This document shows, in pieces, positions 1 to 64,000 of a stretch of 64,000 nucleotides of DNA (positions within the stretch are counted from its first letter, which is position 1; each line of letters starts with the position of its first letter). The notes below the pieces were generated by a model. The model had not been told where the DNA came from and did not search any database. It saw only the letters and a program-made list of their open reading frames with translations. The stretch covers positions 2,680 through 66,679 of the forward strand of contig JABJQG010000036.1 in the NCBI GenBank assembly GCA_018663505.1, in the 5' to 3' direction. The position numbers were made by a program, and so were the translations under genes. Source of the stretch: Pseudobdellovibrionaceae bacterium. GTDB lineage: Bacteria; Bdellovibrionota; Bdellovibrionia; Bdellovibrionales; UBA1609.

Positions 1-479
1 AAATCCACCTTAGGGTCTGTACGTTGGGCGATGTTTAAAGCCCCTAACATTACCCCTGTGGATTTATCTCCAGACTTAAAAAGAGGTATCATCACTTCAC
101 TAATTATTCGTTTAGCTAATGCATCTGGTAAGTCGCCCTCTAGGCCTTGCCCTACTTCTATGCGTAGCTTTTTTTCTTTATCTGCGATAAGTAAGAGTAC
201 CCCGTTATCCTTACCTTTTTCCCCAAGCTCCCACTGATCTACAATCTGAATAGAGGCCTGTTCAATGGACTCTCCAGCAAGGGATTTTATGGTCAAAATC
301 TGGATTTGGCTGCCTCCATTTTTTCTTAAATACAGAAGTGCTTTTGATAAACGTGCTTCAGTTCCAGAGGATATAATACCGGCTTGATCCATCACCGGAC
401 CTTGTAGGCGCGGCACTTGAAATTGTGCAAATACCTGCAATGTTAATAGTAATATGAGAGCGGCTAATGCAAACTTCAA
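1..479 (-). CDS. TPM-domain (YgcG-like) protein, 3' end cut by the window edge
   Basis: Not in the ORF track, because it starts with TTG and runs off the window. My own minus-strand translation from TTG at 477-479 gives LKFALAALILLLTLQVFAQFQVPRLQGPVMDQAGIISSGTEARLSKALLYLRKNGGSQIQILTIKSLAGESIEQASIQIVDQWELGEKGKDNGVLLLIADKEKKLRIEVGQGLEGDLPDALAKRII... This is the classic TPM pattern (V-DQAGILS, W-LG-K, NGVLLL, RIEVG-GLEG). It overlaps the LemA stop by 4 nt, and LemA-TPM is a common gene pair. Confidence 0.8.
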   Translation of the reverse strand, partial: MKFALAALILLLTLQVFAQFQVPRLQGPVMDQAGIISSGTEARLSKALLYLRKNGGSQIQILTIKSLAGESIEQASIQIVDQWELGEKGKDNGVLLLIADKEKKLRIEVGQGLEGDLPDALAKRIISEVMIPLFKSGDKSTGVMLGALNIAQRTDPKVD

Positions 480-1069
480 AAATCAACCTCAGGAGCCTTT
501 TTAATAGCTTCTGCATTATCTGCAGTCCATTGTGGCATTTTAGTGTGATGAAAAAACAAAGAGTTTGCCCAGCTTGTGGGAATCACTGTCACTAAATCGT
601 TAAAGCCTTTAATATTTTTAATATGTCTTTGTCGGGCGATGGTAATACGATTTTCTGTACCTTCTAACTGTGCTTGTAACTCTCTAAAGTTTCTATCCGC
701 TTTTAGATCTGGATATTTTTCCACTACAACCATTAATCGGGAAAGAGCAGAGCTTAAACCTGATTGGGCTGCTTGAAACTGTTTAATAGATGACATATTG
801 CCTGCATCAATTTTTGTTGAAGTAGCCTTTGCACGAGCATTCACAACACCTACTAAGGTGTCCTTTTCATGAGAGGCATAAGCTTTAACAGTTTTTACTA
901 AGTTAGGTATTAAATCCGCTCTTCTTTTATACTGATTCATAATTTCAGCTTGAGAAGCCTCCACGGTATTCAAAGATCTAGGAATGGACTGTATACCACA
1001 GCCGGATAAGCCAATGGCCATTACTATAAAAACTATGACACTCATTATATATTTCATTAAAATCTCCAT
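476..1069 (-). CDS. lemA: LemA family protein
   Basis: 197 aa with an N-terminal anchor or lipobox-like LSGC. The body resembles LemA (NQYKRRADLIPNLV..V..YA.HE..TL..V..AR, YPDLKA...F..LQ..LEGTENRI..AR..YN). Confidence 0.85.
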   Translation of the reverse strand: MEILMKYIMSVIVFIVMAIGLSGCGIQSIPRSLNTVEASQAEIMNQYKRRADLIPNLVKTVKAYASHEKDTLVGVVNARAKATSTKIDAGNMSSIKQFQAAQSGLSSALSRLMVVVEKYPDLKADRNFRELQAQLEGTENRITIARQRHIKNIKGFNDLVTVIPTSWANSLFFHHTKMPQWTADNAEAIKKAPEVDF

Positions 1070-1160
1070 TCATTACGTAACAAAGTGAAAACTACATTGT
1101 ATTCACCACATTGTCAGTGGGTATTTTACCCATTTAGTGCTTTAGCTTGTCTTACTCAGC

Positions 1161-1862
1161 CTAAATGCCTTTAGCTTTCTCTTGGACCCAAGCCCTAAAG
1201 GCAACATTCAAGTCTTTGATTTCACAATATGATTTAATATAGTTATCCATTTTTCTCTGCACACTTAATCTCAGCAAGTTTGTCAAATCGCATTTTTTCT
1301 CTAACATTTCTACCAAAGCTTGAGAGGCTATATAGCGGTATCTAATGAGCTTTTTCCCACCTTTAAAGGGATGTGATAAACTTTTTACATCATCTGGGAA
1401 AGGTTGTTTAAGAAGCCACGCATAATCAACTGTGGATTTTTTCGCTAAGTGGTTAGCAAAACCCTCCTCTAACCATTTAGGTATGGCCCCCTTATATTTT
1501 TGATTAATAATCACATGCACCAATTCATGAGCAAAAATCTGATCGAAATTAGAGTTATTAACTTTTGGTCCAAGATGCACTATGGACTGCTTACCACGAC
1601 TCACCGTTACCGCAACAGCGCCAGATCCTAAACTATGGTGCTTAACAAACTCACTATTTGTAAAGTACCAATAAACCTTAACCCTACGTGTACTCCATTC
1701 TAATTTATATTGAACTTTTTCTGCAATTTTTTGAAGCCGATAAGGTTTCAGCCACTCTGGTGCATTATAAACCTGAGCTGAGTTCGTTCTAAAACTCTTA
1801 GCAATGACATAGGAGTTCATGAGAAATACTGAGATGATGGCTATGTGCCGTAAAAAAACCAT
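1161..1862 (-). CDS. Putative exported gluzincin-type metallopeptidase (peptidase MA-like)
   Basis: 233 aa with a hydrophobic N-terminus. It carries HELVH followed by PKWLEEGFANH (HExxH plus a downstream Glu, MA-clan style). Confidence 0.5.
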   Translation of the reverse strand: MVFLRHIAIISVFLMNSYVIAKSFRTNSAQVYNAPEWLKPYRLQKIAEKVQYKLEWSTRRVKVYWYFTNSEFVKHHSLGSGAVAVTVSRGKQSIVHLGPKVNNSNFDQIFAHELVHVIINQKYKGAIPKWLEEGFANHLAKKSTVDYAWLLKQPFPDDVKSLSHPFKGGKKLIRYRYIASQALVEMLEKKCDLTNLLRLSVQRKMDNYIKSYCEIKDLNVAFRAWVQEKAKGI

Positions 1863-1865
1863 ATC

Positions 1866-3179
1866 TTATGCCTTCCTTTCTAAAGGTAGTATCACTAAAA
1901 ACTCTGTATTTTCTGAATCTGTATTTATCTCGATTCTACCATTATGCTGCTCCATTATGCCACAGCTTAAGCTTAATCCAAGCCCTGTTCCTTTACCTAT
2001 ATCCTTTGTTGTTACAAAAGGATCCATGATTTTTTGTGCTAATTCTTGTGGAATTCCCGCTCCTGAATCTTTCACTGAGATAACAGCATTGCCATCAATT
2101 TTCATTAAAGTAATTTTAATCCATTTTTCTTCCAGCGTAGACACCGCATCTTTCGCGTTTGACACTAGGTTGGAAAGAACTCTTTCTATTTGTATTCTAT
2201 TGCATGAAGCAGTTATATCAGCCTGGCCATGGGGTGTGACTACGACATTCTTTTCGTTAAAGTTTTCTAATTCATACTTTACAACCGCTTTCACAAGCTT
2301 ACATAAACTCACTTTTTCATAATTGCTTTCATCAACTTCTCTTGTATACAGCAGTAAACTCTCTACAATTTCATGAATTCTATTTGTGGTTTTTTCAATT
2401 TTTGAGAGGTTCTTAGTAACAAAATCAACGTCAATAGAGTCTTTCTGTAAAGCTTTTTTAATAAACAAAGTAGAACCTGAAATAATAGTGAGAGGGTTGT
2501 TAATCTCATGAGCTATTCCACCTGCCATCTGCCCAATGGATGCCATTCGTTTATTTACGGCATCTTTTTGCTCAAACTCTAACAGACTCCTCTCGTGAGT
2601 CAGTCGAGTCATCTCTTGCACTGTGGCCAGTATGGTCACTAGAGATATGCCTATAACGGAAACGGCAAAATGGACCGAATTAGAGACCTCAAAGGAATTT
2701 ATATTTAAACCTAAAATTTGTGGTTGAGAAATTAAGTACAACTCAACAACAAATATAAAAATAAATATTAGTGCTGTTTTCAAATTAGAACTTAAAATAA
2801 ACAAAGAGGGCATAATAGCCCCCCACACAACCACTGATGACGTCACTCCTCCAGTAGAAATAATCCTCAAAGGTAAAAGAATCAAGCCTGACAAAAATAA
2901 CACAAGAGTTGTTGGTATGGTTGTTGAAAATTTCTTACCAGTATACAATGCAACTAAAAAAATCATAGACGCAATTGGCAAAACAAAAATTGTTTGAGAC
3001 CTATTTCCCTCGATTAAAAAACGTGCTAAAAACATAATAAAAACAAAGACAGCTCCAGCCAGCGAAAATTGAATATTAATTCTAAACTTTTTCAACTTGG
3101 CAAGAGCTAATGAATCTGAAGGTTTCACTCTCATTTTATGAGGTAAAAAATAGTTTACTACCGCACTAAAATAACCCAA
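1866..3179 (-). CDS. Membrane sensor histidine kinase
   Basis: 437 aa with multiple N-terminal TM helices. H-box is GGIAHEINNPL, N-box is LSNLVSNAKDA, G-boxes are DSGAGI and GKGTGLGLSL. Confidence 0.9.
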   Translation of the reverse strand: MGYFSAVVNYFLPHKMRVKPSDSLALAKLKKFRINIQFSLAGAVFVFIMFLARFLIEGNRSQTIFVLPIASMIFLVALYTGKKFSTTIPTTLVLFLSGLILLPLRIISTGGVTSSVVVWGAIMPSLFILSSNLKTALIFIFIFVVELYLISQPQILGLNINSFEVSNSVHFAVSVIGISLVTILATVQEMTRLTHERSLLEFEQKDAVNKRMASIGQMAGGIAHEINNPLTIISGSTLFIKKALQKDSIDVDFVTKNLSKIEKTTNRIHEIVESLLLYTREVDESNYEKVSLCKLVKAVVKYELENFNEKNVVVTPHGQADITASCNRIQIERVLSNLVSNAKDAVSTLEEKWIKITLMKIDGNAVISVKDSGAGIPQELAQKIMDPFVTTKDIGKGTGLGLSLSCGIMEQHNGRIEINTDSENTEFLVILPLERKA

Positions 3180-3574
3180 TGACTTCTCCTATTTAACTAT
3201 TTGCAACCAATGAATAACCAGTCCAATGACTTAAAATGAACGAGTCCGTTTTTAAAACACTCATGCAATTTTTCTAATAAACCAACTCTTCGATTTTTAA
3301 ACTTTATAAAGTTTCATCATAATATTTTGATACCCAATTTGGCACCTTTTTTGTTTATTTTACTCCCTGTTTTGCCTTATTTTTTCAACAAACTGAAGTA
3401 AATGAGCTTATGCTTTAGTTTATTTTTTTTGCTTTCACTCCCTACCGCAAGCTAGCTGTCCATAAGCTGCACAGTCCTCACCTTTTTACATGTTGCAACT
3501 ATTATGATCCCCTGCGGCTACAAATATGATAAACTCTCAAAGTTATTAATAAAATATATAAACAAAGGTCGAAA

Positions 3575-4537
3575 ATGAAGTTTTCATCCATATTTTCAGC
3601 TCTACTCCTTATCATGCTCAATTGTTCAATGAGCTTTGCAAATGATATTATTAAAAAAGGATCTGTGGGAGGAGAGGACTCTAGAGATGAATATAACAAA
3701 AAAGGAGTTTTCTGTATTGATCACAACGATGATGAATCTGATGACCCAATTTGTTACTTGTTACTTTCTGGTCAACCATCACCTGAAGACGGCTCTAAAA
3801 AAGCATCATTTCAAATCCAAAAACACTATGAACAAAAATTGATTTTTAATGGAAAAATAGTCAGTGATCTCGAAGACTACAACACCAACGTAGCCCCTGA
3901 GAAGGATCCTTATGCCTTTATAAGGCAAGTTTTAAAACTTAAGGATGCTGATGAGGATAAAAACACAACAGGCATTTCTTTTGATATTCATGAAATGCTG
4001 GAAAAACTTGTAGAACAAGGCGTCTCTGAGCTTTTTATTCGCTACCCAGCTGTTGAAATTAAAAGCTTTAATGCCCCTATCATTAGCAACACAGAAATTC
4101 CTTTTGTAACACAAATATTTTTAAAACATGATACTTTCAAATATCTTACTGCAAGATATGCAGTGATCAGCTTTGGTAAACTCACACCACAGTTTATAGT
4201 AGATAACTTAAAAGCTCCTGGAACTGCTGCTGTTGAAAATGAGCCCGTTAGTTTACAACAATACACCTCACAGTTAAGTTCTGAACAAATTTTTGAACTA
4301 AAAAATCAGTTTCGCCTAAATAAATGGGCATTCAGCCAAGGAGATAAGAACGAATCGCACTACATTAGACAAGCGAGGGCCTACCTCTCTGATATGGCCG
4401 CAATGGAAGATAGCGAAATTGGAGAGTTACTAGAGCTTATTATTGAACCTTCGATGAAGTTTTTTATTAGTAACAGTCCATGGTTTCAAAATATTCCACC
4501 TCAAGTCGAAGACACCGAACCACTTAAGCTTAAATAA
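3575..4537 (+). CDS. Hypothetical exported protein
   Basis: 320 aa ORF with a signal-like leader (MKFSSIFSALLLIMLNCSMSFA). No recognisable motif. Confidence 0.5.
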   Translation: MKFSSIFSALLLIMLNCSMSFANDIIKKGSVGGEDSRDEYNKKGVFCIDHNDDESDDPICYLLLSGQPSPEDGSKKASFQIQKHYEQKLIFNGKIVSDLEDYNTNVAPEKDPYAFIRQVLKLKDADEDKNTTGISFDIHEMLEKLVEQGVSELFIRYPAVEIKSFNAPIISNTEIPFVTQIFLKHDTFKYLTARYAVISFGKLTPQFIVDNLKAPGTAAVENEPVSLQQYTSQLSSEQIFELKNQFRLNKWAFSQGDKNESHYIRQARAYLSDMAAMEDSEIGELLELIIEPSMKFFISNSPWFQNIPPQVEDTEPLKLK

Positions 4538-4546
4538 TCATATCCA

Positions 4547-5710
4547 ATGAACTACTGGCTTAAAAATGTAATTTACACCTTCATCTTCTCGATTTTGCTC
4601 TCTAGCACTGCTAGCGCTAATCAATGCATTCATTATTTTAAAAACCCAAATAATAACACCAACATCTCCAAAGCGACATCCGCTCAAACTATGGGCTTTC
4701 ATACATGGTCCCGCCTCTCTCAGCACAAGTTAGAAAAAGGTGTCGCCTCATCAGAAATCACATTCAAAGCCGATTCTCCTGTTTTTGATATTCATTTTAA
4801 AAACAAGCCCGTAGTACCTGGATTTATGTTAGCAAAAATTATGGCTAGTAATGGAGCCTTACTTCTTGCCCCAAACTCCCAACCTGCAACAATCCAAACC
4901 TATGCTGCCAACAATGTGATTTGCACAAAAAAAATCCTCCCGAACACTCCTCTGAAAGTTCATAGTGAAAAAGTCACAGACCCTAAACTAATAAAAGGTC
5001 TCATTAAAATAAAAAGTGAAGTTTACACAGAGGCAGGTGTATTTCTTGCTTCTGGTGAGTTTATCATCGGCGAACATGATGCCCTTACTACCACAAAGGG
5101 ACAAACTAGGGCAAAGAATACGAAACTAGATTTTGCAGATCTGGTAAGTACAAGAGACATTAAAGACTATATGCCCCAAGCAGGCGACCTGCTCTTAGTA
5201 GATCGCATAATCCAACTCCCATCTTCACCAGCACTAGCTTCCATAAAACAGCTCCATAAAGAGTCTATCTTCAATGAAAACAACCATAAAATTGTCAGCG
5301 GTCTTCTAAATACAAAAAGGCATAAATCTATTTTAGATAGGAGTTCTAGAGAGAACCCACAATTTCCTGCAGAACTTCAAATCGAGCTTATGGCACAAGT
5401 TGCTACTTTTCATCAATTCCAGACCTGGAAAGAAGTAAACATGGGCCACTCTAACCGCAAACCAGTGAGTGTCGCCTTATCTGAAGTTCATAGTTTCGAA
5501 GTGATAAACCCCATTGCCCACCCCTCACAGTTAAGAATCAATGTTTCAGTTATTGAGTCCACACCCAGAAAAAGACTGACCACAAAATTATTCCAAGCAG
5601 AAATAGTAGATGCCAATACTGGTGCACTATACAGTTACGCAAAATTCTCCGGTATAATAGCTAAACCAAAAGCGTCTAAACCCAACTCTAATAGCCTTTC
5701 TATTAAATAA
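4547..5710 (+). CDS. Leader-bearing protein with two FabA/FabZ-like hotdog signatures
   Basis: 387 aa. The leader ends ASA|NQC. DIHFKNKPVVPGFMLAKIMA and DLLLVDRIIQL...FPAELQIELMAQVATF resemble the hotdog dehydratase strand and central-helix motifs. Confidence 0.5.
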   Translation: MNYWLKNVIYTFIFSILLSSTASANQCIHYFKNPNNNTNISKATSAQTMGFHTWSRLSQHKLEKGVASSEITFKADSPVFDIHFKNKPVVPGFMLAKIMASNGALLLAPNSQPATIQTYAANNVICTKKILPNTPLKVHSEKVTDPKLIKGLIKIKSEVYTEAGVFLASGEFIIGEHDALTTTKGQTRAKNTKLDFADLVSTRDIKDYMPQAGDLLLVDRIIQLPSSPALASIKQLHKESIFNENNHKIVSGLLNTKRHKSILDRSSRENPQFPAELQIELMAQVATFHQFQTWKEVNMGHSNRKPVSVALSEVHSFEVINPIAHPSQLRINVSVIESTPRKRLTTKLFQAEIVDANTGALYSYAKFSGIIAKPKASKPNSNSLSIK

Positions 5711-5830
5711 TTCCCTTATGGTTTTTGTAAGACTTAGCGCCAAAAGCGAGTTCGGATCGCAGCCCGATGGGTGAGAGCCGCATGTCTGAGCCTTTTGGTG
5801 TTGAATCTTACAAAAACCATAAGGGAATTA
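5707..5830. repeat. 124-bp palindromic element with a GC-rich conserved core (copy 1)
   Basis: Perfect 25-bp arms: taattcccttatggtttttgtaaga (5707-5731) and tcttacaaaaaccataagggaatta (5806-5830). The core at about 5737-5800 is shared with the element at 7731-7795. Confidence 0.85.
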
Positions 5831-5867
5831 TTTAATGGTAAGGCGAGCTACCCACATGCAACAAGCA

Positions 5868-7514
5868 TTACATATTCTGATACTTGGGGCCAGCGCCACC
5901 TTCACGAGGCTGCCACCTTGGACCCACAATATCTGTGGCCTTACAATCAATACAGTTGGGAGCATTCACCACAAGCTCCCCTCCTTTGACCTCATAAACC
6001 CCTGCTGGACATAAGTGAGAATAAAATTCGGCAACTTCTTTAGATACATCTTTACCCACAGTAAGATGCTGAGGAATATCATCACGTGTTTTATTACCAG
6101 ATAAATAAACAGCATCCACTTTAGAGAGCCCAGCTGTTTTTGGAGTATTAGCTTGAACTTCTTTGTCATCTTCATTATCAGCATGAGCACAACTTGCTGA
6201 GGGAAATGAGCCACCGGTAACTGTCATTAAACCAGCTTTTAAACTTCCCATCATAAATCCTGATTTAAACCCCTGACGCATACTACGAACTTTATAGAGG
6301 TCCTTCATAATAAAACTGTCTCTAATGTCGCTGTCATATTTTTTTAAAATATTTTCTGATGTATTATTTTCCTTTAATGCTTTAAAAATATTTCGAGCAG
6401 CATAGATCCCGGACATCATAGCATAGTGAATGCCCTTTAAGGATGGTACATTCACAAACCCAGCGCTGTCGCCCACAACCACTACACCGTCTCCATACAA
6501 TTTATTTGGAACTGAATTATAGCCACCTTCGGGAATTGTTTTTGCTCCCCACTCCAAAAGCTCTCCACCGTCTAAATAAGGCTTAATCAAAGAATGCTCT
6601 TTGAGCTCTTGTAAAAGTTCATGCACATCTAAATTATGCTCTTTGTAGTCAAGTCCAACTACCAAGCCCAAGGCCACAGAATCTTCACCCATGGGATAAA
6701 AGAAGCTACCCCCAAAAGCACTCGATGGTAATGGCCAGTTCATAGTATGAGTCACAGCATTAAGCGGCTTTTTCACTTTCCAAATCTCTTTAACACCCAA
6801 TGCATACAACTGAGGATTTGGAGCTTTAATTTCTTTCCATTCATTATAAGCTTGGGCCAATAAACCTCTTGTACCCTCTGCTAGTACAGTTACTTTTGCC
6901 GTTACGTCCGTTGCTGGCATAGATTGATCACTAGCATTTCCATCTCGATCAAGTCCGGCAGGCGTGGTTCTTACACCAGTGACTTTACCACCTTCAGTTA
7001 ATAATGCGTCCGCAGGGAAACTGCTGAGTATATTTACTCCACCGTCCTCAGCTTTTTCACCTAACCAACGAACCATTTCACAAATGGAGGCTCTATAATT
7101 TCCATGATTATTCATAGTTGGAGGCACCACAGGAAACTTAATTTGAGAATCCTTGGTTAAATAGTAAACCTCATCTTTTTCCACAGGCCCTTTAAAGGGA
7201 AAATCCTTCATCTCCATTTCAGGAAATAGCTCTTTAAAGCCCATTGGATTAACCACAGCACCAGATAAATTATGCTCACCCAAGGCTTCTGCTTTTTCTA
7301 AAACAGCAATTTCAATCTCTCCTAATGATCCACCTGATTCATTGTCTTCTTTAACTAACCGAGCAAGCTCAATGGCCCCTGATAATCCAGCAGGTCCACC
7401 ACCCACAAAAATCACATCCATAGGTACTGTGTCTTCAGTTTCAGGCTGATCCTTTAAAATAAGCTGATCAATTGGTAAATTTGCTTGATAGTCTTTAGGT
7501 TTAAACGATGACAC
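5868..7514 (-). CDS. Electron-transfer flavoprotein:ubiquinone oxidoreductase (ETF-QO)
   Basis: 548 aa with FAD motif VGGGPAGLSGA. The C-terminal 4Fe-4S region is CPAGVYE...NCIDCKATDI, ending PREGGAGPKYQNM, typical of ETF-QO. Confidence 0.9.
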   Translation of the reverse strand: MSSFKPKDYQANLPIDQLILKDQPETEDTVPMDVIFVGGGPAGLSGAIELARLVKEDNESGGSLGEIEIAVLEKAEALGEHNLSGAVVNPMGFKELFPEMEMKDFPFKGPVEKDEVYYLTKDSQIKFPVVPPTMNNHGNYRASICEMVRWLGEKAEDGGVNILSSFPADALLTEGGKVTGVRTTPAGLDRDGNASDQSMPATDVTAKVTVLAEGTRGLLAQAYNEWKEIKAPNPQLYALGVKEIWKVKKPLNAVTHTMNWPLPSSAFGGSFFYPMGEDSVALGLVVGLDYKEHNLDVHELLQELKEHSLIKPYLDGGELLEWGAKTIPEGGYNSVPNKLYGDGVVVVGDSAGFVNVPSLKGIHYAMMSGIYAARNIFKALKENNTSENILKKYDSDIRDSFIMKDLYKVRSMRQGFKSGFMMGSLKAGLMTVTGGSFPSASCAHADNEDDKEVQANTPKTAGLSKVDAVYLSGNKTRDDIPQHLTVGKDVSKEVAEFYSHLCPAGVYEVKGGELVVNAPNCIDCKATDIVGPRWQPREGGAGPKYQNM

Positions 7515-7601
7515 AGGCCCCTCCAGTAAGTGTTTTGCATTATTAATGAACTTGGAGAGTTAGCACTAAATACCCGTAAAGTCATGCGATCATTGATTTT
7601 A

Positions 7602-7920
7602 GTCAGGTAATAAGCTCAATGAATTCTACAGTCTGATTTTAATTTCCCTTGAATCTAAGCTGCAGGATAATCCTCCGACTCGCTATGTTCATTAATATTT
7701 AAGCACTCTATTTCCTTGGCCTTTTTCATCGCGCGCAAAACGAGTTCGGATCGCAGCCCGCAGGGCGAGAACCGCATGTTTGAGCTTTTGAGTGTGATGA
7801 AAAAGGCCAAGGAAATAGAGTGCTTAAATATTAGCTGAGTTCCGAACGGGTATTTCCTGCTGCTTAGATTCAAGGGAAATTAAAATCAGACTGTAGAATT
7901 CATTGAGCTTATTACCTGAC
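7602..7920. repeat. 319-bp nested near-perfect palindrome with a GC-rich conserved core (copy 2)
   Basis: The outer perfect 59-bp arms are 7602-7660 and 7862-7920. The inner 38-bp arms are 7693-7730 and 7796-7833. The core at 7731-7795 matches 5737-5800 in the same orientation. Confidence 0.9.
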
Positions 7921-8001
7921 GCGTAACGCAAACCCAGTGCTAATTTCTGCATTTCAATGTAGATTTCTGCATTTACAATTTTAACTCCAAAAAGGTTTGC
8001 T

Positions 8002-10014
8002 TTGAGTATTTGGTATGATGGTTTAAATGAGGAACAAAAACACGCTGTTGCTCATAACAACGGACCTTTGCTTATACTCGCTGGTGCAGGCTCAGGAAAA
8101 ACCACAGTCTTGGTTTCTCGTACAGGTCGGCTTGTTGATGAAGGCATCGCCTCCCCAAAAGAAATTCTAGTTCTCACATTTACCAATAAAGCGGCTCGAG
8201 AATTTAAAGAACGTGTTATTACAAAACTCGGTAAAATGGCAAAAGGAATTTGGACGGGCACTTTCCATTCATTTGGACTACAAATATTAAAAAAACATTA
8301 TAAAAAAGCACGGTTACCAAAAGGGTTTGGAATTATTGATAGCCAAGATGCCCACTCTATCATTAAAGAAATCATTAAAAATATACATTTTCCTGATAAA
8401 GATGGCTTTGATGTGGAAAAACTTTTGAGTCTTATAGGTAATTGGCGTGCCACCAAAAAATGGGAAACTGATATCGAAGATGAGTATGAGCAAATGGCTG
8501 AAATTATTTTGCCTCGATATGTTAACAAATTAGAGCAGCTAGGTGTTGTGGATTTTGATTCCCTTCTTTTAAAACCCTTAGAGCTTTTTGAAAATGAACC
8601 TGAGGTACTATCATACTATCAAGATAAATATTCCCAAATAATGGTTGATGAGTTTCAAGATACCAATAAGATTCAAATGAAATTGATTGAACAAATTTCT
8701 GACACTAAAAAAAATCTTTGTGTTGTTGGAGATGATGATCAGTCTATTTATGGTTGGCGTGGTGCTGAAATCCAAAATATCTTAAACTTCCCACATCGGT
8801 ATAAAAACTGTGAAGTGGTAAGACTGGTTAAGAATTATAGATCCACTGGCAAGATTTTAGAACTAGCAAATGCCGTTATCCAATGTAATAAAAATAGACA
8901 TGGTAAAGTTCTTACAGCAGCTCTTGGTGGTATAGGAGACAAACCTGAGTTTTTTCAATTTGAAAGTGAAGACCACGAGTCCGAACAAGTTATGCAGCAA
9001 ATTCATTATTTCTTAAGACAGGGCTACCACGAGGATGAGATTGCTCTTCTTTATCGCTCTAACTCTCAAGGTGGAGTTCTTGAGGCTAACTTAAGACGAC
9101 ATATGATTCCTTATAAGCTTACGGGTGGACAAGCTTTTTTTGAACGTAAAGAAGTTAAAGATATTCTTGCCTACTTAAGGTGTGCTATTTTGCCTCACGA
9201 AGTGGCCTTTCGCAGAATTCTCAACACTCCGCACAGAGGGCTGGGTGATAAATTCTTTGAAAAGATTAATAGTGTTTGTGAAGAGGAAGAACTTACTTTT
9301 TATCGAGCTACAAAACAGTGGCAAAAATGGGATATTAAAAACTCACAAGGAGAGTCTTTAGAGGAGCTTTTTGAGATTTTTAGAACTATTAAAACTTCGT
9401 TAGCAAATCCAGAAAACAAAAAAAGCAACTTTGATTATGCGGCTGGCCTTTTAGACCTTATTAACAGAATTGGTTATCGTGACTACTTAGTTAAAAACAC
9501 AAAAGACGGATCTCAGTTTCAAAAACGATGGCAAATGATAGAGGTGTTCTCTCGTGTTTTTCACAGCTATATGCAAAAAGAGGATCGCGACTTAATGGGC
9601 TTCCTTGAAGCCATGGATCTTAGGGACCAAGTCCAAGATGACGATAGTGACGAAAAAAAAGTTCAACTTATGACACTTCATGCTTGCAAGGGGCTGGAGT
9701 TCCCTGTGGTAATACTAGTTGGCGTGGAGGAGGATATTCTACCGCATAGAAGTTTAGGACAGGATATTGACGAAGAACGGCGCTTATTTTATGTGGGTGT
9801 AACCAGAGCTAAAGAAAGACTGGTTATTACTCGCTCTCGTTATCGCAAACGATTTGGGCAACAGCAAAAATCTGCTGCTTCGCGGTTTATTTTAGAAATT
9901 CCTGATAACCTATATGAAAGTTTTGATGATGGATTCCGCCCCGTTCAAGAAGTTGAACGCAAGTCTATGTTGGCAGACCTTTATAAAAAACTTGATTCTA
10001 AACGAACATCTTAG
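8002..10014 (+). CDS. UvrD/PcrA/Rep-family ATP-dependent DNA helicase
   Basis: 670 aa with a TTG start. SF1 motifs present: AGAGSGKT, FTNKAA, VDEFQDTN, VGDDDQSIYGWRGA, KNYRST, MTLHACKGLEFPVV, LFYVGVTRAKE. Confidence 0.92.
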   Translation: MSIWYDGLNEEQKHAVAHNNGPLLILAGAGSGKTTVLVSRTGRLVDEGIASPKEILVLTFTNKAAREFKERVITKLGKMAKGIWTGTFHSFGLQILKKHYKKARLPKGFGIIDSQDAHSIIKEIIKNIHFPDKDGFDVEKLLSLIGNWRATKKWETDIEDEYEQMAEIILPRYVNKLEQLGVVDFDSLLLKPLELFENEPEVLSYYQDKYSQIMVDEFQDTNKIQMKLIEQISDTKKNLCVVGDDDQSIYGWRGAEIQNILNFPHRYKNCEVVRLVKNYRSTGKILELANAVIQCNKNRHGKVLTAALGGIGDKPEFFQFESEDHESEQVMQQIHYFLRQGYHEDEIALLYRSNSQGGVLEANLRRHMIPYKLTGGQAFFERKEVKDILAYLRCAILPHEVAFRRILNTPHRGLGDKFFEKINSVCEEEELTFYRATKQWQKWDIKNSQGESLEELFEIFRTIKTSLANPENKKSNFDYAAGLLDLINRIGYRDYLVKNTKDGSQFQKRWQMIEVFSRVFHSYMQKEDRDLMGFLEAMDLRDQVQDDDSDEKKVQLMTLHACKGLEFPVVILVGVEEDILPHRSLGQDIDEERRLFYVGVTRAKERLVITRSRYRKRFGQQQKSAASRFILEIPDNLYESFDDGFRPVQEVERKSMLADLYKKLDSKRTS

Positions 10015-10039
10015 TGCTGAATATATACCTAGGCACTGA

Positions 10040-12373
10040 TTACAAAGCAAACCATCGAGGTTTGCTCCACGCAGACTCGAATTCTTTATATTTTGACCTT
10101 ACACGCCAATAAAGTTTTCCTTTAATCTTTTCCTCAAGCAAATAAACAGATTCTTTAACTGTGGCTGAGTGCTCAATAACCGAAAATGATTTATCTTTCG
10201 ATATTTGAATAATATATTCATTAGCATTAAGATTTTTTGTCCACTTAAAAAATAAACTAGCACCAGCTTCTTCAACTTTATCATCTTCATCTTCAAAGGA
10301 TACAACTTCCATTCCATTTGAAGGGATTTTTAGTTTTGGAGGGTCTAACATTAAACTCTTATTAATAACAATCTGAGCTTTGTTGGATATAGAACTAATC
10401 TTTCGATTATTTTCACCTAACATTTGAATATTATATGAATATTTACTTTTATGGTCTAGTTCGGCTTCGTAGCTTGTTTTTTTAACTTTAGCGGTTTTAA
10501 TCAACTGATCGTCTTTATCATATATATTCAAAATGTATTTACTGGCAAAAGGTGAACCTTTCCAGGTCAGCTTCACTAGCCCCTTCTTGTTAAATTCACT
10601 TAATTTTTTTGTTTGAAGTGCAATGGAATTATCAGTAATTTTCGGATCAGAAAGCTGAACATCAAGTACTTTGGCTGAGGACCAGCGACTTGGTCTTCTA
10701 TTTTTGGCCAAGGCTCGTACTCTCCAATAGTTTTTTCCCACTACAGGTTTTCCCCAATCAAAGTTTTTTGAAGTCACTGTTTTTGAAAAGTTTATTTTAT
10801 TGAACAACTTTTGTTTGGACATTTGTAGTTCATAACTTAAACCTAGCACATCTTTTTCTTGCTGGTCTTGCCAAGAAAATTGAGGTTTGTTTGTGATTCG
10901 CTTTTGGTGAGCAGCAATTCCTCTGCCAAGAGCTTTACTTGAATCAAAAATTAATTTGTATATTTTTTGATTACCTTTAACTTTAATGCTGCTTGGGCTT
11001 TTCAGTTGATGAATTGCCACATCATCCTGTTTAAGAGCTTTACTTTGCAGCTCTGTTTCAACACTATCAACTACTTCTGGTGCTTTAGGGACTTCAGCCA
11101 GTTTACTTTCTGGCAAAAGCTGAATATCCGTTGACTGAATCACCTTAAAAGAAAATGGCTGACTCCAGGCTATATTTACGTTAGAGTCTGTGGGATTTTT
11201 AGCACTCACTCTCCAAAAATATTCACCAGAACTCACCCCCTTGCTATGAAACTCTGAATTTACAGTTTCTATGTCAACTTGAGGATTTTTAAATTTAATA
11301 TTGTCAGCTACTTGCAGGTGATAATTTAAATTTTCACCGCGATTTTCCCAAAACATTTTAAAGGCTAAGCTATCCACACCCTCCTCAAGTTCAAATTCAA
11401 ATCTATTCATTGGAAAATAAACAGCTAAGGGTTGAGTAGACACAGTTTCAAATCTAAACACTGGGCTCTCAAGCTTTTTCCCCAACTCATCTTTTGATAG
11501 AACCTTCCAGAAAAATGAGCTCTCACTATCCAAATCAGATATGCTAAACTTCTGTTCACTCACCTCTCTTGTCACTAATTCTTCATTGAAATTAATGTCT
11601 TTTGCTATTTTAATTTGATATTTATGTTTATTACTTCCGGCGGTTTCCCAATGAAAAGGAACTACCTCCCCAGGCTTTAACCAAACTTGTTGGTCATCCT
11701 TAGGACTTTTTAATGAAATTTTTATCTGTGTTTTTTTAACTTTAAGATTTTCTTTTATTTCTATAAAATTAGTTTTATCTATCACTTGAACTTCGCCATT
11801 TAACTCAAACTTAGCTGCACCTTCTTTGGACACAAAACCCATTCCACCATTTTGTTTTTTTGAAATTTTAATAATTGCTTCATTGTTAAGTTCTATTTTG
11901 GCTACCTTACCTTTATGAACAATATTTAACCCATCTTTGCGTATGGCCTTGTTCTTTCCTTTTCTTGACACCTTTGCGGAAAATTGACCAACTTGTAAGT
12001 CTAAAAACACTTCGTTATCACTACGAGTTAACTTCACCAAACTGTTGGCTTGAAGAGTTAGCTCTAAACCCGAATCTAAAATAAATTTTGTTGCCGACTT
12101 GTCTCCTGTAAAAAGACTATCTCCTTCAAATAAATCTTCACTGTTTGTGGCCTTAAACCAAAGCAAGCTTGCACCTACTTTTCTTCTTACATCATTTTTA
12201 ATAATTTTAATTTTACCAATTAAAACACTGTTAGTTGAGTTACGCATAAAACTACGTAAGAGAATTGATTCGTTAAACAACAAGTAAGACGACGCAATAA
12301 TTCCTAACATTGAAAACACTAAAAGTGTCCAATCAATCTTCCCTAGCCTATAGCCTTGCTTCTTCTTTTCCAT
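10040..12373 (-). CDS. Large membrane-anchored envelope protein with a FecR-like region and repeated Fn3-like modules
   Basis: 777 aa with an N-terminal TM (WTLLVFSMLGIIASSYLLF). The FecR-like segment is GDSLFTGDKSATKFILDSGLELTLQANSLVKL. At least five repeats carry Y-x-[IL]Q[IMV] plus F/YWRV motifs. Confidence 0.6.
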   Translation of the reverse strand: MEKKKQGYRLGKIDWTLLVFSMLGIIASSYLLFNESILLRSFMRNSTNSVLIGKIKIIKNDVRRKVGASLLWFKATNSEDLFEGDSLFTGDKSATKFILDSGLELTLQANSLVKLTRSDNEVFLDLQVGQFSAKVSRKGKNKAIRKDGLNIVHKGKVAKIELNNEAIIKISKKQNGGMGFVSKEGAAKFELNGEVQVIDKTNFIEIKENLKVKKTQIKISLKSPKDDQQVWLKPGEVVPFHWETAGSNKHKYQIKIAKDINFNEELVTREVSEQKFSISDLDSESSFFWKVLSKDELGKKLESPVFRFETVSTQPLAVYFPMNRFEFELEEGVDSLAFKMFWENRGENLNYHLQVADNIKFKNPQVDIETVNSEFHSKGVSSGEYFWRVSAKNPTDSNVNIAWSQPFSFKVIQSTDIQLLPESKLAEVPKAPEVVDSVETELQSKALKQDDVAIHQLKSPSSIKVKGNQKIYKLIFDSSKALGRGIAAHQKRITNKPQFSWQDQQEKDVLGLSYELQMSKQKLFNKINFSKTVTSKNFDWGKPVVGKNYWRVRALAKNRRPSRWSSAKVLDVQLSDPKITDNSIALQTKKLSEFNKKGLVKLTWKGSPFASKYILNIYDKDDQLIKTAKVKKTSYEAELDHKSKYSYNIQMLGENNRKISSISNKAQIVINKSLMLDPPKLKIPSNGMEVVSFEDEDDKVEEAGASLFFKWTKNLNANEYIIQISKDKSFSVIEHSATVKESVYLLEEKIKGKLYWRVRSKYKEFESAWSKPRWFAL

Positions 12374-12477
12374 ACCTATATTTTTATCGGCTTAAATATA
12401 AAAAATTAAAGTCCAAATATTTGATTTTGCGAATAAAAAGCTAAAAAATTATACCTTTAAGCATTAAAATATTTAAT

Positions 12478-14319
12478 ATGGGAAATTTGAAAAATATTAG
12501 TCTAAAATTTAAGTTATTGTTCATTTTTGTTGGTCTATCGACTTCCGTACTTCTTTCTTACGCATACTTAGCTTTAAGTGATTTTGAGAATGATAAAATT
12601 GCTTATGTCTTTGACTCGACCTTGGCTCAGTCCAAATCAATATCTAACCTTGTAAGAACAGATTTAGAATTCTATATTGACAAAATTAAGTTCTTTAGTC
12701 GAGGTTTTGATTCTAAGACAATGAACTTCCACTCCTATACTAAAAGCATCCTTCCATTTGAAAAAAACATTGAGTTCTTAGCCATATATACCAAGTCAGA
12801 GAATGAACCCCAATATATTCAAAAATCAATTATTAGTAAATCTAATATTAATATTAATCAAAAACTAACTTCTACTATTAACACTTTAACTACACAGGCT
12901 ATGCTTCACAGGGTTTCTTTACAAATAAACCCAGATAACGATAACCAATGGTTATTAGCTTTAAGATTTGGTAAGCCTTCAAGAAATCATCACATTGTTG
13001 TTAGCCTCATCACTAAAGCAAATTTTTTAGAATCCTTTACTGTGGCTCAAATACAAGATTCCTACCTCACTGATTCTTCTGGTAAGATAATTCTTGAGCC
13101 AAAGTCAAAAACATATTCTGACATTGAAACTAAAACACTGAAGACAGCTATTAAGGAAATTCAACAAAAAATCAAAGCACCCACCGGTATAAATGAATTT
13201 AAAAATACTTATGACAAATCTGGCAATCTTCTTATTTCTTTTTCTAAAATCGGTACAGGAGGACTTTTTATCTTTTCTGCAGTGCCTAAATCGGCGGCAC
13301 TGGAAGCTGTGAAAATGTTAATGATTAAGTCTGCACTTTTTATTTTCTTAATTATTTGCATTACAATCTTTATAAGCGTATTGGCTGCATCACAACTCAC
13401 ATCGAGCCTTAAAACTCTTCTCAGCGCTACAAAAGAAATATCTAAAGGACAGTTTGATGTAAATGTTCAAATAAAATCTAAAGATGAAATTGGCTTACTT
13501 TCTGAGGGTTTTAATCACATGGCCAAGGAAATCAATCGCTTAATGGGTGAAACCAAAGAGAAAGCTAGAATGGAAGGTGAACTTAAAACGGCACAACTAG
13601 TTCAGTCTACGTTATTCCCTGTTGATAGCTATGATTTTAAAACCGTATCTATTCGAGGATTTTACGAATCAGCATCTGAGTGTGGAGGAGACTGGTGGTT
13701 TCATAATCAAATTGATAATAAAGTTTATTTATGGATTGGCGACGCTACGGGGCACGGTGTTCCAGCAGCGCTTGTAACTAGCGCAGCAAGATCCGCTGCT
13801 TCGGTATTAAATAATTTTAAAAATATGAGCCCAAAAGAAGTCATGGAGATTCTCAATAAAGCCATCTATAATACTGCCGGTGGAAAAGTCCTGATGACAT
13901 TTTTCCTAGCAAGTTTCGATATATCAACTAATGAACTCACCTACTGCACTGCCAGTCACGATCCTCCCTTCTTATTTCCAAAATCAGAAACCCCTTTAAA
14001 GAAGCGTGATATCTTACCTTTGATGGGAACTCGAGGAGCCAGGCTTGGTGAAACTTATGACTCAGAATACCAAGAAGACGTTGTAAAATTGAAATCAAAT
14101 GATAAAATTGTATTTTACACAGATGGGGTTACAGAGTTGTATAATAATGAACACAAGATGTGGGGTGAACGTAAGTTCATAAAGTGTCTTTTAGACTCCT
14201 TTAACAACAACAATGATTTAGATTTTGCTATGGATAATCTGCTGAAAAAAATGAGCGAGTTTCGTGGTGAGACTCCCTTAGAAGATGATGTTACATATTT
14301 TATGTTTCAGACTAAGTAA
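12478..14319 (+). CDS. HAMP-domain PP2C/SpoIIE-family serine phosphatase (RsbU-like)
   Basis: 613 aa with two TM segments flanking a periplasmic region. HAMP region is LSATKEISKGQFDV...DEIGLLSEGFNHM. PP2C motifs are GGDWW, GDATGHGVPAAL, FYTDGVTE and DDVTY. Confidence 0.85.
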   Translation: MGNLKNISLKFKLLFIFVGLSTSVLLSYAYLALSDFENDKIAYVFDSTLAQSKSISNLVRTDLEFYIDKIKFFSRGFDSKTMNFHSYTKSILPFEKNIEFLAIYTKSENEPQYIQKSIISKSNININQKLTSTINTLTTQAMLHRVSLQINPDNDNQWLLALRFGKPSRNHHIVVSLITKANFLESFTVAQIQDSYLTDSSGKIILEPKSKTYSDIETKTLKTAIKEIQQKIKAPTGINEFKNTYDKSGNLLISFSKIGTGGLFIFSAVPKSAALEAVKMLMIKSALFIFLIICITIFISVLAASQLTSSLKTLLSATKEISKGQFDVNVQIKSKDEIGLLSEGFNHMAKEINRLMGETKEKARMEGELKTAQLVQSTLFPVDSYDFKTVSIRGFYESASECGGDWWFHNQIDNKVYLWIGDATGHGVPAALVTSAARSAASVLNNFKNMSPKEVMEILNKAIYNTAGGKVLMTFFLASFDISTNELTYCTASHDPPFLFPKSETPLKKRDILPLMGTRGARLGETYDSEYQEDVVKLKSNDKIVFYTDGVTELYNNEHKMWGERKFIKCLLDSFNNNNDLDFAMDNLLKKMSEFRGETPLEDDVTYFMFQTK

Positions 14320-14337
14320 CCAAAAAGGGTCCCTACT

Positions 14338-16329
14338 TTGGCTAATGTAGTAATTATTGACAAAGACTCTTCGCTTAGTCGACAAATGTACAACTTCGTG
14401 AAAGAGATGGATGATAAAAATGAAGTCCGTACTTTTGAAAGTTGCGAAGAGTTTGATAGCATATTTTTCCCAACTGAATCCAGTGCAGCCAATGCTGATG
14501 AGATATCAGCAAAACGATTATCCACCATAGATCTTATAATTTTTGGAATTATTGATAATGTTGAGCAAATAAACTATTGGATGAGTGAGGTCTTAAAAAA
14601 ATCAATACAAAAAAAATATAGCTCTAAAGAAAAAACAGTTCGCTTTATCGTAACCAAGTATGAGGATGATGACATTCCCAAAGGGAAGCTCCTAGGTACA
14701 CTTTTAGATGACATCCTGTTTCTTCCTTTAGACAGACTCATCTTCATGCAAAAACTAGAAATACTACTTGGGCTTCCCGAGTACATAACGCCATCATATA
14801 TGTACACTCAAGATGTGAATTTTAATGTTGAAATTTCAAAAAGATCACTCATTGAATTTATTTCTCCTTGTGGCTTCTCCATTAAAAATCCCGTAAGATT
14901 GTCTCCAGGTGCACCAGCTCACTTTTATGCCATCTTCCCAGAACTAGGCACTACTTTAGACTTTTATGCAAAAGCAATTTCATCAAAACAACACCCTGAG
15001 GATAAATCACAATATCAAGTCCGTTTTTTCTTTTTTGGTATTGACAGAAAAACCTCAACTTTGATTGCAAAATTTGTTCAGTCTAAAGTTGAATACAAAG
15101 GTTTTCTCAATAATAATGAAAGCCACTTTAAATTTAGCGATACCAATATATTTGCCACTGAAGAGGAAAAGAAAAGTAGAGGCATATTGATCATTGATAA
15201 TAATGAACAAGCCAGCGCTAATTTGCGAGATATTCTGACTCAACATATTGACAAAACCCAAGTTTCAACAGAAACCTCTTACGTTGATTTCTATAAAAAG
15301 TACCTAAACGCAACTTTCATAAAAAATACTGAGTTAGCAAGCTCTTTCGACCTCTCTTTAGCTAAAATCAGTTTTGATGTAGACATGGAAAGCCAAACTT
15401 TAGAAAAATGCCTTTGCCCATTTGGACCAGGTAATAAGATTCTGGATTATGAGCTTGGTGATTTCTTTAGTTCCCCTCATGAATGGAGAAAAATTTTCAC
15501 CAATGATGATGCTCAGTCATTGCTTGATGAAACTCTCCTGCTTTTTCCCACTAATAATGTTATAGAGAAATTAGTTACTTTAAATTCTAGTGAAGGGATT
15601 GAAAAACAATTTTACTTTTCTTTTTCACAACCAAACGGAAAAAATGCTTTAAGAATAGAAATCTCTGTACCTGATACTCAATTTATACAGCTACTTGAAA
15701 AAAGAAATAAAAAAAACCCCGTTTTACCTGAGATAAATCTAATTATTATTGATCACAAACTAGTTCCTACTGATTTTGAAAATTGGTGGGAAACATTCTC
15801 GCAATTTTTGTTTAGTAAATCTCTTGCTCATACCTCACGACCTCCTAAACTCATTTTAACAGGCGAAAAGGTTTCTGAAAAAGCTTTACAGTATTCGCGA
15901 CTACCAATAGAGGGGTACTTTTTTAATCCTGTGAATATTCAACATTTCCTCGCAACTGTTTCCAACTCGACTAATAATTATTTTACTAAATACAATATTG
16001 ATAATTTAGGAGGCTACAGAGCTAACCTCACTTGTTATATTGCAAAACCAGCAAAGCTGGTTAACCTCTCAGAATTTGGAGCCACACTATCAACAAGTTT
16101 TGCCTTTAAACCAGGTCTTAATATATTTTTACATGGAGCTATCTACGATAATGCCCCCGACAAAACCCTTTGTATCAGAGCCTATGCCAACCAAGAAGAT
16201 CCTAATAATAAAAATAAATTTCTTTGTCATTTTACATATTTTGGAATCAATGAAAGTTTTTTAAAGTTTGTGCGTAACTGGATTCGTGAAAAATACGCTC
16301 AAGCCAAAAGCAAGAGCAGCGCTACATAG
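14338..16329 (+). CDS. Hypothetical protein with a pseudo-receiver-like N-terminus and PilZ-like C-terminal motif
   Basis: 663 aa with a TTG start. The N-terminus VVIIDKD resembles a receiver beta1. The C-terminal VNLSEFGATL resembles the PilZ D/N-x-S-x-x-G motif. The assignment is weak. Confidence 0.4.
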   Translation: MANVVIIDKDSSLSRQMYNFVKEMDDKNEVRTFESCEEFDSIFFPTESSAANADEISAKRLSTIDLIIFGIIDNVEQINYWMSEVLKKSIQKKYSSKEKTVRFIVTKYEDDDIPKGKLLGTLLDDILFLPLDRLIFMQKLEILLGLPEYITPSYMYTQDVNFNVEISKRSLIEFISPCGFSIKNPVRLSPGAPAHFYAIFPELGTTLDFYAKAISSKQHPEDKSQYQVRFFFFGIDRKTSTLIAKFVQSKVEYKGFLNNNESHFKFSDTNIFATEEEKKSRGILIIDNNEQASANLRDILTQHIDKTQVSTETSYVDFYKKYLNATFIKNTELASSFDLSLAKISFDVDMESQTLEKCLCPFGPGNKILDYELGDFFSSPHEWRKIFTNDDAQSLLDETLLLFPTNNVIEKLVTLNSSEGIEKQFYFSFSQPNGKNALRIEISVPDTQFIQLLEKRNKKNPVLPEINLIIIDHKLVPTDFENWWETFSQFLFSKSLAHTSRPPKLILTGEKVSEKALQYSRLPIEGYFFNPVNIQHFLATVSNSTNNYFTKYNIDNLGGYRANLTCYIAKPAKLVNLSEFGATLSTSFAFKPGLNIFLHGAIYDNAPDKTLCIRAYANQEDPNNKNKFLCHFTYFGINESFLKFVRNWIREKYAQAKSKSSAT

Positions 16330-16355
16330 CAAATAGCGCTGTTAATCTTGTTTAA

Positions 16356-17498
16356 TCAGGCTACAAGTTTAAACCCGCACTCTGGACAAAATTTATGTCC
16401 ATCGTCTATTGGGCTACCACAGTCTGTACAAGCAATTTCTGAGGCAGTTTCCATTCTATATAGGCTATCATCAGCGATATCTACGAACCCCTTCTCATTC
16501 CAAAGTTTGATCTCGTAAAGCACTTCCCAATTACTTAAAGTTTCGAGAAATTCATTTTTATCAAAAGACAAGGATACCCCTTCTTTCTCATTTAATCTTT
16601 TGATAAATAGGCCCTTTTTTTCTAAAATATCTATATGCGTTGAATTAAAATCAATTTGAAATTCATTTTTTAAATGTGCAACCGTGCTATTAAAGTCTAC
16701 TTTCACCGCACCTCTAAAATCAGTTTCTTCATCTTCTGATAGGCTTATAAATGACTTCACCAAATGAATAGCTTTGCGATCCGCAATCAAGGACTCGCTA
16801 CGCCCCCCCTTGTAAAGGTGGTATTGAAAATATTGAGCAAACATTTCGATAGCTTCAATTTTATCGAATTGAATTTCATCGATTTCCTCAACGCCATCTT
16901 CGTTTTTTTCATATTTAAGTTCAACATAATTTAACTTACTCAAAAGCTTAAGTGCTTCAATCATACGTTTTGGCGTTTCCATAAAAAAACGAACGCCATA
17001 CAATTTCATGGCCGGCCAATCTAACATATTATTTCCTTCTTCATTTTTCTTACAAAGATGTTGAGCAATTAAGCTTATGGAGCAAAATAATCGAGGGGTG
17101 AGTTTATCTGGACATGGCGTACTTTCCTGTTCTAAACCAGAAGACTTCGCCTTTTGCCTAAACTGTTTTAATTCATCAGTAAAGCTTTTAACTAACATTT
17201 TAATTCCACCAGGAACTGTGTCTAATTGCATTTTAAGCACCGAGTAAGGAACCTCTAAAAATGACACCTGACTAACTGCTTCAGCTGTATAGAAAGCCTT
17301 TGAGTTTTGTATCAAAGACTCATCACCTATGATCTGCCCAGTTCTTACTTGTGCAATTTCAATTTTTTTCCCATTGCGATTTAAATTAAACTCAACCTGT
17401 CCTTTTTGAATGAGGAAGACACTGTCCAGATTATCACCTTCTTTAAATAAGGTTTCGCCTCTTTTGATGGTTTTTACTTGATTAGACACTAATATCAC
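16356..17498 (-). CDS. Cyclic-nucleotide-binding domain protein with a C-terminal zinc ribbon
   Basis: 380 aa. The N-terminal RGETLFKEGDNLDSVFLIQKGQVEF...GQIIGDESL is cNMP-binding-like. The C-terminal CTDCGSPIDDGHKFCPECG is a CxxC...CxxC ribbon. Confidence 0.6.
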   Translation of the reverse strand: MILVSNQVKTIKRGETLFKEGDNLDSVFLIQKGQVEFNLNRNGKKIEIAQVRTGQIIGDESLIQNSKAFYTAEAVSQVSFLEVPYSVLKMQLDTVPGGIKMLVKSFTDELKQFRQKAKSSGLEQESTPCPDKLTPRLFCSISLIAQHLCKKNEEGNNMLDWPAMKLYGVRFFMETPKRMIEALKLLSKLNYVELKYEKNEDGVEEIDEIQFDKIEAIEMFAQYFQYHLYKGGRSESLIADRKAIHLVKSFISLSEDEETDFRGAVKVDFNSTVAHLKNEFQIDFNSTHIDILEKKGLFIKRLNEKEGVSLSFDKNEFLETLSNWEVLYEIKLWNEKGFVDIADDSLYRMETASEIACTDCGSPIDDGHKFCPECGFKLVA

Positions 17499-17730
17499 TC
17501 CATTTTTTATTAAAGTTCAAATTAATCAAAAGCATAATAGGAGTTAAAGAGGCTAGTGAAAGTACTCTATTACCCAATTATCTCCTTTTATTTCGGCTAT
17601 CTTTCATCATTTTCTAAGCCCATGAGCTATTATTCTACTTTTGAGACTTGTCGCTATGCACAACTCAACATTTTTCCCTATTTATAGTCATTTCAGACGT
17701 ATTTAATGTTATTATAGTGGCCATAAACCC

Positions 17731-19308
17731 ATGGAGTTTAGCTTGAATCAAACAATCATTATCTCAATAAGTTCAGCATTAGGTCTTATTTTTGCTTTTC
17801 TTATTATTAGAATTCAAAGAGGCATTCAGCTCTCTATGGCCAAAAATGAAGCTAAAGATATTATCCAAGACGCACAAGATCGTGCGGATGAGCTTTCTGA
17901 AGAAGCCAAAAGAAACATAGAACATCTTGAGGAAGAGTTACAAGAAAACATTGATAAGCTCAAAGAGTCTTCTGCTGTGGGCATAGAAGAAAAAAAGGAT
18001 ATAGTAGAGGCCAAGGAATATACAGTAAAAAAACAACTGAGTAAGAAGAAAAAATACCTTAAAAAATTAAAAGATCACTTCAGTAATTACAGTGGTAATT
18101 TTTCTACAATTGAAGCTAATTATAAGGAAAAAAAATCAGAGGTTTCAAAACTTAAAGAGCAAATGATTTCTCAGCTAGAGAGTGTTTCCACTGAAGACAA
18201 GTCATCCATTCTTCTCCAGCTTGTGGATACATTAAAAAAAGATACCCTCACTGATGTGACAAAAAAAACTCATGCTCAAGAAGAAGAGTTTGCGCGTGAA
18301 AGTGAGAAAAAAGCACGCCTAGCGTTATCACGTGTCATTGGAAGATTTGCCAGGGCCTATTGCCCGGAAAGAGGCATTAATAACATTATATTTTCCAGTG
18401 AGCAAAACATGCGTCGTTCTCTTGGCAAAGACTTTGAGTATGTTGAAATTTTAGAAACCGAAATCGGCGTAGATCTAACTCCTCATGTGGAGCGTTTATT
18501 TTTAAATGTATCCGGTTTTGATCCTGTTCGCCGAGAACTCACTCGAATTACTTGTGACAAACTCTCTCGTGAAAAAAGATTAAATCCAGAACGGATAAAA
18601 AAAATTATTTATAACTCCAAAAAACAGCTCTTTAAAAAGATTAAATTAGATGGCAATAAGATTCTTAAAGAACTTAGAATCCAAAATATGCACCCAGATA
18701 TTAGGGATAAAATTGGTAGTCTTAGATATCGATATTCATTTACCCAAAATCAATACTTCCATGTATCAGAAGTGGGCTGGTTATGTGGACTGCTCAGTGC
18801 AGAACTTGACCTAGACATTTCTGATGGCCGTAGAGCTGGCCTATTACACGATGTGGGTAAATCTATGGATCACAGTATCGATGGTGGCCATGCGGTAATA
18901 GGTGCGGATTTCATCGAAAAACACGACGAGAAGCCACACATTGTCCATGCTGTGCGCGCCCATCATTTTGATGAGCAACCTCAAACTGACCTTGCCTACC
19001 TAGTTATCGCCGCAGATGCAATATCTGGAGCACGCCCTGGCGCAAGAAAATCAACTGCGGAATCTTACACACAAAAAATGTATGAACTAGAAAAAGTAGG
19101 CACCAGTTTTAAGGAGGTTCACTCAACTTATATACTTAGCGCTGGACGAGAAGTCAGGGTCATTGTGGACAACAACAAAGTGGACGATTATAGAGCCCTA
19201 GAGCTCAGCAAAGAAATTGCCACTAAAATTGAAGAAGAATGCACCTACCCAGGTCAAATTCGTGTCACCGTTGTTAGAAAATCAGCTGCAGTTCAATACG
19301 CTAAATAG
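17731..19308 (+). CDS. rny: Ribonuclease Y
   Basis: 525 aa with an N-terminal TM, a long charged coiled coil, a KH-like region, the HD domain (LLHDVGK...GGHA) and the characteristic C-terminus YPGQIRVTVVRKSAAVQYAK. Confidence 0.92.
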   Translation: MEFSLNQTIIISISSALGLIFAFLIIRIQRGIQLSMAKNEAKDIIQDAQDRADELSEEAKRNIEHLEEELQENIDKLKESSAVGIEEKKDIVEAKEYTVKKQLSKKKKYLKKLKDHFSNYSGNFSTIEANYKEKKSEVSKLKEQMISQLESVSTEDKSSILLQLVDTLKKDTLTDVTKKTHAQEEEFARESEKKARLALSRVIGRFARAYCPERGINNIIFSSEQNMRRSLGKDFEYVEILETEIGVDLTPHVERLFLNVSGFDPVRRELTRITCDKLSREKRLNPERIKKIIYNSKKQLFKKIKLDGNKILKELRIQNMHPDIRDKIGSLRYRYSFTQNQYFHVSEVGWLCGLLSAELDLDISDGRRAGLLHDVGKSMDHSIDGGHAVIGADFIEKHDEKPHIVHAVRAHHFDEQPQTDLAYLVIAADAISGARPGARKSTAESYTQKMYELEKVGTSFKEVHSTYILSAGREVRVIVDNNKVDDYRALELSKEIATKIEEECTYPGQIRVTVVRKSAAVQYAK

Positions 19309-19323
19309 GTGATTCATTAAATA

Positions 19324-20865
19324 TTATTGAGGTTTAAACTCATCCACAACCATGAGTACAATGGACTGCTGGTTACCAACCTGATCCATATTTTTAAAAA
19401 TGGCACAAACGATCTCTTCATAGCTGGGTTCAATATTTTTTGCCTGTAGGATTTTTGCTACATATCTTGCTGATCTATCTATAAGCTTACCGTTAGTTGG
19501 TTTCACCCAGCTCATTACATTATTTTCATACCTACCTAAAATGCCCATAATTAATGTGGAGTGTATATTTAATATCATCTTTAATAATAGATGGTCATAA
19601 AGAATTCCCTGACCTGTTAACCCCATTGTGTGTGACTGCTTACCTAACTCTAGCTTGACCTTATTTTTATCCTGCATAAGAATCTTAAATATCTGGTTTT
19701 CATTGCCTGTCCTATTTAGCCTATTATCAAATACTGTGGAGCTAAAATCAAAACCTTGCATATAGGTCTTTGTTGTCATTTTACTGTGTTCTGGCCAATC
19801 CAAACAATGAGGCTCTCTGTTTAATAATAAGCGCCAGGATTCCTCTATATTATGAGCCCCTTTAATATGTACATAACATAAGGAGTTCCCCTTAGCTGAA
19901 ACTCCTGTAATATCTCCGCTAATATCACGTTCGAAGGCGCGTAAATTAAAAGTTGGCGCTCTTTCAGTGAGGTCGGTAAAGACAGTAATAGCAAACTCAT
20001 CCACATCATATATAAGATAACCTGAGCCTAAATAAATATTGGATTCCTCTTGGATAAAACTGGGCATAAAATTTAGATCATACTTCTTATAAAATTCTTC
20101 AAATTTATTAATGTTAATTAGAATATCATTCTCTGTTTCAAATAGAGCCAAGCCTACGGCCATTAATAATATACTACTAGCTTGCATCCTTGTGCTTCCT
20201 GACAAGGCCATAGGTCCCACATTTAGATTTATTTTTTTTATTTTTTTATTCTCTAGCACTTCCTTTGACCGCTGAATGTTTAGTAATACCTCATCCGGGT
20301 TACAGTATAAAAAGTAAGTGTTATAATCAGAAAGCTGTGCAGCTCTATTTGTTGCCCCAATTACATAAGGAGTCTCTCCCCCTTCTGTACAACTAATTAG
20401 CATGTCTTTCTCAGTGAAACCTAATTGAACAAGGTGATCACTGCCATATTGAGGGAAATCTTCAAATCCCTCAATAGAATGCACTAAGGCCACATCACCA
20501 CCAGACATAAAGGAAACCACTTGATTTTTATTATTTGGGAAGCTTTCCTTCCACAGATAATCTAAAGTGAGGGATAATCTGCCTGTTGCACCACACCCAC
20601 ATAAAAACACACGACCACCATTTTTAAACACCTCTTGGATTTCTGCTTGTAGCTCTTTAATTTGATCTACTTGTTGTTGTAACACACTAAATATTTTGAA
20701 ATCCACTTGTTGCAAAATATCCACAGCTTGGGGCAGGTCATTTTTAGCTAATTGAGATAAGTTATGGGTTAGTGGGTGAAACCCCTCTGTGGGCAATACC
20801 CCTAGTCTATATTTATGTGAGGTTTTTAAATATTCCTCAGCTTTGTCTTTCCAACTTTTATCCAT
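19324..20865 (-). CDS. SIS-domain protein of the MurQ/GckR (glucokinase-regulator) family
   Basis: 513 aa. TEGFHPLTHNLSQL and GGRVFLCGCGATGRLS match the N-terminal signature of MurQ/GCKR-type SIS proteins. The length suggests a double-SIS GCKR-like form. Confidence 0.6.
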   Translation of the reverse strand: MDKSWKDKAEEYLKTSHKYRLGVLPTEGFHPLTHNLSQLAKNDLPQAVDILQQVDFKIFSVLQQQVDQIKELQAEIQEVFKNGGRVFLCGCGATGRLSLTLDYLWKESFPNNKNQVVSFMSGGDVALVHSIEGFEDFPQYGSDHLVQLGFTEKDMLISCTEGGETPYVIGATNRAAQLSDYNTYFLYCNPDEVLLNIQRSKEVLENKKIKKINLNVGPMALSGSTRMQASSILLMAVGLALFETENDILININKFEEFYKKYDLNFMPSFIQEESNIYLGSGYLIYDVDEFAITVFTDLTERAPTFNLRAFERDISGDITGVSAKGNSLCYVHIKGAHNIEESWRLLLNREPHCLDWPEHSKMTTKTYMQGFDFSSTVFDNRLNRTGNENQIFKILMQDKNKVKLELGKQSHTMGLTGQGILYDHLLLKMILNIHSTLIMGILGRYENNVMSWVKPTNGKLIDRSARYVAKILQAKNIEPSYEEIVCAIFKNMDQVGNQQSIVLMVVDEFKPQ

Positions 20866-21474
20866 ATATCACCCGGCTCTGTATAAGATAATTCTATAGA
20901 TAACTATATATCCTGACAATTCTGATTATTTTAAGATCTAGATATTAGACAATAGATATATAAGTAGATTACAAATCACTTTCCGCCTAGCTTTACCTGG
21001 AACCTGAATTTAATGGCTTAATATAACTAGGCCTTAGTCTTTAAACTTTTACTTACCTGCCTCCTCTCAGTTCTTTAGTACATAAAACTTAGACGTTTAA
21101 ACTAAGATCTTAGTTTAGTCTATTAGACTCATGTCTAACTCCTTTACAAAAATCTAAAATTACTGCAGCTCAGTATTGAGTATTCCTGATGAAAATTCCT
21201 TAACTGTATAAATCGCGTTCAATTTATTGTTATTTTTGTTGTCCTTTAGTCTTGGCCACTAGACCTTATTACGGGATATTAATTTGTTTTTTTTGTTTGA
21301 TTTATTAACACTCATACACTTTAGTCAAAAAATCAAAACCAAGGTCACATATGCCTTCGTCTAATTAATCTGTGAATTTATGTAGTTAGAATTTTATCTA
21401 GACCTTTGTTAACTCGCTCAAAGTTTGGCATCACACTTGCTATTACAATGTAAAAGCTAAAAAAAGGAAAGATT

Positions 21475-22533
21475 ATGAAAATTTTAATTTTAATTCTTAC
21501 AAGCTTATACTTGTTAGTAGCTTGTTCAGAAGTGGAGTTTTCACCCCTTCCACTTGTCGAGCAAAATACACAACAAGTTATCATCCCGACTATCCCCCCT
21601 GAAGAGCCTTCCGTAGTAATAGGGCCACCACCTGTCTTAGAGAAGTTAAGTGATCATTTTGTACAAGAAGACTACGAGGCCAAACTTGATGTATTAGTTG
21701 TTGTGGATAACTCCACATCTATGGAAGCAGAGCAAACAAAGCTCGGGAGCAGGATGGAAAAATTTACTGCACAGCTGAAAGACATTGATTGGAATTTAGG
21801 AATAACAACCACTGATGTGAGTAAAAGTAGCCCTCATGGCATTAGAGGCTCCCTGGTAAAATTTAAAGGTACAAAAAATAGGTCTATTAATAAGAAAACT
21901 AAGGACTTTAAAAAATTATTTCTAAACACAGTTCAAAGAGAGGAAACATCTGACTGTGATCCAGCTGATTGTCCGTCATCCAGAGAACGTCCATTAGGGG
22001 CCTCAATAATGGCCATGGATAAATCAAACGGTGACAACAAAGGATTCTTTAGAGATGAAGCCGATTTAGCTATTGTCATTCTGTCTGATGAAGATGAAAC
22101 TGAATCTTCATGGGGAGGAAGCAAAACAAAACCTTCTGACGTAATTAACAAGTTTAAATCTAAATGGCCTGAAAAAGACTTAACAGCTTATGCTGTGGTT
22201 ATTCAACCGGGTGATAGTGCCTGTCTAAAATCTCAAGAAACTGGCGAAGGTGTCTACGCAAATATAATCACAGATTTCACAGAAGTAACTGGCGGAACGA
22301 CCTCTAGTATTTGCGACACTGACTACGGCAGTGGATTAAAGAAAATTGGTGAAAATGCTCGCCGCCTTTTAAACTTTGTACACTTAAGTACCCTCCCTAA
22401 TCCAGAGTCTGTAACAGTATACTTAAATGGAAGAAAAGAATTAAATTTTAAAGTAAAGGAACAAAGAGTAATCTTTGATCAGGCCCCAGCTGCTGGCAGC
22501 CTTATTGATATATATTATGACGAAGCTGACTAA
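21475..22533 (+). CDS. Lipoprotein with a vWA-like (MIDAS DxSxS) domain
   Basis: 352 aa with lipobox LLVAC. DVLVVVDNSTSM is a MIDAS-like DxSxS motif, followed by AIVILSDEDE. Confidence 0.55.
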   Translation: MKILILILTSLYLLVACSEVEFSPLPLVEQNTQQVIIPTIPPEEPSVVIGPPPVLEKLSDHFVQEDYEAKLDVLVVVDNSTSMEAEQTKLGSRMEKFTAQLKDIDWNLGITTTDVSKSSPHGIRGSLVKFKGTKNRSINKKTKDFKKLFLNTVQREETSDCDPADCPSSRERPLGASIMAMDKSNGDNKGFFRDEADLAIVILSDEDETESSWGGSKTKPSDVINKFKSKWPEKDLTAYAVVIQPGDSACLKSQETGEGVYANIITDFTEVTGGTTSSICDTDYGSGLKKIGENARRLLNFVHLSTLPNPESVTVYLNGRKELNFKVKEQRVIFDQAPAAGSLIDIYYDEAD

Positions 22534-22575
22534 GGTCTCCGCCTTAGTGAGTTGATACAAATCATAAATCCCATA

Positions 22576-22609
22576 AGCCCTTTTGTTGATACCAAAAGGG
22601 CTTTTTTTA
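22576..22609 (+). terminator. Rho-independent terminator
   Basis: The stem agcccttttg (22576-22585) pairs with caaaagggct (22593-22602). A T-run follows. It lies between convergent genes. Confidence 0.75.
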
Positions 22610-22640
22610 TTTAATGTTTAAATACTTTTATTATATCCAT

Positions 22641-24131
22641 CTAGAGTGCTGATTTATAAAATGAAGCCATTTCCTTAGCAAACTCTATACGTGAATTTTT
22701 CCATGCATAGAACATATGACCCCCTTTAAAATTTTTAACTGTAAAACTCTTTCTTTGCTCTGAGGTGAGCTTCATATGATCTATGATTCTACTAGAGGCA
22801 AAGTATGGTGTTACTAAATCGTAGGTCCCATGAGTAACAAAAACCTTCATATAGGGGTTTAAGGACAAAGCATATCTAAGGTCATCAGTGGCACCCACTT
22901 GACGTTCAAAAGCATGTGTTTGGGTATCAACTTTCCAAGAGCTATTTACATCCATGCTTAACAAAGTGTAATCACGATCAGACTCTAGCTGTAAGTTTTG
23001 CCTCAATTGTGTATTTATTCCACCAGAAAAAACTCTCTCAATGGCATACAGTGTTGGATCTGGAGCTTCATGCATCACTCTATCTGGAAATGGATCCACT
23101 GCTTTTACAGAAGCATCATAAAAACCACATACCTCACGGCTCTCTCTAAATAGGTCCCGACAAAACATCCAAAATGGAACACGCCCAGATTTTATTTTTA
23201 TATCTTCAAAGGGCAAGCCTAAAAATTCTGACATTTTTAGATATACTTTATCACGCTCAACCTCCGTAGCTCCTTCACCCTTAACTAAACTCACAGCCAA
23301 ATCACTCATGGCAAACTCTTCAGCTTTATTACGTAAGTCCTCATCAGACTTACAGCTCACCTTAGACTTACCATGATGTAAGGCCGCCAAAGCCATGGTG
23401 GGAAAAATATCAACCCAATGTAACACATCATAATCTGATGGGTTTAACAATACCCACTCTAAAGCTGGGGATATGAGTATGGCGCCGTTTAAGCCAATAC
23501 CGTACCCCTCTTGTAATAACTTGGCTAATTTGCCTACTCTAAAGCCACCATAACTCTCACCAGCTATAAATATGGGGACATCCCAACATTTATTTTTAGA
23601 TAAATATTTTTGAATAAATTCGCCCAATGACTCCAGGTCTCTCTTTAATTGATAATATTCTTTATTCTCAACTTCTTTAGTACCTTTGCCTTCAGTATCT
23701 TTCTTTTTTGATTCCTCTTCAATAGTTCTACTAAACCCTGTGCCAATTGGATCCACAAAAACTAAGTCTGTAAATTGAATCCAAGATTCTTCATTATCAA
23801 TAAGCTGTGCAGGCGGTTTTTTAGGAGTTCCATCATCATTAAAATCTACTCGTTTAGGACCTAAAGCGCCAACATGAAGATAAGCGGAACTAGCCCCTGG
23901 TCCGCCATTAAAGATAAAGGTCACAGGTCTTTTTTTAGTACCTTTATTTTTTTTAACATAAGATACATAAAACATTTCTGCTTTTGGTTTTTCTTTTTTT
24001 CTTAAAACAAGCCAATCAGCTGTGGCTGTATAATCAATTAGATCACTGTCAACTTTCAGTTTGTGCTCAGTGCAACTTCCTTTTGGTGTTTCGTGTTCCT
24101 TTTTTTCTTTGATTTCTTCTTTATCAGACAT
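22641..24131 (-). CDS. Peptidase S10 family serine carboxypeptidase
   Basis: 496 aa with NGGPGASS, the catalytic-Ser motif GESYGG and a C-terminal GGHMF, matching the S10 signatures. Confidence 0.85.
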   Translation of the reverse strand: MSDKEEIKEKKEHETPKGSCTEHKLKVDSDLIDYTATADWLVLRKKEKPKAEMFYVSYVKKNKGTKKRPVTFIFNGGPGASSAYLHVGALGPKRVDFNDDGTPKKPPAQLIDNEESWIQFTDLVFVDPIGTGFSRTIEEESKKKDTEGKGTKEVENKEYYQLKRDLESLGEFIQKYLSKNKCWDVPIFIAGESYGGFRVGKLAKLLQEGYGIGLNGAILISPALEWVLLNPSDYDVLHWVDIFPTMALAALHHGKSKVSCKSDEDLRNKAEEFAMSDLAVSLVKGEGATEVERDKVYLKMSEFLGLPFEDIKIKSGRVPFWMFCRDLFRESREVCGFYDASVKAVDPFPDRVMHEAPDPTLYAIERVFSGGINTQLRQNLQLESDRDYTLLSMDVNSSWKVDTQTHAFERQVGATDDLRYALSLNPYMKVFVTHGTYDLVTPYFASSRIIDHMKLTSEQRKSFTVKNFKGGHMFYAWKNSRIEFAKEMASFYKSAL

Positions 24132-24239
24132 ATCCCACCCTTATTAATGTATATTTGTTATCAATTCATATGGTGGAGATACTAAATAGTCAATAATTCA
24201 GTTGTCTAACAGACTTGAATGAAACCTATTGGGAGATTT

Positions 24240-25064
24240 TTATCCAGAGTTTTTCAGTGTTTTTTTATTAATGAACACGGCGGAAATAATCATGGCCATT
24301 CCAACTAGCTGATAAATATCGGGAACTTCGTCATAGAACACAAAGCCTATGGCTATGGCATACACAAGACCTGTATAGTGCAACACTCCCACATCAGCCC
24401 CTTTGTGCTCTTGATAAACTTGAGTGAGAAACACTTGTGCTAAAAATGTAAATATTCCTAGAACTAGCATCTTAAAATAATCTGCGTACTGAATCACAAA
24501 CCCCTGTTTAATCATAATGGGAGTAAACAACAATAATGCCACCAATGGAAAATAAAAAACAACCACTAGTGGGTGATCTGTATCTTTTAACTTTCTAATA
24601 TAGGTATAGGCAAGACCAGCAAAAAACGCGGCCATTAAACCAATGATTAATCCCTTAATGGTAATATCCTGGGGTGTTTGTTTGATAACAACAACTCCTA
24701 ATATAGCTAACAAAAATAAAGCCACCTGCGATAGCTTTGGCTTTTCATCCAACATAAACACAGCAAAAATTACCATAAAAATAGGTGAGGTATATTGTAA
24801 AGTAATGGCTAAGCTTAGCGGAATAGATTGTAAACTATAGAAAAACAACACTAGGGCCATCAATCCGTAGACACTTCTTAATAATAAATTAATTTTATGA
24901 TTAGGTTTAAGACTTATACCTTTGTATTTTGCGAAAAAAAACCCTAAGACTGTTGTCATTAGGGCTCTAAAAAATACTAATTCTTCTACTGGTATATGTT
25001 TGAGTTCTTTTACTAAGCTATGAGCTATAGAGAAGAAAAAAATCGCTAATAAAATACTCTCCAT
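24240..25064 (-). CDS. EamA/DMT-family transporter
   Basis: 274 aa, about 10 hydrophobic helices, with the two-fold EamA-like organisation. Confidence 0.7.
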   Translation of the reverse strand: MESILLAIFFFSIAHSLVKELKHIPVEELVFFRALMTTVLGFFFAKYKGISLKPNHKINLLLRSVYGLMALVLFFYSLQSIPLSLAITLQYTSPIFMVIFAVFMLDEKPKLSQVALFLLAILGVVVIKQTPQDITIKGLIIGLMAAFFAGLAYTYIRKLKDTDHPLVVVFYFPLVALLLFTPIMIKQGFVIQYADYFKMLVLGIFTFLAQVFLTQVYQEHKGADVGVLHYTGLVYAIAIGFVFYDEVPDIYQLVGMAMIISAVFINKKTLKNSG

Positions 25065-25591
25065 CCTTTTTCAAAACAACTGGCACTGGTACATACCACT
25101 TCAGCTGCTTGACGTCGACCTAAATAAATAGACCACCCATTTTCTGAACAGTTATCATCTAAACAAACAATAGATTGAGTGGGTTGATTTACAATATCCA
25201 TTGTCCAGCCAAACTGTAGGCAGTCTTGAATCTCTTCGCCTTCAATATCTTCCCCGAATCCACAATCCACTTGTGACACTCTTTGGCCTGTGTGGACAAC
25301 ATATTCTGACCAACCTTCATTAAAGCAACCATCCCTATCACAAACCACTTCTGTGGAATAATTATTAATCATATCGCGAGTCACCCAACCTTCATGCAAA
25401 CAGTCGCCTTCTGTACATCGTGTGCGGTGATGTGTATTTGGTGCTTTGGTCACCCATCCGTTCTGAAAACAGTCATCCTTGGAACAAGTTGTGGTTGATA
25501 TATTGGTATTAGTAAAATTTTGTGATGCCACTGGGAACCCAAATCCATTTATTGATATGAGCAAAGATGACATTAAAGTCAGCAAATACAT
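25046..25591 (-). CDS. Secreted Cys-rich repeat protein (six C-x4-C-x3-GW repeats)
   Basis: 181 aa with a leader. The repeats are CSKDDCFQNGW, CTEGDCLHEGW, CDRDGCFNEGW, (C..)QDCLQFGW, CLDDNCSENGW and CTSASCFEKGW. The 3' end overlaps the EamA start by 19 nt. Confidence 0.65.
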   Translation of the reverse strand: MYLLTLMSSLLISINGFGFPVASQNFTNTNISTTTCSKDDCFQNGWVTKAPNTHHRTRCTEGDCLHEGWVTRDMINNYSTEVVCDRDGCFNEGWSEYVVHTGQRVSQVDCGFGEDIEGEEIQDCLQFGWTMDIVNQPTQSIVCLDDNCSENGWSIYLGRRQAAEVVCTSASCFEKGWRVFY

Positions 25592-25697
25592 ACACCCCTC
25601 CTTAGGTTGTTGTTATAAAAAGCTTATTATTTATTCAATTTGCTGGCGAGTCTGAATGCGTCAGCCTCAGATCTCAGTGTAAATGTGAGAATTAGGT

Positions 25698-26177
25698 TTA
25701 ATTTGGGGGATTGGACTCTATAAACATATTTGAAAAAGCCTCGTCCACTTCTTCTACTTTTTGATCATAAAACACATCTCGGGGCAGCCCTAGATAAAGG
25801 CGGCCTATAAGCAAATCTTCGGCTAAAACCCCTTTTGTACCTTCTATTGCTACATATTGGCGTAAACCAGAATTAGAAGGGTAATAGGCGAATACATAAA
25901 AATCCTTTATATAATAGCCAAAATAATTGTTAATTGGAACTTTCAACATGTGCATTTTCGTCCTCATGGAACTTTGAATATCAGGCGGTTCAATAGGGGT
26001 TTTATGAAACAGCTGAGCCATCTTTTCATGGTCAGAAAGCCGTAAAAAAAAATCTTGAGGCCACTTTTCTGATTGAATAATAGAAACTTGCTTAAATAGC
26101 ACTGTGCACTGGTTCGCCCCAGCATCTATCTGCCAAAGAAGTAATAAGAAAAAGGGTGTAATTAAGTTTTTATTCAT
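25698..26177 (-). CDS. Hypothetical exported protein (paralogue of 26194-26694)
   Basis: 159 aa. The leader ends AGA|NQCTVLF and shares the N-terminal pattern (C..F...W..D.F..L) with the neighbouring gene. Confidence 0.55.
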   Translation of the reverse strand: MNKNLITPFFLLLLWQIDAGANQCTVLFKQVSIIQSEKWPQDFFLRLSDHEKMAQLFHKTPIEPPDIQSSMRTKMHMLKVPINNYFGYYIKDFYVFAYYPSNSGLRQYVAIEGTKGVLAEDLLIGRLYLGLPRDVFYDQKVEEVDEAFSNMFIESNPPN

Positions 26178-26193
26178 AATAGTCAGAATTTAG

Positions 26194-26694
26194 TTAGTAC
26201 CACGTGCTGTAAAAAAAGCCTCTGTTAATGCCAATACTAAAAGATCCCTCTTCTAGGTTAAGAATATTTTCAAAAGATTTAGCAATAATTTGCACCCCTT
26301 TATCTGTAATTAACTCATTCTTTAAAGCTATACCTAAAAGCACTGGATCCATTTGAGTCTCTCCTTGCTTAACTTCACTTACTAATATATTGGCAAAACG
26401 TGGATCCAATTCATAATCAGCAAAAACAACATACTCTCTATCCTCATTTCCTTCTCTAACAACAACCCTTCTCATTCTCTGGTACATAAAGTATCGCGAG
26501 CGAATATCTTCAACAAGGGGAGCCCTACGCCACAGATTACGACCAGGAGCAAAAAGAGTTTGAAATAAATCCTCTCTCCAATGCTCTTTGGCTAATACAT
26601 CAGCTACCATAAAGTGGTTTTCACACATATTTGCCTGGGCATTATAAATTGGAGAAATGCTAAGAATCATTAAAATAGCTAAAATTTTATACAA
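26194..26694 (-). CDS. Hypothetical exported protein (paralogue of 25698-26177)
   Basis: 166 aa. The leader ends AQA|NMCENHF. Confidence 0.55.
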   Translation of the reverse strand: MYKILAILMILSISPIYNAQANMCENHFMVADVLAKEHWREDLFQTLFAPGRNLWRRAPLVEDIRSRYFMYQRMRRVVVREGNEDREYVVFADYELDPRFANILVSEVKQGETQMDPVLLGIALKNELITDKGVQIIAKSFENILNLEEGSFSIGINRGFFYSTWY

Positions 26695-26811
26695 TGGAAG
26701 TCCCTTGTTAGGTAAATCGGTATATTAAATATGTAATATACAATATAAGGCCTAAGTGAAGATAAATACAGGTGCTCTGAAGCCCTTTGTAAACAGTATA
26801 GAGGTGTCAAA

Positions 26812-26846
26812 AAAAAAGCCACTTTTTAAAAAGTAGCTTTTTTTTA
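26812..26846 (-). terminator. Rho-independent terminator after the L31 gene
   Basis: The minus strand reads aaaagctacttttt/aaaaagtggctttttttt. This is a hairpin with one G-U pair followed by a U-run, about 25 nt after the rpmE2 stop. Confidence 0.6.
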
Positions 26847-26869
26847 ATTTAATGTGTGTTTTCAGTAAC

Positions 26870-27121
26870 TTACTTAAAACGACCACCAAATTTCTTTCTG
26901 AATTTCTCAGCTCTTCCTTCAGCATCAGCAATACGTTGTTTGCCCGTGTAGAAAGGGTGTGAAGCACTAGAAATATCCTTTTTAATAACGGGGTATTCTT
27001 TACCGTCTTCCCACTGAATAGTGTCCTTAGACCCTAGTGTAGACTTAGTTTTAAATTTAAAATCACAAGACACATCGTGAAAGACAACATCTCTGAATTC
27101 TGGGTGGATATCTTTTTTCAT
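26870..27121 (-). CDS. rpmE2: 50S ribosomal protein L31, type B
   Basis: 83 aa. MKKDIHPEF...[13 protein letters not shown]...[11 protein letters not shown]. It has no CxxC zinc motif, so it is type B. Confidence 0.9.
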
Positions 27122-27262
27122 AGTTTTTTCCTCAAGACCAAAATATTTTGTTCTGACAATACGTAAGGGGGAAAGCTATCACCCTCATCCACAGAATTCA
27201 ACGATTTATCTACTATATTTGTAATTTTAACCCATTTTTAAGCTTTTCTTAGGTTCATTTTA

Positions 27263-28339
27263 TTAAAACCCATCTGAAAGATCTTTCAAACCAATATTGG
27301 TGAATGACTCCCCCTCAAATCTCCTCTTTAAAACATATATCATTTGATCATGGTCTGAATGGTAAAATGTAAAGGCCACTTTAAATTTAGTAGGCTCTAT
27401 AAGGTGCATTGGTTCTAGAAGTGTAAACCTTTTGGAGTAGAAAAATTCTATCTCCGCCCCTTTTTTTATAATTTTTCCTTTATGAGCCACTTCTCGTGAT
27501 GTGGTAAAAACAGCAACGATGGCTTTTTCTTCCATATCGATTTTTAATTCATAGCTCCCATTACTTTCATTAAGTCCCATTTCTTTAAGATTACTGAGCA
27601 TAAATTCTAAAACTTTAGGTTCCTGGTAGTTTTTGAGAGCTTGTAATAAAGACTTTTTAATGCCAGATTCTACACTAGGTACACTGGACACACCAATTAT
27701 CAACTGATCTTCTGGCTTAAGAGTATTTAAAATTCCATCTAATATCTCTATTTTATTTCTAAAATTACCAAGTGTTTGCCCAAGCATCATATACACAGTG
27801 GGTATATCTTTTTTTAAAGAAAGGTCCAAACAATTGTAACAATTAAGGTCCCCTTGTTTAGTTGTTAAATCCAATAAAGGGAATTCTTTTGCAATACTAG
27901 CATGAGCTAAATCAAGCATAGACTCACTGTAGTCCATCAAAACATACTTCTCCGGCATAGCTCCCTTAGCTTGTAAATCCTTTAAGGCAAAAACTGCCTT
28001 TTCTCCTGTTCCTGGCCCTAACTCAACCATTTGAAAGGGAGAGCCCAATTCAATCCCATTTCCAGCTGAATCTTTGAGTTTCAATAGATAGCTTAAAAAA
28101 CCATTTGAAAATATTTTAAGTTCAAAAGAAGAGGGCCCATGACCACTGCTCCTTGTTACGTCATAAAAGGCCTCTGCCCCCTTACCTTCATAAACGGTTT
28201 CATAACCAAGAACAATTTTTTCCTTATTACTTGAAAACAAATTCTTACAAGAGGAATCAGCAAAAGCTGTTCCAGAAATTAAAAATAAAATTAGAATTTG
28301 TACAAAAAAAATCACCAAATAGTATCTCACAGTCTTCAA
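27263..28339 (-). CDS. Leader-bearing SAM-dependent methyltransferase (EgtD/Methyltransf_33-like)
   Basis: 358 aa. Motif I is VELGPGTGEK, followed by YVLMDYSESML and QGDLN, as in EgtD-like methyltransferases. The hydrophobic N-terminus ends AFA|DSSCKNLF. Confidence 0.55.
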   Translation of the reverse strand: MKTVRYYLVIFFVQILILFLISGTAFADSSCKNLFSSNKEKIVLGYETVYEGKGAEAFYDVTRSSGHGPSSFELKIFSNGFLSYLLKLKDSAGNGIELGSPFQMVELGPGTGEKAVFALKDLQAKGAMPEKYVLMDYSESMLDLAHASIAKEFPLLDLTTKQGDLNCYNCLDLSLKKDIPTVYMMLGQTLGNFRNKIEILDGILNTLKPEDQLIIGVSSVPSVESGIKKSLLQALKNYQEPKVLEFMLSNLKEMGLNESNGSYELKIDMEEKAIVAVFTTSREVAHKGKIIKKGAEIEFFYSKRFTLLEPMHLIEPTKFKVAFTFYHSDHDQMIYVLKRRFEGESFTNIGLKDLSDGF

Positions 28340-28736
28340 GGTCCGTTAACGTTTAACTTCCCTATATATTCGCAGGTTTTTAATGATTAAAGTGAATAAT
28401 TTGCATGAATTGTAAAACTTCAACAAAGTCAAAAATTGTGTCATCTATTTAAACACTTACTCAGGTTTTTAGTGTTTTTATGAGAGATGTGGATAATTTG
28501 GAGTTAAGCATTTCAAACGAATAGTGAGCCTTCCTGGCTCTAATTATTTAAAACTCGGGCTCCTGCCCTAGCTCTTTCAGAGCGCTTCGCGATTTAAACA
28601 ATCTAATAAAATTAGAGAGTTATACATTTATTAATAAAGTGGGTGTTTCAGCAGCCGCATTCGTCCTCACTGATATTCATATAAAAAAAGGCCCACAAAA
28701 AGCAGACCTCCATTTTATAAGAATAAATTTAAATGA

Positions 28737-31172
28737 TTAAGTTGTAGAAACAAATTCTTCTTCAGAAAAATCATCAACTTGAATATAATCAGATCTTAAA
28801 TCTTCACTTTCTTTTAATTGAGCTTGTTCAGCCGCAGTAATCACACCTTTTTCTAAGGCCAGATCAATAAGCATATGTATTTTCTTACGAGGTAAAGTTT
28901 TAGCACGTACCGCTTTTCTAATTTTTTTAGTAATGGCTTCAGCTTCCATCACCATTTTGTAAGCGTGCTCCATTCGACCCAAGCCATCTTCTTTACTTTT
29001 AGGTACAAAAATAAGATCAGTATAACGATTTCTTAAATCCATATTAGTCATACCTAGGACACACAACTTATGTGTTAAGCTGTCTTTAATATCACCATCA
29101 ATACGATTTAAACGCGACCACATTTTAATGGGTCCTTTAAAAAATAAACCAATAAGGGGAACATTAAAGTTAGCAAAGATTTCATCAAATGCTCTTTGAA
29201 TATTTTGAAAAGCAACAAGCATGGAATAGTCCACAAAAGGAAGATCTTCTTTTTTGCGACCTTCCTCCTCATATCTTTTTAAAACTGAAGTAGCAATATA
29301 CAGCCAAGAAAGAATATCAGCAAAACGACCGGTCATCTTTTCCATAAACTTTAACTTTCCACCCAATAGACCCATTGCTATATCTGACATAATTGCAAAA
29401 GAAGCAGAAGCCCAATTTAATTTCTGATAATAACGTCCAACAGGTCCACCTAATCCACGAGATGAGAAATGTCCACGAGTTACACTTAACACAAAGGAGC
29501 GACAGCTATTTCGAACTACATGCCCCATATGACCCCAGAAGGCATAATCAAATCCCCCTACATCATTATTTTCAACAGCATCCACTTCCTTAAATGCAAA
29601 AGGGTGAGCTCTAAGAGCCCCTTGACCAAAAATAATTAAGGTACGAGTTAATATATTTGCACCTTCAACCGTGACAGCAATAGGTGCCGCAATATACCCT
29701 TGAGCGACTACATTCCTTGGCCCCATAGAAATCCCAGATCCTCCTAAAACATCCATTGCATCATTCACTGCTGAACGATAAAACTCAGTGGCGTTTAATT
29801 TTGCAATGGCCGTAACCACTGCCGGTGCTTTCCCCTGATTTAATGCACTAAAAGTGAACTGCCGCATAGCCTCAGTGTAATATGTTGCACCTAAAATTCT
29901 AGAAATAGGCTCTTCAACACCTTCAAATTTACCAATAGCCACACCAAATTGTTTTCTTAAAGTTGCATGACCCGTTACTGCTCTAAATAAAGTTTTTAAT
30001 CCACCCACACTTTGAGATGGTAAGGAAATTCCTCGGCCAGCACCTAAGGATTCCATAAGCATAGTCCAACCATTACCTGCATTCTTAACACCACCAACTA
30101 TGGATTCTTCTGCGTCAACAATCACATCATGGCCTTGAGTGGGGCAGTTATAAAATGGGACTCCTAAAGGGTCATGTCTTCTACCAATAACCACACCGGG
30201 CGTATTAGCTGGTACTAAGGCCACTGTGATCCCAAGGTCCTCACCATTACCTAACAAGTTTTCAGGATCACGTAATTTAAATGCTAACCCTATAATGGAA
30301 GAAATAGCAGCTAAAGTAATCCATCTTTTGTTCCAATTTAATTTAATTTTTATTTTGCCATCGTCACCTTTGAATAAAACTCCAGAAGATATAATAGATC
30401 CAGCATCAGAACCAGCTGTTGGCTCTGTTAAACCAAAACAAGGGATCTCTTGACCTGTAGCCAAGCGATTTAAGTACTTATCTTTTTGTTCTTGAGTTCC
30501 ATAATGATTCAAAAGTTCAGCCGGTCCAAGAGAGTTGGGTACCATTACTGTAATACCAGCTGTTAAACTACGAGAAGAAATTTTAGAAATCACCTCTCCA
30601 TGAGCTGACGCAGAAAACCCTAAGCCACCATACTCCTTAGGGATAATCATTCCTAAAAACTTTTTCTCTTTTATATATGTAAAAACTTTATCAGAAAGTT
30701 TTCTTGTTTTCCAAGTTTCCCAATCATCAATCAGTTCACAAAGCTCTTCCAATGGACCATCTATAAAATCTTTTTCTTCTTGGGTAAGAACGGCCTTTGG
30801 CTCTTTCATAATTTTTTTAAAATTTGGTTTACCAGAAAATAATTCCGCTTCCACCCAAACTGTTCCCGCCTTTAATGCCGTTTTTTCTGTATCAGAAATT
30901 TTAGGCATCATAGGGGCCATTAACTTCATAAGAATTTTAGACACCAAAACTTTTCTAATAGGCTTAACTATAAAAATAAGAGAAATAACTGCAACAGCTA
31001 TGACTAATGCCATAGGCGCTTGAAACAAAAATAAAAGTGCCGTTATAACAATGCCCCATACTAATATGGGAACAGCAAAGTACCCCATAGCAATAATAAG
31101 TATAAAACTAATTATACAAGCCAGATCTGTAAAATTTAATAAGTAACCGTGATATTGCATTAGTGCACCCAC
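28737..31172 (-). CDS. fadE: Acyl-CoA dehydrogenase, FadE type (membrane-anchored, about 810 aa)
   Basis: 811 aa with N-terminal TM helices. ACAD core motifs present: GLTEPTAGSDAGS, EGANILTR. The length and architecture match E. coli FadE. Confidence 0.88.
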   Translation of the reverse strand: MGALMQYHGYLLNFTDLACIISFILIIAMGYFAVPILVWGIVITALLFLFQAPMALVIAVAVISLIFIVKPIRKVLVSKILMKLMAPMMPKISDTEKTALKAGTVWVEAELFSGKPNFKKIMKEPKAVLTQEEKDFIDGPLEELCELIDDWETWKTRKLSDKVFTYIKEKKFLGMIIPKEYGGLGFSASAHGEVISKISSRSLTAGITVMVPNSLGPAELLNHYGTQEQKDKYLNRLATGQEIPCFGLTEPTAGSDAGSIISSGVLFKGDDGKIKIKLNWNKRWITLAAISSIIGLAFKLRDPENLLGNGEDLGITVALVPANTPGVVIGRRHDPLGVPFYNCPTQGHDVIVDAEESIVGGVKNAGNGWTMLMESLGAGRGISLPSQSVGGLKTLFRAVTGHATLRKQFGVAIGKFEGVEEPISRILGATYYTEAMRQFTFSALNQGKAPAVVTAIAKLNATEFYRSAVNDAMDVLGGSGISMGPRNVVAQGYIAAPIAVTVEGANILTRTLIIFGQGALRAHPFAFKEVDAVENNDVGGFDYAFWGHMGHVVRNSCRSFVLSVTRGHFSSRGLGGPVGRYYQKLNWASASFAIMSDIAMGLLGGKLKFMEKMTGRFADILSWLYIATSVLKRYEEEGRKKEDLPFVDYSMLVAFQNIQRAFDEIFANFNVPLIGLFFKGPIKMWSRLNRIDGDIKDSLTHKLCVLGMTNMDLRNRYTDLIFVPKSKEDGLGRMEHAYKMVMEAEAITKKIRKAVRAKTLPRKKIHMLIDLALEKGVITAAEQAQLKESEDLRSDYIQVDDFSEEEFVSTT

Positions 31173-31415
31173 CCTTAACTCCTTGTTATATGTAATGAAA
31201 CAACTTAATTATGCGACTTCTCTATTTTTTTTTCAATGTCTTAATCAAAATGAAATCAGGCATTAGACGTTGGGTCCTGTCTCCAAAAGGTCACGATTTA
31301 AATATATGGTGAATAAATTTCTGAAACATTGAGTTTCTAAGTTAGGTTTACATTCATTAGCACTGAACTTGTGCACTAAGGTCCATTTCATTCAATAATT
31401 CTATTTTAGTAAAAC

Positions 31416-32102
31416 CTAACTATAATCATTGTTTGAACGCTTGACGATTCTAAACTGATCGGCCCAATTCACCAAGGCGAATGGCTGCTTAGTTTGTATC
31501 CAAACCTTACCTTCACCTTTAAAGCGAGCCACAAAGCCTTCGCCAGAAAAAAATAAAGATTTATAACCACCAATGCGACTCACACTATAGTCTAGTCCTT
31601 CAGTGAAGCCCACAATGTGCCCAGTATCCACCACGTACTCACCTTTTACGTCCACATCAAACAACGCACCATAGGTGTTAAACCAAACATTTCCCTTCCC
31701 AGAGCACTTCATTATAAATAAGCCCTCGCCAGAAAAAAAACCCTTAGCTAGACCTTGAAATTTTGAATCAATTTGCACTCCTGTGTCTGAAGCTAAATAA
31801 CTTGTAGAAGTTAAAAACAATTCCTTCCCACCATCTACGTAATAGTGACCAATATCCCCTGGGGGTCCTGGCGCAATGACAATTTCTGAATCAACACCAT
31901 CCGCTGTATATTCATTTAAAAAAAGAGACTCTTTAGCTAAGAAACGTTTAAAGCCTCCCTTTAAACGAGTTTTCATTTTTAAGCTGAGGTCCATAGAGGC
32001 CATTGCCGAGGCTTCCACTTTTAATGTTTTACCCTTGGGAACCACAACACTTAAAGCAGCATAATCTGGCTGTGCTTCTATATTAAATGAAAATTCAGAC
32101 AT
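31416..32102 (-). CDS. AIM24/TIGR00266-family protein (copy 3 of 3)
   Basis: 228 aa with ESLFLNEY, GEGLFIMK, VDTGHIVGF and SGEGFVARFKGEGKVWIQT. Confidence 0.8.
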   Translation of the reverse strand: MSEFSFNIEAQPDYAALSVVVPKGKTLKVEASAMASMDLSLKMKTRLKGGFKRFLAKESLFLNEYTADGVDSEIVIAPGPPGDIGHYYVDGGKELFLTSTSYLASDTGVQIDSKFQGLAKGFFSGEGLFIMKCSGKGNVWFNTYGALFDVDVKGEYVVDTGHIVGFTEGLDYSVSRIGGYKSLFFSGEGFVARFKGEGKVWIQTKQPFALVNWADQFRIVKRSNNDYS

Positions 32103-32111
32103 ATAAATTCC

Positions 32112-32795
32112 TTAGTTAGTTCTTTTTACTTTTAGATATGGTCTTAATTTTTTGCCAAAACCCTTTGCATCGTGACTCTGACACCAAATACGCCCCTTTC
32201 CTTTAAAGCGACAAACCAAACCTTCGCCTCCCATAAAAGAATGCAGCCAGCTTGAACCTGCTTTTGAAATTGAGAATTTTAGAGTTTCATCAAAAGCAAC
32301 AATATGCCCAGTGTCCACAGTGTATTCCCCATCTACTTCCACTGGATAAATAGCACCGAAGGCGTTTAATAATACAACACCCTCACCTTTTAAGTTGAGC
32401 CAAAACAAACTCTCACCAGAAAAAATGGATTTAAATCCCTGCCAACCCACGTCCATAGAAACCCCCTCGTCACAAGCCAAAAATGAGGAGCTCTGTACAA
32501 TAATGTTCTCGCCTGATAGCTCAACCTGTGCCATATCTCCAGGAAGAATAGAAGATAAGTAAACTTCACCTTGGGAGTGGGCTGTATAATGGTTTAAGAA
32601 AAATGACTCACCAGCAAAAAGTCTTTTAATGGACTTTAACAAACTGCCTTTTCCCTTTTTATGAGTAGTTGTTTGCAGGTCAATGCCCTGAGACATAGCA
32701 ATCATAGAACCAGACTCTGTAGTCATTGTGTCACCAGCATCAAGATTGACTTTAGCTGCTGTATTACTTGGACCATATAAAATTTCAATATTCAT
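32112..32795 (-). CDS. AIM24/TIGR00266-family protein (copy 2 of 3)
   Basis: 227 aa with ESFFLNHY, GESLFWLN, VDTGHIVAF and GGEGLVCRFKGKGRIWCQS. Confidence 0.8.
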   Translation of the reverse strand: MNIEILYGPSNTAAKVNLDAGDTMTTESGSMIAMSQGIDLQTTTHKKGKGSLLKSIKRLFAGESFFLNHYTAHSQGEVYLSSILPGDMAQVELSGENIIVQSSSFLACDEGVSMDVGWQGFKSIFSGESLFWLNLKGEGVVLLNAFGAIYPVEVDGEYTVDTGHIVAFDETLKFSISKAGSSWLHSFMGGEGLVCRFKGKGRIWCQSHDAKGFGKKLRPYLKVKRTN

Positions 32796-32796
32796 T

Positions 32797-33468
32797 TTAA
32801 CTCCAAAATCTAGGGTTCAACCAACCGGCTAAACCACCAACACTTCTTGTTTGTAGTTTTATTTTTCCTCGCCCCTCTAGTCTAAGCACAATACCTTCTC
32901 CGCTAAAAAAACTAGAAAAAATTCCACCTGAGAGCTGTGCCTTAAGTGTTATATTTGGTGGGTAAGACAATAGATGCCCTGAATCCACAATATAATGTCC
33001 CACAACTTCTGTTTCTATGACGGCACCATAGGCCCCATACCAAACTTGACCGGTACCAAACAGTCTTAGGCGAAAAAGCCCCTCTCTTGCTAAAAATGAG
33101 GAGATACCAGCCCAACTGATTTTATACTTTATTCCCGCAGTACTTGCCATGTATGCCCCGGGTTGAATAAAAAGAGTTTCATTATTCAATTCAACTTCGA
33201 TAATCTCCCCAGGAGTGGGTTGAGATAATACAATATGTCTTTCTTGGCCCGATTCATTTATAAATTCATTAATAAATAGGGATTCTTTACCAAGAAATCG
33301 TAATAATAATGCCTTAATGAAGCCACCACCGTTAAATTTAGATCGAAGTTCTATGGCACAATCTTTACTTGCCATAGCCCCTGACTCAGCAATGATAAGC
33401 TCTCTAGGCTGAAGTTTGACTCTTAGAAAACCAAAAGCTTTACCTCCGCGAATTTTAACGTCCATCAT
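32797..33468 (-). CDS. AIM24/TIGR00266-family protein (copy 1 of 3)
   Basis: 223 aa with ESLFINEF, REGLFRLR, VDSGHLLSY and SGEGIVLRLEGRGKIKLQT. Confidence 0.8.
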   Translation of the reverse strand: MMDVKIRGGKAFGFLRVKLQPRELIIAESGAMASKDCAIELRSKFNGGGFIKALLLRFLGKESLFINEFINESGQERHIVLSQPTPGEIIEVELNNETLFIQPGAYMASTAGIKYKISWAGISSFLAREGLFRLRLFGTGQVWYGAYGAVIETEVVGHYIVDSGHLLSYPPNITLKAQLSGGIFSSFFSGEGIVLRLEGRGKIKLQTRSVGGLAGWLNPRFWS

Positions 33469-33483
33469 TTTGCCCTTCAGTTA

Positions 33484-34602
33484 TTACTGCTTAAGTAATG
33501 TTTTGAAATCTTTGTAGTTAAACTGCTGTTTTAAGATATTATTCTTTATATCATAAGACAACTCTTCATATCTCAATTTATTTTTATCTATACGATCTTG
33601 AGTCATTGGGTGTGTGCTTATAAACTGCAAATAATCTTGGTATTTTTTTTGCGTTCCGGACTCTTTTTGTTTTAATCTTTCAAAAAATTGCGTAAGACCT
33701 CTTGGATCTATCCCAGCTTCAACTAAGTGAGTAAAGCCAACCTCATCAGCGCGCATTTCATGATCTCTGGAAAAACTAAGAGATAGAAGTTGTGAGCTAT
33801 TTTCCATAATTATTGCTATCACGCCCGTCATATCACCTAACAAGGTTTGTACCATTAAAAACAAACCACCAGATTGAATGATTCCTCTTAAAACGTGGCG
33901 CTCAGTGACGTGAGCCAACTCATGAGCCGCAACTCCTAAAACCTCTTCAGCACTTTCAGAGGCCAACAATAAACCTGAATTAAAAACTATATAACCCCCT
34001 GGAAGGGCAAAAGCATTCAAATCAGAATCACTGGATATATAAACTTGAATATCTTTTTTGATTTCATATGTATTCAGCAATGGAATTAATAGCAGTTTGA
34101 ATTGTTCATTAATTTCTTTATTGTTAATTACTTTATTTGGTGGCAAATAAACCTTAATTAATTGTTCCCCAAGCGCGTGTTCAACATCTAATGAGATACT
34201 ATTTGCAATTTTATCCACAATTGGTTTTTTCAAAGCAGATAACAATCCAAATAGTACTAAAATACCAATGAGTACGGTGCCAACTGAGACTACTGAACGA
34301 CGAAAATCTGCCTTCCTGGCCTGCAGAATATTTTTATATTTTTTATTTGAAAATTGTCCTAAGTGTCTAAAAAGAGCAGTGCTTATATGTAAGTAAAAAC
34401 TTTGGTCTTGATCATTTTTTAAATTAAAATACATCAGATTATTTTTATTGCCACCCAAACTAATATCTAGCTTTGATATTTCAAATGTTTTTACCTCATT
34501 ATCAAAATGTACTTCTATGAGTTGTGCTTGTATCTTGATACACACAGCACTGCGTTTTTGCTTTGTTATAAATACACCATCGAATTGGCCAGTGGAATTC
34601 AT
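33484..34602 (-). CDS. M48-family zinc metallopeptidase
   Basis: 372 aa with a central TM (VVSVGTVLIGILVLFGLL), HELAHV (HExxH) and a downstream EMRADEVG, typical of M48. Confidence 0.8.
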   Translation of the reverse strand: MNSTGQFDGVFITKQKRSAVCIKIQAQLIEVHFDNEVKTFEISKLDISLGGNKNNLMYFNLKNDQDQSFYLHISTALFRHLGQFSNKKYKNILQARKADFRRSVVSVGTVLIGILVLFGLLSALKKPIVDKIANSISLDVEHALGEQLIKVYLPPNKVINNKEINEQFKLLLIPLLNTYEIKKDIQVYISSDSDLNAFALPGGYIVFNSGLLLASESAEEVLGVAAHELAHVTERHVLRGIIQSGGLFLMVQTLLGDMTGVIAIIMENSSQLLSLSFSRDHEMRADEVGFTHLVEAGIDPRGLTQFFERLKQKESGTQKKYQDYLQFISTHPMTQDRIDKNKLRYEELSYDIKNNILKQQFNYKDFKTLLKQ

Positions 34603-34788
34603 TAAATCTCCTTAAATGAGATGTTATTGTATTTTCAAATTGCACACATTGACAATTAAAAACTTGAACACAAGTTATTAATGGAGAGAGAACAAACAAC
34701 AAGGAAAATTCCAGAGATCCTCCGGCTTAAGTGGTGGATGTTGATCCACATGAGAGTTGGAGCTCACGAGTATAAAGAATGTAAGATT

Positions 34789-35475
34789 TTAATTTAAATC
34801 TAGTGAGTTAAACATTAGGGCAACATGCGAGCTACCTTCTTTTACAAAAAGCATATTAGTCCTAATGATTTTTTCTGCATCTGAAAGTCCTCTTAAACTT
34901 TCCACTTGATCATGAGCAAATTTATCTTGAGTCACAAGTTTATATAGCTCTCCTTGCCAGCGCACATAAACATAGGGTGATTTTTCTGTGAAGTAAATGC
35001 CATTATAGTTAAAAATGATTTCCACTTGTTTTATCAAACCATCTCCAAGTAAGGGCATTTTTGAAGACAAACTATCCCCGGTGGGGGAAACAAATTTGAT
35101 TTTATCAATCAAAGTAAAATTTTTTATATTATGTCCGGTTCGTTCATCATGAAATTCGCGATTTATCTTTAGTTGAGCTTCAAAAAAACAACCTAACTGC
35201 TTACAACCAGAAGCAGATAGTCTTTCTATCTCTCTAGCTGTATTTATATCCTCGGGCCTTAAATGTGAACCATCCTCTTGGGATTTAAGGTAAATGGACC
35301 TTGTTCCTTCGGATGTTATTGAGTTCTTTGCACCTGGTTCAGTTCTGCTTAAACCTTGGGAGTAAAAACTCACACGAACATTTTTAAAAGATGAAAAAAG
35401 GGAAGTGCAAACGTTTGCCCTTAGACGACCACTTAGTATCACTACTGAAATTAATAAAAATGAACTCTTCTTCAT
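34789..35475 (-). CDS. Hypothetical exported protein
   Basis: 228 aa. The leader ends LRA|NVCTSLF. No other recognisable motif. Confidence 0.5.
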   Translation of the reverse strand: MKKSSFLLISVVILSGRLRANVCTSLFSSFKNVRVSFYSQGLSRTEPGAKNSITSEGTRSIYLKSQEDGSHLRPEDINTAREIERLSASGCKQLGCFFEAQLKINREFHDERTGHNIKNFTLIDKIKFVSPTGDSLSSKMPLLGDGLIKQVEIIFNYNGIYFTEKSPYVYVRWQGELYKLVTQDKFAHDQVESLRGLSDAEKIIRTNMLFVKEGSSHVALMFNSLDLN

Positions 35476-35608
35476 GGGCCGCAGAATAACATTAAAACTC
35501 TGTAAATCGGAAAATTCCTGTATAAAACATGCTTTTATAAAAATTTCATATTCACAAAAGCTGGAGTTATTTAAGTAATTAATTAAAAAGTAATTTGCTT
35601 GAAGTTAA

Positions 35609-36550
35609 TCAAAATTGCATTCTAAACTTAGGAAGGTACACCACGTTTTCTCCACCTTGAGCGTTGGCTATGAACCCTCCTGTGAAAGCTATAATATCCC
35701 ACCATGTATGTAAAAATATACTCTCCCTCAGTGTCCAATTATTTTTTACTGTTAAATAACCAAGGTACCAACCAGCTACAGTTTGTATCACTGGATACTG
35801 GCCATCAATAACTGGGTGGGCCGCTCCAAACAATGCACCTGTCACGGCCACACTTGCAAATTCACTATCAAAAACTTGCATCATGGCTGGTTGCAACCAA
35901 CCTCTAAACAGAGCCTCCTCTTCTACACCAGCCTCATAGGAAATCACCCCAGAAAAAATAATATCATTTCCGCCAATTGGTCGTGGATCTGAGTTTTTAA
36001 TATTTGATATTTCATCAATCATGTAGGCAGCCAGAATTCCAAGAGGAATATATGTTGTAGGGCGCTTAATCATGGAGAAATCAAAAGGAGCTAGCATAAG
36101 CTCATCTACAGTTTCTTCCTGCTTTAGAAACAAAAAATTTCCCATTGGTTTTTGAGTTCTTACCGACGACCTAAAACTTGCATAGGCACTTAAACTAGCT
36201 GCCGTTTGATAGGTCTTCCCACCTATTATACTTAATTCCTCCATGGCGTCGGTCTCGTAATAAGCGTAGTTGTTCTCATCATAAGAAACTGTAGTCAGTG
36301 ATAAAGCTAAGCCTGAAACAGCTAATCCTGTATAGAACGTCCCGGCACTGTCTTGCCCCTCATACCACTGATCAAAACCAGGTAGAATAAATGTTGCTAC
36401 CTGAGGCCAAAAATATGATCTCGGCACTTCTTTTTCAAAAGGAAGATCTAAACTAAAAGCTTCTTGCCAAAAACTTTTTTTAGGTAAAGTAGTGGCTATA
36501 ATATTGGAAAAAAATAAACTAGCTAAAATTACAAAAATAATTTTTTTCAT
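35609..36550 (-). CDS. CPBP-family intramembrane glutamic endopeptidase (CAAX protease-like)
   Basis: 313 aa with the EEEALFRGW (EExxxR), FGAAH and HTWWD motifs in hydrophobic segments. Confidence 0.75.
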   Translation of the reverse strand: MKKIIFVILASLFFSNIIATTLPKKSFWQEAFSLDLPFEKEVPRSYFWPQVATFILPGFDQWYEGQDSAGTFYTGLAVSGLALSLTTVSYDENNYAYYETDAMEELSIIGGKTYQTAASLSAYASFRSSVRTQKPMGNFLFLKQEETVDELMLAPFDFSMIKRPTTYIPLGILAAYMIDEISNIKNSDPRPIGGNDIIFSGVISYEAGVEEEALFRGWLQPAMMQVFDSEFASVAVTGALFGAAHPVIDGQYPVIQTVAGWYLGYLTVKNNWTLRESIFLHTWWDIIAFTGGFIANAQGGENVVYLPKFRMQF

Positions 36551-36575
36551 CTGAACCCTAAATTTAAAGTACTCG

Positions 36576-37754
36576 TTAAAAAGAATAGTCTACACCAAAA
36601 TTAAGCTGGGTCACCGAATTAGAGAAACTTCTTGACGCATCTTGATTGTTATTTACATATGCTTTTGTAGCGGACAGGGTTACATTTTTTAAATTAGCAA
36701 AAGCCCCCCAATTTCTCCATGGCAGGATCTGCGCATGTAATTTTAAGTCCAGATAACTCATTGATGGGATCTGAAAACTACTTACCGAGTTACTCGATAC
36801 TTCACTTACGGAACAGTTCAACAAACACATGCCATATATAAAATCAAAGCTCATCTTTAAATCTTCACTTTTCATATGAAAACCAAAATCTAAACCAGAG
36901 CCAGCCATAAATAGACTGGGATTCCCTTTTTCCTCAAAAAGGTATCCATACCAACCAACCATGGGCATCAAGGTAAAGCTTGAAAAACTTAAAGTGTACT
37001 TATCTACAAATAGATAGTTATAACTCAACTGTGAATAAGAGAGACTTACAAAGCTACCTGTAGCATCGGTTGGTGTTGATAAATTTTTCTCCCCCACTGA
37101 GTAATCAACAAATATTCTTGAATTTTCACTCAGTGTGGAAACAAAATTAAATCCATACAACGAAGCGCTTCCACTAAAATCTTCACCTTCTACATCTGTT
37201 GAGTTGAGACCCAAGCCAAAGTAAAATGAAATATAATCAGTATTAAAAGCTCGCTTCCACTTTGAAATTACCTGTGGCGAAGCAACTATAACAAAATCTC
37301 CAACAAAAATTTCTTCCACAGACACACATTCATTAGTAGAGGCCACTATTTGAGTAGCCTCCATGGATATAAACTTTAACAAACATATGTCTCGGTCACT
37401 GCGAATATAAGAAACAAACTGGCCATCAGTTATTTTCAACCCACCCTTAGTGTCTTTTAAGTAAATCAGGTTATTCTCAGAGATGACCCTTTCAACTTGA
37501 ATACCGCTATTTCTAAAATCTTGAGGTAGTGGACGTGGGGCTTTCTTTTTAGAGTTTCCTAGTCCTAAAAATGAAAACATCCCCGAGGAGCCTTCCTTGG
37601 GTACAGGTTTACTCGCACTATTTTCAATTTTTACCTTGTCAGCTTCAACATTCTTTTGTTCACTTTTCTTATCCCCATCTAGCTGAGAGCTTTGAGCATA
37701 AGAATGTCCATGAAAAAATACAATTATCGTAAATAGAAATATAGCTAACCTCAT
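36576..37754 (-). CDS. Putative outer-membrane beta-barrel protein
   Basis: 392 aa with a signal peptide (..GHSYA|Q), alternating-hydrophobicity strands in the C-terminal half and a terminal ..FGVDYSF (aromatic C-terminus). Confidence 0.45.
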   Translation of the reverse strand: MRLAIFLFTIIVFFHGHSYAQSSQLDGDKKSEQKNVEADKVKIENSASKPVPKEGSSGMFSFLGLGNSKKKAPRPLPQDFRNSGIQVERVISENNLIYLKDTKGGLKITDGQFVSYIRSDRDICLLKFISMEATQIVASTNECVSVEEIFVGDFVIVASPQVISKWKRAFNTDYISFYFGLGLNSTDVEGEDFSGSASLYGFNFVSTLSENSRIFVDYSVGEKNLSTPTDATGSFVSLSYSQLSYNYLFVDKYTLSFSSFTLMPMVGWYGYLFEEKGNPSLFMAGSGLDFGFHMKSEDLKMSFDFIYGMCLLNCSVSEVSSNSVSSFQIPSMSYLDLKLHAQILPWRNWGAFANLKNVTLSATKAYVNNNQDASRSFSNSVTQLNFGVDYSF

Positions 37755-37887
37755 AAGTTTATATTACATTTGCTACTCACTATTGAATATGTTTCTTCAC
37801 TTTTCACTAGATCATAGTCATAGGTTTCACTACCAAAGCCTAGCTATGTTTTAATAAAACACAATAAGGTTCCGATAGATGTAAAGA

Positions 37888-40392
37888 ATGAAAAACACGA
37901 AACAATTTTTATTTTTAACACTTATTTGTCTCAGTCTACTTCTTGGTTCATGCGCTCCTGCGCCACCGCCTTTGGTTACTGAATCCACAGACATTGGCTC
38001 CAAACCAGATCCAACTCCTGAACCACCCGTAGTAACGCCCGTGGATGAGAATGCAAATTTTATTGTCACTCCAGTTAATGGATGGGCAAAATTGCACTCC
38101 CCTTCAGAGGTGGACGGTGCATATTTTGGACGAAGCATGGCGGCTGGTGACTTTAATGCTGATGGGATTATCGACTTTGCTGCCGGCATTCCCTATGCTG
38201 ATCTTGAACGATTAAATAATGACACCGGTGGAGTTCTGATATTCTATCGAGGTGGAAGTCGTAGTATCACTCCTGATGACTCATATAATAAAGTCATTTC
38301 TGCCCCAAACACTAATAATAACCTCTTTGGTTTTTCACTTTTAAGTTTTGACATCAACGGTGATAATTACTCGGATCTCATTGTTGGCTCCCCCAATGAG
38401 GATCCTGGAAACCGCGGAGCCATTTATATTTTTCTTGGATCAAGCAACGGGCTCCCCTCAGTTCCCTCCCAGGTTATTGTGGAACCCAACGGAACAGCTA
38501 GCAGCGGATTCGGAAGCAGTCTGGCTTATGGAGATTTGGATGGTGATGGTTTTTCTGAACTTATTGTTGGCGCATTTTATGATGACAGCACTACTACAGA
38601 TGCTGGGTCTGTGTGGATTCTCCAGGGACAAGCCTCTGGCGTATACTCTGCAGGGCTTGCTACTGAAATCACAGATTCTACAGGTACAGCAAGTGACTAT
38701 TTTGGTGCATCCGTAGCTGTGTTAGATAAAAACAATGATGGCAACTTAGATATTGCTATAGGTGCGCCCCTAGAAGATAGCGCAGCTGCAAACTCAGGCA
38801 TGGTGTTTTTTTATTATGGTACAGGTACCACTGCCTGGGTTAATAGTGTAACGACCTTTGACGACTCCATAGAAAACCCTATGGGCATAGCTACAGATTA
38901 TTTCGGATGGGATATTGCTGCTGGTGATATTAATAATGATAACAAAGTAGACCTTATCGTTGGCGTGCCACTTAATAATCAATTTGGTGCCGATCAAGGC
39001 ATGGCCATTGTCTACTACGACATTCAAACAGATAGTAACGTAGATTATATTTTACCTGGAGCTATTGGAGATTTTACAACTTCCTATTCTGGGTACGGTA
39101 TTAAACTATTAGATGTTAATGGTGATGGCAATTTAGATTTCATCAATGGGTCCCCCCTATTCACAAGTAGTTACTCTTATAGAGAGGGCCGTATTGATGT
39201 TTACTTAGCTGAGTCCAATGGAAATATATATTTCGATAATTCTGATATTACATTTTTTCCACATTATAATGAAAATGGCTCTTATAATTCTTCAAACGAT
39301 TATTTCGGCTGGGGGGTTTGCTCTGGAGATGTTAATGGAGATAACCTTGATGATCTCATTGTTGGTGCCCCTAACGCTGATTCTAAATGGCTTGATGAAG
39401 GCATGATGTATGTCTATTACGCCAACAGCTCTGGAACTATTTATAACAAGCCGGATCTTATTTTAAGTTCTGGAGGCTATCGTGCAACTACTAGATTATA
39501 TGGAACATCTTGTTCTATTTTAGATATAAACGGAGATAGTATTAACGACCTAGTGGTTGGGGCAAATTATGATGACACTCGAGGTACAAATGCTGGAGCT
39601 ATTTATATACACTTTGGAACAAGCTCTGGGTTAACTAATATACCTGGCCAAAGTGTTGTTGATCCTGCTGACAACAATGACTCTTTTGGTCAATCTCTCG
39701 CCTTTGGTGATATTAATAATGACGGTTTTAATGACCTTGTTGTGGGAGCATACTTGGACGATACTGGGTCCGCTGATAGAGGTGCTGTTTACGTCTTTGA
39801 ATCCAATAATACCACTGGCATTATTGATTTTACATCTTCTACTAAAATTCAAACCACTGTAGGGACTAATGTTTATTTTGGTTACGCCGTTGGAATTATG
39901 GATATGGATGGTGATGGAAACCAGGACCTTCTTGTGGGCGCACCATATAATGACACTGTAGCATCCAACTCTGGAAGGGTGGAAATTTTTAATAATGCTG
40001 GGACTGTGAATACACTTTTAGACACAACTGCTGATAGCTTTCTCTACCACCCTTTTAATGCAGCAAATTCGCAGTTTGGTTCGGCCATTGCCAGTGGAAA
40101 ATATTTAAATGCTACCTATGAAGATTTATTTATAGGTTCTTTTTTAGATGATACAGTTTATGCAGACTCTGGCGCAGTTTATGGCTACTTGGGTTCTGTT
40201 ACTGGTCCCTCTGCAAGCTTTACACACTCTTATGTGGGGCTGGACGGCTTAGAAAGCGTTACAGAAGGGCTTGGCACGAGCATCACTATCTTTGATTTTA
40301 ACCAAGACGGGAACAATGATCTTGGCATTGGTGCCGCATATGACGACCATACAGGCCGAGAAGCTGGTTCTGTATACATTAAAGTGGAATAA
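37888..40392 (+). CDS. FG-GAP (integrin-alpha-like) repeat lipoprotein
   Basis: 834 aa with lipobox LLGSC. It has a dozen or more repeats of FG.S.a.GD.NgDG..DL.VGAP. Confidence 0.85.
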   Translation: MKNTKQFLFLTLICLSLLLGSCAPAPPPLVTESTDIGSKPDPTPEPPVVTPVDENANFIVTPVNGWAKLHSPSEVDGAYFGRSMAAGDFNADGIIDFAAGIPYADLERLNNDTGGVLIFYRGGSRSITPDDSYNKVISAPNTNNNLFGFSLLSFDINGDNYSDLIVGSPNEDPGNRGAIYIFLGSSNGLPSVPSQVIVEPNGTASSGFGSSLAYGDLDGDGFSELIVGAFYDDSTTTDAGSVWILQGQASGVYSAGLATEITDSTGTASDYFGASVAVLDKNNDGNLDIAIGAPLEDSAAANSGMVFFYYGTGTTAWVNSVTTFDDSIENPMGIATDYFGWDIAAGDINNDNKVDLIVGVPLNNQFGADQGMAIVYYDIQTDSNVDYILPGAIGDFTTSYSGYGIKLLDVNGDGNLDFINGSPLFTSSYSYREGRIDVYLAESNGNIYFDNSDITFFPHYNENGSYNSSNDYFGWGVCSGDVNGDNLDDLIVGAPNADSKWLDEGMMYVYYANSSGTIYNKPDLILSSGGYRATTRLYGTSCSILDINGDSINDLVVGANYDDTRGTNAGAIYIHFGTSSGLTNIPGQSVVDPADNNDSFGQSLAFGDINNDGFNDLVVGAYLDDTGSADRGAVYVFESNNTTGIIDFTSSTKIQTTVGTNVYFGYAVGIMDMDGDGNQDLLVGAPYNDTVASNSGRVEIFNNAGTVNTLLDTTADSFLYHPFNAANSQFGSAIASGKYLNATYEDLFIGSFLDDTVYADSGAVYGYLGSVTGPSASFTHSYVGLDGLESVTEGLGTSITIFDFNQDGNNDLGIGAAYDDHTGREAGSVYIKVE

Positions 40393-40491
40393 CATTCACC
40401 CTATCCTTATATTTCAAATTCATACCTCTCGGGACAAGGTGCGTAAAATTCGAATATGAATTTTCTTCTGCTTATTCATTTCATAATTTGA

Positions 40492-41424
40492 ATGTATCAT
40501 ATCATCAAAAAAGGAACTTTTTTGGGAAACCATCAACACCACAACCACTCTCATCATCATCACGGCCATGGTAAATCTCTATTTTGGGCTATTATTGTTA
40601 ACTTAGTGCTCACCGTAGTCCAAGTTATTGGTGGCTTACTTTCCGGCAGCCTCTCATTAATTGCAGATGCTCTTCATAATTTTAGTGATGCAGGAGCAAT
40701 AATTATTGCTTATGCTGCCCAAAGGATTTCTGGACTCCCCGCCAATAACAGCATGACTTTTGGATATGGCCGCGCACAAATATTAGGAGCTTTAATTAAT
40801 AGCGTTACTTTAGTGCTTATTGGTTTTTACTTATTTTACGAAGCCATTATCAGATTTCAACACCCAGAACCCATCGATGGATGGGTCGTTATCATTGTGG
40901 CATCAGTGGCCTTAATTGTTGACCTAGTTACTGCTTTACTCACATACGCTGGTTCTAAAGAAAGTGTAAATATTAAGGCCGCTTTTATACACAATGTTTC
41001 TGATGCCATGGCATCTGTTGTGGTTATTATTTCTGGTATTTTAGTTCTAAACTTTAGTATCTATTGGGTGGACCAAATTGCTACAATGTTTATTTCAATT
41101 TTTGTACTTTTTCACTCCTGGGGTCTCATCAAAAGCTGTGTTAAAACTCTTATGCAAGCTGTTCCTGATGATATTGATCGCAATGAAGTAGTAAGATTAA
41201 TTTCCGCTATCAAAGGTGTCACAAACATACACCATGTGCATATCTGGGCTATTCATGAGAAGTTTCGTTCTTTAGAAGCGCATATTGTTGTAGATAGTGA
41301 CAATCTAAATCAAGTAGAGTGTGTTAAAAAAGAAATAAAAGCTGTTTTAAAATCAACCTTTCAAATTAACCATTCTACCTTAGAAATCGAAAGTAGAAAC
41401 TCAACTTGTAAGCTTACCAATTAA
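40492..41424 (+). CDS. Cation diffusion facilitator (CzcD/ZitB-like) metal efflux transporter
   Basis: 310 aa with a His-rich N-terminus (HQHHNHSHHHHGHG), six TM helices, the LSLIADALHNFSD and HNVSDA metal-site motifs, and a C-terminal cytoplasmic domain (VHHVHIW). Confidence 0.88.
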   Translation: MYHIIKKGTFLGNHQHHNHSHHHHGHGKSLFWAIIVNLVLTVVQVIGGLLSGSLSLIADALHNFSDAGAIIIAYAAQRISGLPANNSMTFGYGRAQILGALINSVTLVLIGFYLFYEAIIRFQHPEPIDGWVVIIVASVALIVDLVTALLTYAGSKESVNIKAAFIHNVSDAMASVVVIISGILVLNFSIYWVDQIATMFISIFVLFHSWGLIKSCVKTLMQAVPDDIDRNEVVRLISAIKGVTNIHHVHIWAIHEKFRSLEAHIVVDSDNLNQVECVKKEIKAVLKSTFQINHSTLEIESRNSTCKLTN

Positions 41425-41678
41425 AATATGACTCTGACATTTTGTACTTTGGGCTCATTTTAGGGACAAATTTGTAATTTTTTCAAAAAAAGCTTAATTT
41501 TTTGGACAAAGTCCAAGGAGTTATAAGTTTTTTAACATCTTTACAATTTGCTATTGTAAAAAATTCAATCAGCTAATACACCTCTCAGTAAATTAAAACA
41601 TTGGTTTTTATTTAAACTAAATAGAAGCATTAAAACAAACAAACTAACAAAGATCACTATTGATCAAAGGGGATAATA

Positions 41679-42164
41679 ATGAAAAAAATGATTATATTAG
41701 CAACCTTGCTAATTGGAGCAACTGCATTTGGTGCAAATAAAAATAGTAGCTGGGCTGAGATTTCTAATGATAATAAACTAGTTGTGGAAGAGCCTCACAT
41801 CCATTTCGGAAACACAACGATTAGTGCTTTTGAAGTATGTATTGCCTCTGATACTATGTTCAGAACAATTAGCAAAAAACAAACTTATAACCGTGTAAGC
41901 AATGGCGATAATGACAACTGGGTTCCTGCTGGAAAAAAACATCTTTACACATCTCGCACTTATAAAGATGAAATATGTGAAGACACATCTGACAGCGGTT
42001 GCACTATGCTCGGAACTCCTTGGACAGTTATTGACGTTGAGTATTTCACTAACTACAGAGTTGAAGTATACCGCGCTAGTGATATTTCAACCGGTGATAA
42101 CGACAACAGCATGTACAGACGTCCAAGGTTTTCAAAATCTTATTCTATTTCTAACTGCAGATAA
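41679..42164 (+). CDS. Hypothetical small secreted protein
   Basis: 161 aa with a signal peptide (..ATAFG|A), an RBS-like aaagggga upstream and a strong terminator downstream. Confidence 0.55.
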   Translation: MKKMIILATLLIGATAFGANKNSSWAEISNDNKLVVEEPHIHFGNTTISAFEVCIASDTMFRTISKKQTYNRVSNGDNDNWVPAGKKHLYTSRTYKDEICEDTSDSGCTMLGTPWTVIDVEYFTNYRVEVYRASDISTGDNDNSMYRRPRFSKSYSISNCR

Positions 42165-42182
42165 GACTCATTATTCTTAATT

Positions 42183-42216
42183 AAAAAAAGCCCATTGATA
42201 TATGGGCTTTTTTTTA
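42183..42216. terminator. Bidirectional Rho-independent terminator
   Basis: aaaaaaAGCCCATtgatatATGGGCTttttttt lies between convergent genes. The A-run and T-run flank a 7-bp GC-containing stem. Confidence 0.8.
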
Positions 42217-42282
42217 CTTGTAAATGTAGATAGAAATATAACAATTAAAGTGTAAAAATACTCAGCGTAGGTAAACAATTAC

Positions 42283-43437
42283 CTACAATTCAAAATCAGT
42301 AAAATCTTCTTTGGAAATTTCATTTTTAATTGCGCCAACCAGGTAAGAACTAATTTCCGCTTCTTGTGGTGCTACTTGAACATTATCACTTTTTAACCAA
42401 GCACCCATCCAAGGCAAAGGGTCACTTTTACTACCAAATATAGGCTCAAGATTAATTGATTTCATTCTTAGATCCGTAATATACTCCACATAGTCATTAA
42501 CAATATCCACATTAAGACCAATCATTGAACCATCTTTAAATAAATACTTCGCCCAATCCTTTTCTTGCTGAGCCGCCTCTTTAAACATAGCTATAACTTC
42601 ATCTTCACACTCATCAGCTATATCAATCATCTCAGGATCATCTTTGCCTGTGGCAAAAATCTTTAATATTTTTTGTGTTCCTGCCAAGTGCAGGGCTTCA
42701 TCCCGAGCAATTAACTTAATGATTTTTGCATTCCCCTCCATGAGAGCACGTTCTGCAAATGCAAAGGAACAGGCAAAACTCACATAAAAACGAACCCCCT
42801 CTACTATGTTCACAGATGCTAAACACAAATAAAGAGCTTTTTTAAGTTCAGACATGGATACAATTACTTTTTCTCCATTAATGGTGTGCTCGCCAGCCCC
42901 TAATAAGGAGTAGAGCTGAACCATACTTATAAGTTTATCATAATACTCTGTTACCGAGGATGCGCGTTTTTTAATTTCCTCATTAACAACGATATCTTCA
43001 AAAACCTCAGAGGGGTCTGCTAAAATATTACGAATAATATGAGTGTAACTACGACTATGTATGGTTTCATTGGCGGCCCAAGTCTCTATCCAAGTTTCAG
43101 CTTCTGGAATGGATACTATTGGTAAAAAAGCCATATTCGGCGAGCGCCCTTGAATGCTATCAAGTAAAGTCTGATATTTTAAATTACTTAAAAAAATATG
43201 CTGCTCATGATCTGTCATATTTGAAAAGTCACTACGATCCTTTGATAGGTCAACTTCTTCAGGGCGCCAAAAAAATGAAAGCTGCTTATCAATTAAATTT
43301 TCAAAAATGCGGTGCTTTTGCTGATCATAACGAGCCACATTCACATTTTCACCAAAAAACATAGGTTCTTTGAGTGCGTCTACCTGATTTTTATTAAAAG
43401 TTGTATAAGCCATATTCTTCCTCTTTTGCTTGCTCAT
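42283..43437 (-). CDS. nrdB: Ribonucleotide-diphosphate reductase class Ia beta subunit
   Basis: 384 aa. The di-iron ligand regions (E..HS..Y, ..EG..F.. and RDE.LH) resemble E. coli NrdB, and the C-terminus is an acidic tail. The gene lies 30 nt downstream of nrdA. Confidence 0.9.
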
Positions 43438-43467
43438 TGAGATACCAAGATGTGCTTGGCTTGCAAA

Positions 43468-45843
43468 TCAGATTTTGCAAGCACCACCATCACAGCCGTC
43501 ATCTTCTTCCATTCCATGTTCATCACTGGAGCCATCTTTAGTATTATGATAATAAAGTGTTTTAATACCCAGCTTATATGCCAAGAGAAGATCACTAAGC
43601 AAGAGTTTCATAGGAACCTTTCCTTCCGGATAACGGGCTGGATCATAATTTGTGTTGGCAGAAATGGCTTGATCTACAAACTTTTGCATTACCCCAACTA
43701 ATTGCAGGTAACCTTTGTTATCTGCGATACTCCAGTTTAACTCATAATCGTCTTTTAATGACTCATAATCTGGCACAACTTGCTTTAATACACCGTCTTT
43801 GCTCGCTTTTACGCTCACAAAACCTCTTGGTGGCTCAATACCATTTGTACTATTAGACACTTGACTAGAGGTCTCACTAGGCATTAAGGCCGTGACTGTA
43901 CTATTTCTTAAACCGTGCTGCTTAATATCTGCGCGTAAGCCATCCCAATCTAAATGCAATTTTTCATCACAAATCTTATCAATTTCTTTTTTATAAGTAT
44001 CGATAGTCATTAAACCTTGTGCATATTTTGTTTCACTAAATTTATGACAAGGACCTTGTTCTTGCGCCAACTTATTGGATGCCTTTAACAACCAAAATTG
44101 CAGGGCTTCAAAGGTTCTATGAGTTAAATTCAAACCTGACCCATCAGAATACTTCGCTCCATTTTTAGCTAAATAATAAGCATAGTTAATCACACCCACA
44201 CCCAATGGTCTGCGATCCATTGAAGAACGATAGGCTGCATCTATAGGATAACTTTGATAATCCAGCAAACCATCCAAAGCGCGAACAACTAAATCGGAAA
44301 GATTTTCTAACTCATCAAGTTTATCAATGGTTCCCAAGTTAATAGCGGACAAAGTACAAAGTGCGATTTCCCCTTCTTTATCCTCTACAGAATTTAAAGG
44401 CTGTGTGGGTAAGGCAATTTCCAAACAAAGGTTACTTTGACGAATAGGAGCTACCTTAGGATCAAAAGGACCATGATCATTAGTATGATCCACATTTTGT
44501 AAATAAATTCTTCCCGTATTAGCCCTTTCTGATGCGAACAAAGAAAATAACTCTATAGCTGGTACAGATTTTTTACGAATATTCTCATCTTGTTCAAACT
44601 CTTCATAAAGACGTTTAAATTCATCTTGGTCTGCAAAAAAAGCATCGTAAAGACCAGGAACATCTGAAGGACTAAACAATGAAATATTTTTTGATTGAAT
44701 TAAACGTTCATACATTAATTTGTTAAACTGAACCCCATAATCTAGGTGACGAACACGGTTTTCGTCTACCCCTCTATTATTTTTAAGCACTAGTAAAGAT
44801 TCTACTTCTAAATGCCAAACTGGGAAAAACAATGTGGCTGCACCACCTCGTACTCCACCCTGGGAGCAGCTCTTTACAGCTGATTGAAATAATTTATAAA
44901 ATGGTATACAGCCTGTGTGAAAAGCCTCTCCACCTCTAATGGGAGACCCTACGGCTCTAATTTTTCCAGCATTTACGCCAATACCTGCTCGTTGACTCAC
45001 ATACTTCACAATGGAAGATGCTGTGGCATTAATTGAATCTAAGGAATCTCCACATTCAATTAATACACAAGAGCTAAACTGACGGGTTCTTGTGCGAACT
45101 CCTGCCATAATGGGAGTTGGTAGTGATATTTTAAAAGTAGATGTGGCATCATAAAAACGTTTTACATAACCCATACGTGTTTCTTTAGGGTATTTTGCAA
45201 ACAAAGTAGCGGCAATCATCATATATAAAAACTGCGGACTTTCAAAAATTTCACCGGTAACACGGTTTTGAACTAGGTACTTACCTTCAAGTTGTTTAAT
45301 GCCAGCGTAACTAAAACTGAGATCGCGACTGTGATCTAAATATTTATCTAAATCAATAAACTCTGCTTGTGTATAAAATTCTAAAATTTCAGAATCATAC
45401 CACTCAAGGTCCACCAAACGTTTTATATGATTATACAAAGACGGAGGAGCAAATTGCCCAAAGGCTCTTTTTCTTAAATGGAAAACAGTTAAACGTGCAG
45501 AAAGATATTGATAATTAGGATAGCTTTCTGAAATTAGATCAGCAGCAGCTTTAATAATTGTTTCATGGATATCATAAGTTTTAATACCGTCAAAAAACTG
45601 AATTTTAGATTTAAGTTCCACTTCAGATACAGAAACATTATCAAGACCTTCAGCAGCCCACGCAATAACCTTATGTATTTTTTCTAGATTAAGAGGCTCC
45701 TTTTCGCCATTTCTTTTAACTGCATAAATAAGCTCTTTACTTTTATGTAATGAAGCACTTTCTGAAATAACTTTGTCAACTGAAGCCCCCTGCGCGCCAT
45801 TATCTCTTAACTCATCTTTGACTTTTACTCTTTCAATTTCCAT
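43468..45843 (-). CDS. nrdA: Ribonucleotide-diphosphate reductase class Ia alpha subunit
   Basis: 791 aa with an ATP-cone (VKRNGEKEPLNLEKI), the active-site regions (SNLCLEI, PSETSS) and an E. coli-like C-terminus ..CDGGACKI. Confidence 0.93.
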   Translation of the reverse strand: MEIERVKVKDELRDNGAQGASVDKVISESASLHKSKELIYAVKRNGEKEPLNLEKIHKVIAWAAEGLDNVSVSEVELKSKIQFFDGIKTYDIHETIIKAAADLISESYPNYQYLSARLTVFHLRKRAFGQFAPPSLYNHIKRLVDLEWYDSEILEFYTQAEFIDLDKYLDHSRDLSFSYAGIKQLEGKYLVQNRVTGEIFESPQFLYMMIAATLFAKYPKETRMGYVKRFYDATSTFKISLPTPIMAGVRTRTRQFSSCVLIECGDSLDSINATASSIVKYVSQRAGIGVNAGKIRAVGSPIRGGEAFHTGCIPFYKLFQSAVKSCSQGGVRGGAATLFFPVWHLEVESLLVLKNNRGVDENRVRHLDYGVQFNKLMYERLIQSKNISLFSPSDVPGLYDAFFADQDEFKRLYEEFEQDENIRKKSVPAIELFSLFASERANTGRIYLQNVDHTNDHGPFDPKVAPIRQSNLCLEIALPTQPLNSVEDKEGEIALCTLSAINLGTIDKLDELENLSDLVVRALDGLLDYQSYPIDAAYRSSMDRRPLGVGVINYAYYLAKNGAKYSDGSGLNLTHRTFEALQFWLLKASNKLAQEQGPCHKFSETKYAQGLMTIDTYKKEIDKICDEKLHLDWDGLRADIKQHGLRNSTVTALMPSETSSQVSNSTNGIEPPRGFVSVKASKDGVLKQVVPDYESLKDDYELNWSIADNKGYLQLVGVMQKFVDQAISANTNYDPARYPEGKVPMKLLLSDLLLAYKLGIKTLYYHNTKDGSSDEHGMEEDDGCDGGACKI

Positions 45844-46293
45844 TCTTTTTTCCCTCTTAATTTAGCACTTTTCAGTGATCAAATTTCAATTTTGAGAAAA
45901 AGAAACCACTTTATGGTTACCCATAAACAAAGAATTCCTTTTCTTAAAGTAACAGCAAAGCCATTTGCTGCATCTTTTTTCTATGATTTTACTCGTGCAA
46001 ACACTCATCCGAAGAGTCATCGTGTTGATAGGACATAGCCTAGCGATCTCAACTTAATTTCGTCAATAAGAAGAAGTTGCGTCACCAAAATAAAGTATTT
46101 TTTTTCTCTAATCCAATCTATTTAATTCTCAAATCAAAATTAGACTGCCGATTTTATCAGCTGCTTAATTATGTAACTGTATGGATATAAAAACTGAATA
46201 TAAATTAAACAGCACAATAATCGTACATTTAATAAACTCTATTCATAAATTAATTAAGAAAATACCGGAGGGTTATTTAAGATTATAAATCTA

Positions 46294-46866
46294 TTAATTA
46301 ATGAGTGAAGACTCAATGTAAAGGTAATGATGGTCATTGTCTTTAATAGCTTCAAAATAAATACCTTCATTGAGATGAAACTCAAAACTACGATCTGTAG
46401 TAAAGCTAATGATCATTCCTAAATTATTAAATTGGCTTGTGACAATGTCCCCATATATATTAATAAATTCAATACCCTGGCCTGTGGTTCTTAGTTCGTT
46501 CGATAGCCTTTTGCTAGTATCTTTGGACAAGCCATAGTTAATACTATTTTTAGCTCTTTTTGATCTTGATTTATTACGAATAATTTTAGGAGCCCAGTAA
46601 ACAAATGGAACTGATGTTGCTCCAAGTGCTTCTAAGTGAGTAAATACAATAGACATTCCATACATGGATGACTTGGAAACCTTCACTTTACCTTTTGCTA
46701 ATTTTATTTTAACATTTTCTTCCTGAATATTTTTATCTCCCTCACTAAATAAAACTGAATTCCAGTAAGGTAAGTCAGCGAAGACCCAATGTTCATAATC
46801 ACTTGCCCAGCAAAATTGAATTTGTAATGATAATATAATTGTCAAAAAAAGCAGTTTAGTTTTCAT
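46294..46866 (-). CDS. Exported protein, paralogue-family member (full-length type), last gene of the nine-gene operon
   Basis: I prefer the internal Met (MKTKLLFLTIILSLQIQFCWA) at 46866 over the ORF-track start at 46956. It shares HWVFADLPYWNSVLFSEGD and EFINIYGDIVTSQFNNLGMIISF...YLYIES with ORFs 51629, 52231 and 52839. Confidence 0.6.
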   Translation of the reverse strand: MKTKLLFLTIILSLQIQFCWASDYEHWVFADLPYWNSVLFSEGDKNIQEENVKIKLAKGKVKVSKSSMYGMSIVFTHLEALGATSVPFVYWAPKIIRNKSRSKRAKNSINYGLSKDTSKRLSNELRTTGQGIEFINIYGDIVTSQFNNLGMIISFTTDRSFEFHLNEGIYFEAIKDNDHHYLYIESSLIN

Positions 46867-47440
46867 AACTATCCTCTGTTTTACTGTAAATAAATTTAAT
46901 GATTGCCACAGGAGGTTTATTTTTTTCAATGAGAATAAATTGGTTGGGATTTTCATTAGAGCGTCGAAATTGATATTTTGGAGTACTAAAACTTGTTATC
47001 TGTGCCGACTTATCAAATCTTATGACCTGGACGCTGCCAAACTGATTAATAAAATAATAAGACTCTTCCCATCTCACTAGTTCTTGGTTCCATTTGTTTT
47101 TGATTTTCTCAATGAGTTCATTGAGTACTTTATTTTCCAATTGTTTGTGTTTAAGTTCATCATAATCGGCATACATAGTATGCCAAGCTCCTAAGAAAAC
47201 AATATTGGCAAACAAACTATCACCGTGACCCTTGTAATTTTCAAGATCCTCGATTGTTTTAATGTAACTCTGGTTGGGACTGTTAAGAAGCTGAAATATA
47301 TAAGCTGATGGAATTGGGATTTCAAGAACCTCTAACTCTTTAGAATAAGAAAGCATTGAAAGTATAATTAACGTAAATGTGATAAGCAATTTCATATATA
47401 TCCGTACATTGTTTAGGTTAATTCTTAGAATTTTTTTCAT
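46856..47440 (-). CDS. Exported protein sharing the C-terminal module of the paralogue family
   Basis: 194 aa. The likely true start is MKLLITFTLIILSMLSYS at 47395. The C-terminal YFINQFGSVQVIRFDKSAQITSF...FILIEKNK aligns with the family module. Confidence 0.55.
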   Translation of the reverse strand: MKKILRINLNNVRIYMKLLITFTLIILSMLSYSKELEVLEIPIPSAYIFQLLNSPNQSYIKTIEDLENYKGHGDSLFANIVFLGAWHTMYADYDELKHKQLENKVLNELIEKIKNKWNQELVRWEESYYFINQFGSVQVIRFDKSAQITSFSTPKYQFRRSNENPNQFILIEKNKPPVAIIKFIYSKTEDSYEN

Positions 47441-48788
47441 GACTTGCTAATGCCTCTAAAGTTGTAGTTAACTGAGTAAATGGTTTAAAAAGATCATCAC
47501 TGATAAATTGAGAAAATTCATCTTCATTAGAGAGAAGGTCATTATATAAAATTACATACGTGGGGTGATCTTGAGATATAACAGTACTTAGAAACTGGGA
47601 AAACTTATGGTCAGTACTGTAGGAATTTGAATCCAATTCTGCTTTTAATACTTCAGCTGCATTTTTAAGCCCCTCAATATTTAAAGTAAATACTGATTTC
47701 TGCCCAGGGTACAAAGATATAATACCTACTTTTTGTACTCTACCATTCAATTCTAAGCGTATATAATCACTTACCGAAGTAATGACTCTTCTTTCACCAT
47801 TTTCTAAAATAACCGTTGCTAATAAATCTTGTTCCGATTTCCAGGAGCTAAGGTATGGAGAATTGCGAGAGTCATTAAACAACTCAGTACTTAAGCCAAC
47901 AATCTGTGCCCCTATTGACAAACTATTTCCTGTTCCATGAGGAATTATACTTGCTGTGGCAGTGGGCCGGGTTTCCAAAGGGCTGTAAAATTCAACACCA
48001 TTAAATTTAATAATTTCATTTTCATAGTCATAGGAGTAAGATCTTTTTTTTCCACCAAGCATAACATCCAGTCCACTCTTGATATCTCGCGCGCCAACAA
48101 CATGCATAGTTATATTACTCACCTTTTGAAATGTTCTTGTACTTAATGAGGAAAACAACCCCACCATCTGATCGTTTTTTTCATCTAAGCTTACACTTCC
48201 ACCAGAAATTCCGAATCCACCAACACCTATAGCAATGATTTCATTTTGAACATCAGGGCGTTTTATCGATTGACTATTTAAATTCTGTATTTTCAACGTG
48301 GTTGCCAAAAAGTTATTATGACTGCCCGACAGGTATGCAGAACCGTAAGCTTCAGTTTCTTTTTGGGGCAATACCAAATCTGTATCAAGATTTGCCTTTT
48401 TTATCCCACGACAGTCTTTGCTGTCCATCCCCTTAAGTAAAGCTGTTTCTGTACCCCAGTCACGGCCAATAATCATAACAGGTACGGTTTTATGTTTTTT
48501 ACTTGTTAAAAATACGCTTGTGTCCCCAATGGGTTTTAACCCTAGAGTATGATCTGCTGTTATATAATAACAATCATCGCTTTTAATATTTTTATAATTA
48601 AATTTTGAAATATCCAACAAAGTGGCAGAAGCTTGTTCTAAAGTGCCTCCGGACTTACTATTATAAGCTGATGTTAAATTTGTTAATGAAAATATATTTT
48701 TAGGATACATCTTTTTAGAATACAATTCTCTGGCAAATAACGAGGAAAACATTCCTAATAAAACTATTAATAAAACGAGTGATTTCAT
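47418..48788 (-). CDS. Exported protein with an N-terminal trypsin-like (S1/Trypsin_2-type) serine protease signature
   Basis: 456 aa with a signal peptide. ITADH (His), then ETALLK about 35 residues later (in the position of D-[IL]-A-L-L-K), then GFGISGGSV (G-x-S-G-G) about 115 residues after the His. The C-terminal ~250 aa are unassigned. Confidence 0.45.
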   Translation of the reverse strand: MKSLVLLIVLLGMFSSLFARELYSKKMYPKNIFSLTNLTSAYNSKSGGTLEQASATLLDISKFNYKNIKSDDCYYITADHTLGLKPIGDTSVFLTSKKHKTVPVMIIGRDWGTETALLKGMDSKDCRGIKKANLDTDLVLPQKETEAYGSAYLSGSHNNFLATTLKIQNLNSQSIKRPDVQNEIIAIGVGGFGISGGSVSLDEKNDQMVGLFSSLSTRTFQKVSNITMHVVGARDIKSGLDVMLGGKKRSYSYDYENEIIKFNGVEFYSPLETRPTATASIIPHGTGNSLSIGAQIVGLSTELFNDSRNSPYLSSWKSEQDLLATVILENGERRVITSVSDYIRLELNGRVQKVGIISLYPGQKSVFTLNIEGLKNAAEVLKAELDSNSYSTDHKFSQFLSTVISQDHPTYVILYNDLLSNEDEFSQFISDDLFKPFTQLTTTLEALASHEKNSKN

Positions 48789-50050
48789 TTGTTCTCTCCA
48801 AGTAGGGTTTCTAATTTTAATAAATTTGATAACAAACTATTTGTAATAATAGATAGTTCTTTTTCTCGAGCATTGGTTACAGAAAATCTTCCATCAAGAT
48901 TTTCAAGTAAATGAATAAAACTAATATTATCTGCACTTTTATTTTTTTCTTTTAAAGAACGTAATGCCTTCTCTATATATTTAAGAACAATGTCATTATC
49001 ACTAGAAGCTTCTGTGTAACGAATTGCCGTTTTTATGTTGTATTGAATTTTATTGACCCTTAGATCCCAGTGTTGGGGTAAAAATAACTTGAGGGTAGAA
49101 ATATGAGACTTGGCCATTTTTAACTGCGCTAAAACCCTATTTGAGGCCCAATTATTAGATTTATCTTTTATGACTTGCATGGCTTTATAAGCGTGACCAA
49201 TATATAAACTAATGGGAAAACTACTACTCCAATGATCATTAATCTCTTTTAAAAATGAATCATAAGCAAGAACTTGACTTACAAGATTATACTTTTTTAT
49301 TTCAATATCTTTAACACTCATCTTGTTAGTATTTAACCGAATGTAGCTATTGCAAATTTGGATTAATTCTCGAAATGATTCAGATAAAAATGGATAATCC
49401 TTTCTAAAATCAGAAAGTTTACGACTCATAAAAACAATAGATGAGCCAATCGTATCTGGCAAAACATTATCTCTGGATAACACCATCATAGAGGGTTTCA
49501 GCTCAACATAAAGTTTCCCCATTTTTCTTGAAACTTCTCTGAAGTTTTTATTGCTAATATCGGAATTACAATAAGGGGAGTTAAAATTTGTTCTAAGCAA
49601 TCGCTCAAATTGACTCATATCGCGCACAGCAATCATACCATCTAAAAGTATACTTGTGCGACCCAAGGGCTCCTCCACAAAGCAACTTAATTCAGAAATA
49701 TCAGTAATACTTGAATGTGAGTTTAAGTAGCGCCAGTAGTGATCAATTACCAATAGCTCTAAGTTATGGAAGTACTTTAAACATTGAGTATTTGCAGAGT
49801 TTGGCTCACAAGGTTCAATTGTCGGAGTCATTAATTCAACAAACTGACTTAAATTATTCACATTTTTTAAGCAAGACTGTTTTACTGATATTCTATAATC
49901 AAGGGATTTACTTTTTTCTTCAAAACGACATTGCACTATATTTAATAGCGGTGATTCTGCTAAGGCGACACCCGTCCATATAGATACCAAAAAAACACTA
50001 ATTAATAATTTTTGCACATTATCTCCCATCCGCACAATAACGAATTCCAT
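48785..50050 (-). CDS. Hypothetical exported protein (Cys-rich N-terminal part, helical remainder)
   Basis: 421 aa ORF. Its start region overlaps the stop of the upstream gene (50019-50050), and its own stop overlaps the downstream gene's start by 4 nt (48785-48788). Leader is LLISVFLVSIWTGVALA. No motif recognised. Confidence 0.5.
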   Translation of the reverse strand: MEFVIVRMGDNVQKLLISVFLVSIWTGVALAESPLLNIVQCRFEEKSKSLDYRISVKQSCLKNVNNLSQFVELMTPTIEPCEPNSANTQCLKYFHNLELLVIDHYWRYLNSHSSITDISELSCFVEEPLGRTSILLDGMIAVRDMSQFERLLRTNFNSPYCNSDISNKNFREVSRKMGKLYVELKPSMMVLSRDNVLPDTIGSSIVFMSRKLSDFRKDYPFLSESFRELIQICNSYIRLNTNKMSVKDIEIKKYNLVSQVLAYDSFLKEINDHWSSSFPISLYIGHAYKAMQVIKDKSNNWASNRVLAQLKMAKSHISTLKLFLPQHWDLRVNKIQYNIKTAIRYTEASSDNDIVLKYIEKALRSLKEKNKSADNISFIHLLENLDGRFSVTNAREKELSIITNSLLSNLLKLETLLGENK

Positions 50051-51632
50051 TGTTCATCACTAAATCAATAAATGTTTGCAAGTTTTTCATAGACTTAGTT
50101 CTATCTTGTACATGCTTACACTCTTTACCCAAAATCTTTAATGCACTTGTATTCCCATCCTTACACATATTTTCTAGTCTATTAATAGAACGAGATCGTG
50201 GTTTTCTCTCAAGAGATTTAAAGTAAACATTATCTGTTGTATCAACCAACTCAATCAGCTGACTGGGCCCATTAATCTTAATAATTGGGTATTGTTCACC
50301 TACCCATTTTAAAGGGATGTTCAAGTAGTTTGAAATGGTCAAACGAGTTTCTGTATTTAATTTTTCTTCAAAGCGTAAATGTGTCTTAATAGAGAAAACT
50401 AGGTCACGAAGAGTTTTGTCTGAATATTCATCTGTATAATAATACTTTTTCAGATGATTCCTTTGAGATTCATCCAAGCTTGCCACCGTGCCGTCACATT
50501 TTTTTAGTGTAAGCTCAGCTTTGTCTAAGCTAAACAAGTCTAAGTAATTTTGAATATTAACATGAGTTAACTCTTCTGATAACTCCAGCCACTTGTCTGT
50601 GATATTTTGATATTTTTGTTTAAGCTCAGGTGCATTTATATTTAGTGGATCAAAAAAACTTAAAGCAGGCTCACTAATCAAGACTAATTCTTCCTCAATG
50701 AGCTCTATGTATTCTTTTAAATTTTCAGACTGGGTGGAACTAAGATCTGCAGTGATTATCTCTTTATTTGCATAATAATCGGTCAAGGTATTAAGTTCTT
50801 TTTTAGCAATCCAAGTTTGAGGATAGTAAAATTCACCGATGTATTTCAAGTCACTGTGTTTTTTTCTTTTCTTAAGTTCATTAGGCAAATGGTACCTTAG
50901 TTTTTTGAGCATATGAAAAGGCTGTACTGGGGTAAAATTCTTTCTACCATGCTCTTTGATATCTAGAAAAGAAAGGGTTTCTTTAAGGGGAGATAAACAA
51001 TTAAATGATAATTTATCATAGTCATCAGTCTCACCTCCGTATTTACCATATACTTTGTCTAAGTGTTGTATAAGCTGATTTAGTTTTACTTTGGAAAGTT
51101 GGAAACGTAAACTCCATATATTACGTGCAAAGGAATATCCAAGCTCCATACCAAAAAAGAGATCCACAACACTGACACCCGTTCGGTAATACCCTGCCAT
51201 TCCTGGTTCATTGGGGTTAAAGTTATACACACGGTCACCAACCCTTACAGCACCATGCCCCCAGTAGGTATTAAACCCTTCTTTTTTCTTACTATGATAG
51301 TTCAATTGTTCCATGAAATAAAATTCAACCGTATTTTTCTCGTAATCAAAATATTTCGTAGTTTCAAAAGGTAAAAAATTAATTTTAAGGTCAATTAACT
51401 CGTGTGTATTTTTACTGATCTTAATATTATTTTTGGCTATGGGAATAGCTACTTTTTGTGAAAGGGTTAAAGCCCCCTTATAGTGTTTTAGCTCATATCT
51501 CACATTTGTCGTTTCATCTATTATGTACTGCTTCAGGCTGTTATCTGATTGGATAAAACCCGTAATGAAACCAGGTATAGCAAAGACATTTGTGCTTAAA
51601 AAAATGAAAAGTATTAGACTTAATATTTTCAT
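50019..51632 (-). CDS. Exported protein with a permuted-papain (PPPDE/DUF862-like) His...Cys signature
   Basis: 537 aa with a signal peptide. YWGHGAVRVGDRVYNFN, then about 75 residues later DDYDKLSFNCLSPLKETLSFL. This resembles the PPPDE pattern H-x-G/A-[IV]-x-V-x-G-x-x-Y-x-F ... Y-x-[LIV]-x-x-x-NC-x-x-F/L. Confidence 0.4.
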   Translation of the reverse strand: MKILSLILFIFLSTNVFAIPGFITGFIQSDNSLKQYIIDETTNVRYELKHYKGALTLSQKVAIPIAKNNIKISKNTHELIDLKINFLPFETTKYFDYEKNTVEFYFMEQLNYHSKKKEGFNTYWGHGAVRVGDRVYNFNPNEPGMAGYYRTGVSVVDLFFGMELGYSFARNIWSLRFQLSKVKLNQLIQHLDKVYGKYGGETDDYDKLSFNCLSPLKETLSFLDIKEHGRKNFTPVQPFHMLKKLRYHLPNELKKRKKHSDLKYIGEFYYPQTWIAKKELNTLTDYYANKEIITADLSSTQSENLKEYIELIEEELVLISEPALSFFDPLNINAPELKQKYQNITDKWLELSEELTHVNIQNYLDLFSLDKAELTLKKCDGTVASLDESQRNHLKKYYYTDEYSDKTLRDLVFSIKTHLRFEEKLNTETRLTISNYLNIPLKWVGEQYPIIKINGPSQLIELVDTTDNVYFKSLERKPRSRSINRLENMCKDGNTSALKILGKECKHVQDRTKSMKNLQTFIDLVMNNGIRYCADGR

Positions 51633-52234
51633 TGCACTTCCTTGGGTATGAAATTAGGCTCAACGTAAAGGTGAATACTTTCATTATCACCTTGTTTCGC
51701 GACAAAGTAGCTTCCATTATCATGGTCATAAAGTTCAAATTTCATATTATTACAGATGAATGACTGTAACATCCCCATGTTATTGAACTCTGCAGACTGT
51801 ATTTCACCAAATAGATTTATAAAGCTAGCCCCATCATCATTAGATCTAAGATCTAAATTTAAATTTTTCGTAAGAGACCTCATTCTATAATTAATACTGT
51901 TAATATTTGACTTAATCTCACTACTTTTAACCGGTCCTTGAATAGCTGAAGGACCAATGATTGCCCATTTATATATGATAGGCTCGGCTGCTCCAAGAGC
52001 AAGAACTGTCCCAACACCAACCAAACTAGATATCCCAGCTGCTTTACTATGTCGACTATAGCTAAGTGAATTAGTTTTCGCCTCATGCATTCTTTGCAGA
52101 GTTCCATCTCCAACACCATAAAGGACGTTTTGCCAAGTAGGCATATTCCCTACTATCCAAAAAGCACATGACGACTGAGCAATGAGAATAGACATTCCAA
52201 TAGTTAAACCTTTTAAAATAATCTGACGTTTCAT
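51629..52234 (-). CDS. Exported protein, paralogue-family member (full-length type)
   Basis: 201 aa with AFWIVGNMPTWQNVLYGVGD, a Gly/Ala-rich hydrophobic stretch, and SFINLFGEIQSAEFNNMGMLQSF...YFVA...LYVEPNFIPKE. Confidence 0.6.
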   Translation of the reverse strand: MKRQIILKGLTIGMSILIAQSSCAFWIVGNMPTWQNVLYGVGDGTLQRMHEAKTNSLSYSRHSKAAGISSLVGVGTVLALGAAEPIIYKWAIIGPSAIQGPVKSSEIKSNINSINYRMRSLTKNLNLDLRSNDDGASFINLFGEIQSAEFNNMGMLQSFICNNMKFELYDHDNGSYFVAKQGDNESIHLYVEPNFIPKEVQ

Positions 52235-52842
52235 TTCACATCCTCACTTTCGGGAATGAAATTTGGCTCTATAAATAACTCAGTGGCATTATGATCACCA
52301 TTTTGACTGATAAAATAATGTCCTTTATTGTCATTAACAAGTTTAAAATTGACCAAGGTAGCAGTTGTAAACGACTGTAGTATTCCAAAATAATTAAATT
52401 CAACAGATTGAATTTCACCAAACTGATTGATGAAAGATTTGCCGTTAATATTTTCCTTAAGTTCTGAATTTAAGTGTTTAGTGGTCACTCCAATTTCATA
52501 TTCCAATTGATCATTATCTGAGCTTACATCACTGCTCTTTATAGGTGTCTGGAAGGCCACCATCCCACCTAATGCAAATCTAAGAATTTCTATTGTTATT
52601 CGCCCCTCAGAGAATGCTCCCCCAACAAGTATAGCTGATGCCCCCATGGCCTTTGTATTAAAATAAAAGTTTGATGTTTTAATTTTTTGTAAATAAGCTT
52701 TTTGAATTCCCTGATCTCCAGCTCCGTAGAGAACGTTTTGCCAAGAGGGCATATTCCCAACGATCCAAATCGCATATGTGGAATGAGTAGTAATAATCGA
52801 CAATGCAATAGCTAAACATCTTAAAATAAACTGGTGTTTCAT
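52231..52842 (-). CDS. Exported protein, paralogue-family member (full-length type)
   Basis: 203 aa with AIWIVGNMPSWQNVLYGAGD and SFINQFGEIQSVEFNYFGILQSF...YFIS...LFIEPNFIPE. Confidence 0.6.
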   Translation of the reverse strand: MKHQFILRCLAIALSIITTHSTYAIWIVGNMPSWQNVLYGAGDQGIQKAYLQKIKTSNFYFNTKAMGASAILVGGAFSEGRITIEILRFALGGMVAFQTPIKSSDVSSDNDQLEYEIGVTTKHLNSELKENINGKSFINQFGEIQSVEFNYFGILQSFTTATLVNFKLVNDNKGHYFISQNGDHNATELFIEPNFIPESEDVK

Positions 52843-53429
52843 TTCACATCCCCATCTACCGTAATAAAATTGGGTTCTATAAAGAGTTCTATAGGATCTT
52901 CATTTTTTAAAGTACTAATGAAGTAATATCCTTGATCATTATTTACTAGTGTAAATTTTGTGTTATTATTGGTACTAAATGTTTTTATCATTCCAAGTTT
53001 ATTCATATGAGCAGATTTTATTTGTCCAAATCTACTTATAAAGGAACGTCCATCCACATTGCTGTTAAGTTCTTCATTCAATTTAGCTACGGTCACGTTT
53101 ACAGCAGAATCGATACCTCTTTGTGATGAAATATGTGTAATAACAGAACCTACAATTTTCAAAGGAATTCCTACTTGTGCAAAGTCCTTTAGCCACACAG
53201 AGTCAGTATCCACCAGTAATACACCAATCCCGGTGCCTGATTTTATGGAACGTTGACCTCCAAAGCTTGCTTTATACGCTGCATGAGACTCTTTAACCAT
53301 CTCGTCGCCTTCACCATAAACTATATTGTTCCACGTTGGCATATCACCCATAATTGTATTCGCGTGAGCACTTGGGGTAACAATATTGATTAAGCAACTT
53401 GTATATAAAAATGTGATTATGAACTTCAT
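52839..53429 (-). CDS. Exported protein, paralogue-family member (full-length type)
   Basis: 196 aa with NTIMGDMPTWNNIVYGEGD and SFISRFGQIKSAHMNKLGMIKTF...YFIS...LFIEPNFIT. Confidence 0.6.
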   Translation of the reverse strand: MKFIITFLYTSCLINIVTPSAHANTIMGDMPTWNNIVYGEGDEMVKESHAAYKASFGGQRSIKSGTGIGVLLVDTDSVWLKDFAQVGIPLKIVGSVITHISSQRGIDSAVNVTVAKLNEELNSNVDGRSFISRFGQIKSAHMNKLGMIKTFSTNNNTKFTLVNNDQGYYFISTLKNEDPIELFIEPNFITVDGDVK

Positions 53430-53992
53430 AAATTTTCTAGCTCCTCAATAAATTGAACATCAGCAATATACTGGCCGCCTGGTGCTAGTACTTTAAAAAC
53501 GTAAGAATCAAGGTCAACTCTTTTAAGAACGTACTTAGAAGTAATTAGTCTTGTTACGTCACCAAACTTATTAAAACGCACAGTAACAATTGCACCAAGT
53601 GCATTTAATATAGAGTAAGAATCTGCATTATTCTTTAGAGCCGAATTTATATCTTTAGTGAGTTCTAGTTTAATTTCAGCTAGGTTATTGTGTAAAACGT
53701 GATCAAGCTTAAGTCTCTTGTAGGGCTTAAACCACATATTATCATTAGCAATAGGAATAATTTCACCTAGTTTAAATTCATTAATTTTTTCACGCTTTTC
53801 ATCAAACTCTACAAGCTTTTGCTTATAAAATTCTTTATATTTATCAAAGGTTTTTAATCCTAGCGTATTTACTATTGGGACAAGAATAAGCTGAACCCTT
53901 TTTTCTTCTTGTGCGTACATACCAGCTTTAAAAAACTGACAAAACACAAAAGTGAAAGCTAGGAGTATTTGCAATGAGAATTTACTGAACAC
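53426..53992 (-). CDS. Exported protein sharing the C-terminal module of the paralogue family; first gene of the nine-gene operon
   Basis: 188 aa with a leader (LQILLAFTFVFCQFF). The C-terminal SILNALGAIVTVRFNKFGDVTRLI...YVFKV...VQFIEE aligns with the family module. Confidence 0.55.
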   Translation of the reverse strand: MFSKFSLQILLAFTFVFCQFFKAGMYAQEEKRVQLILVPIVNTLGLKTFDKYKEFYKQKLVEFDEKREKINEFKLGEIIPIANDNMWFKPYKRLKLDHVLHNNLAEIKLELTKDINSALKNNADSYSILNALGAIVTVRFNKFGDVTRLITSKYVLKRVDLDSYVFKVLAPGGQYIADVQFIEELENL

Positions 53993-54251
53993 GAGTGAAA
54001 ATCCTTTAAGTTAATTGATTAATTACTAATTTCTTATGCAATATTGAAGCTCATTATAGGGGGAGAAATACAAATAGCTACTTAACTGTCCTAAAACAGT
54101 TAAGTAAATGATATCACACATAAAATCGTATTTTTTTTGCCACCATCAAGAAGAGCACAGAGAGTCTTGAAAAAATTATACTGGAACTTTTTTCTAAGTT
54201 AATGAACATCTACATTACAAGCATGAAATTAGTTCAAAATAAAACTTTAAA

Positions 54252-57155
54252 TCATAGAATTTTGGTAGTTAGACGTTTGCTCAGGCTGTATCCGGAATCT
54301 TGGTTTATAACTAAATCTGAAATGCTTAATTCATTTTCGATAATTTTTTTTAGACGACTAATATTAACGTAGAGTGTTTGATCATGTTGATCTGGATCAT
54401 AATTTTGATCCCATATTTTTTGCACCAAGCTTTCTTTATCAATAAAGTTACCCTTACACTGCGAGAGAGTATAAATTAAATCAAAAAGAAGTTTCTTTTT
54501 TTCTAGAGATACAATGTTTAAGTTTTGATTAGAAATTAACATAATCGAAGGAATAATATATAAGTCGGAGTCTCCAAGAACAAAATTTAAGAATATATCT
54601 TTACTCATTGAAAACCCAAGCTTTTCAAATACTGAATTAAATATATTACTGAATAAAATGGAAAACTGCTTATCAGAATTAAGAAATATTTTTCTACAAG
54701 TGCTCAAATCAATTGAAACCTTATCCCAATTATTTGACTTATAGTTATGAATTATAGAAGAAAGTGAAAACAATAGCTTACATATTCTAAAACCAAGATT
54801 ATCTAAATTATTTTCTACTTTTAGGAATTCATGAATTCTCTCCTCTGCATTTTTAAAATTCGCATTAAAGCAATCCTGTAAACAAATTATTGCTTGTGTG
54901 TTCCAATATAACCAAGGTGATTCAATATTTAAATGAGCATTTTTTAGATCAAAGGTATTTGATTCTGTTAGCAATAATTTGGATAATTGAGAGTATAGAG
55001 CATACTGATCAAGCTCTAATTTTGAAATATTAGATGGTAACTGTGGTTGATTTATCGATAAATCAAACAATTGTTTTCTGGCTACAGTTAATCCATCGAT
55101 GCTTTCTAGCTTACTAACTACACCTGAGACATAAAGCAGTTGTTCAATTAAGTGTTTTTCCCTAAGGTCCTGTATGTTTTTTAACTCATATTTCAGAACC
55201 TCTGCCTTTTCCTTTAAAGCCGATTTTTTTAATAAAAGAAAATCTTGCTCCATTTTCAAACGTGAAATCCTCCATCTAAAGGGACTCTTTGCTCTATTAC
55301 GAAGTAATCCCTCTGCTGATTCTAAGCTGTTGGTACTTTTACTATACTCACCCATAGCTAAATAAATTTCGGAGATATAAATCTTGTGAGCCACTTGTTG
55401 ATTTTTACTTCCATGCAATAATGTTTCAGGCTTTGCCTGCTCTAGTACATCTATGGCAGAAATTAATTGATTGCTTGTGTATAGACGATTAGATTCATAA
55501 AATACAACTGAGACTTTTAAACTAGGATTGGAACGTTTCTTAAGCAACTCTTTAAGTTCCTTCAAAAGAGTACTAGCCGTATTTTCTTTACCTAATTCAT
55601 CTAAAGCTATACACATATTATATATGGTACGTTGTTGATCCAGTATTTGTAAATTTAACTTTGAAAGGTCATAGGCCTGTTTTGAGTATTCATAGCTTTT
55701 TTTGAAGTCAGCCACCCAAAATAAATCTATGCCAAGTTGATAAAGATGGTTATATTTAGTTTTGTACTGTGTCTTGTTATCAAATGTTGAAACAGCACTA
55801 ATTCTTGCTGCACAAGCCTTTCGGTAATCATGATTCTCCCTATCGAGCAGGGCTTTCCAATGAAGAAAATCAAAGTTTGAAATCTTATCATTTTCAGAGA
55901 TCATAGACTCAAACAATTTAAAATTTTCTTTAAATTTATCTATATCTTTTGATTGATAGGAAAGCTGACATACTGTGTTTATAAAAGGTATTGTCATTTC
56001 AGAGTTCAAACCATTTTCTTCAAGAATATTAAGATAACAATTTGCTCGTTCAAAATTTTCTTGCTCAGTGCTCAATTCAATATCTATAACTATAAGTTCT
56101 TTAATTTGATATTTCTTACTTACTAAAGTATCATTAAGAATATTAAATTCAGAATATTTTCCATTCTTTAGAAGCTCTCTGGCGTATTCTACTATCAGTC
56201 CTTTGTTTATTATTTTACCCATTTTTAGTAAATAGAATATCGATTCTTTATCATCAAGTACATCTACTAATTCATCGAACACTCCATCTAAAAATTCATT
56301 TTTTAGATTTTTAGGAAAATATTCAAGTAAACTTGGAGACAGATATACCTTATTGTCATTTTGCATTAAAAATTTACAACTTAATAGAGTTTTACACTTC
56401 TCTTTTGTTGAATCCGCTAATTTCTGATAATGACTCTCTGGTATAGCCCCCCAATGATAGAATTTAATCATTACATCTTTAGTATCTTCGGTTAGATTTT
56501 GGTCAAGCCACTCGTCAAAATTATTTTGAATATTATTAATATTGTCATTTGAAGCTATAATCAGAATTAAACCAGGATTTTTAATATCAGATGGTATTGC
56601 TTTTTGTGATTTTAATTTTTGCACAAGCATTCTTGAATCTATGGTTGAAATTCCGTTTAGATGTTGAAACTGTATGTGATGTAAGTTCTGACTCTTAAAA
56701 CTTGGTTTAGATATGGATGTAATTATTAGCTTTGATTTTTTGAAATATCTATTACATGCCTCTATTAAACTTTCAATTGCGGAAAGTTCAACATAATCAA
56801 TACCATCAATTAAAATTAAGTATTTCTTTGACTCCCAGTAATACACAATTTCATGAATGGTTTCCTCTAAGCCTAATTCATTGACTATTTTTTGTTTAGG
56901 CTTGGGAAGACTTAAGGATAAGGTTTTAAAAAAATCATCGTAATTGGTAAACTCATTTAAGTTTAAGAATAATGGTTTTAATTTGTTTTTTTCAATATAT
57001 TGATTGCATACTTTATAGCAAAATTCAGATTTACCAATTCCATGTTCACCATACACATCAATAACAGAACAGTCATTAATGATATGATTAAAATTACTAA
57101 GCTCATTATTATAGCCAGTAAAATATTTAGTTTCAGGGGGGATCCTTGTATACAT
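54252..57155 (-). CDS. STAND-type P-loop NTPase with a helical-repeat (TPR-like) body and a C-terminal OmpR/PhoB-type winged-helix DNA-binding domain
   Basis: 967 aa. The N-terminal YFTGYNNEL resembles the FVGRE-EL lead-in of STAND ATPases. Walker A is GEHGIGKS and Walker B is YLILIDGID. A long helical region follows. The C-terminal ESLVQKIWDQNYDPDQHDQTLYVNISRLKKIIE...GYSL is a trans_reg_C signature. Confidence 0.7.
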   Translation of the reverse strand: MYTRIPPETKYFTGYNNELSNFNHIINDCSVIDVYGEHGIGKSEFCYKVCNQYIEKNKLKPLFLNLNEFTNYDDFFKTLSLSLPKPKQKIVNELGLEETIHEIVYYWESKKYLILIDGIDYVELSAIESLIEACNRYFKKSKLIITSISKPSFKSQNLHHIQFQHLNGISTIDSRMLVQKLKSQKAIPSDIKNPGLILIIASNDNINNIQNNFDEWLDQNLTEDTKDVMIKFYHWGAIPESHYQKLADSTKEKCKTLLSCKFLMQNDNKVYLSPSLLEYFPKNLKNEFLDGVFDELVDVLDDKESIFYLLKMGKIINKGLIVEYARELLKNGKYSEFNILNDTLVSKKYQIKELIVIDIELSTEQENFERANCYLNILEENGLNSEMTIPFINTVCQLSYQSKDIDKFKENFKLFESMISENDKISNFDFLHWKALLDRENHDYRKACAARISAVSTFDNKTQYKTKYNHLYQLGIDLFWVADFKKSYEYSKQAYDLSKLNLQILDQQRTIYNMCIALDELGKENTASTLLKELKELLKKRSNPSLKVSVVFYESNRLYTSNQLISAIDVLEQAKPETLLHGSKNQQVAHKIYISEIYLAMGEYSKSTNSLESAEGLLRNRAKSPFRWRISRLKMEQDFLLLKKSALKEKAEVLKYELKNIQDLREKHLIEQLLYVSGVVSKLESIDGLTVARKQLFDLSINQPQLPSNISKLELDQYALYSQLSKLLLTESNTFDLKNAHLNIESPWLYWNTQAIICLQDCFNANFKNAEERIHEFLKVENNLDNLGFRICKLLFSLSSIIHNYKSNNWDKVSIDLSTCRKIFLNSDKQFSILFSNIFNSVFEKLGFSMSKDIFLNFVLGDSDLYIIPSIMLISNQNLNIVSLEKKKLLFDLIYTLSQCKGNFIDKESLVQKIWDQNYDPDQHDQTLYVNISRLKKIIENELSISDLVINQDSGYSLSKRLTTKIL

Positions 57156-57191
57156 GGCGGTAATTATATCATGGGTTTTTAAAAGGTTAAA

Positions 57192-57209
57192 GCCCCGCGC
57201 AATGCGGGA
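57192..57209 (-). terminator. Possible short GC hairpin terminator
   Basis: cccgc-gcaat-gcggg is a 5-bp GC stem in an AT-rich context just downstream of the 57236 gene. On the minus strand the following tract ctttaacctttt is only weakly U-rich. Confidence 0.3.
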
Positions 57210-57235
57210 CTTTGGGATAGTGATATTTGGGGATT

Positions 57236-57667
57236 TTAATCACATTCTTCATTGAGAGCTACTAATATTTCCACTCCTGCCATTAGAATTTCATTTATTA
57301 CCGCCTCTCTGTTAGGTGCTTCCTCCAACTCACCTAACTGTTCTTCTATTTCGCAATATGCCACTTTAACATGCCCAATGCTCTTTCTTACTCGCACATC
57401 AAGCAAAGATTGGCTGGCATCAACAACTCGTATAGCATTTCTTACTTTTTTATTAATCTTCGTAAACACTTCAAACCTTACTCGATCACTAACAGAATCT
57501 TTGGCAATGGGTATTACGCATTTTAGAGCCTCAAGAGCATCAATTACCTGATCTCCATAAGTGGTTTTAGTCATACATAAGTTGATTCCTTGATGCTTAT
57601 AATTATAGTTTCCAGAAAAGGCGTTGAGGCTAGCAAGTGTAATTATCATTATAGTTAAAAATTTCAT
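57236..57667 (-). CDS. Hypothetical small secreted helical protein
   Basis: 143 aa with a signal peptide (MKFLTIMIITLASLNAFS|G). No motif recognised. Confidence 0.5.
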   Translation of the reverse strand: MKFLTIMIITLASLNAFSGNYNYKHQGINLCMTKTTYGDQVIDALEALKCVIPIAKDSVSDRVRFEVFTKINKKVRNAIRVVDASQSLLDVRVRKSIGHVKVAYCEIEEQLGELEEAPNREAVINEILMAGVEILVALNEECD

Positions 57668-57722
57668 ATTATCTCCTGTTCTTATATTGTAAATATTATT
57701 AATTATTTTATTTAGTTATTTA

Positions 57723-58733
57723 TTAGTAGTTTTGGTAAAGTTGCTTAGCTTTATCCATAGCTTCTGAAAAGTACATTAAATCGTATTGTCCATCCTCCCC
57801 AAGATTTTCAGAAATGGCATTTATTTTTAGGTCATAAATAGAGAACATTTCTTGAGCATCCTCTCCAGCACAGGCATCCTCTTGTTTACACGACAACATT
57901 TTTCTAGCAAATTTATTTACTTTAAGTTTCAAACCATGAGTGAGCTCAAGACGGTTGGCATCAGAAAAATAATTCTGAACAACCTCAAGTGCGCTCAATA
58001 ACTCTTCACCAATGAGTAAATTATCTCTACCACGACCTGGAGGAAGAATAATACGACCACGGTTATCTACAGGCGCTTCCCATTTAAGAACAATCTCTCT
58101 AACCTCGGGCTTATCATCTGAAGCATAAATTTGTAAATTATCAGGGCAATCATTGATATCAATTGAGTAAGGTCTAGTATGCGATCCCTCACTAAGCGTT
58201 ACTGTCTTTTTAATTTGGCCATCATTAACATATACAGCAAGGCTAGCTTTTTCATCTCTAAAAAGACCAAACTCGTTGGTGGTTCCCCAAACAGTCATTG
58301 ATTTTAAGATGTAACCCTCATATTGATTAGTTGCCTTATCCATTTTAAATATCAAATCACCCTCTTTAAACTTAACTCCATCTGAATGAGACGATGTGGT
58401 TGGACCATCATGCTTACCTCTCATTCCTTTAAATGCACGAGGATCATTAAAGCCATTGTTTTTATAACCGTTTGAATTTGTCTTTACGTCATCCTTGTAA
58501 AAAGTGATCCTCTCTGTATAACTATTTCCAATCCATTGGCTAAAACAATTACTGTTTCTATTAAGTAAGCATGTATTTGGGGTGACACCCAGCTGCTGAG
58601 CAAGCCTTCTATTATATTTTTGTTGAGACTCTTTTGGACTGCGATCATGTGAGAATTTATTCTTTGCGTGAATTGGCAGAATAAACCCGATGGTTGCAAT
58701 TCCATTTATTATAATTTTTAAAGTTTTTTTCAT
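57723..58733 (-). CDS. Hypothetical exported protein
   Basis: I prefer the internal Met MKKTLKIIINGIATIGFILPIHA (58733) over the ORF-track start at 58793. That gives about 336 aa. No motif recognised. Confidence 0.5.
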   Translation of the reverse strand: MKKTLKIIINGIATIGFILPIHAKNKFSHDRSPKESQQKYNRRLAQQLGVTPNTCLLNRNSNCFSQWIGNSYTERITFYKDDVKTNSNGYKNNGFNDPRAFKGMRGKHDGPTTSSHSDGVKFKEGDLIFKMDKATNQYEGYILKSMTVWGTTNEFGLFRDEKASLAVYVNDGQIKKTVTLSEGSHTRPYSIDINDCPDNLQIYASDDKPEVREIVLKWEAPVDNRGRIILPPGRGRDNLLIGEELLSALEVVQNYFSDANRLELTHGLKLKVNKFARKMLSCKQEDACAGEDAQEMFSIYDLKINAISENLGEDGQYDLMYFSEAMDKAKQLYQNY

Positions 58734-58965
58734 TCTATCTCCTTTTAGATAATTTCTTAAATGCAAACTAAGTGCAGAGCGTGTTTCAAACAACTAAAGC
58801 TTTCTAAAATTTCTAAGTAAATGTATTCATTGATGTATTTAAAGAATAATAAATTTAAAAATTTAACTTACTAGTAAAATATATTACTCATGCTTGAGGT
58901 CTTTAAAAATTAGAATTTTAATAACGAGCTGACTCAGATTAAAATTTTTAACAAACGAATGATAA

Positions 58966-59289
58966 TTACTCTAATATCTCACTAATGGCTTGGTATATTT
59001 GGTTTTCAGAGTATGGTTTTTTAAAATAATAATGGGCTAAATTGCGTATCTGATCTCGTTGTTCTTTTGAATACTCAGTGGCAATTCCACCTGTTATCAC
59101 TATAAACTTTAAATCATTGTGACCTTCATTAATAAGCTTTCGTATAAGAGCATCACCACTAAGCTTTGGCATTTTTAAATCGGTAATCACTATATCATAT
59201 TTTTTTAGTTTAATCTTTTCATAAGCCTGTTGCCCATCTAAGGCTTCTTCAACTTGAAGACCAAAATGCATAAGGGATTCTTTTAGCAA
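58966..59289 (-). CDS. Receiver (REC) domain fragment, in frame with the upstream histidine kinase across a TAA stop
   Basis: The ORF-track start is TTG. It contains DIVITDLKMP (phospho-acceptor Asp), VITGG and FKKPY (conserved Lys). It lacks its own beta1/DD acidic pocket, which lies at the end of ORF 59305-60342. Confidence 0.7.
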   Translation of the reverse strand: MLKESLMHFGLQVEEALDGQQAYEKIKLKKYDIVITDLKMPKLSGDALIRKLINEGHNDLKFIVITGGIATEYSKEQRDQIRNLAHYYFKKPYSENQIYQAISEILE

Positions 59290-59304
59290 GTTCCTTATTG
59301 CTTG

Positions 59305-60342
59305 TTAGTCATCTACAATTAAAACTTCACCTTTTAGCTTATTTTTTACAAACTTTCTATCTACACTTTCTACTTCTTTTTTTTCATGATTTATATTTGG
59401 AAATTCAATTTTAAATGTAGTGCCAACACCTATTTTAGAGTCTACAAATATTTTACCTTGCATTTCGTTGATGAGAGATATTGATATGCTAAGCCCCATT
59501 CCAGTGCCTTTGCCAACCTCTTTAGTTGTAAAAAAAGTATCAAATATTTTTTCTAAGTGATCTTCAGAAATTCCACTTCCATCATCTGTAAACTTAAGCA
59601 CAATATTGTTTTTTTCATTTTGTGTTGAAACACTAATTGTACCTGAGCCATTAACCTCCATTGCATCTTTTGCATTGGACAAAAAATTCATGATGATTTG
59701 TTGTAATTTCCCTTGGTTTCCTTGAATAAATACACTTTTTGCATTGTAATCAGTTGTCACATTAATATTGTTTTTTTTATAAATTTCTTTCACAAGTGAT
59801 ACCGTTTTTTCAAGATACTCATGCACATCTATGGGGCTTAAGTGTTGAGTATCTGATCGTGCCATTGTACGCATTCCATCAACAATATTAGCAATTCGAA
59901 CAATGCTCTCGTTAACTACACCAAGTCTACGATCTAAATCAAAATTTAAGTTCTCTTTTAAGGGATCTAATTTTCTCTTTAAAATATCAATGTTACCTTT
60001 GATAATAGCTAAAGGATTATTGATTTCATGCCCTACACCAGCAGCTAGTATTCCTAATGATGCAAATTTTTCAGATTGTATAATATAATTATTATTTTTT
60101 TCAATCTTAGCCTTTTTTACCTTATTAGAAGATAATAAATATCCAATTGTTGCAAATAATATTGGAAAACCAAACAAGCTAAACATATGAAGACGTTGTG
60201 ATGTAATAACATCAGTCATATCTTCGATTGTGTAGCTAAGTCCAAACTGATTTAAATCTAATAGAATAAATATAATTGGAAAAATAAAACCAGCTAATAA
60301 TCCGCAAAAAGTATACAGTATATACAAATGATAATTTTTCAA
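59305..60342 (-). CDS. Membrane histidine kinase core (HisKA plus HATPase_c) ending in the first strand of a receiver domain
   Basis: 345 aa with two N-terminal TM helices. H-box GVGHEINNPL, N-box MNFLSNAKDA, DDGSGI, GKGTGMGLSIS. The last residues, GEVLIVDD, are followed by TAA. Confidence 0.85.
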   Translation of the reverse strand: MKNYHLYILYTFCGLLAGFIFPIIFILLDLNQFGLSYTIEDMTDVITSQRLHMFSLFGFPILFATIGYLLSSNKVKKAKIEKNNNYIIQSEKFASLGILAAGVGHEINNPLAIIKGNIDILKRKLDPLKENLNFDLDRRLGVVNESIVRIANIVDGMRTMARSDTQHLSPIDVHEYLEKTVSLVKEIYKKNNINVTTDYNAKSVFIQGNQGKLQQIIMNFLSNAKDAMEVNGSGTISVSTQNEKNNIVLKFTDDGSGISEDHLEKIFDTFFTTKEVGKGTGMGLSISISLINEMQGKIFVDSKIGVGTTFKIEFPNINHEKKEVESVDRKFVKNKLKGEVLIVDD

Positions 60343-60770
60343 ATTTCAACCTTCAAAATAACTCTAACTATTTTTTTAATGCTATCGTTATAGTTACTGT
60401 CAGTGATTATACCAATGGCTTTTTTATTTTTGGATATATTTCTAATAATTGCCAATTCACTTTTTAAAATCTTGGGAGGTGCTGATCCTGTTTGTAACTT
60501 TTGTTTTCCCCAATACTCCTCCCAATCCAATTGATCCATGCCAAGTATTTTATCAATAATCACTGGGAAGGCATCGTGATTTGGCATAAATACCTTAATG
60601 GAGCTGCCGTTATCCCAAAAGTGATTCTTTTTTAGAATTATGTTCTTTGCTTTTTTAATGACTAACTCACTTTGCAAATTCTTTGGATGCACGAGGAAAT
60701 ATAAATGCTTTCCAGACACAGATACAGAACTTAAAATACTTAATAAAATCACAATAATCATATACTTCAT
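60339..60770 (-). CDS. Small periplasmic protein, possibly PBP-like (phosphate-binding-protein-like fold)
   Basis: 143 aa with a signal peptide. The pattern ..KKNHFWDNGSSIKVF...AIGIITDS.. loosely resembles short PBP_like_2 domains. It overlaps the HK start by 4 nt. Confidence 0.3.
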   Translation of the reverse strand: MKYMIIVILLSILSSVSVSGKHLYFLVHPKNLQSELVIKKAKNIILKKNHFWDNGSSIKVFMPNHDAFPVIIDKILGMDQLDWEEYWGKQKLQTGSAPPKILKSELAIIRNISKNKKAIGIITDSNYNDSIKKIVRVILKVEI

Positions 60771-60779
60771 ATATCTTTC

Positions 60780-61859
60780 CTAAAATGTAAGTGAAAGTTC
60801 TAACACTAGTTTTGAGTAATCTTTGTCTTTATTATTCACATCTTGTTTTTTTGTGTATGTGTATTTTTGATGATCAATTTTTATTCTCTTATCTCCAGCA
60901 AATAAGTAATTCAATCCAAAACTTTGTCTTTTATGATCATCATCTTTATCTATCAACTTATTCGTATCAGCAAACTCTTGACGGAAAAAGAAACGCCAAC
61001 GCTTAGTTTTAAAACTTGGCTGGATATAGTAACCTTCCCCATTTAAATCATCAACAAAGTACTCGGCTTTAAACAAAAAATTATTCCATTCTACATTAGT
61101 GTCAATTCCATAGACATTTAGACTTCCATCAGAAATACTTTGTGAATTCTGATTGCTTAAGCCAACTCGCATTGGAACTATGTTTGATAAATCAAATCCC
61201 AAATAGAAACCACCAACAAAAGGAGTTTGAATAACATCAATGTCCGATCCGCCATATAACTCATAGTTTAAATAATCATTTAATTTCCCTACAATGCTAA
61301 CACCAGTAAAACGCCTGACAAACAAACCATTTCGTAAAAACAAGGGACGATCAGAAGTTAAAATTACAGGCTGATAATGAAGTCGATTTGCTATGCCCAT
61401 GGGAGTAAAGAATAGACCAGAACGTACGCCTATATATTGATTTGTTTGGTAACTTAACCAAAGTCTTTCTAACTTAACAATATCTTCACCAACTCCATAC
61501 AATCTATCACCAGTATGTTTCGTATCACCCAGAGAGGACTCTAATTCAACTTCTACCTCTGAAAAATACTTTAGGTTTTCAAACATTTCGCCTGAGATAA
61601 TTGTTTCTAATTCAATTTTCCTAACACTTGCAGGTGAATTTTGACCACTAATGCCAGAAGCTTGCATTGTTAAGTACCCACCTAAGTTCATTTTTTTTGA
61701 ATTTGTTGATTTAATAAATTTACTTTCTGTAATTTCATCACGCAAGGAGGCCATTTCTTCTTCTAGGCTATTTATACGCTCAGATTGTGTTTGAGCCCAT
61801 GAATAATTATGCAAAAAAAAGACACATAACAAAATAAAAATATAAAAATTCTTAACCAT
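60780..61859 (-). CDS. Putative outer-membrane porin-like beta-barrel with an N-terminal coiled coil
   Basis: 359 aa with a signal peptide (..NYSWA|Q), the coiled-coil RINSLEEEMASLRDEI, alternating strands and a C-terminal ..LELSLTF. Confidence 0.4.
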   Translation of the reverse strand: MVKNFYIFILLCVFFLHNYSWAQTQSERINSLEEEMASLRDEITESKFIKSTNSKKMNLGGYLTMQASGISGQNSPASVRKIELETIISGEMFENLKYFSEVEVELESSLGDTKHTGDRLYGVGEDIVKLERLWLSYQTNQYIGVRSGLFFTPMGIANRLHYQPVILTSDRPLFLRNGLFVRRFTGVSIVGKLNDYLNYELYGGSDIDVIQTPFVGGFYLGFDLSNIVPMRVGLSNQNSQSISDGSLNVYGIDTNVEWNNFLFKAEYFVDDLNGEGYYIQPSFKTKRWRFFFRQEFADTNKLIDKDDDHKRQSFGLNYLFAGDKRIKIDHQKYTYTKKQDVNNKDKDYSKLVLELSLTF

Positions 61860-62317
61860 AAACTTTCCCTTTTAATCATTATATGTATCCATGGGTAAAT
61901 ATGACAAGTTAAGAAATATTAGTAATATGAATTAAATTGAAAGCTAACTAACATTCTTTTTCCCTACAGCATACGACATACATATACGCTGTGCCCACAG
62001 GTGATTCCAAAAGACGTACTTGTAGTAGCTAAATTAATTGATGAAACGTTGAGCACAATTCGTTGACGTTACTTTAAACGACACCAATTCTTTAGTATTG
62101 ATTTTATTTAAATATTAAAGGAACATTTTTGAAATCTAATCATAAGCTACCAGGACCAGACTTAAGATCAGAGAGTAATTGCTGTTCCAAAATGGGGCAT
62201 AAGCATTATGATACTTAAAAAACCGTGGTTAAAAGGTCAATGTGGATAAACTGAGAAAAAAACAGACAGCTGAGTGTACTTGCTTGTGATTGCGCCTATA
62301 AGTATAAAGTCTAATTA

Positions 62318-62716
62318 CTAATTTATAGAATCCATTTTTGGTGTGGGAACAGTTACTCCAGGAGTCACAGAAAAGGTTTTCATAACTGGGTTTACATCTC
62401 CGCTTAAAATTCTGTTTATATATGTTATGCTTACATTATAAAAACTTTTTGGCAGCTCAGGCTGTCCAACACTTTCAGTGAAAGTTAAATTTAATATAAA
62501 TTCCGGGTCACCAGCTTCAGCGACGAATGGTGTATGAGAAATGTAACATGAAGTTATGAAATAAGCTGGGTGTTTCAGCGACTGATAAACAGCATAAAGA
62601 GCGGGGTCACTTATCCTTTCAAGAAGAATCGTTTCCTGACCTTCGCACTCAAATTCTGAGGCAAATACGGAAGTTGACAGACTCAAAACAGTTAATATTA
62701 AAAATAGTTTTTTCAT
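62318..62716 (-). CDS. Hypothetical small secreted protein
   Basis: I prefer the internal Met MKKLFLILTVLSLSTSVFA|S (62716) over the ORF-track start at 62779. Confidence 0.45.
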   Translation of the reverse strand: MKKLFLILTVLSLSTSVFASEFECEGQETILLERISDPALYAVYQSLKHPAYFITSCYISHTPFVAEAGDPEFILNLTFTESVGQPELPKSFYNVSITYINRILSGDVNPVMKTFSVTPGVTVPTPKMDSIN

Positions 62717-62960
62717 AAAATTACTCCTTATAATTGCCATTTCAATTCTGGCCTGCCCTATTGCTATAGCATATAACATAACTTATTCATAATAATTTCT
62801 TATGATGAACTTTTATTTCCTCAAAACAAATTCCCCGTAAACTCTAGTTGCAAAAGCAACTCCACAGGATTGTTAGGTTTTTTAGCAAACAGGAGCGTTA
62901 GTTCCCATAACAGTTTTTATATGTTTTTCAAAATTGTAAAGTAATGAAACCCAATTAACA

Positions 62961-63998
62961 TTAATTAAATATTAACTTACAACTGGAAAAAGAGCCTTTC
63001 TCACTTACTACTGTCTTCCATACTACTTCACGTTGTTTAGCAATAGGATGTGTCAGATTGTACACAAAGACCCTTACTTGCTCCAATAGCTCTCTTGATC
63101 CATTCCCTTCAATTAACTTAGAGTCTAGATCAATAATAATATCATTTAAAAATTCTCGAAGCAGTACCTCTCCATCAATTTCTTTAGATTGAATATCATG
63201 AATTTCTTGCTTTAACTCTTCGGTAAAACCCTTTCCCATCAGCAGACTAAATGCTGTGATGGCAACAGAGTATAAATCTGTATTCGTTTTATGGTGTTTT
63301 TTATAATCATTCCATTCACTAGGCCGATATGGAAGTGTAGACACTAAGTTTGCCGAGTCATTTCTATAAAGTTTCGCTGTTTCAAAATCTATGAGCTTAA
63401 ATTGTTTACTGAGTAAATTAAACATAACGTTAACTGGCTTAATATCTCCATGTATTAAGCCTAAATAAGATAACTCATTTACGGCCGCAATACTGAAATC
63501 GATAAAATCAGTAATGAACTCTAGTCTTTTAACAAACTCCTTACTTCCAGGCAGTTCAGATATAAGTGACACGACCCCTGACGACGAAAGTCCCTCATTT
63601 TGTAATACAATAATCATTCTGCTATTGTGATATCCCCAGTAACTCTTTGGTGCACCATAATCAATCACCCGAACTAAATTTACTGTTGAATTCTCATTAA
63701 GAATCTCATTATTCTTCTTTATGCGCAGCTTTGCCTTCTCAACCCTTTTAGTGAACAAACCGATATCATTTGGGTATAATATTCCAAATGGAAGTGTACT
63801 TTTGGGTGAATACGTCTTCTTGAAATCTACTAATTTGAGAATCACATCTTCTTTAGAATCCAAATCCATAGCCTTATAGACCTGACCAAACTCACCCGAA
63901 ATCACATAACTAGTAATTCGATATCTTTTAATTTGTTGATCAAATTCTGATCTTACCTCAACCTCAGAAAACTTCTTATAGGTCGTTTTTTTTGCCAA
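62961..63998 (-). CDS. Ser/Thr protein kinase-like protein (5' end may extend beyond the window)
   Basis: At least 345 aa. It has a Gly-loop SGEFGQVYKA, VILKLV (Lys), the catalytic loop HGDIKPVNVM, DFE in place of DFG, and PYRPSEW (APE-like). The ORF is open to the window edge, and the TTG at 63996-63998 is only a tentative start. Confidence 0.65.
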   Translation of the reverse strand: MAKKTTYKKFSEVEVRSEFDQQIKRYRITSYVISGEFGQVYKAMDLDSKEDVILKLVDFKKTYSPKSTLPFGILYPNDIGLFTKRVEKAKLRIKKNNEILNENSTVNLVRVIDYGAPKSYWGYHNSRMIIVLQNEGLSSSGVVSLISELPGSKEFVKRLEFITDFIDFSIAAVNELSYLGLIHGDIKPVNVMFNLLSKQFKLIDFETAKLYRNDSANLVSTLPYRPSEWNDYKKHHKTNTDLYSVAITAFSLLMGKGFTEELKQEIHDIQSKEIDGEVLLREFLNDIIIDLDSKLIEGNGSRELLEQVRVFVYNLTHPIAKQREVVWKTVVSEKGSFSSCKLIFN

Positions 63999-64000
63999 CA

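What the first reader, a model, noticed from the sequence alone, without database searches (positions are those of the whole stretch)
5707..7920. Conserved ~60-nt GC-rich core at the centre of two otherwise unrelated palindromes bracketing the ETF-QO gene
The two cores are in the same orientation and nearly identical. Copy 1 (5737-5800) reads gcgccaaaagCGAGTTCGGATCGCAGCCCGatGGGtGAGAgCCGCATGTcTGAGCcTTTTGgtgt. Copy 2 (7731-7795) reads gcgcgcaaaaCGAGTTCGGATCGCAGCCCGcaGGGcGAGAaCCGCATGTtTGAGCTTTTGagtgt. They share a 20-nt exact run plus several shorter blocks.

Each core sits at the apex of a long inverted repeat, but the arms have no similarity between the two copies. Copy 1 has 25-bp arms. Copy 2 has 59-bp and 38-bp arms. 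The core is strongly GC-rich in an AT-rich genome and is not itself a simple hairpin beyond its CAAAAG/CTTTTG ends.

One copy lies just 3' and one just 5' of the minus-strand ETF-QO gene. Possible explanations are a small structured RNA or protein-binding module, or a tiny mobile element that inserts into the loops of pre-existing palindromes.
Basis: seen in the sequence. Interest (0 to 1): 0.7.

Follow-up and report, generated by a model that had tools for sequence, protein, structure and literature searches.

The report
Dispersed long-hairpin repeat with conserved tip
The two GC-rich cores are the conserved tips of two copies of a hairpin-shaped DNA repeat scattered through this uncultured predatory-type bacterium's genome, and the small motif at the tip also caps long hairpins in plasmids and phages, which suggests a widespread class of strand-specific hairpin element that I did not find catalogued.

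Summary
The 65-nt cores (5737-5801 and 7731-7795, same strand) share an exact 20-mer. Each sits at the centre of one of the only two long palindromes in the 64-kb window.

They are not unrelated palindromes with an inserted core. A metagenome scan and a spurious-ORF trick found 15 more copies at unrelated loci of a second low-GC Bdellovibrionota-like population. Every copy has the near-invariant apex plus 50-71-nt near-perfect arms. The arms differ between loci, but within two subfamilies they are recognisably homologous.

Copy 2 and its two relatives are nested. An inner element replaces the apical mini-hairpin of an outer core.

Copies fill short spacers just after stop codons, including rbfA-truB and nosD-nosF. 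The more stable strand is antisense to transcription in 13 of 16 copies.

The apex contains a roughly 30-nt irregular hairpin, here called hp1. The same motif caps long variable-armed hairpins in 253 plasmids, including published low-certainty ssDNA-promoter candidates, and in phage contigs. A covariance model built only from those sequences finds every copy here. None of these families is in Rfam.

Best reading: a non-autonomous hairpin element of the REP/MITE kind, with unusual apex-conserved architecture. Function is unproven.

The parts
5694..5844 (+). Copy 1: complete simple (subfamily A) hairpin element, 151 nt
   Evidence: Inverted arms and core. The fold is -77 kcal/mol, z = -12. It is homologous to 12 subfamily-A copies in loci L012-L039.
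5694..5746 (+). Copy 1 left arm, including the foot GCGCCAAAAG. The last codons and stop of the FabA-domain ORF (ends 5710) lie in its outer part.
5747..5791 (+). Copy 1 apex (core), 45 nt
5753..5780 (+). Copy 1 hp1 motif: CGGATCGCAG-CCCGATGGG-TGAGAGCCG
   Evidence: Hit by covariance model R1, built from phage and plasmid sequences only, at 17.4 bits. This is the weakest hit of the family.
5792..5844 (+). Copy 1 right arm, including the foot CTTTTGGTGT, which makes two G.T pairs with the left foot
7602..7920 (+). Copy 2: nested (subfamily B) composite element, 319 nt
   Evidence: Same two-tier plan as L020 and L026.
7602..7667 (+). Copy 2 outer left arm (pairs with 7855-7920)
   Evidence: 66 nt, 98% complementary
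7668..7692 (.). Left unpaired stretch: probable degenerate remnant of the outer core
   Evidence: Position is equivalent to the split outer-core halves of L020 and L026. CCTCCGACTCGC resembles the reverse complement of GCGAGTTCGGAGG by eye only; nhmmer does not detect it.
7693..7740 (+). Copy 2 inner left arm (pairs with 7786-7833)
   Evidence: 48 nt, 94%. Its outer end aatatttaagcact resembles AAAATTAAGCAAT of L020 and L026 by eye.
7741..7785 (+). Copy 2 apex (core), 45 nt
7747..7774 (+). Copy 2 hp1 motif: CGGATCGCAG-CCCGCAGGG-CGAGAACCG
   Evidence: Model R1 hit, 27.4 bits, E = 0.0018, full length
7786..7833 (+). Copy 2 inner right arm
7834..7854 (.). Right unpaired stretch: probable degenerate remnant of the outer core (TGAGTTCCGAAC)
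   Evidence: Weak plasmid-HMM hit at 7834-7851, E = 3.4.
7855..7920 (+). Copy 2 outer right arm
5868..7514 (-). ETF-ubiquinone oxidoreductase gene bracketed by the two copies. This is context, not part of the element.
   Evidence: Pfam ETFQO_UQ-bd and Fer4_ETF_QO. Best homologues outside this strain are 67-68% identical, from Bdellovibrionales MAGs.
8002..10014 (+). UvrD-family helicase gene 81 nt downstream of copy 2 (context)
   Evidence: Pfam UvrD-helicase and UvrD_C

Best explanation
The two cores are the conserved tips of two copies, one simple and one nested, of a dispersed hairpin-forming intergenic repeat. Simple copies are 150-190 bp and nested forms are 320-390 bp. The family has colonised the chromosomes of at least two uncultured low-GC Bdellovibrionota-like populations.

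**Unit.** The unit is the whole hairpin. It has a roughly 67-nt apex module, which is nearly invariant and strand-asymmetric, containing the irregular hairpin hp1 (CGGA[K]CGCAG, variable stem-loop, [Y]GAG[M]ACCG). On each side are 50-70-nt arms whose sequence is free but whose pairing is maintained.

**Proposed mechanism (inferred).**
- The element is, or was, a non-autonomous mobile DNA.
- It is copied into short intergenic spacers, and occasionally into the apical loop of a resident copy.
- It probably moves through a single-stranded + strand hairpin recognised at the apex by a trans-acting protein.
- Arms drift quickly but are re-symmetrised by templated correction within the hairpin, by selection for pairing, or by both.
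- Only copies whose stable strand is antisense to local transcription survive inside operons.

**Shown versus inferred.** Shown: family membership, architecture, nesting, orientation bias, strand asymmetry, and hp1 shared with plasmid and phage hairpins. Inferred: mode of movement, the ssDNA intermediate, the protein partner, and the reason for the orientation bias.
For: **Copy number and spread.**
- 17 distinct copies at unrelated loci, plus one arm in a chimeric contig: 2 in the window, 15 in a second population.
- All copies are intergenic, next to unrelated housekeeping genes.
- No copy was found in about 60 kb from relatives whose ETF-QO is 67-68% identical or whose TruB is 49% identical.

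**Insertion as a whole unit.**
- The rbfA-truB spacer is 23 nt in a relative. Here it is 184 nt and holds a 173-nt element.
- That element abuts the rbfA stop codon on one side and the truB ribosome-binding site on the other.

**Arms.**
- A copy's own arms pair at 93-100% at every position from 11 to 52 nt from the core.
- Pairing the left arm of one copy with the right arm of another gives only 25-50%.
- Most positions show 3-4 different Watson-Crick pair types.
- Sister copies L012 and L015 are 87% alike over 32 nt of the inner arm, and their differences are compensated in both arms.
- A G.T pair 8 nt from the core is kept in 12 of the 14 simple copies and is never a Watson-Crick pair.

**Nesting.**
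- Split core halves flank an inner element in L020 and L026, and the junctions are 100% identical over 36 nt on each side.
- The inner core is flipped relative to the outer core in one of the two.

**Strand asymmetry.** The + strand is the more stable in 13 of 15 elements, by 8 kcal/mol on average.

**Orientation.** In 13 of 16 copies the gene ending next to the element lies on the opposite strand.

**hp1 elsewhere.**
- A 26/28-nt match to plasmids falls at the apex of a roughly 240-nt hairpin. That family is found in 253 plasmids at 507 places.
- A phage family of about 25 members has the same plan.
- In both, the apical stem covaries: 5 of 12 pairs change on both sides and 99.5% of cells are paired.
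- The T:A pair of the window family corresponds to G:C in plasmids, in phages and in the outer cores of the nested copies.
- Model R1, built without any sequence of this family, hits all 17 cores full length and nothing else up to E = 10 in 202 kb. Scores are 25-28 bits, with window copy 1 at 17 bits.
- The phage family shows the same geometry. The + strand is more stable in 21 of 22 members, and the element lies 3' of an opposite-strand gene in 18 of the 22 with a called ORF on that side.
Against: - No transposase, integrase, reverse transcriptase or HUH protein is encoded in the 64-kb window. No partner gene was identified anywhere.
- There are no target-site duplications and no conserved termini.
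- No two copies have near-identical arms, so there is no sign of recent movement. All contigs of the second population are clonal, so no presence/absence polymorphism could be seen.
- A near-invariant core next to strongly diverged arms could instead mean that each copy is under selection for a host function, or that cores are homogenised by gene conversion.
- The similarity to plasmid hairpins is short. BLAST gives E = 0.04 against 7.3 Gb, and nhmmer gives 12-17 bits.
Confidence: 0.55

Rival explanations
1. The element is a host-useful cis-acting RNA element in mRNAs. When transcribed with the upstream gene, it forms a 50-70-bp hairpin in 3' UTRs and between cistrons. There it could act as an RNase III processing site, a 3'-end stabiliser, or a direction-dependent terminator or insulator, with the apex as a protein-binding platform. 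It would have spread because it is useful, in the way REP/BIME or ERIC elements affect mRNA stability (this comparison rests on my own knowledge).
For: - Copies sit -1 to 50 nt after stop codons and inside operons such as rbfA-truB and nosD-nosF.
- Orientation relative to transcription is biased, 13 of 16 here and 18 of 22 in the phage family.
- Invariant junction modules joined by helices of free sequence are the usual signature of a structured RNA.
- There is a weak terminator-like site on the mRNA-sense strand inside the core.
Against: - The strand present in the mRNA is the less stable one. G.U pairs become A.C mismatches, giving -18.9 against -29.2 kcal/mol for the apex. The + strand is favoured in 13 of 15 elements here and 21 of 22 in phages.
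- No U-tract follows the full hairpin.
- In L020 and L026 the two conserved modules have opposite relative orientation, so they cannot both be on the functional strand of one RNA.
- No Rfam family matches.
- Adjacent genes are functionally unrelated.
Confidence: 0.2
2. The elements are chromosomal counterparts of plasmid single-strand initiation signals or ssDNA promoters (Frpo/ssi/ssp type). The + strand hairpin, when single-stranded, would recruit RNA polymerase or primase to make a primer or transcript, or would act as a replication roadblock.
For: - The hp1 apex is shared with plasmid hairpins that lie upstream of ardC, ssb and DUF3560 genes on the template strand.
- Those plasmid hairpins match the 'Frpo* 1/3' candidates of Samuel et al. 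2024 (PMC11541004, supplementary file 4).
- Long strand-specific hairpins are the defining form of such signals (PMC11541004; PMC13478746).
- The mini-hairpin loops are GAA or GCA in most copies.
- A small RepL/MOBV plasmid also carries one copy.
Against: - No -35/-10 pair was found in either window copy, and the arms are too variable to carry conserved hexamers.
- Copies lie in housekeeping operons of a chromosome, with no conjugation genes nearby.
- The plasmid family itself is only a low-certainty candidate. The validated promoters of plasmid F lack hp1.
- The same motif occurs in phage contigs with capsid and tail genes, between structural genes.
- By GC skew, the stable strand in the window lies on the leading-strand template, which is not the strand exposed at forks (inference).
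Confidence: 0.12
3. One reading: a 60-70-nt mobile core that inserts into the loops of pre-existing, unrelated palindromes.
For: Nested copies show that an element can sit in the apical loop of another hairpin. The arms of the two window copies are unrelated.
Against: - All 17 copies have long arms, and there are no coreless long palindromes in 64 kb.
- Arms are homologous within subfamilies.
- The rbfA-truB spacer in a relative is 23 nt, with no palindrome.
- In nested copies the inserted unit brings its own 50-nt arms.
Confidence: 0.04
4. The palindromes are assembly or amplification artefacts, that is, fold-back chimeras.
For: Two other assemblies of this locus break inside the palindromes. 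One contig (L047) is chimeric through the shared core.
Against: - An independent 10,980-nt contig spans both copies at 99.96% identity.
- The same architecture recurs at 17 loci across many samples and assemblers.
- Normal genes continue on both sides.
Confidence: 0.01

Closest known systems
Plasmid long hairpins listed as low-certainty ssDNA-promoter candidates ('Frpo* 1/3', Samuel et al. 2024, PMC11541004), found here in 253 PLSDB plasmids including IncW and PromA types
   Same: - A long strand-asymmetric hairpin with variable arms.
- The same hp1 motif at the apex: flanking blocks match 9/10 and 8/9 nt, and the two differences form a compensatory pair.
- The same mini-hairpin loops (GAA, GCA, AAA).
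- Several copies per replicon.

   Different: - The plasmid hairpins are GC-rich, imperfect and about 240 nt long, with extra conserved boxes (GCCGCACG, AACGGGTGAGGA, GTCAAGGG/CCCTTGAC) that are absent here.
- They lie on conjugative or mobilizable plasmids, often upstream of ardC, ssb or DUF3560 genes.
- The window elements are AT-rich with near-perfect arms, are chromosomal, and lie in housekeeping operons.
- No promoter hexamers were found here.
- The function of the plasmid family has not been tested, as far as the papers read here show.
Phage-contig hairpin family in IMG/VR (GC 0.6-0.7), located between capsid and tail genes; I found no description of it
   Same: - A roughly 170-nt hairpin with variable, compensated arms and hp1 at the tip.
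- The + strand is more stable in 21 of 22 members.
- The element lies just 3' of a gene on the opposite strand in 18 of the 22 with a called ORF on that side.

   Different: - Usually one copy per phage contig; one contig has two.
- The apical stem is 5 bp with 4-6-nt loops.
- The K:M pair is G:C.
- Arms are imperfect.
REP / BIME / REPIN elements with RAYT transposases (features from my own knowledge; REPINs also listed, PMC3116915)
   Same: Abundant extragenic hairpin-forming repeats, often at the 3' ends of genes and inside operons. They have no target duplications. They are thought to move as single-stranded hairpins, and pairing is kept by compensated changes.
   Different: - In REP and REPIN elements the conserved sequence is in the stem (a 20-40-nt REP with a GTAG-type head), and the loop or spacer varies.
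- Here the tip is invariant and the stem sequence is free.
- No RAYT gene was seen.
- Arms are 50-70 nt long.
MITEs such as Correia and ERIC elements (features from my own knowledge)
   Same: Non-coding, 100-200 bp, intergenic, co-transcribed with neighbouring genes, with hairpin potential and orientation-dependent effects.
   Different: MITEs have conserved terminal inverted repeats and target-site duplications. Neither is present here.
Single-strand origins of rolling-circle plasmids (ssoA type) and Frpo/ssi/ssp signals of F-like and IncI plasmids (Frpo/ssi/ssp from PMC11541004, PMC13478746 and bioRxiv 10.64898/2026.01.09.698686; ssoA from my own knowledge)
   Same: A long, orientation-specific ssDNA hairpin with conserved short boxes and otherwise variable stems.
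   Different: - Those signals carry promoter-like -35/-10 boxes or the RSB/CS-6 boxes.
- There are one or a few copies per replicon.
- The leading region of plasmid F has no hp1.

Membership tests
hp1-capped long hairpins (class defined here from plasmid and phage sequences) | Apex motif CGGA[K]CGCAG, stem-loop, [Y]GAG[M]ACCG, with K:M paired | tested here: met
   Model R1 was built from 19 phage and plasmid sequences only. It hits all 17 cores full length and nothing else up to E = 10 in 202 kb. Scores are 25-28 bits, E about 0.001-0.006, with window copy 1 at 17.4 bits.
hp1-capped long hairpins (class defined here from plasmid and phage sequences) | The motif sits at the tip of a long hairpin whose arms vary between copies but stay paired | tested here: met
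   this family; plasmids; phages
hp1-capped long hairpins (class defined here from plasmid and phage sequences) | The strand carrying hp1 in the sense orientation is the more stable one | tested here: met
   13 of 15 here and 21 of 22 in phages. Plasmid L056: -83.7 against -72.2 kcal/mol.
Frpo / ssi / ssp ssDNA promoters | -35 and -10 hexamers formed within the stem | tested here: not met
   No promoter-like site in 5694-5844 or 7602-7920 on either strand. Arms carry no conserved hexamers.
Frpo / ssi / ssp ssDNA promoters | Located in the leading region of a conjugative element, on the transferred strand, upstream of early genes (ssb, psiB, anti-restriction genes) | tested here: not met
   The window encodes no conjugation or leading-region genes. 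Copies lie in rbfA-truB, nosD-nosF, after hisS, and similar places.
Frpo / ssi / ssp ssDNA promoters | Sequence similarity to experimentally known Frpo/ssi elements | tested here: not met
   Similarity is only to the untested 'Frpo*' candidates. The leading region of plasmid F has no hp1.
Frpo / ssi / ssp ssDNA promoters | Transcription or priming from single-stranded DNA | not testable with these tools
   Needs an in vitro or in vivo assay.
REP / REPIN (RAYT-associated) | A conserved 20-40-nt REP sequence forming the stem, with a conserved 5' tetranucleotide | tested here: not met
   The stem sequence is variable and the conserved part is the tip.
REP / REPIN (RAYT-associated) | A cognate RAYT (Y1 HUH) gene in the genome | tested here: inconclusive
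   None among the 50 window ORFs. The rest of the genome was not available.
MITE | Terminal inverted repeats conserved between copies | tested here: not met
   The outer 20-30 nt of the arms cannot be aligned between copies.
MITE | Target-site duplication | tested here: not met
   No direct repeats flank any of 15 elements.
Any Rfam 15 RNA family | A match at or near the gathering score | tested here: not met
   No hit at gathering thresholds. Only generic miRNA-hairpin matches far below threshold. The same holds for the plasmid and phage relatives.
Intrinsic terminator | A GC-rich stem directly followed by a U-tract on the transcribed strand | tested here: inconclusive
   No U-tract follows the full hairpin. 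One weak 5-bp site followed by CTTTT lies inside the core on the mRNA-sense strand.

The most novel reading that the evidence does not exclude
hp1-capped long hairpins may be one cross-phylum class of strand-specific nucleic-acid elements found in phages, conjugative plasmids and some chromosomes. A conserved irregular apical hairpin would be read by a widely conserved protein, such as RNA polymerase, a primase or a hairpin-specific nuclease or transposase. The stem could take any sequence, and the tip would tolerate nested insertions. In this Bdellovibrionota lineage the class would have become a proliferating genomic element. That would link ssDNA-promoter-like plasmid hairpins with REP/MITE-like genome repeats, and would provide a natural system in which palindrome arms evolve by self-templated correction.
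Probability: 0.3. Interest if true: 0.85.

Novelty: new variant of a known kind. Interest (0 to 1): 0.68.

Why it matters
Dispersed hairpin repeats such as REP, REPIN, MITE and ERIC elements are well known. In those, the conserved part is the stem or the termini. Here the pattern is inverted: the tip is nearly invariant and the 50-70-bp stems have essentially free sequence yet pair almost perfectly. Copies can also nest inside each other's tips.

The tip motif links three things that have not, to my knowledge, been connected:
- a chromosomal repeat family in an uncultured marine predatory-type lineage;
- a very common plasmid hairpin, so far noted only as a low-certainty ssDNA-promoter candidate;
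- a phage hairpin lying between structural genes.

If the motif is read by a common protein, the class offers a defined, testable entry point into how single-stranded hairpins are recognised during transfer, replication or transposition.

There are also practical consequences. These palindromes break metagenome assemblies and create chimeric contigs. They also generate spurious small ORFs in protein databases.

Tried and rejected
- **Exact 20-mer in 185,579 species genomes.** It gave only 8 chance hits, all in high-GC genomes.
- **Phage searches with the core.** IMG/VR scans with the 20-mer and with the second conserved block found nothing. BLAST of the core against INPHARED phages found nothing.
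- **Rfam.** Gathering and E-value modes gave only generic miRNA-like hairpin matches.
- **Small-protein hypothesis.** On the mRNA-sense strand the core holds AAAGG, 7 nt, then ATG, followed by an open frame (MRFSPFGLRSELAFGAK...). I rejected it for three reasons: peptide lengths run from 17 to 54 codons, the frame is no more open than the other two, and there is no synonymous variation.
- **Spacer-like origin of the arms.** An outer-arm 24-mer has no match in IMG/VR. Arms match nothing but themselves and sister copies in all the DNA held.
- **Arms copied from flanks of other copies.** No such match was found, but the sample is only about 330 kb.
- **Orthology or calibration between the two populations.** The only shared gene is a UvrD-family helicase at 36% identity, probably a paralogue. 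The evolutionary distance between the two hosts is therefore unknown.
- **Close relatives for empty-site or arm-turnover comparison.** The nearest ETF-QO is 68% identical and the nearest TruB 49%, so only distant empty sites were available.
- **tRNA-like, K-turn, hammerhead and SRP-like readings of the apex.** I considered these by eye and dropped them, because the required consensus features are absent.
- **Plasmid F ssp/Frpo elements as relatives.** The F leading region has no hp1.
- **The degenerate hp1 pattern in IMG/VR.** About 95 of 121 matches are chance hits in GC-rich coding DNA. Only the family of about 25 members is real.

Full report
**1. The observation**

The sequence is as described. 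The segments 5737-5801 and 7731-7795 lie on the same strand and are 83% identical without gaps. They share the exact 20-mer CGAGTTCGGATCGCAGCCCG, which occurs only at 5747 and 7741. No match appeared in any of 100 dinucleotide-preserving shuffles, even with 3 mismatches allowed.

Copy 1 is the centre of a 151-nt palindrome. Its arms are 5694-5746 and 5792-5844, 53 nt at 89% complementarity. Copy 2 is the centre of a 319-nt two-tier palindrome:
- inner arms 7693-7740 and 7786-7833, 48 nt at 94%;
- outer arms 7602-7667 and 7855-7920, 66 nt at 98%;
- 25-nt and 21-nt unpaired stretches between the two tiers.

These are the only inverted repeats longer than about 25 nt in the whole 64-kb window. 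The window is about 35% G+C. Both hairpins fold far better than shuffled controls, with z = -12 and -14.

The flanking genes are:
- a FabA-domain ORF, 4547-5710, + strand;
- ETF-ubiquinone oxidoreductase, 5868-7514, minus strand;
- a UvrD-family helicase, 8002-10014, + strand.

**2. Source and reality of the sequence**

The ETF-QO protein is found on three public metagenome contigs. One of them is a 10,980-nt contig that spans both copies at 99.96% identity. The other two break inside the palindromes, as de Bruijn assemblers tend to do at inverted repeats.

The closest ETF-QO proteins from other organisms are only 67-68% identical, and those that carry names come from Bdellovibrionales MAGs. 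The window therefore comes from an uncultured Bdellovibrionota-like lineage with no close relatives in the databases. The palindromes are real.

**3. It is a repeat family**

A scan of JGI metagenome contigs with the 20-mer returned 27 loci. Seven were chance hits in contigs of 59-67% G+C. The other twenty were genuine copies in contigs of 33-39% G+C.

More copies came from two further steps:
- A profile search of the loci held found one more full copy and also split core halves.
- A search of the protein database with the peptides that a gene caller would read across the core found five spurious small ORFs, one of them from a MAG named "Bdellovibrionaceae bacterium". These led to more loci.

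After removing duplicates, there are 15 distinct copies in a second population, whose contigs from different samples are about 100% identical, plus the two window copies. One further arm is seen only in a chimeric contig.

Every copy has the same plan:
- a 45-nt apex that is almost invariant;
- a foot, GCGCCAAAAG paired with CTTTTGGTGT;
- arms of 50-71 nt that are nearly perfectly complementary.

Total length is 149-187 nt for simple copies and 319-389 nt for nested ones.

**4. The arms belong to the element**

Among the 14 simple copies, a copy's own arms form Watson-Crick pairs in 93-100% of cases at each position from 11 to 52 nt from the core. Pairing the left arm of one copy with the right arm of another gives only 25-50%. 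Most positions show three or four different pair types.

The arms are nevertheless homologous.
- Aligned on the core, subfamily A shows a semi-conserved inner arm, roughly gaattccctttttgatttggaaNatttagcgccaaaag.
- Similarity fades outwards until the outer 20-30 nt cannot be aligned.
- Sister copies L012 and L015 are 87% identical over 32 nt of arm. Their differences, including an indel, are mirrored in both arms.

Window copy 1 belongs to subfamily A. Window copy 2 belongs to subfamily B, together with L020 and L026. That is why the two window arms look unrelated.

At rbfA-truB the 173-nt element touches the rbfA stop codon on one side and the truB ribosome-binding site on the other. In a relative whose TruB is 49% identical, the same spacer is 23 nt. 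So the whole hairpin, arms included, is extra DNA at that site. There was no pre-existing palindrome, and the arms are not copies of the flanks.

No target-site duplications are present.

**5. Nested copies**

In L020 and L026, the unpaired stretches between outer and inner arms are the two halves of a second core. They match profile positions 1-30 and 39-69. The inner element therefore replaces the apical mini-hairpin of an outer core exactly.

The outer halves, the junctions and the first 13 nt of the inner arms are 100% identical between L020 and L026, over 36 nt on each side. The middle of the inner arms differs. The inner core has the opposite orientation relative to the outer core in the two loci. 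This implies an inversion between the arms at some point.

Window copy 2 has the same two-tier layout. Its outer-core remnants (7668-7692 and 7834-7854) are degenerate and can be recognised only by position and by eye.

**6. Where copies sit, and in which orientation**

All copies are intergenic, and the neighbouring genes are unrelated to each other. They include rbfA, truB, nosD, nosF, hisS, a KamA-like radical-SAM gene, a NifU-like gene, metallophosphoesterases and a response regulator.

In 13 of 16 informative copies, the gene that ends next to the element lies on the strand opposite to the core as written, with a gap of -1 to 84 nt. The mRNA would therefore carry the reverse complement of the core.

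The two strands are not equivalent. On the + strand the foot and apex add several G.U (or G.T) pairs, which become A.C mismatches on the other strand. The 73-nt consensus apex folds at -29.2 kcal/mol on the + strand against -18.9 on the other. Whole elements favour the + strand in 13 of 15 cases. A G.T pair 8 nt from the core is kept in 12 of the 14 simple copies and is never a Watson-Crick pair, even though the rest of the stem is kept almost perfect.

**7. What it is not**

- Rfam gives nothing at gathering thresholds, and only generic miRNA-type hairpin matches at permissive thresholds.
- All 50 window ORFs were scanned against Pfam. There is no transposase, integrase, reverse transcriptase or HUH enzyme.
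- A small ORF starting at an ATG in the core on the mRNA-sense strand has no frame conservation.
- Neither window copy contains a sigma-70-like promoter. Only a weak terminator-like site lies inside the core.
- About 60 kb from three relatives contains no copy.

**8. A link to plasmids and phages**

*First plasmid hit.* BLAST of the 73-nt consensus against PLSDB gave a 26/28-nt match, with E = 0.04, in Burkholderiales conjugative plasmids. The matched site is the tip of a roughly 240-nt imperfect hairpin. It is more stable on the same strand, at -83.7 against -72.2 kcal/mol with DNA parameters.

*The plasmid family.* That hairpin belongs to a family found in 253 plasmids at 507 places, and the apex is its most widely conserved part. 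Examples include:
- an IncW plasmid, upstream of an ArdC-type (zincin-like metallopeptidase) gene;
- PromA-type plasmids, with 4-7 copies each, some upstream of ssb, ardC and DUF3560 genes;
- a 2.6-kb RepL/MOBV plasmid.

*Published candidates.* Two sequences listed as "Frpo* 1" and "Frpo* 3" in Samuel et al. 2024 (PMC11541004, supplementary file 4) share this family's conserved boxes. That paper describes them as candidates with only limited similarity to known ssDNA promoters.

*The shared motif.* The common part is an irregular hairpin, hp1: CGGA[K]CGCAG, a variable stem-loop, then [Y]GAG[M]ACCG.
- In plasmids the apical stem covaries (CCC/GGG, CC/GG, GC/GC and a long form), and the loops are GAA, GCA or AAA. 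The same loops occur in the family studied here.
- The only two differences in the flanking blocks, T instead of G and A instead of C, face each other in the helix. The outer cores of the nested copies have the G:C version.

*The phage family.* An IMG/VR scan with the degenerate pattern returned mostly chance hits in GC-rich coding DNA. It also returned a family of about 25 phage-contig hairpins of roughly 170 nt, with variable arms and hp1 at the tip. Where the neighbouring genes were checked, they lie between capsid and tail genes.

*Tests of the link.*
- On an alignment of 19 plasmid and phage hp1 sequences, 99.5% of cells are paired. Five of 12 pairs change on both sides, and all shifted-register controls collapse.
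- A covariance model built from those 19 sequences alone hits all 17 cores of the present family over its full length. Scores are 25-28 bits, with window copy 1 at 17 bits. It finds nothing else at E up to 10 in 202 kb, which includes the three relatives.
- The phage family shows the same geometry. The hp1-sense strand is more stable in 21 of 22 members. The hairpin lies just 3' of a gene on the opposite strand in 18 of the 22 with a called ORF on that side.
- None of these families is in Rfam.
- The experimentally studied ssDNA promoters of plasmid F do not contain hp1.

**9. Interpretation**

Firmly established:
- a dispersed family of long hairpin elements, in which the unit is tip plus arms;
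- a tip that is nearly invariant, with arms that are free in sequence but kept paired;
- nesting at the tip;
- placement immediately after genes, with a strand bias;
- a tip motif shared with plasmid and phage hairpins.

The most economical mechanism is a non-autonomous mobile element of the REP/REPIN/MITE kind. It would be handled as a single-stranded hairpin of the + strand and recognised at its asymmetric tip.

The near-perfect stems, despite large divergence between copies and including mirrored indels, point to templated correction within the palindrome. Selection for pairing may add to this. The conserved G.T mismatch, which resists that correction, points to a functional requirement for asymmetry.

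The orientation bias can be explained by survival. A copy would be tolerated in an operon only if the very stable strand is not the transcribed one.

These steps are inferences. No partner protein, recent copy or empty-site polymorphism was seen. The invariant tip could instead reflect a host function at each locus, or gene conversion among copies.

The two main rivals remain open:
- an RNA-level role in mRNA processing or stability;
- an ssDNA priming or promoter role like the plasmid Frpo/ssi signals.

The first is weakened because the mRNA carries the weaker-folding strand. The second is weakened by the lack of promoter boxes and by the chromosomal and phage contexts.

**10. Verdict**

It is a new family, apparently undescribed, of a known broad kind: dispersed hairpin repeats. 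Its architecture is unusual, and it has an unexpected relationship to plasmid and phage hairpins. I rate it a new variant of a known kind, with interest 0.68.

Noticed in passing
L048:2434-2799: A relative (ETF-QO 67% identical) has a different cluster of four roughly 75-nt units in alternating orientation, with 32-nt spacers. It lies between an amino-acid permease gene and a YchJ-like gene. It shows no similarity to the core studied here.
   Followed up: no
window 5694-10040, compared with L048 and L051: Compared with two relatives, the ETF-QO-to-helicase block is inverted in the window, and it lacks the permease and RNase T genes that lie between them elsewhere. Copies 1 and 2 sit at these rearranged junctions.
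   Followed up: partly
window 7602-8002; L025:6657-6839: Two of the 17 copies lie immediately upstream of UvrD-family helicase genes. The two helicases are only 36% identical. UvrD is the host helicase reported to resolve an ssDNA-promoter hairpin roadblock on plasmid F (bioRxiv 10.64898/2026.01.09.698686). This may be coincidence.
   Followed up: no
L047 compared with L039: Contig L047 is 99% identical to the nosD-nosF locus (L039) from the core rightwards, but has a different left arm and different upstream DNA. Either the assembly is chimeric or a recombination has occurred through the shared core.
   Followed up: partly
L010, L011 (window 5807-7660): Independent assemblies of the window locus end inside the palindrome arms, so these elements fragment metagenome assemblies.
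   Followed up: yes
window 7655-7873 (minus strand) and 5771-5989 (+ strand); proteins P0121-P0125: Mechanical ORFs run across the core. Equivalent spurious 'hypothetical proteins' of 63-78 aa are deposited in public protein databases.
   Followed up: yes
window 46294-53992: Eight consecutive minus-strand ORFs (188-537 aa) have no Pfam match at E <= 1e-5.
   Followed up: no
window 31416-33468: Three tandem AIM24-family paralogues, followed by an M48 peptidase gene.
   Followed up: no
L059 and L060 (PromA-type plasmids): The plasmid hp1 hairpins occur as pairs of copies that are identical over more than 110 nt, at distant intergenic sites and in both orientations. That looks more like a dispersed repeat than like dedicated promoters.
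   Followed up: partly
L091, L129, L181 (IMG/VR phage contigs): The phage hp1 hairpin lies between the major capsid gene and a non-contractile tail sheath (DUF2460) gene. One contig also has an ATP-dependent DNA/RNA ligase gene nearby.
   Followed up: partly

Follow-up and report, generated by a model that had tools for sequence, protein, structure and literature searches.

Layout of the locus

We analysed a window of 64,000 nucleotides, the whole stretch of DNA presented here from a Pseudobdellovibrionaceae bacterium, in which a regulator gene lies densely packed with genes for eleven predicted exported proteins (g1 to g9, up1 and up2; Table 1). The original prediction had described ten minus-strand ORFs at 46294-57155, the regulator gene and g1 to g9, and all ten are present. 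Its unit of ten genes was too small, because up1 and up2 are co-conserved with the cluster in the distant Bdellovibrionaceae MAG UBA1609 (see below). Next to the cluster lies a gene pair for a histidine kinase and a response regulator. The five predicted ATGA-type 4-nt overlaps (53426-29, 52839-42, 52231-34, 51629-32, and 48785-88) all appear as TCAT in the plus-strand sequence, corresponding to ATGA on the minus strand. At the three remaining junctions, described originally as longer overlaps, the outcome varies with the start codon chosen for g6 (50050 or 50029), g8 (47440 or 47395), and g9. For g9, the sequence points to ATG 46866 as the most likely start, with a GAGGA Shine-Dalgarno and an 11-nt overlap with g8, and the reading frame stays open up to 46956. 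The up2 frame can be extended to TTG 58793; ATG 58733 has a AAAGGAGA Shine-Dalgarno and agrees with the N-terminus of the orthologue.

The signal-like leaders ascribed to the operon products were found in 9 of 9, each with a hydrophobic stretch at the N-terminus and, after it, a plausible AxA-type cleavage site. Sec-type leaders and conserved cysteines are common to all eleven products other than the regulator. The proposal that AT-richness marks an accessory island fared poorly: the mean GC of the block genes is 0.334 versus 0.362 +/- 0.027 for the other genes (GC3 0.272 versus 0.294 +/- 0.033), a weak deviation of about 1 SD, and the upstream region at 59-62 kb is equally AT-rich.

Table 1. 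Genes and candidate regulatory features of the cluster (positions in the window).
Feature	Position	Strand	Description	Basis
Motif copy	58813..58822	-	CATTTACTTAG; candidate shared promoter/operator element, ~80 nt upstream of up2	motif search
up2	57723..58733	-	predicted exported, 336 aa, 5 conserved Cys, no known family	orthologue alignment
up1	57236..57667	-	predicted exported, 143 aa, helical, 4 invariant Cys, no known family	orthologue alignment
Hairpin	57189..57213	-	GC-rich, 10 bp, then U-rich stretch; between up1 and regulator gene	-16.4 kcal/mol, z -3.3
Promoter-like site	57163..57190	-	regulator gene; TTAACC, 16 nt, TG-TATAAT	consensus match only
Regulator gene	54252..57155	-	967 aa; N-terminal P-loop STAND-type NTPase, ~600-aa helical/TPR-like body, C-terminal OmpR/PhoB-type winged helix	
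Motif array	54006..54203	-	three CATTWACTTAR copies upstream of g1 (54194-54203, 54100-54109, 54006-54015), spacing exactly 94 bp	motif recurrence
Palindrome	54078..54107	-	perfect, 13 bp, 4-nt loop; regulator-g1 spacer	-14 kcal/mol, z -4.6
g1	53426..53992	-	predicted exported, 188 aa, divergent g8-type member; GTG start, AAGGA Shine-Dalgarno	
g2	52839..53429	-	predicted exported, 196 aa, g9-type	
g3	52231..52842	-	predicted exported, 203 aa, g9-type; sequence modelled with AlphaFold2	
g4	51629..52234	-	predicted exported, 201 aa, g9-type; Gly-rich hydrophobic segment, residues 65-83	
g5	50019..51632	-	predicted exported, 537 aa; motifs WGHGA(V/I)RVG (His126) and YDK..NC (Cys212)	27% identity, E 4e-56 to orthologue
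g6	48785..50050	-	predicted exported, 421 aa, mainly helical, 5 conserved Cys, no known family	22% identity, E 3e-18 to orthologue
g7	47418..48788	-	predicted exported, 456 aa, trypsin-fold (HtrA/Trypsin_2-like) serine peptidase; His80, Glu114, Ser195	
g8	46856..47440	-	predicted exported small protein, g8-type	
g9	46294..46866	-	predicted exported, 190 aa, g9-type	
Hairpin	46147..46161	-	weak, terminator-like; ~130 nt past the g9 stop	-8 kcal/mol, z -2.2

The CATTWACTTAR element found upstream of g1 and of up2 was picked post hoc, and its recurrence is marginal (p about 0.03; 6 of 200 shuffles); it is not conserved in UBA1609. The middle copy upstream of g1 sits in the left arm of the palindrome, which is a candidate terminator of the regulator gene, operator, or both, and the hairpin between up1 and the regulator gene is probably the terminator of an up2-up1 transcript. 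The shared upstream motif and the hairpins appear to delimit transcription units, and we count them in favour of a regulon.

The encoded proteins and their conservation

In the regulator, the predicted STAND ATPase-winged-helix architecture was upheld: the protein has both a Walker A (GEHGIGKS) and a Walker B (LILIDG) motif, and matches to AAA_22 (27.9 bits, cut-off 27) and, at residues 889-945, to Trans_reg_C (33.5 bits, cut-off 26.2) exceed the Pfam cut-offs. Its orthologue in UBA1609 (30% identity, E 3e-137) matches AAA_22, NB-ARC, Trans_reg_C and, weakly, TPR_MalT. As anticipated, searches of g1 to g9 against Pfam, NCBIfam, PADLOC, and PHROG placed none of them in a family at significance. 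The six small proteins had been assigned to one paralogue family, and kinship is clear among g2, g3, g4, and g9 (blastp 1e-14 to 1e-57), whereas g1 and g8 are more divergent and constitute a second subfamily, linked to the rest mainly via the C-terminal half. Together the six make up one new family with two subfamilies. Paralogue identity is 27-44%, a g8-type gene always directly precedes a g9-type gene, and one protein (P0008) is a fusion of two domains of the family, the first of them g9-type. The AlphaFold2 model of g3 (pLDDT 76) gave no structural match in the PDB or BFVD.

The trypsin-like resemblance claimed for g7 held up at sub-threshold level. Although g7 of the window has no match in Pfam, its orthologue matches Trypsin_2 of Pfam (E 4e-5) and HtrA of NCBIfam (E 3e-5), and a profile of the pair retrieved only HtrA proteases from the PDB (E 0.03), with the His and acid motifs aligned. 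The peptidase matches lie under the curated thresholds (24.7 bits versus 27.6). Three lineages retain His80, Glu/Asp114, and Gly-x-Ser195-Gly-Gly. A single-sequence AlphaFold model of g7 did not attain usable confidence (pLDDT 35), which counts against the reading. With His, acid, and Ser motifs in the correct order, these sub-threshold matches identify g7 as a predicted trypsin-fold serine peptidase, whose C-terminal ~220 aa form an unassigned domain that contains a conserved PHGT motif. Its activity is not assured because Glu replaces the catalytic Asp in 2 of the 3 lineages. For g5, in which a motif-level resemblance to a PPPDE-type peptidase had been noted, the assignment stays at that level. 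The His126 and Cys212 motifs are invariant and accompanied by 4 further conserved Cys, which makes g5 a possible candidate for a permuted papain-like hydrolase; however, it has no sequence match in Pfam or the PDB, and hhalign against DESI1 and PLA2G16 gave a probability below 1%, so that the papain-like assignment is without statistical support in these comparisons.

The original prediction was to be abandoned if the neighbourhood were conserved in no other genome, and it survived because an orthologous gene set is present in UBA1609. The original prediction's pointer to Bdellovibrionota also agrees with this genome, the only related one. There, orthologues of the regulator, up1, up2, and g5 to g9 were found at 22-38% identity (E 3e-18 to 3e-137 for these eight core genes), including those of up2 (L008 3834-4805; 32% identity, E 2e-49) and up1 (L008 3355-3804; 37.5% identity, E 3e-30), and all are labelled 'hypothetical protein' at NCBI. 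They sit in two modules (up2-up1-regulator and g5-g6-g7-g8-g9) arranged differently from the window, and the genomic position of the locus also differs. The number of Cys is equal within each orthologue pair (g5 5/5, g6 7/7, g7 2/2, up1 4/4, up2 5/5). Missing from the UBA1609 locus are g1 to g4, a lineage-specific extra cassette. The order g7-like, g8-type, g9-type recurs on short metagenome contigs (L006, L007, L012, and L014). Among 1.8 billion representative proteins, the entire small-protein family accounts for 12 clusters, and two pattern-limited scans matched 1 of 185,579 GTDB species genomes. The cluster is real, is without a described counterpart, and is so far known only from a few marine Bdellovibrio-like bacteria.

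Proposed function and alternatives

We tentatively propose, at somewhat less than even odds, that up2-up1, the regulator gene, and g1-g9 are the three transcription units of one lineage-restricted regulon, which encodes a regulator-gated extracytoplasmic proteolytic module. The regulator would bind a cytoplasmic signal and ATP, as other STAND regulators do, and then activate the CATTWACTTAR-bearing promoters upstream of g1 and up2. Translation of the operon would be coupled and its products exported, whereupon the g7 protease would act outside the cytoplasm on a target envelope, perhaps together with g5, a candidate Cys hydrolase, and with disulfide-bonded g6, up1, and up2. The g8-type and g9-type proteins might partner the protease as a heteromer, whether in the role of an adaptor or inhibitor or in that of a substrate or processed pro-form, and g1 to g4 would be a duplicated, expanded copy of this pair in the lineage of the window. 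The most plausible target, suggested by lineage only, would be prey, because the Bdellovibrionaceae, the family to which the only related genome has been assigned, include known predators.

That these are lineage-specific hypothetical ORFs lying by chance behind a regulator gene, as the absence of family annotation and the NCBI labels might suggest, is extremely improbable. The gene set is more than chance because it is conserved at the protein level in a distant genome, eight genes having been kept together despite rearrangement, and this conservation argues largely against a chance run, as do the invariant catalytic and Cys residues and the five ATGA couplings. A polymorphic effector/immunity-like array, with g5 or g7 encoding a secreted toxin against which the small paralogues would act as immunity proteins or diversifying effectors, is very unlikely. 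This reading, put forward in the original prediction, gains something from the tandem expansion of paralogues and from the UBA1609 locus, which is followed by a cassette array of Tox-MPTase3 and YD-shell fragments with a Y1 transposase. Such a neighbourhood is absent from the window, however; PADLOC returned nothing, the eleven proteins contain no toxin, Rhs, CDI, T6SS, or T7SS trafficking domain and no defence domain was found, and the paralogues are ancient, with a fixed two-subfamily order and no shuffling.

We also consider it unlikely that the locus encodes a multicomponent membrane-active toxin, with a g8-/g9-type heteromer inserting a Gly-rich hydrophobic helical hairpin into the target membrane, g7 activating it, and g5, g6, up1, and up2 as accessories. 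The strict pairing of the subfamilies and the natural fusion would fit, as would the central Gly/Ala-rich hydrophobic stretch of the g9-type proteins (Kyte-Doolittle hydropathy up to 1.77 for g4 and up to 1.51 for the UBA1609 protein), which maps to a helical hairpin modelled at low confidence (residues 66-99). Yet only 2 of about 10 members exceed a transmembrane-like level of hydrophobicity, the model matches no pore-forming toxin, and the mature proteins (~170 aa) are far below the size of known binary alpha-pore-forming toxins. Improbable too, in our judgement, is self-directed envelope maintenance, in which an HtrA-like protease with its own adaptors would carry out quality control or remodelling in the periplasm when induced by a particular stress or developmental stage of the bacterium itself. 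HtrA, DegP, and DegS are the sole sequence relatives of g7, every partner is predicted to be exported, and the adjacent histidine kinase/response regulator pair is in keeping with such a role, but no PDZ domain was detected and the locus occupies different positions in the two genomes. The extreme rarity of the family also counts against a core envelope role because a core function would be widespread.

Comparison with known systems

The proteolytic module that we favour has partial parallels in several known systems. Predation factors in Bdellovibrio include secreted serine proteases, and the B. bacteriovorus proteases Bd2269 and Bd2692, thought to act on prey, resemble g7 in being signal-peptide-bearing serine proteases of a Bdellovibrio-type host (PMC12546842). 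Bd2269, unlike g7, is listed as a subtilase; no homology was found between proteases of this type and the cluster proteins, and descriptions of them mention neither a STAND regulator nor such a small-protein family. With HtrA/DegP/DegS (MEROPS S1C; Pfam Trypsin_2), g7 shares predicted export and an identical order of the His, acid, and Ser motifs, its CY(Y/F)ITADHTL, VGRDWxTETALLK, and GxSGG aligning with the HtrA-type GYIVTNNHVI, VGRDPKTDLAVLK, and serine motif. It differs in scoring below curated cut-offs, in carrying the unrelated C-terminal domain instead of a PDZ domain, and in the Glu of two lineages. Like the permuted papain-like hydrolases (PPPDE/DeSI and LRAT/H-RAS-like suppressor), g5 has an invariant His 86 residues before an invariant Asn-Cys, with local motifs resembling HWAIYVGDG of the LRAT family and Y.L...NC of PPPDE; in contrast to them, it is predicted to be exported and is far larger, with a Cys-containing C-terminal half.

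A full-text literature search returned no paper naming 'STAND NTPase' along with 'Trans_reg_C'. The closest parallels to the regulator are MalT/LAL and AfsR/SARP, which likewise open with a P-loop NTPase of the AAA_22, NB-ARC, NACHT kind, continue into a long TPR-like helical sensor body, combine NTPase and DNA-binding domain on one polypeptide, and are encoded next to genes presumably under their control. MalT/LAL proteins carry a LuxR-type HTH at the C-terminus, and AfsR/SARP proteins an OmpR-type winged helix plus BTAD, both N-terminal. Unlike either, the regulator described here, in which BTAD was not found, has an OmpR/PhoB-type winged helix at its C-terminus.

The cluster and its counterpart in a second genome

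The six-frame ORF list placed all ten consecutive minus-strand ORFs, namely the regulator gene and the nine genes of the exported-protein operon (g1 to g9), exactly where they had been predicted, and the five 4-nt junctions within the operon all read TCAT on the plus strand, that is, ATGA on the coding strand. Three further junctions had been described as longer overlaps, and their length varies with the start codon chosen: g8 and g6 have two candidate starts each, and the most likely g9 start has a GAGGA Shine-Dalgarno sequence and was also picked by metagenome gene callers (see table). Every operon product carries a predicted signal-like leader, consisting of a hydrophobic N-terminus followed by a small-x-small cleavage-type site. 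As originally reported, g1 to g9 fall outside named families, with no significant match in Pfam, NCBIfam, PADLOC, or PHROGs.

Features of the cluster and its surroundings, with blastp comparisons to UBA1609 (window positions unless a contig is named)
Feature	Position	UBA1609 protein	Identity	E
up2, exported protein	57723-58733 (57723-58793 in the comparison)	323 aa	32%	2e-49
up1, exported protein	57236-57667	149 aa	37.5%	3e-30
Regulator	54252-57155	991 aa (AAA_22 + Trans_reg_C)	30%	3e-137
Regulator-g1 spacer	53993-54251
Operon g1 to g9	53992 down to 46294
g5	51632-50019	511 aa	27%	4e-56
g6	50050-48785 (start 50050 or 50029)	424 aa	22%	3e-18
g7	48788-47418	447 aa	34%	7e-35
g8	start 47440 or 47395	221 aa (g8-type)	weak
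g9	start most likely 46866	203 aa (g9-type; best match g3)	31%	2e-19
CATTWACTTAR, spacer copies	54194, 54100, 54006
CATTWACTTAR, up2 copy	58813 (within 58794-58965)
Kinase and ORFan genes upstream	58966-63998
Pkinase-domain protein	62961-63998
FG-GAP repeat protein	37888-40392
Cation-efflux gene	40492-41424
Rce1-like CAAX protease gene	35609-36550
Sequence shared with five assemblies	42902-62842
P0008, fused small-family protein	L007:1327-2406
Signal-peptide ORF after g9-type gene	L006:1603-1686
Transposase gene and small-ORF array	L008:11976-20612

The neighbourhood is conserved in another genome, that of Bdellovibrionaceae bacterium UBA1609 in GenBank, where the proteins are labelled by NCBI as 'hypothetical protein [Bdellovibrionaceae / Pseudobdellovibrionaceae bacterium]'. 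Its locus, found on contigs L008-L011, L015, and L016 of one organism, has eight counterpart genes and carries P0010, a member of the small-protein family described below. The ten-gene unit of the original prediction proved too small, because 2 genes for exported proteins upstream of the regulator (up1 and up2) are co-conserved with the cluster in UBA1609; since they belong to the conserved core, we extended the boundary to about 58733. The likely start of up2 is an ATG with a AAAGGAGA Shine-Dalgarno sequence, which fits the N-terminus of the orthologue. In UBA1609 the genes for the 323-aa, 149-aa, and 991-aa proteins follow one another in this order of transcription on one strand, and the other 5 genes lie divergently on the opposite strand. 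This arrangement resolves the conserved core into 2 modules, up2-up1-regulator and g5-g6-g7-g8-g9, which share a strand in the window and diverge around a 294-bp control region in UBA1609.

The flanks of the two loci differ, with nrdAB and a kinase/response-regulator pair in the window and an esterase-like gene, a Y1 transposase, and toxin cassettes in UBA1609. Following the UBA1609 locus, the Y1-type transposase gene precedes about 15 small minus-strand ORFs, in which Tox-MPTase3 and YD-shell fragments occur along with internal DNA repeats at 86-93% identity; this array looks like a polymorphic-toxin/immunity cassette array, and no array of that kind was found in the flanks of the window locus. 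The genes directly upstream of the cluster in the window encode a 107-aa stand-alone response regulator and a 345-aa histidine kinase. The latter gene overlaps that of a 143-aa exported ORFan, which is preceded by a gene for a 359-aa exported ORFan; beyond these come genes for a 153-aa exported ORFan and for the Pkinase-domain protein. We rejected the idea that these genes form a repeat, as blastp detected no paralogy, including none to up1 or up2 despite similar sizes. Elsewhere in the window, a gene for an 834-aa protein with nine FG-GAP repeats (E 9e-78) adjoins the cation-efflux and Rce1-like CAAX protease genes.

In the collections searched, the cluster has a very narrow distribution, with two full loci and four fragmentary lineages. 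Five independent metagenome assemblies (ENA ERZ27250242, ERZ23491573, ERZ4201033, and ERZ23491584; JGI 3300004278) contain window sequence again, on contigs L001-L005, with an identity of 99.99-100%. The window is therefore a genuine environmental genome and not a chimera, and this recurrence points to one nearly clonal population that has been sampled repeatedly. A viral-contig scan and PHROGs returned no match, and thus there is no sign of phage origin. The greater AT-richness previously ascribed to the block is weak: its genes have a mean GC of 0.334 versus 0.362 +/- 0.027 for the rest of the window and a GC3 of 0.272 versus 0.294 +/- 0.033 elsewhere, and the region further upstream is just as AT-rich. 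The argument for an AT-rich island was accordingly discarded.

The exported proteins

All six small operon proteins (g1, g2, g3, g4, g8, and g9) belong to one paralogue family, as had been proposed; by blastp the relationship is clear for g2, g3, g4, and g9 (E 1e-14 to 1e-57) and more distant for g1 and g8, which share full-length similarity (E 8e-7) and join the other paralogues through their C-terminal halves. An exhaustive HMMER search of 1.84 billion representative proteins using the six-sequence profile returned only 12 clusters, the six of the window and six others (P0008-P0013), showing that the family is real yet extremely rare. When g5 and the paralogue alignments served as queries in word-indexed homology searches, only the window's own proteins were found, plus P0013 in the last search, and a genome scan with the g2-g4 alignment gave no match.

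When the outside members are included, the family splits into 2 subfamilies. The g9-type, characterized by an N-terminal W(I/V)VG(D/N)xPxW motif and a central Gly/Ala-rich stretch, comprises g2, g3, g4, g9, P0009-P0012, and the N-terminal half of P0008; the g8-type comprises g8, g1, P0013, the 221-aa UBA1609 protein, and a 185-aa protein on contig L012. In every locus a g8-type gene lies directly upstream of a g9-type gene: g8 then g9, and g1 then g2, g3, and g4, in the window; 221 aa then 203 aa in UBA1609; P0013 then P0009 on contigs L006 and L014; and 185 aa then P0011 on L012. By bit score, g2, g3, and g4 form a tight clade and g8 and g9 are nearest to the L006 pair, from which we read g1-g4 as a probable duplicate of the g8/g9 cassette in which the window lineage has triplicated the g9-type gene. 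On L006 another signal-peptide ORF (MKSLIITCLYTFFCVFSLDSYSKDMEIT...) begins right after the g9-type gene, so that arrays there may alternate g8-type and g9-type genes past one pair. For the L006 fragment lying upstream of the g8-type gene, assignment to g7 had no statistical support, its S.SD(Y/F)(I/V)R motif being seen by eye only. P0008 (359 aa) is a natural fusion of two small-family domains encoded directly downstream of a distant g7-like protease gene on L007, a Rosetta-stone hint of joint action by two family members. The AlphaFold2 model of g3 that used 12 family sequences (pLDDT 76.4, pTM 0.64) shows a single N-terminal strand, a low-confidence helical hairpin (residues 66-99), a long helix (103-130), and a five-stranded C-terminal sheet. 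Foldseek found no fold match for this model (best PDB E 0.5, TM 0.22; best BFVD E 0.2, TM 0.31).

The trypsin-like character suggested for g7 was upheld in its motifs and in matches to HtrA and Trypsin_2, but all of these matches stay under curated thresholds. Window g7 itself had no Pfam match at E<=1. Its UBA1609 orthologue matched Pfam Trypsin_2 over nearly the whole model (E 4e-5, 24.7 bits versus a cut-off of 27.6) and the NCBIfam mycobacterial HtrA model (E 3e-5, far under cut-off), and a profile of the two orthologues matched no PDB sequences other than those of HtrA/DegP proteases (E 0.03-0.07). In the profile alignment, CY(Y/F)ITADHTL pairs with the catalytic-His motif of HtrA and VGRDWxTETALLK with its catalytic-Asp motif, VGRDPKTDLAVLK. 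Contig L007 holds the third, more distant g7-like gene (25% identity), that upstream of P0008, and in the three-lineage alignment His80 and G-x-Ser195-G-G are invariant, the order His, acid, Ser is kept, and the acid position is Glu, Glu, and Asp. Glu at the catalytic Asp position is unusual, and a Glu-containing triad of this kind appears to be undescribed. No PDZ domain was detected in g7 or its orthologues, the C-terminal ~220 residues have no assigned domain, and a single-sequence AlphaFold2 model (pLDDT 35) was too poor to show whether the fold is a double beta-barrel. Scans of genomes and metagenomes that used the g7 pair picked up no lineage other than UBA1609. On this sub-threshold but consistent evidence, we conclude that g7 is a predicted trypsin-fold serine peptidase.

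The PPPDE-type assignment of g5 did not hold beyond motif likeness, since Pfam, NCBIfam, and profile comparison with the PDB gave no match. The motifs WGHGA(V/I)RVG (His126) and YDK..NC (Cys212) are invariant between the 2 orthologous sequences, a number that makes this weak evidence, and by eye they look like the His and Cys motifs that LRAT- and PPPDE-type permuted papain-like enzymes carry. Hhalign aligned the g5 N-domain to DESI1 and PLA2G16 sequences at the same motifs, with probabilities of 0.1% and 0.7%; g5 as a candidate permuted papain-like hydrolase is a lead only. For g6, up1, and up2, no relative was found in any library searched. The description of g6 (421 aa) as free of signatures needs one qualification, a Pfam Synapsin_C match (22.9 bits versus a gathering score of 22.5) judged a probable false positive and rejected as spurious because the orthologue lacks it. 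PDB profile searches with g5, up2, and the small-protein family gave nothing credible. Each window/UBA1609 orthologue pair has equal numbers of Cys, and the alignments conserve all four in up1 and five each in g5, g6, and up2, which fits disulfide-bonded exported proteins.

The regulator and predicted control sites

Both nucleotide-binding motifs expected in the regulator, Walker A GEHGIGKS and Walker B LILIDG, are present, and its orthologue has GEHGIGKS and IFLLEN at these positions. The regulator matches Pfam AAA_22 by a narrow margin (27.9 bits, cut-off 27) and NACHT under the cut-off (23.1 versus 26.7); the orthologue matches AAA_22 (34.7) and NB-ARC (23.7 bits versus 23.5), again narrowly. 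The predicted C-terminal OmpR-type winged helix was confirmed by Pfam Trans_reg_C (residues 889-945, 33.5 bits versus a cut-off of 26.2), and among PDB sequences the regulator matched the winged-helix effector domains of WalR, VicR, and SaeR (E 0.005-0.02). TPR models had no match in the window regulator; the orthologue has weak TPR_MalT (E 5e-5, 23.1 bits versus a cut-off of 45) and TPR_12 (E 6.5e-4) matches. Together with NB-ARC, these orthologue matches support a predicted architecture of STAND NTPase, TPR, and winged helix. A literature search found no description of this domain order with a C-terminal OmpR winged helix, which thus appears to be undescribed.

The transcription units and control sites of the cluster are predicted. 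The gap between up1 and the regulator contains a 10-bp GC-rich hairpin followed by U-rich sequence (-16.4 kcal/mol, z -3.3) and then a promoter-like TTAACC-16-TGnTATAAT, and the 259-bp regulator-g1 spacer has a 13-bp perfect palindrome (-14 kcal/mol, z -4.6). A 10-mer found post hoc, CATTWACTTAR, occurs three times in this spacer at exact 94-bp intervals and once ~80 nt upstream of the up2 start, all four copies lying on the coding strand and the middle spacer copy forming the left arm of the palindrome. The whole window has 7 matches on both strands versus 2.6 expected, and in an unbiased recurrence test of the two spacers 6 of 200 dinucleotide shuffles reached the observed level (p about 0.03). 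The 10-mer overlaps -35-like hexamers and is not conserved in UBA1609. It may be a promoter sequence, an operator sequence, or both, and as a control motif it is suggestive. Rfam detected no RNA element at 45-60 kb of the window.

Proposed function and comparison with known systems

The cluster is genuine, conserved, and uncharacterised; the claim of a system is real, and its function is what we infer. Most likely, the exported proteins of the cluster form a module that the regulator gates, with a serine peptidase at its centre. MalT/LAL and AfsR-type STAND regulators serve as the analogy here: on their pattern, the helical body of the regulator would perceive a ligand in the cytoplasm, after which the protein would bind ATP, form oligomers, and switch on transcription. 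Translation of the nine-gene operon would then be coupled and its products exported through Sec. The small proteins may form a heteromer that works together with the g7 protease, as suggested by the strict g8-type/g9-type pairing, the g7 link in at least three lineages, and the P0008 fusion. Toward g7 they could be substrates or pro-forms, adaptors, or inhibitors.

Of four rival explanations, a non-functional run of ORFs is largely excluded by the conservation of the locus. The original prediction had also considered a polymorphic effector/immunity-like array, but the toxin and trafficking domains that define such arrays (Rhs/YD, CDI, and T6SS/T7SS markers) are absent from the eleven exported proteins and occur in unrelated neighbour genes of UBA1609 only. 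PADLOC defence models gave nothing significant, the best being a TPR model on g2 (E 0.0026) that is not credible. Rival readings of the exported set are a multicomponent membrane-active toxin and a self-directed, HtrA-like envelope module.

Within the preferred reading, that of a regulator-gated peptidase module, a prey-directed role is plausible by analogy: the one related genome belongs to the Bdellovibrionaceae, and Bdellovibrio uses secreted serine proteases as predation factors (PMC12546842). We consider it unlikely that the cluster represents a new class of regulated multicomponent attack module, an extracellular weapon of marine Bdellovibrio-like predators in which a dedicated Glu-triad trypsin-fold protease and a novel Cys hydrolase process or deliver new-fold g8-type/g9-type heteromers, with a STAND sensor commanding release of the whole set.

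Predatory bacteria are mined for bacteria-killing enzymes, and much of their secreted repertoire is unannotated. The eleven exported proteins of the cluster form a compact set, linked to a regulator and evolutionarily conserved, and include a small-protein family whose predicted fold is without match in the PDB or BFVD. If prey-directed, the cluster would provide a new protease and effector set and, in its STAND regulator, a new architecture; the signal that induces this regulator could show how such predators sense prey, and one regulator with one operon would be a clean genetic handle. If self-directed, the cluster would amount to a niche envelope module, and its general interest would be limited. 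No counterpart of the cluster was found in the literature search: at least nine of the eleven exported proteins, which have no described relatives, and the gene set as a whole appear to be undescribed, and the STAND regulator, the OmpR-type winged helix, and the trypsin-fold peptidase are of known kinds.

Follow-up and report, generated by a model that had tools for sequence, protein, structure and literature searches.

The closest described systems are pore-forming toxins and extracellular fibres for the family itself, and lipid-targeting enzymes and HtrA-type proteases for two of its neighbors. In the toxin YaxAB, both chain ends contribute to a globular head, and the middle part is an arm with a hydrophobic, membrane-active tip (PMC5935710). 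Donor-strand exchange at the N-terminus builds TasA fibres, for which TapA serves as nucleator via strand complementation (PMC9674648, PMC10151520). DUF4105/Lnb, TseH and Tox-Act1 are lipid-targeting enzymes of the permuted NlpC/P60 type (PMC11573676, PMC12994826).

Here, we analyzed a stretch of 64,000 nucleotides (the window) from an uncultured bacterium of marine origin, a relative of Bdellovibrio within the predatory phylum Bdellovibrionota. In line with this lineage, 78 of the 80 best matches of RNase Y come from Bdellovibrionales/Bdellovibrionota, at 38-58% identity. On sequence evidence, six genes of the window make up a family of small proteins that had not been described before, with a predicted mature length of about 165-180 aa.

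Six paralogues in one window

An initial annotation had proposed a six-member paralogue family between positions 46294 and 53992, and both BLASTP and an external profile bear this out. All six open reading frames, together with each motif quoted for them, were found at their positions on the minus strand:

53426-53992, minus strand: A, short type, 188 aa, GTG start; signal-like N-terminus, degenerate head, tail SILNALGAIVTVRFNKFGDVTRL
52839-53429, minus strand: B, long type, 196 aa; head NTIMGDMPTWNNIVYGEGD after a predicted signal-peptide cleavage site between AHA and N
52231-52842, minus strand: C, long type, 203 aa; mature form (52234-52770) modelled by AlphaFold2
51629-52234, minus strand: D, long type, 201 aa; middle reaches a transmembrane-like hydropathy of 1.77
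46856-47440, minus strand: H, short type, 194 aa from 47440
46294-46956, minus strand: I, long type, 220 aa from 46956; head HWVFADLPYWNSVLFSEGD

Gene callers alternatively start H at 47395 (179 aa) or give a 166-aa form, and 47395 is likely the true start. The true start of I is likely 46866 (190 aa), with GAGGA 10 nt upstream. Tandem arrangement had been noted for three members; the genes are indeed in tandem, but the run comprises four (A-B-C-D), joined by 4-nt ATGA overlaps, and H-I come after three large genes.

The alignment of the paralogues is highly significant. In pairwise BLASTP, B, C, D and I matched one another at 1e-14 to 1e-57 over almost their full length and A matched H at 5e-7 over residues 7-182, while the matches of A to C (2e-6) and D (4e-5) were confined to the tail. 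An HMM built exclusively on five long members found in other organisms (Z = 1e6) recovered D, C and B at about 1e-27 each (B, 3e-27), I at 6e-21 and H at 5e-7; the sixth and last match among the 168 six-frame segments of the window was A, with 14 bits (E 1.4), and no segment beyond the six members matched. H also matched an external short-type HMM at 1.6e-14. A is the weakest member, since it reaches only 14 bits against the long-type profile, and its membership follows from its BLASTP matches to H and C, its position and its size.

This weak score of A is the only observation that favors chance similarity or non-functional reading frames, an explanation to which we give a negligible likelihood. 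Against it stand paralogue E-values down to 1e-57, an independent profile reaching 1e-27, six intact frames with Shine-Dalgarno-like sites before most starts, a confident AlphaFold2 model, and homologues of 22-31% identity that another organism carries in syntenic clusters. Chance similarity is refuted by BLASTP, the external HMM, the further members elsewhere and the synteny in UBA1609. An exhaustive HMMER scan of 1.84e9 (1.84 billion) representative proteins returned 12 matches, half of them the window's own and six further. No family match was found in Pfam, NCBIfam, PHROGs, PADLOC or PDB sequences, and Foldseek with the AlphaFold2 model gave no match in PDB or viral (BFVD) structures, in agreement with the earlier view that head and tail correspond to no described domain.

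Head, tail and variable middle

The family comprises two subtypes, long members (B, C, D and I) with a canonical head and short members (A and H) with a degenerate head and a shorter middle. The short members had been thought to carry the tail only, which proved incorrect, as the degenerate head lies at the same place in the alignment. A head proline is invariant in all six window members (P32, alignment A1), and a canonical head combined with a proline after the last strand, as (I/V/L)-x-P, occurs in eight of nine long members and in none of six short ones. No Lys, Cys or Ser that could serve as an acylation site is conserved family-wide.

The mature form of C was modelled by AlphaFold2 with a pLDDT of 77.5 and a pTM of 0.67. 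By residue, pLDDT was about 89 over 1-30 (about 88 for a helix at 20-30), about 50 over 41-80 and 77-96 across 81-170, exceeding 90 for most of 90-150. From these confidence values and the secondary structure alone, we infer that head and tail are two halves of one split alpha/beta domain, in which the N-terminal strand-helix head and the first helix would pack on a C-terminal tail of two helices and five strands. The two modules originally proposed are both confidently modelled, but they would not be independent of each other. Between them, the model predicts a variable insertion of ~40 residues in which Gly/Ala/Ser/Thr and hydrophobic residues are enriched, and a Lys/Arg-rich stretch comes after it.

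On average, pairs of long members share 39% identity in the head and 31% in the tail, compared to 12% in the middle, which contains 31-51% G/A/S/T, 33-42% hydrophobic and 8-18% charged residues. The initial annotation was right that this region is Gly/Ala-rich, but its hydrophobicity is only moderate: smoothed hydropathy of the long members averages about 1.0-1.4, and a 19-residue Kyte-Doolittle window exceeds 1.4 in the middle of D alone (1.77) among the six window members. By hydropathy, no transmembrane helix is conserved in the middle.

Operon, neighboring genes and synteny

Together with E, F and G, the family genes form nine tightly packed minus-strand genes, a predicted co-transcribed operon located downstream of a STAND/winged-helix regulator. 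The 4-nt ATGA overlaps and the Shine-Dalgarno-like sites ahead of most genes are consistent with this arrangement. The remaining features are as follows:

50019-51632, minus strand: E, exported, 537 aa; core at about residues 100-240 with WGHGAVRVGDRVYNF and FNC; C-terminal helical, Cys-containing region
48785-50050, minus strand: F, exported helical protein, 421 aa, also in the UBA1609 cluster
47418-48788, minus strand: G, exported trypsin-like (HtrA-like) serine peptidase, 456 aa
53993-54251, minus strand: intergenic region upstream of A; promoter-like motif and inverted repeat, consensus matches only
54252-57155, minus strand: regulator, 967 aa; N-terminal STAND/AAA NTPase, long helical middle, C-terminal OmpR-type winged-helix DNA-binding domain
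57236-58793, minus strand: two proteins of 143 aa (57236-57667) and 356 aa (57723-58793), N-terminally hydrophobic and signal-like by eye

All nine operon products carry one hydrophobic segment at the N-terminus, with AxA-like sites after it, and on account of these segments all nine are probably Sec-exported; the family head begins 0-20 residues past the segment. The cluster encodes no machinery for secretion across the outer membrane. Upstream of A lie a promoter-like TTAACT-16-TATAAT (54202-54175, by consensus match) and a perfect 11-nt inverted repeat (54079-54089 / 54096-54106). The repeat may terminate transcription of the regulator gene or serve as an operator.

Two neighbors had been called peptidase-like. 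For G, this is supported: its sequence carries the motifs ITADH80TL, TE114TALLK and GIS195GG, and across three homologues His and Ser are invariant with E, E and D at the acid position. A G profile against PDB sequences retrieved only HtrA/DegQ proteases at E<1 (about 0.03), and 11 of 12 matches at E<=10 were of HtrA/DegQ type. The UBA1609 orthologue matched Pfam Trypsin_2 at 4e-5 (24.7 bits, under the cut-off of 27.6). The C-terminal half of G, about 220 aa, is uncharacterized. E is weakly supported as a possible permuted NlpC/P60 (Lnb_N/DUF4105-like) Cys-His enzyme. E shares 27% identity (4e-54) with its UBA1609 orthologue, with H126 and C212 invariant; Lnb_N, its only library match, scored E=0.023 (14.7 bits, under the cut-off of 22.2), and the orthologue did not match Lnb_N. 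F shares 22% identity (3e-20) with its UBA1609 counterpart. Its one family match, Synapsin_C over residues 252-345, was marginal (22.9 bits, cut-off 22.5) and implausible, and was treated as spurious.

An eight-gene set is kept at 22-37% identity in the MAG Bdellovibrionaceae bacterium UBA1609 (locus L008): the regulator, the two further proteins, E, F, G, one short and one long member. The regulator (Pfam Trans_reg_C 4.5e-8, AAA_22 3e-6, NACHT 7e-5) shares 30% identity over its full length (1e-140) with its UBA1609 neighbor, which adjoins the cluster there too. The 143-aa and 356-aa proteins, which have no Pfam match, share 37.5% (3e-30) and 32% (2e-49) identity with orthologues flanking that regulator. 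The UBA1609 locus also lies near the polymorphic-toxin remnants Tox-MPTase3 and YD-shell.

A G-like gene accompanies the family in the window, L008, L006 and L007. In the first three of these, the G-like gene (whole or as a C-terminal fragment) is followed by a short and then a long member; in L007 it precedes P0007, a natural long-short fusion. L012 has a short-then-long pair with no G coding sequence in the 411 nt upstream, a weak point since the contig is short.

Possible roles and comparison with known systems

We tentatively propose, as a reading that still falls short of probable, that the family proteins act as exported short-long heteromers whose hydrophobic insertion touches membranes, and that they work with or are processed by the co-encoded enzymes. 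Short and long subunits would pair 1:1 outside the cytoplasm, with the conserved split domain as assembly scaffold and the variable insertion as working surface, which would touch membrane or lipid of the prey envelope or of the cell's own outer envelope. Protease G and E, a putative enzyme of lipid-targeting type, could mature the family proteins, for instance through a cut in the basic stretch; alternatively, they could act beside them as one inducible envelope-attack module. The pair order in the window, L008/UBA1609, L006 and L012 and the P0007 fusion favor pairing. Against the proposal, no homology or fold match in sequence libraries, PDB or BFVD links the family to any function, and the middle is only moderately hydrophobic, with a pLDDT of about 50 and a transmembrane-like score in one window member. 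In addition, E scores under the Pfam cut-off for Lnb_N, which its UBA1609 orthologue does not match, no residue suited to acylation is conserved throughout the family, and, as the cluster lacks genes for outer-membrane secretion, release from the periplasm is hypothetical.

The same pairing, once by fusion, fits a heteromeric machine better than independent inhibitors, and so weighs against a role in self-protection. In that role, small paralogues in the periplasm would bind E and/or G and thereby block these secreted hydrolases, sparing the predator's envelope. Paralogous immunity genes often stand in tandem arrays beside toxin genes, and here small exported proteins directly adjoin the genes of two exported hydrolases; TseH-type permuted NlpC/P60 proteins are toxins, toxin remnants (Tox-MPTase3, YD-shell) lie near the UBA1609 locus, and by analogy the family may resemble periplasmic immunity proteins of NlpC/P60 effectors. 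We nevertheless regard self-protection as unlikely: six copies face two single-copy enzymes, the N-terminal head is the most conserved part and the variable part is a hydrophobic insertion, and L012 lacks a G coding sequence in the 411 nt upstream, a weak point on a short contig. An adaptor that delivers substrates to G or regulates it, with the middle as a substrate-recognition loop and no membrane role, would fit the link to a G-like gene, which is conserved more than any other feature in the window, L008, L006 and L007; the C-terminal half of G could dock partners. This is very doubtful, as it is without precedent or homology, four further copies lie upstream of E and away from G, and small and hydrophobic residues would be unusual in a soluble recognition loop.

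The conservation of the head, the segment with the highest identity and by prediction a beta-strand that lies at the mature N-terminus or close to it, would also suit an extracellular or periplasmic polymer formed by donor-strand complementation, in which the head strand of a long subunit enters the tail sheet of its neighbor. The short members, with their degenerate head, would cap or nucleate it, G would trim the subunits, and E, as a Cys-His enzyme, would anchor or cross-link them. The canonical head goes with the (I/V/L)-x-P C-terminal end, and paralogous major and minor subunits near processing enzymes recall, by analogy, pilus and fibre operons; TasA/TapA fibres offer a precedent. When donor-strand proteins are modelled as monomers by AlphaFold2, the strand usually folds back in cis. 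However, the helix placed with confidence directly after the head (residues 20-30) suggests an integrated domain and not a free strand on a linker, Pfam and NCBIfam reveal no usher, chaperone, secretin or dedicated signal peptidase in the cluster, there is no Ig or jelly-roll fold, and Foldseek gave no pilin or TasA match. We consider such a polymer distinctly improbable.

TasA/TapA and chaperone-usher pilins (PMC9674648, PMC10151520) are like the family in that a conserved beta-strand stands at the N-terminus of the mature protein, right behind the signal-peptide cleavage site, and in major and minor paralogues of a single operon, the minor partner having a variant strand. They use a jelly-roll or Ig acceptor, whereas the family is predicted to be alpha/beta and its polymerization is hypothetical; its cluster has no SipW, usher or chaperone, and its proteins no homology to TasA/TapA or pilins.

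YaxAB/XaxAB, binary alpha-pore-forming toxins of the ClyA superfamily, likewise consist of two related exported subunits encoded by adjacent genes, and these act as a pair, as is proposed for the family. YaxA and YaxB are all-alpha proteins of 340-410 aa with a five-helix-bundle head, in contrast to about 170 aa and a five-strand sheet in the family; there is no sequence or Foldseek similarity, and the family's arm has a pLDDT of about 50 and a membrane activity that is proposed only. The chain topology may be common to both, to judge by the AlphaFold2 model and by the kind of proteins among its weak Foldseek hits.

Lnb has five transmembrane helices, whereas E has a signal peptide only, plus additional N- and C-terminal regions. 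A His of catalytic type precedes Cys by 86 residues in E, 99 in Lnb and 108 in TseH and Tox-Act1 (PMC11573676, PMC12994826). E resembles Lnb/DUF4105 (PF13387) in the weak Lnb_N match over its Cys region and in His and Cys being invariant in two E orthologues. Unlike HtrA/DegP (Trypsin_2), G has no detected PDZ but a C-terminal half of about 220 aa, two of three homologues have Glu in place of the catalytic Asp, and the Trypsin_2 score is under the gathering threshold. G shares with these proteases the order His, acid, Ser and the G-x-S-G-G motif, and its GRDW-TETALLK aligns to the HtrA motif GRDPKTDLAVLK.

The gene family and its operon

Pairwise BLASTP comparison of the nine operon proteins showed that B, C, D and I match one another over their full length, with E-values of 1e-14 to 1e-57, and that A and H match each other over residues 7-182 (5e-7). 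The similarity of A to C (2e-6) and to D (4e-5) is confined to the tail, the conserved C-terminal module. These values bear out the six-member paralogue family proposed in the initial annotation. Nine tightly packed minus-strand ORFs fill positions 46294-53992 of the window and form one operon.

ORFs of the operon
A: 53426-53992, minus strand, short-type family member
B: 52839-53429, minus strand, long-type family member
C: 52231-52842, minus strand, long-type family member
D: 51629-52234, minus strand, long-type family member
E: 50019-51632, minus strand, putative Cys-His enzyme of 537 aa
F: 48785-50050, minus strand, protein of 421 aa
G: 47418-48788, minus strand, putative trypsin-like peptidase of 456 aa
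H: 46856-47440, minus strand, short-type family member
I: 46294-46956, minus strand, long-type family member

The tandem run comprises four genes, one more than initially counted. Overlaps of 4 nt (ATGA) join A/B, B/C, C/D, D/E and F/G, and E and F overlap by 32 nt. Shine-Dalgarno-like GGAG/GAGGA elements precede most of the genes and are weak or absent for F and for the H start at 47395. Gene calling done independently on metagenome contigs of the same sequence shortens H to 179 or 166 aa and I to 190 aa (from 46866), and the ribosome-binding site is better at this 46866 start of I. All nine products carry a single hydrophobic, signal-like N-terminal segment followed by AxA-type sites, and Sec export of the whole set is predicted from these segments.

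Profile and sequence searches of Pfam-A, NCBIfam, PHROGs, PADLOC and PDB sequences returned no credible match, in agreement with the earlier view that neither the tail nor the head (the conserved N-terminal motif) is a described domain. The best E-value in these libraries was 0.0026, and no match exceeded its cut-off or recurred consistently from member to member; we discarded hits of the kind of IraD and GroEL, whose scores fell short of their cut-offs or barely reached them, and the PHROGs and PADLOC scans gave noise only. When 1.84 billion representative proteins were scanned exhaustively with HMMER, 12 were recovered at E<=0.001, namely the six of the window and six others (P0007-P0012). 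No match to C was found by tblastn in plasmid and phage collections, and a word-indexed homologue search with the six-sequence, 13-sequence and E alignments retrieved the window's own proteins only. All annotated homologues carry the name 'hypothetical protein'. The family is therefore very narrowly distributed and is in no library searched. Since the short member of the UBA1609 genome was detected via synteny alone, having escaped the first profile, further, more divergent members may exist. Collectively, we conclude that this is a real, previously undescribed protein family, and its fold is probably new.

Two subtypes and a predicted split domain

In members of the long type (B, C, D and I in the window), the canonical head (F/W)-(I/L/V)-x-G-(D/N)-x-P-x-(W/L)-x-x-(I/V/L)-x-x-(G/S)-x-G-(D/x) is followed by a middle segment of ~40 residues, and the C-terminus carries (I/V/L)-x-P, usually IEPNF. 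The short type is represented by A, H, P0012, the C-terminal half of P0007, a 221-aa protein of UBA1609 and a 185-aa protein of locus L012; its head is degenerate, its middle is shorter and it has no Pro after the last strand. The short members had been described as sharing the tail alone, and this needs correction: at the equivalent position they retain the degenerate head, in which one Pro is invariant across all six window members.

The order G-like gene, short member, long member recurs in the window, in UBA1609 (locus L008) and in L006, where the G-like gene is an upstream C-terminal fragment recognized by eye only, from the G motif SDFIRY, with no BLAST match, and where another signal-peptide ORF follows the pair. 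In L012 a short member precedes a long one. In L007 a G-like gene that has the canonical His, Asp and Ser precedes P0007, in which a long and a short member are fused into one protein of 359 aa. Short-long pairs are thus encoded together in four loci, with one natural fusion besides, evidence that is genetic in kind. By the Rosetta-stone argument, this fusion and the conserved pairing suggest that the two subtypes work together, probably at 1:1.

The mature form of C was modelled by AlphaFold2 from 13 sequences with a mean pLDDT of 77.5 and a pTM of 0.67; a six-sequence run of the family reached a pLDDT of 49 and was too poor for use. The model contains a strand at residues 2-5 (WIVG), a helix at 8-14 and a helix starting at residue 20 (pLDDT ~88 to residue 30), then a low-confidence region at 41-80 (pLDDT ~50), helices at 79-106 and 108-117, and five strands between 120 and 169. 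pLDDT is 89-96 for most of residues 90-150 and 77-83 for 151-170. Model confidence is high for head and tail alike, and from these values we infer a single split alpha/beta domain, made up of the two and carrying a variable insertion. Mean pairwise identity among the long members is 39% in the head, 31% in the tail and 12% in the middle, and the composition of the middle is retained (31-51% G/A/S/T, 33-42% hydrophobic, 8-18% charged), with a Lys/Arg/Ser-rich stretch after it.

The middle had been called a Gly/Ala-rich hydrophobic stretch; the Gly/Ala richness holds, but the hydrophobicity is only moderate on the Kyte-Doolittle scale. An integral membrane protein with a conserved transmembrane helix in this segment was rejected, as such a helix needs ~19 residues at a Kyte-Doolittle value of at least 1.6 and only D reaches 1.77; the other window members stay below 1.4 and the family mean is ~1.0-1.4. 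A lipoprotein was also rejected, since none of the signal peptides ends in a lipobox L-(A/S)-(G/A)-C; a Cys near the cleavage site occurs only in D (AQSSC|A), where the Leu at -3 is missing. Lipidation of the head was set aside because the family has no conserved nucleophile.

Foldseek comparison of the C model gave no match in the PDB (best E=0.46, TM 0.23) or among the predicted viral folds of BFVD (best E=0.039, TM 0.20). The top weak matches were SMC heads with coiled coil, the seryl-tRNA synthetase arm and EmrA/HlyD hairpins, which in our reading only echo a topology of a globular end plus an antiparallel helical arm.

Neighbouring enzymes, regulator and host

G is assigned to the trypsin-like (PA clan) peptidases, an assignment that holds weakly. 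Its UBA1609 orthologue matches Pfam Trypsin_2 at 4e-5 with 24.7 bits, under the gathering cut-off of 27.6, and neither the window G nor the L007 fragment has a Trypsin_2 match. When a three-sequence G profile was searched against the PDB, all matches at E<1 were HtrA or DegQ proteases (~0.03), and a two-sequence profile gave the same picture. In these alignments, G ITADHTL corresponds to the HtrA His motif and GRDW-TETALLK to GRDPKTDLAVLK. His80 and Ser195 are invariant in the three homologues and the acid position is Glu114, Glu or Asp, so that His, acid and Ser occur in the order required for the PA clan, within conserved motifs.

For E, we have a lead rather than a finding: it may be a permuted NlpC/P60 enzyme of the Lnb_N/DUF4105 kind, an assignment that again holds weakly. 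In DUF4105/Lnb, TseH and Tox-Act1, which are permuted NlpC/P60 enzymes acting on lipids or lipoproteins, the Cys follows the His by ~100 residues (PMC11573676, PMC12994826). E carries the motifs WGH126GA-RVG--YNF and FNC212, with H126 and C212 invariant in both orthologues, and in a motif-level test (~85-110 residues expected) their spacing is comparable to that in Lnb, TseH and Tox-Act1. One of the two orthologues matches Pfam Lnb_N/DUF4105 over the Cys region at E 0.023 (14.7 bits, cut-off 22.2); no match to E was found among PDB sequences. A marginal match of F to Synapsin_C was implausible and was rejected, and F had no other match.

Upstream of the operon, a gene at 54252-57155 (minus strand) encodes a 967-aa regulator in which, according to Pfam, a STAND/AAA NTPase is combined with an OmpR-type winged helix at the C-terminus. 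Eight genes, comprising this regulator, two unknowns of 143 and 356 aa, E, F, G, one short and one long member, are conserved at 22-37% identity with the MAG Bdellovibrionaceae bacterium UBA1609 (DCMZ01000017), whose cluster sequence is also present in Tara Oceans, JGI and ENA assemblies. The regulator gene and the 143-aa and 356-aa genes, the latter with signal-like N-termini, lie at 54252-58793 of the window and at 277-4805 of L008 (30-37% identity), and this trio looks like a sensor/regulator arm of the cluster. The regulator arm is divergently oriented in UBA1609, and the window has an extra set upstream of E, consisting of short A and long B, C and D. Searches of genome and metagenome contigs with the E and G profiles found the UBA1609/Tara organism only.

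Between the regulator gene and A, at 54079-54106, two 11-nt arms (TACTTAACTGT / ACAGTTAAGTA) form a perfect inverted repeat around a spacer of 6 nt; this repeat could terminate the regulator gene or serve as an operator. No counterpart was seen in the UBA1609 promoter region, and no operator motif shared by the promoter regions of the window and UBA1609 was found. A histidine kinase gene lies at 59305-60342, and the 143-aa and 359-aa proteins encoded upstream of it mimic the 143/356-aa sizes; the two pairs have no similarity and are not paralogous, the size match being coincidental. In L014 (646-1293), the long member P0011 is followed by a convergent histidine-kinase fragment 33% identical to the kinase of 59305-60342, which hints at a loose link between this kinase and the family. 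An ORF at 62961-63998 appears by eye to be Ser/Thr protein-kinase-like. Downstream of the syntenic cluster, L008 12720-20612 carries a Y1 transposase and small ORFs with Tox-MPTase3 and YD-shell fragments, which look like polymorphic-toxin/immunity remnants.

The window also encodes RNase Y, a UvrD-type helicase, acyl-CoA dehydrogenase and ETF-QO, and these housekeeping genes indicate that it is chromosomal. RNase Y matches were to Bdellovibrionales/Bdellovibrionota in 78 of 80 cases (38-58% identity), and UBA1609 is treated as a family-level group among Bdellovibrionota/Bdellovibrionales bins (PMC10469934). On these sequence grounds, we place the host as a deep-branching, uncultured, low-GC (~35%) marine member of the predatory phylum Bdellovibrionota; among 185,579 species representatives, no close genome was found. 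Also noted were nrdA (43468-45843) and nrdB (42283-43437), the genes of a class I ribonucleotide reductase. NrdA, the large subunit, is 74-76% identical to Colwellia/Thalassotalea (Gammaproteobacteria) and ~70% to Lentisphaera, which makes it misleading as a taxonomic marker, and RNase Y was used instead; set against the RNase Y placement, these identities suggest horizontal acquisition of nrdAB.

The operon is 100% identical over the six family genes in contigs of five metagenome assemblies from different projects (L001-L005; ENA ERZ27250242, ERZ4201032/33, ERZ23491584 and JGI 3300004278). Compared with window 43468-57155, these contigs differ by two bases in total, one nonsynonymous change each in E and the regulator, and a selection test from population variation had almost no signal over the six family genes and five contigs. 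Together with the window they look like a clonal, widely sampled population. Elsewhere, the window encodes an 834-aa exported protein (37888-40392) with many FG-GAP/VCBS-like repeats (DxNGDGxxD and FG motifs, seen by eye) and a bacterial S10 serine carboxypeptidase (22641-24131, Pfam 7e-25). Serine carboxypeptidases of this family are mostly eukaryotic.

Proposed role and comparison with known systems

We tentatively propose, as a possibility and not as the expected outcome, that short and long subunits would form heteromers outside the cytoplasm, with the conserved split domain as scaffold and the variable insertion as a working surface touching membrane or lipid. G, and perhaps E, would mature the family proteins or act alongside them as a regulator-controlled envelope-attack module. 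The family might instead consist of periplasmic immunity or inhibitor proteins for E and G, the two enzymes conserved beside it, which we consider unlikely. Less probable than that is a role as donor-strand polymer subunits, with the short members as caps. In TasA and the chaperone-usher pilins the donor strand lies at the mature N-terminus; here the head is a predicted beta-strand (residues 2-5, pLDDT ~89) situated 0-20 residues past the signal peptide, in a monomer model that is blind to cis versus trans pairing. The operons of those systems also encode either an usher with its chaperone or a peptidase of the SipW type, and no family match to any of these was found among the nine operon proteins or their neighbours. 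That the members are adaptors for a protease, such as the putative peptidase G, is the least probable of these readings.

Should the proposed heteromers function as described, the poorly known marine predatory toolkit would gain both a new fold and a new exported module built of two subunits, and ready-made partners (protease, Cys-His enzyme and regulator) accompany the family. A bolder version, which we hold to be quite improbable, is that the family represents a new-fold class of small two-component membrane-active proteins, used against prey envelopes by uncultured marine predatory bacteria and matured or assisted by a dedicated trypsin-like protease and a lipid-targeting NlpC/P60-type enzyme. 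If true, these proteins would amount to a minimal counterpart of the binary pore-forming toxins, homologous to no known toxin. Orphan families are common in metagenomes, and this one bears on no long-standing open question. Even with a mundane function, a narrowly distributed family has been defined, its structural model is confident and its gene neighbourhood conserved, and evidence of membrane activity or polymerisation would greatly increase its interest.

YaxAB/XaxAB is a binary toxin pair (PMC5935710), and TasA/TapA is a strand-complementation pair (PMC9674648, PMC10151520). Like YaxAB/XaxAB, with its two jointly encoded cooperating subunits, the family has short-long pairs in its loci and its fusion, a likeness at the level of genes. 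In the YaxAB/XaxAB subunits the head is an all-alpha bundle of five helices, and there is a coiled-coil stalk with a hydrophobic foot, whereas our model has a five-strand sheet in its globular part, and a stalk and tip are only suggested (pLDDT ~50). Foldseek found no match of the C model to ClyA, YaxA or XaxA. The family is a member of neither YaxAB/XaxAB nor TasA/TapA: the defining folds and assembly genes of these systems were looked for and not found. By analogy, it behaves most like a miniature binary toxin pair of the YaxAB/XaxAB kind or a strand-complementation pair of the TasA/TapA type.
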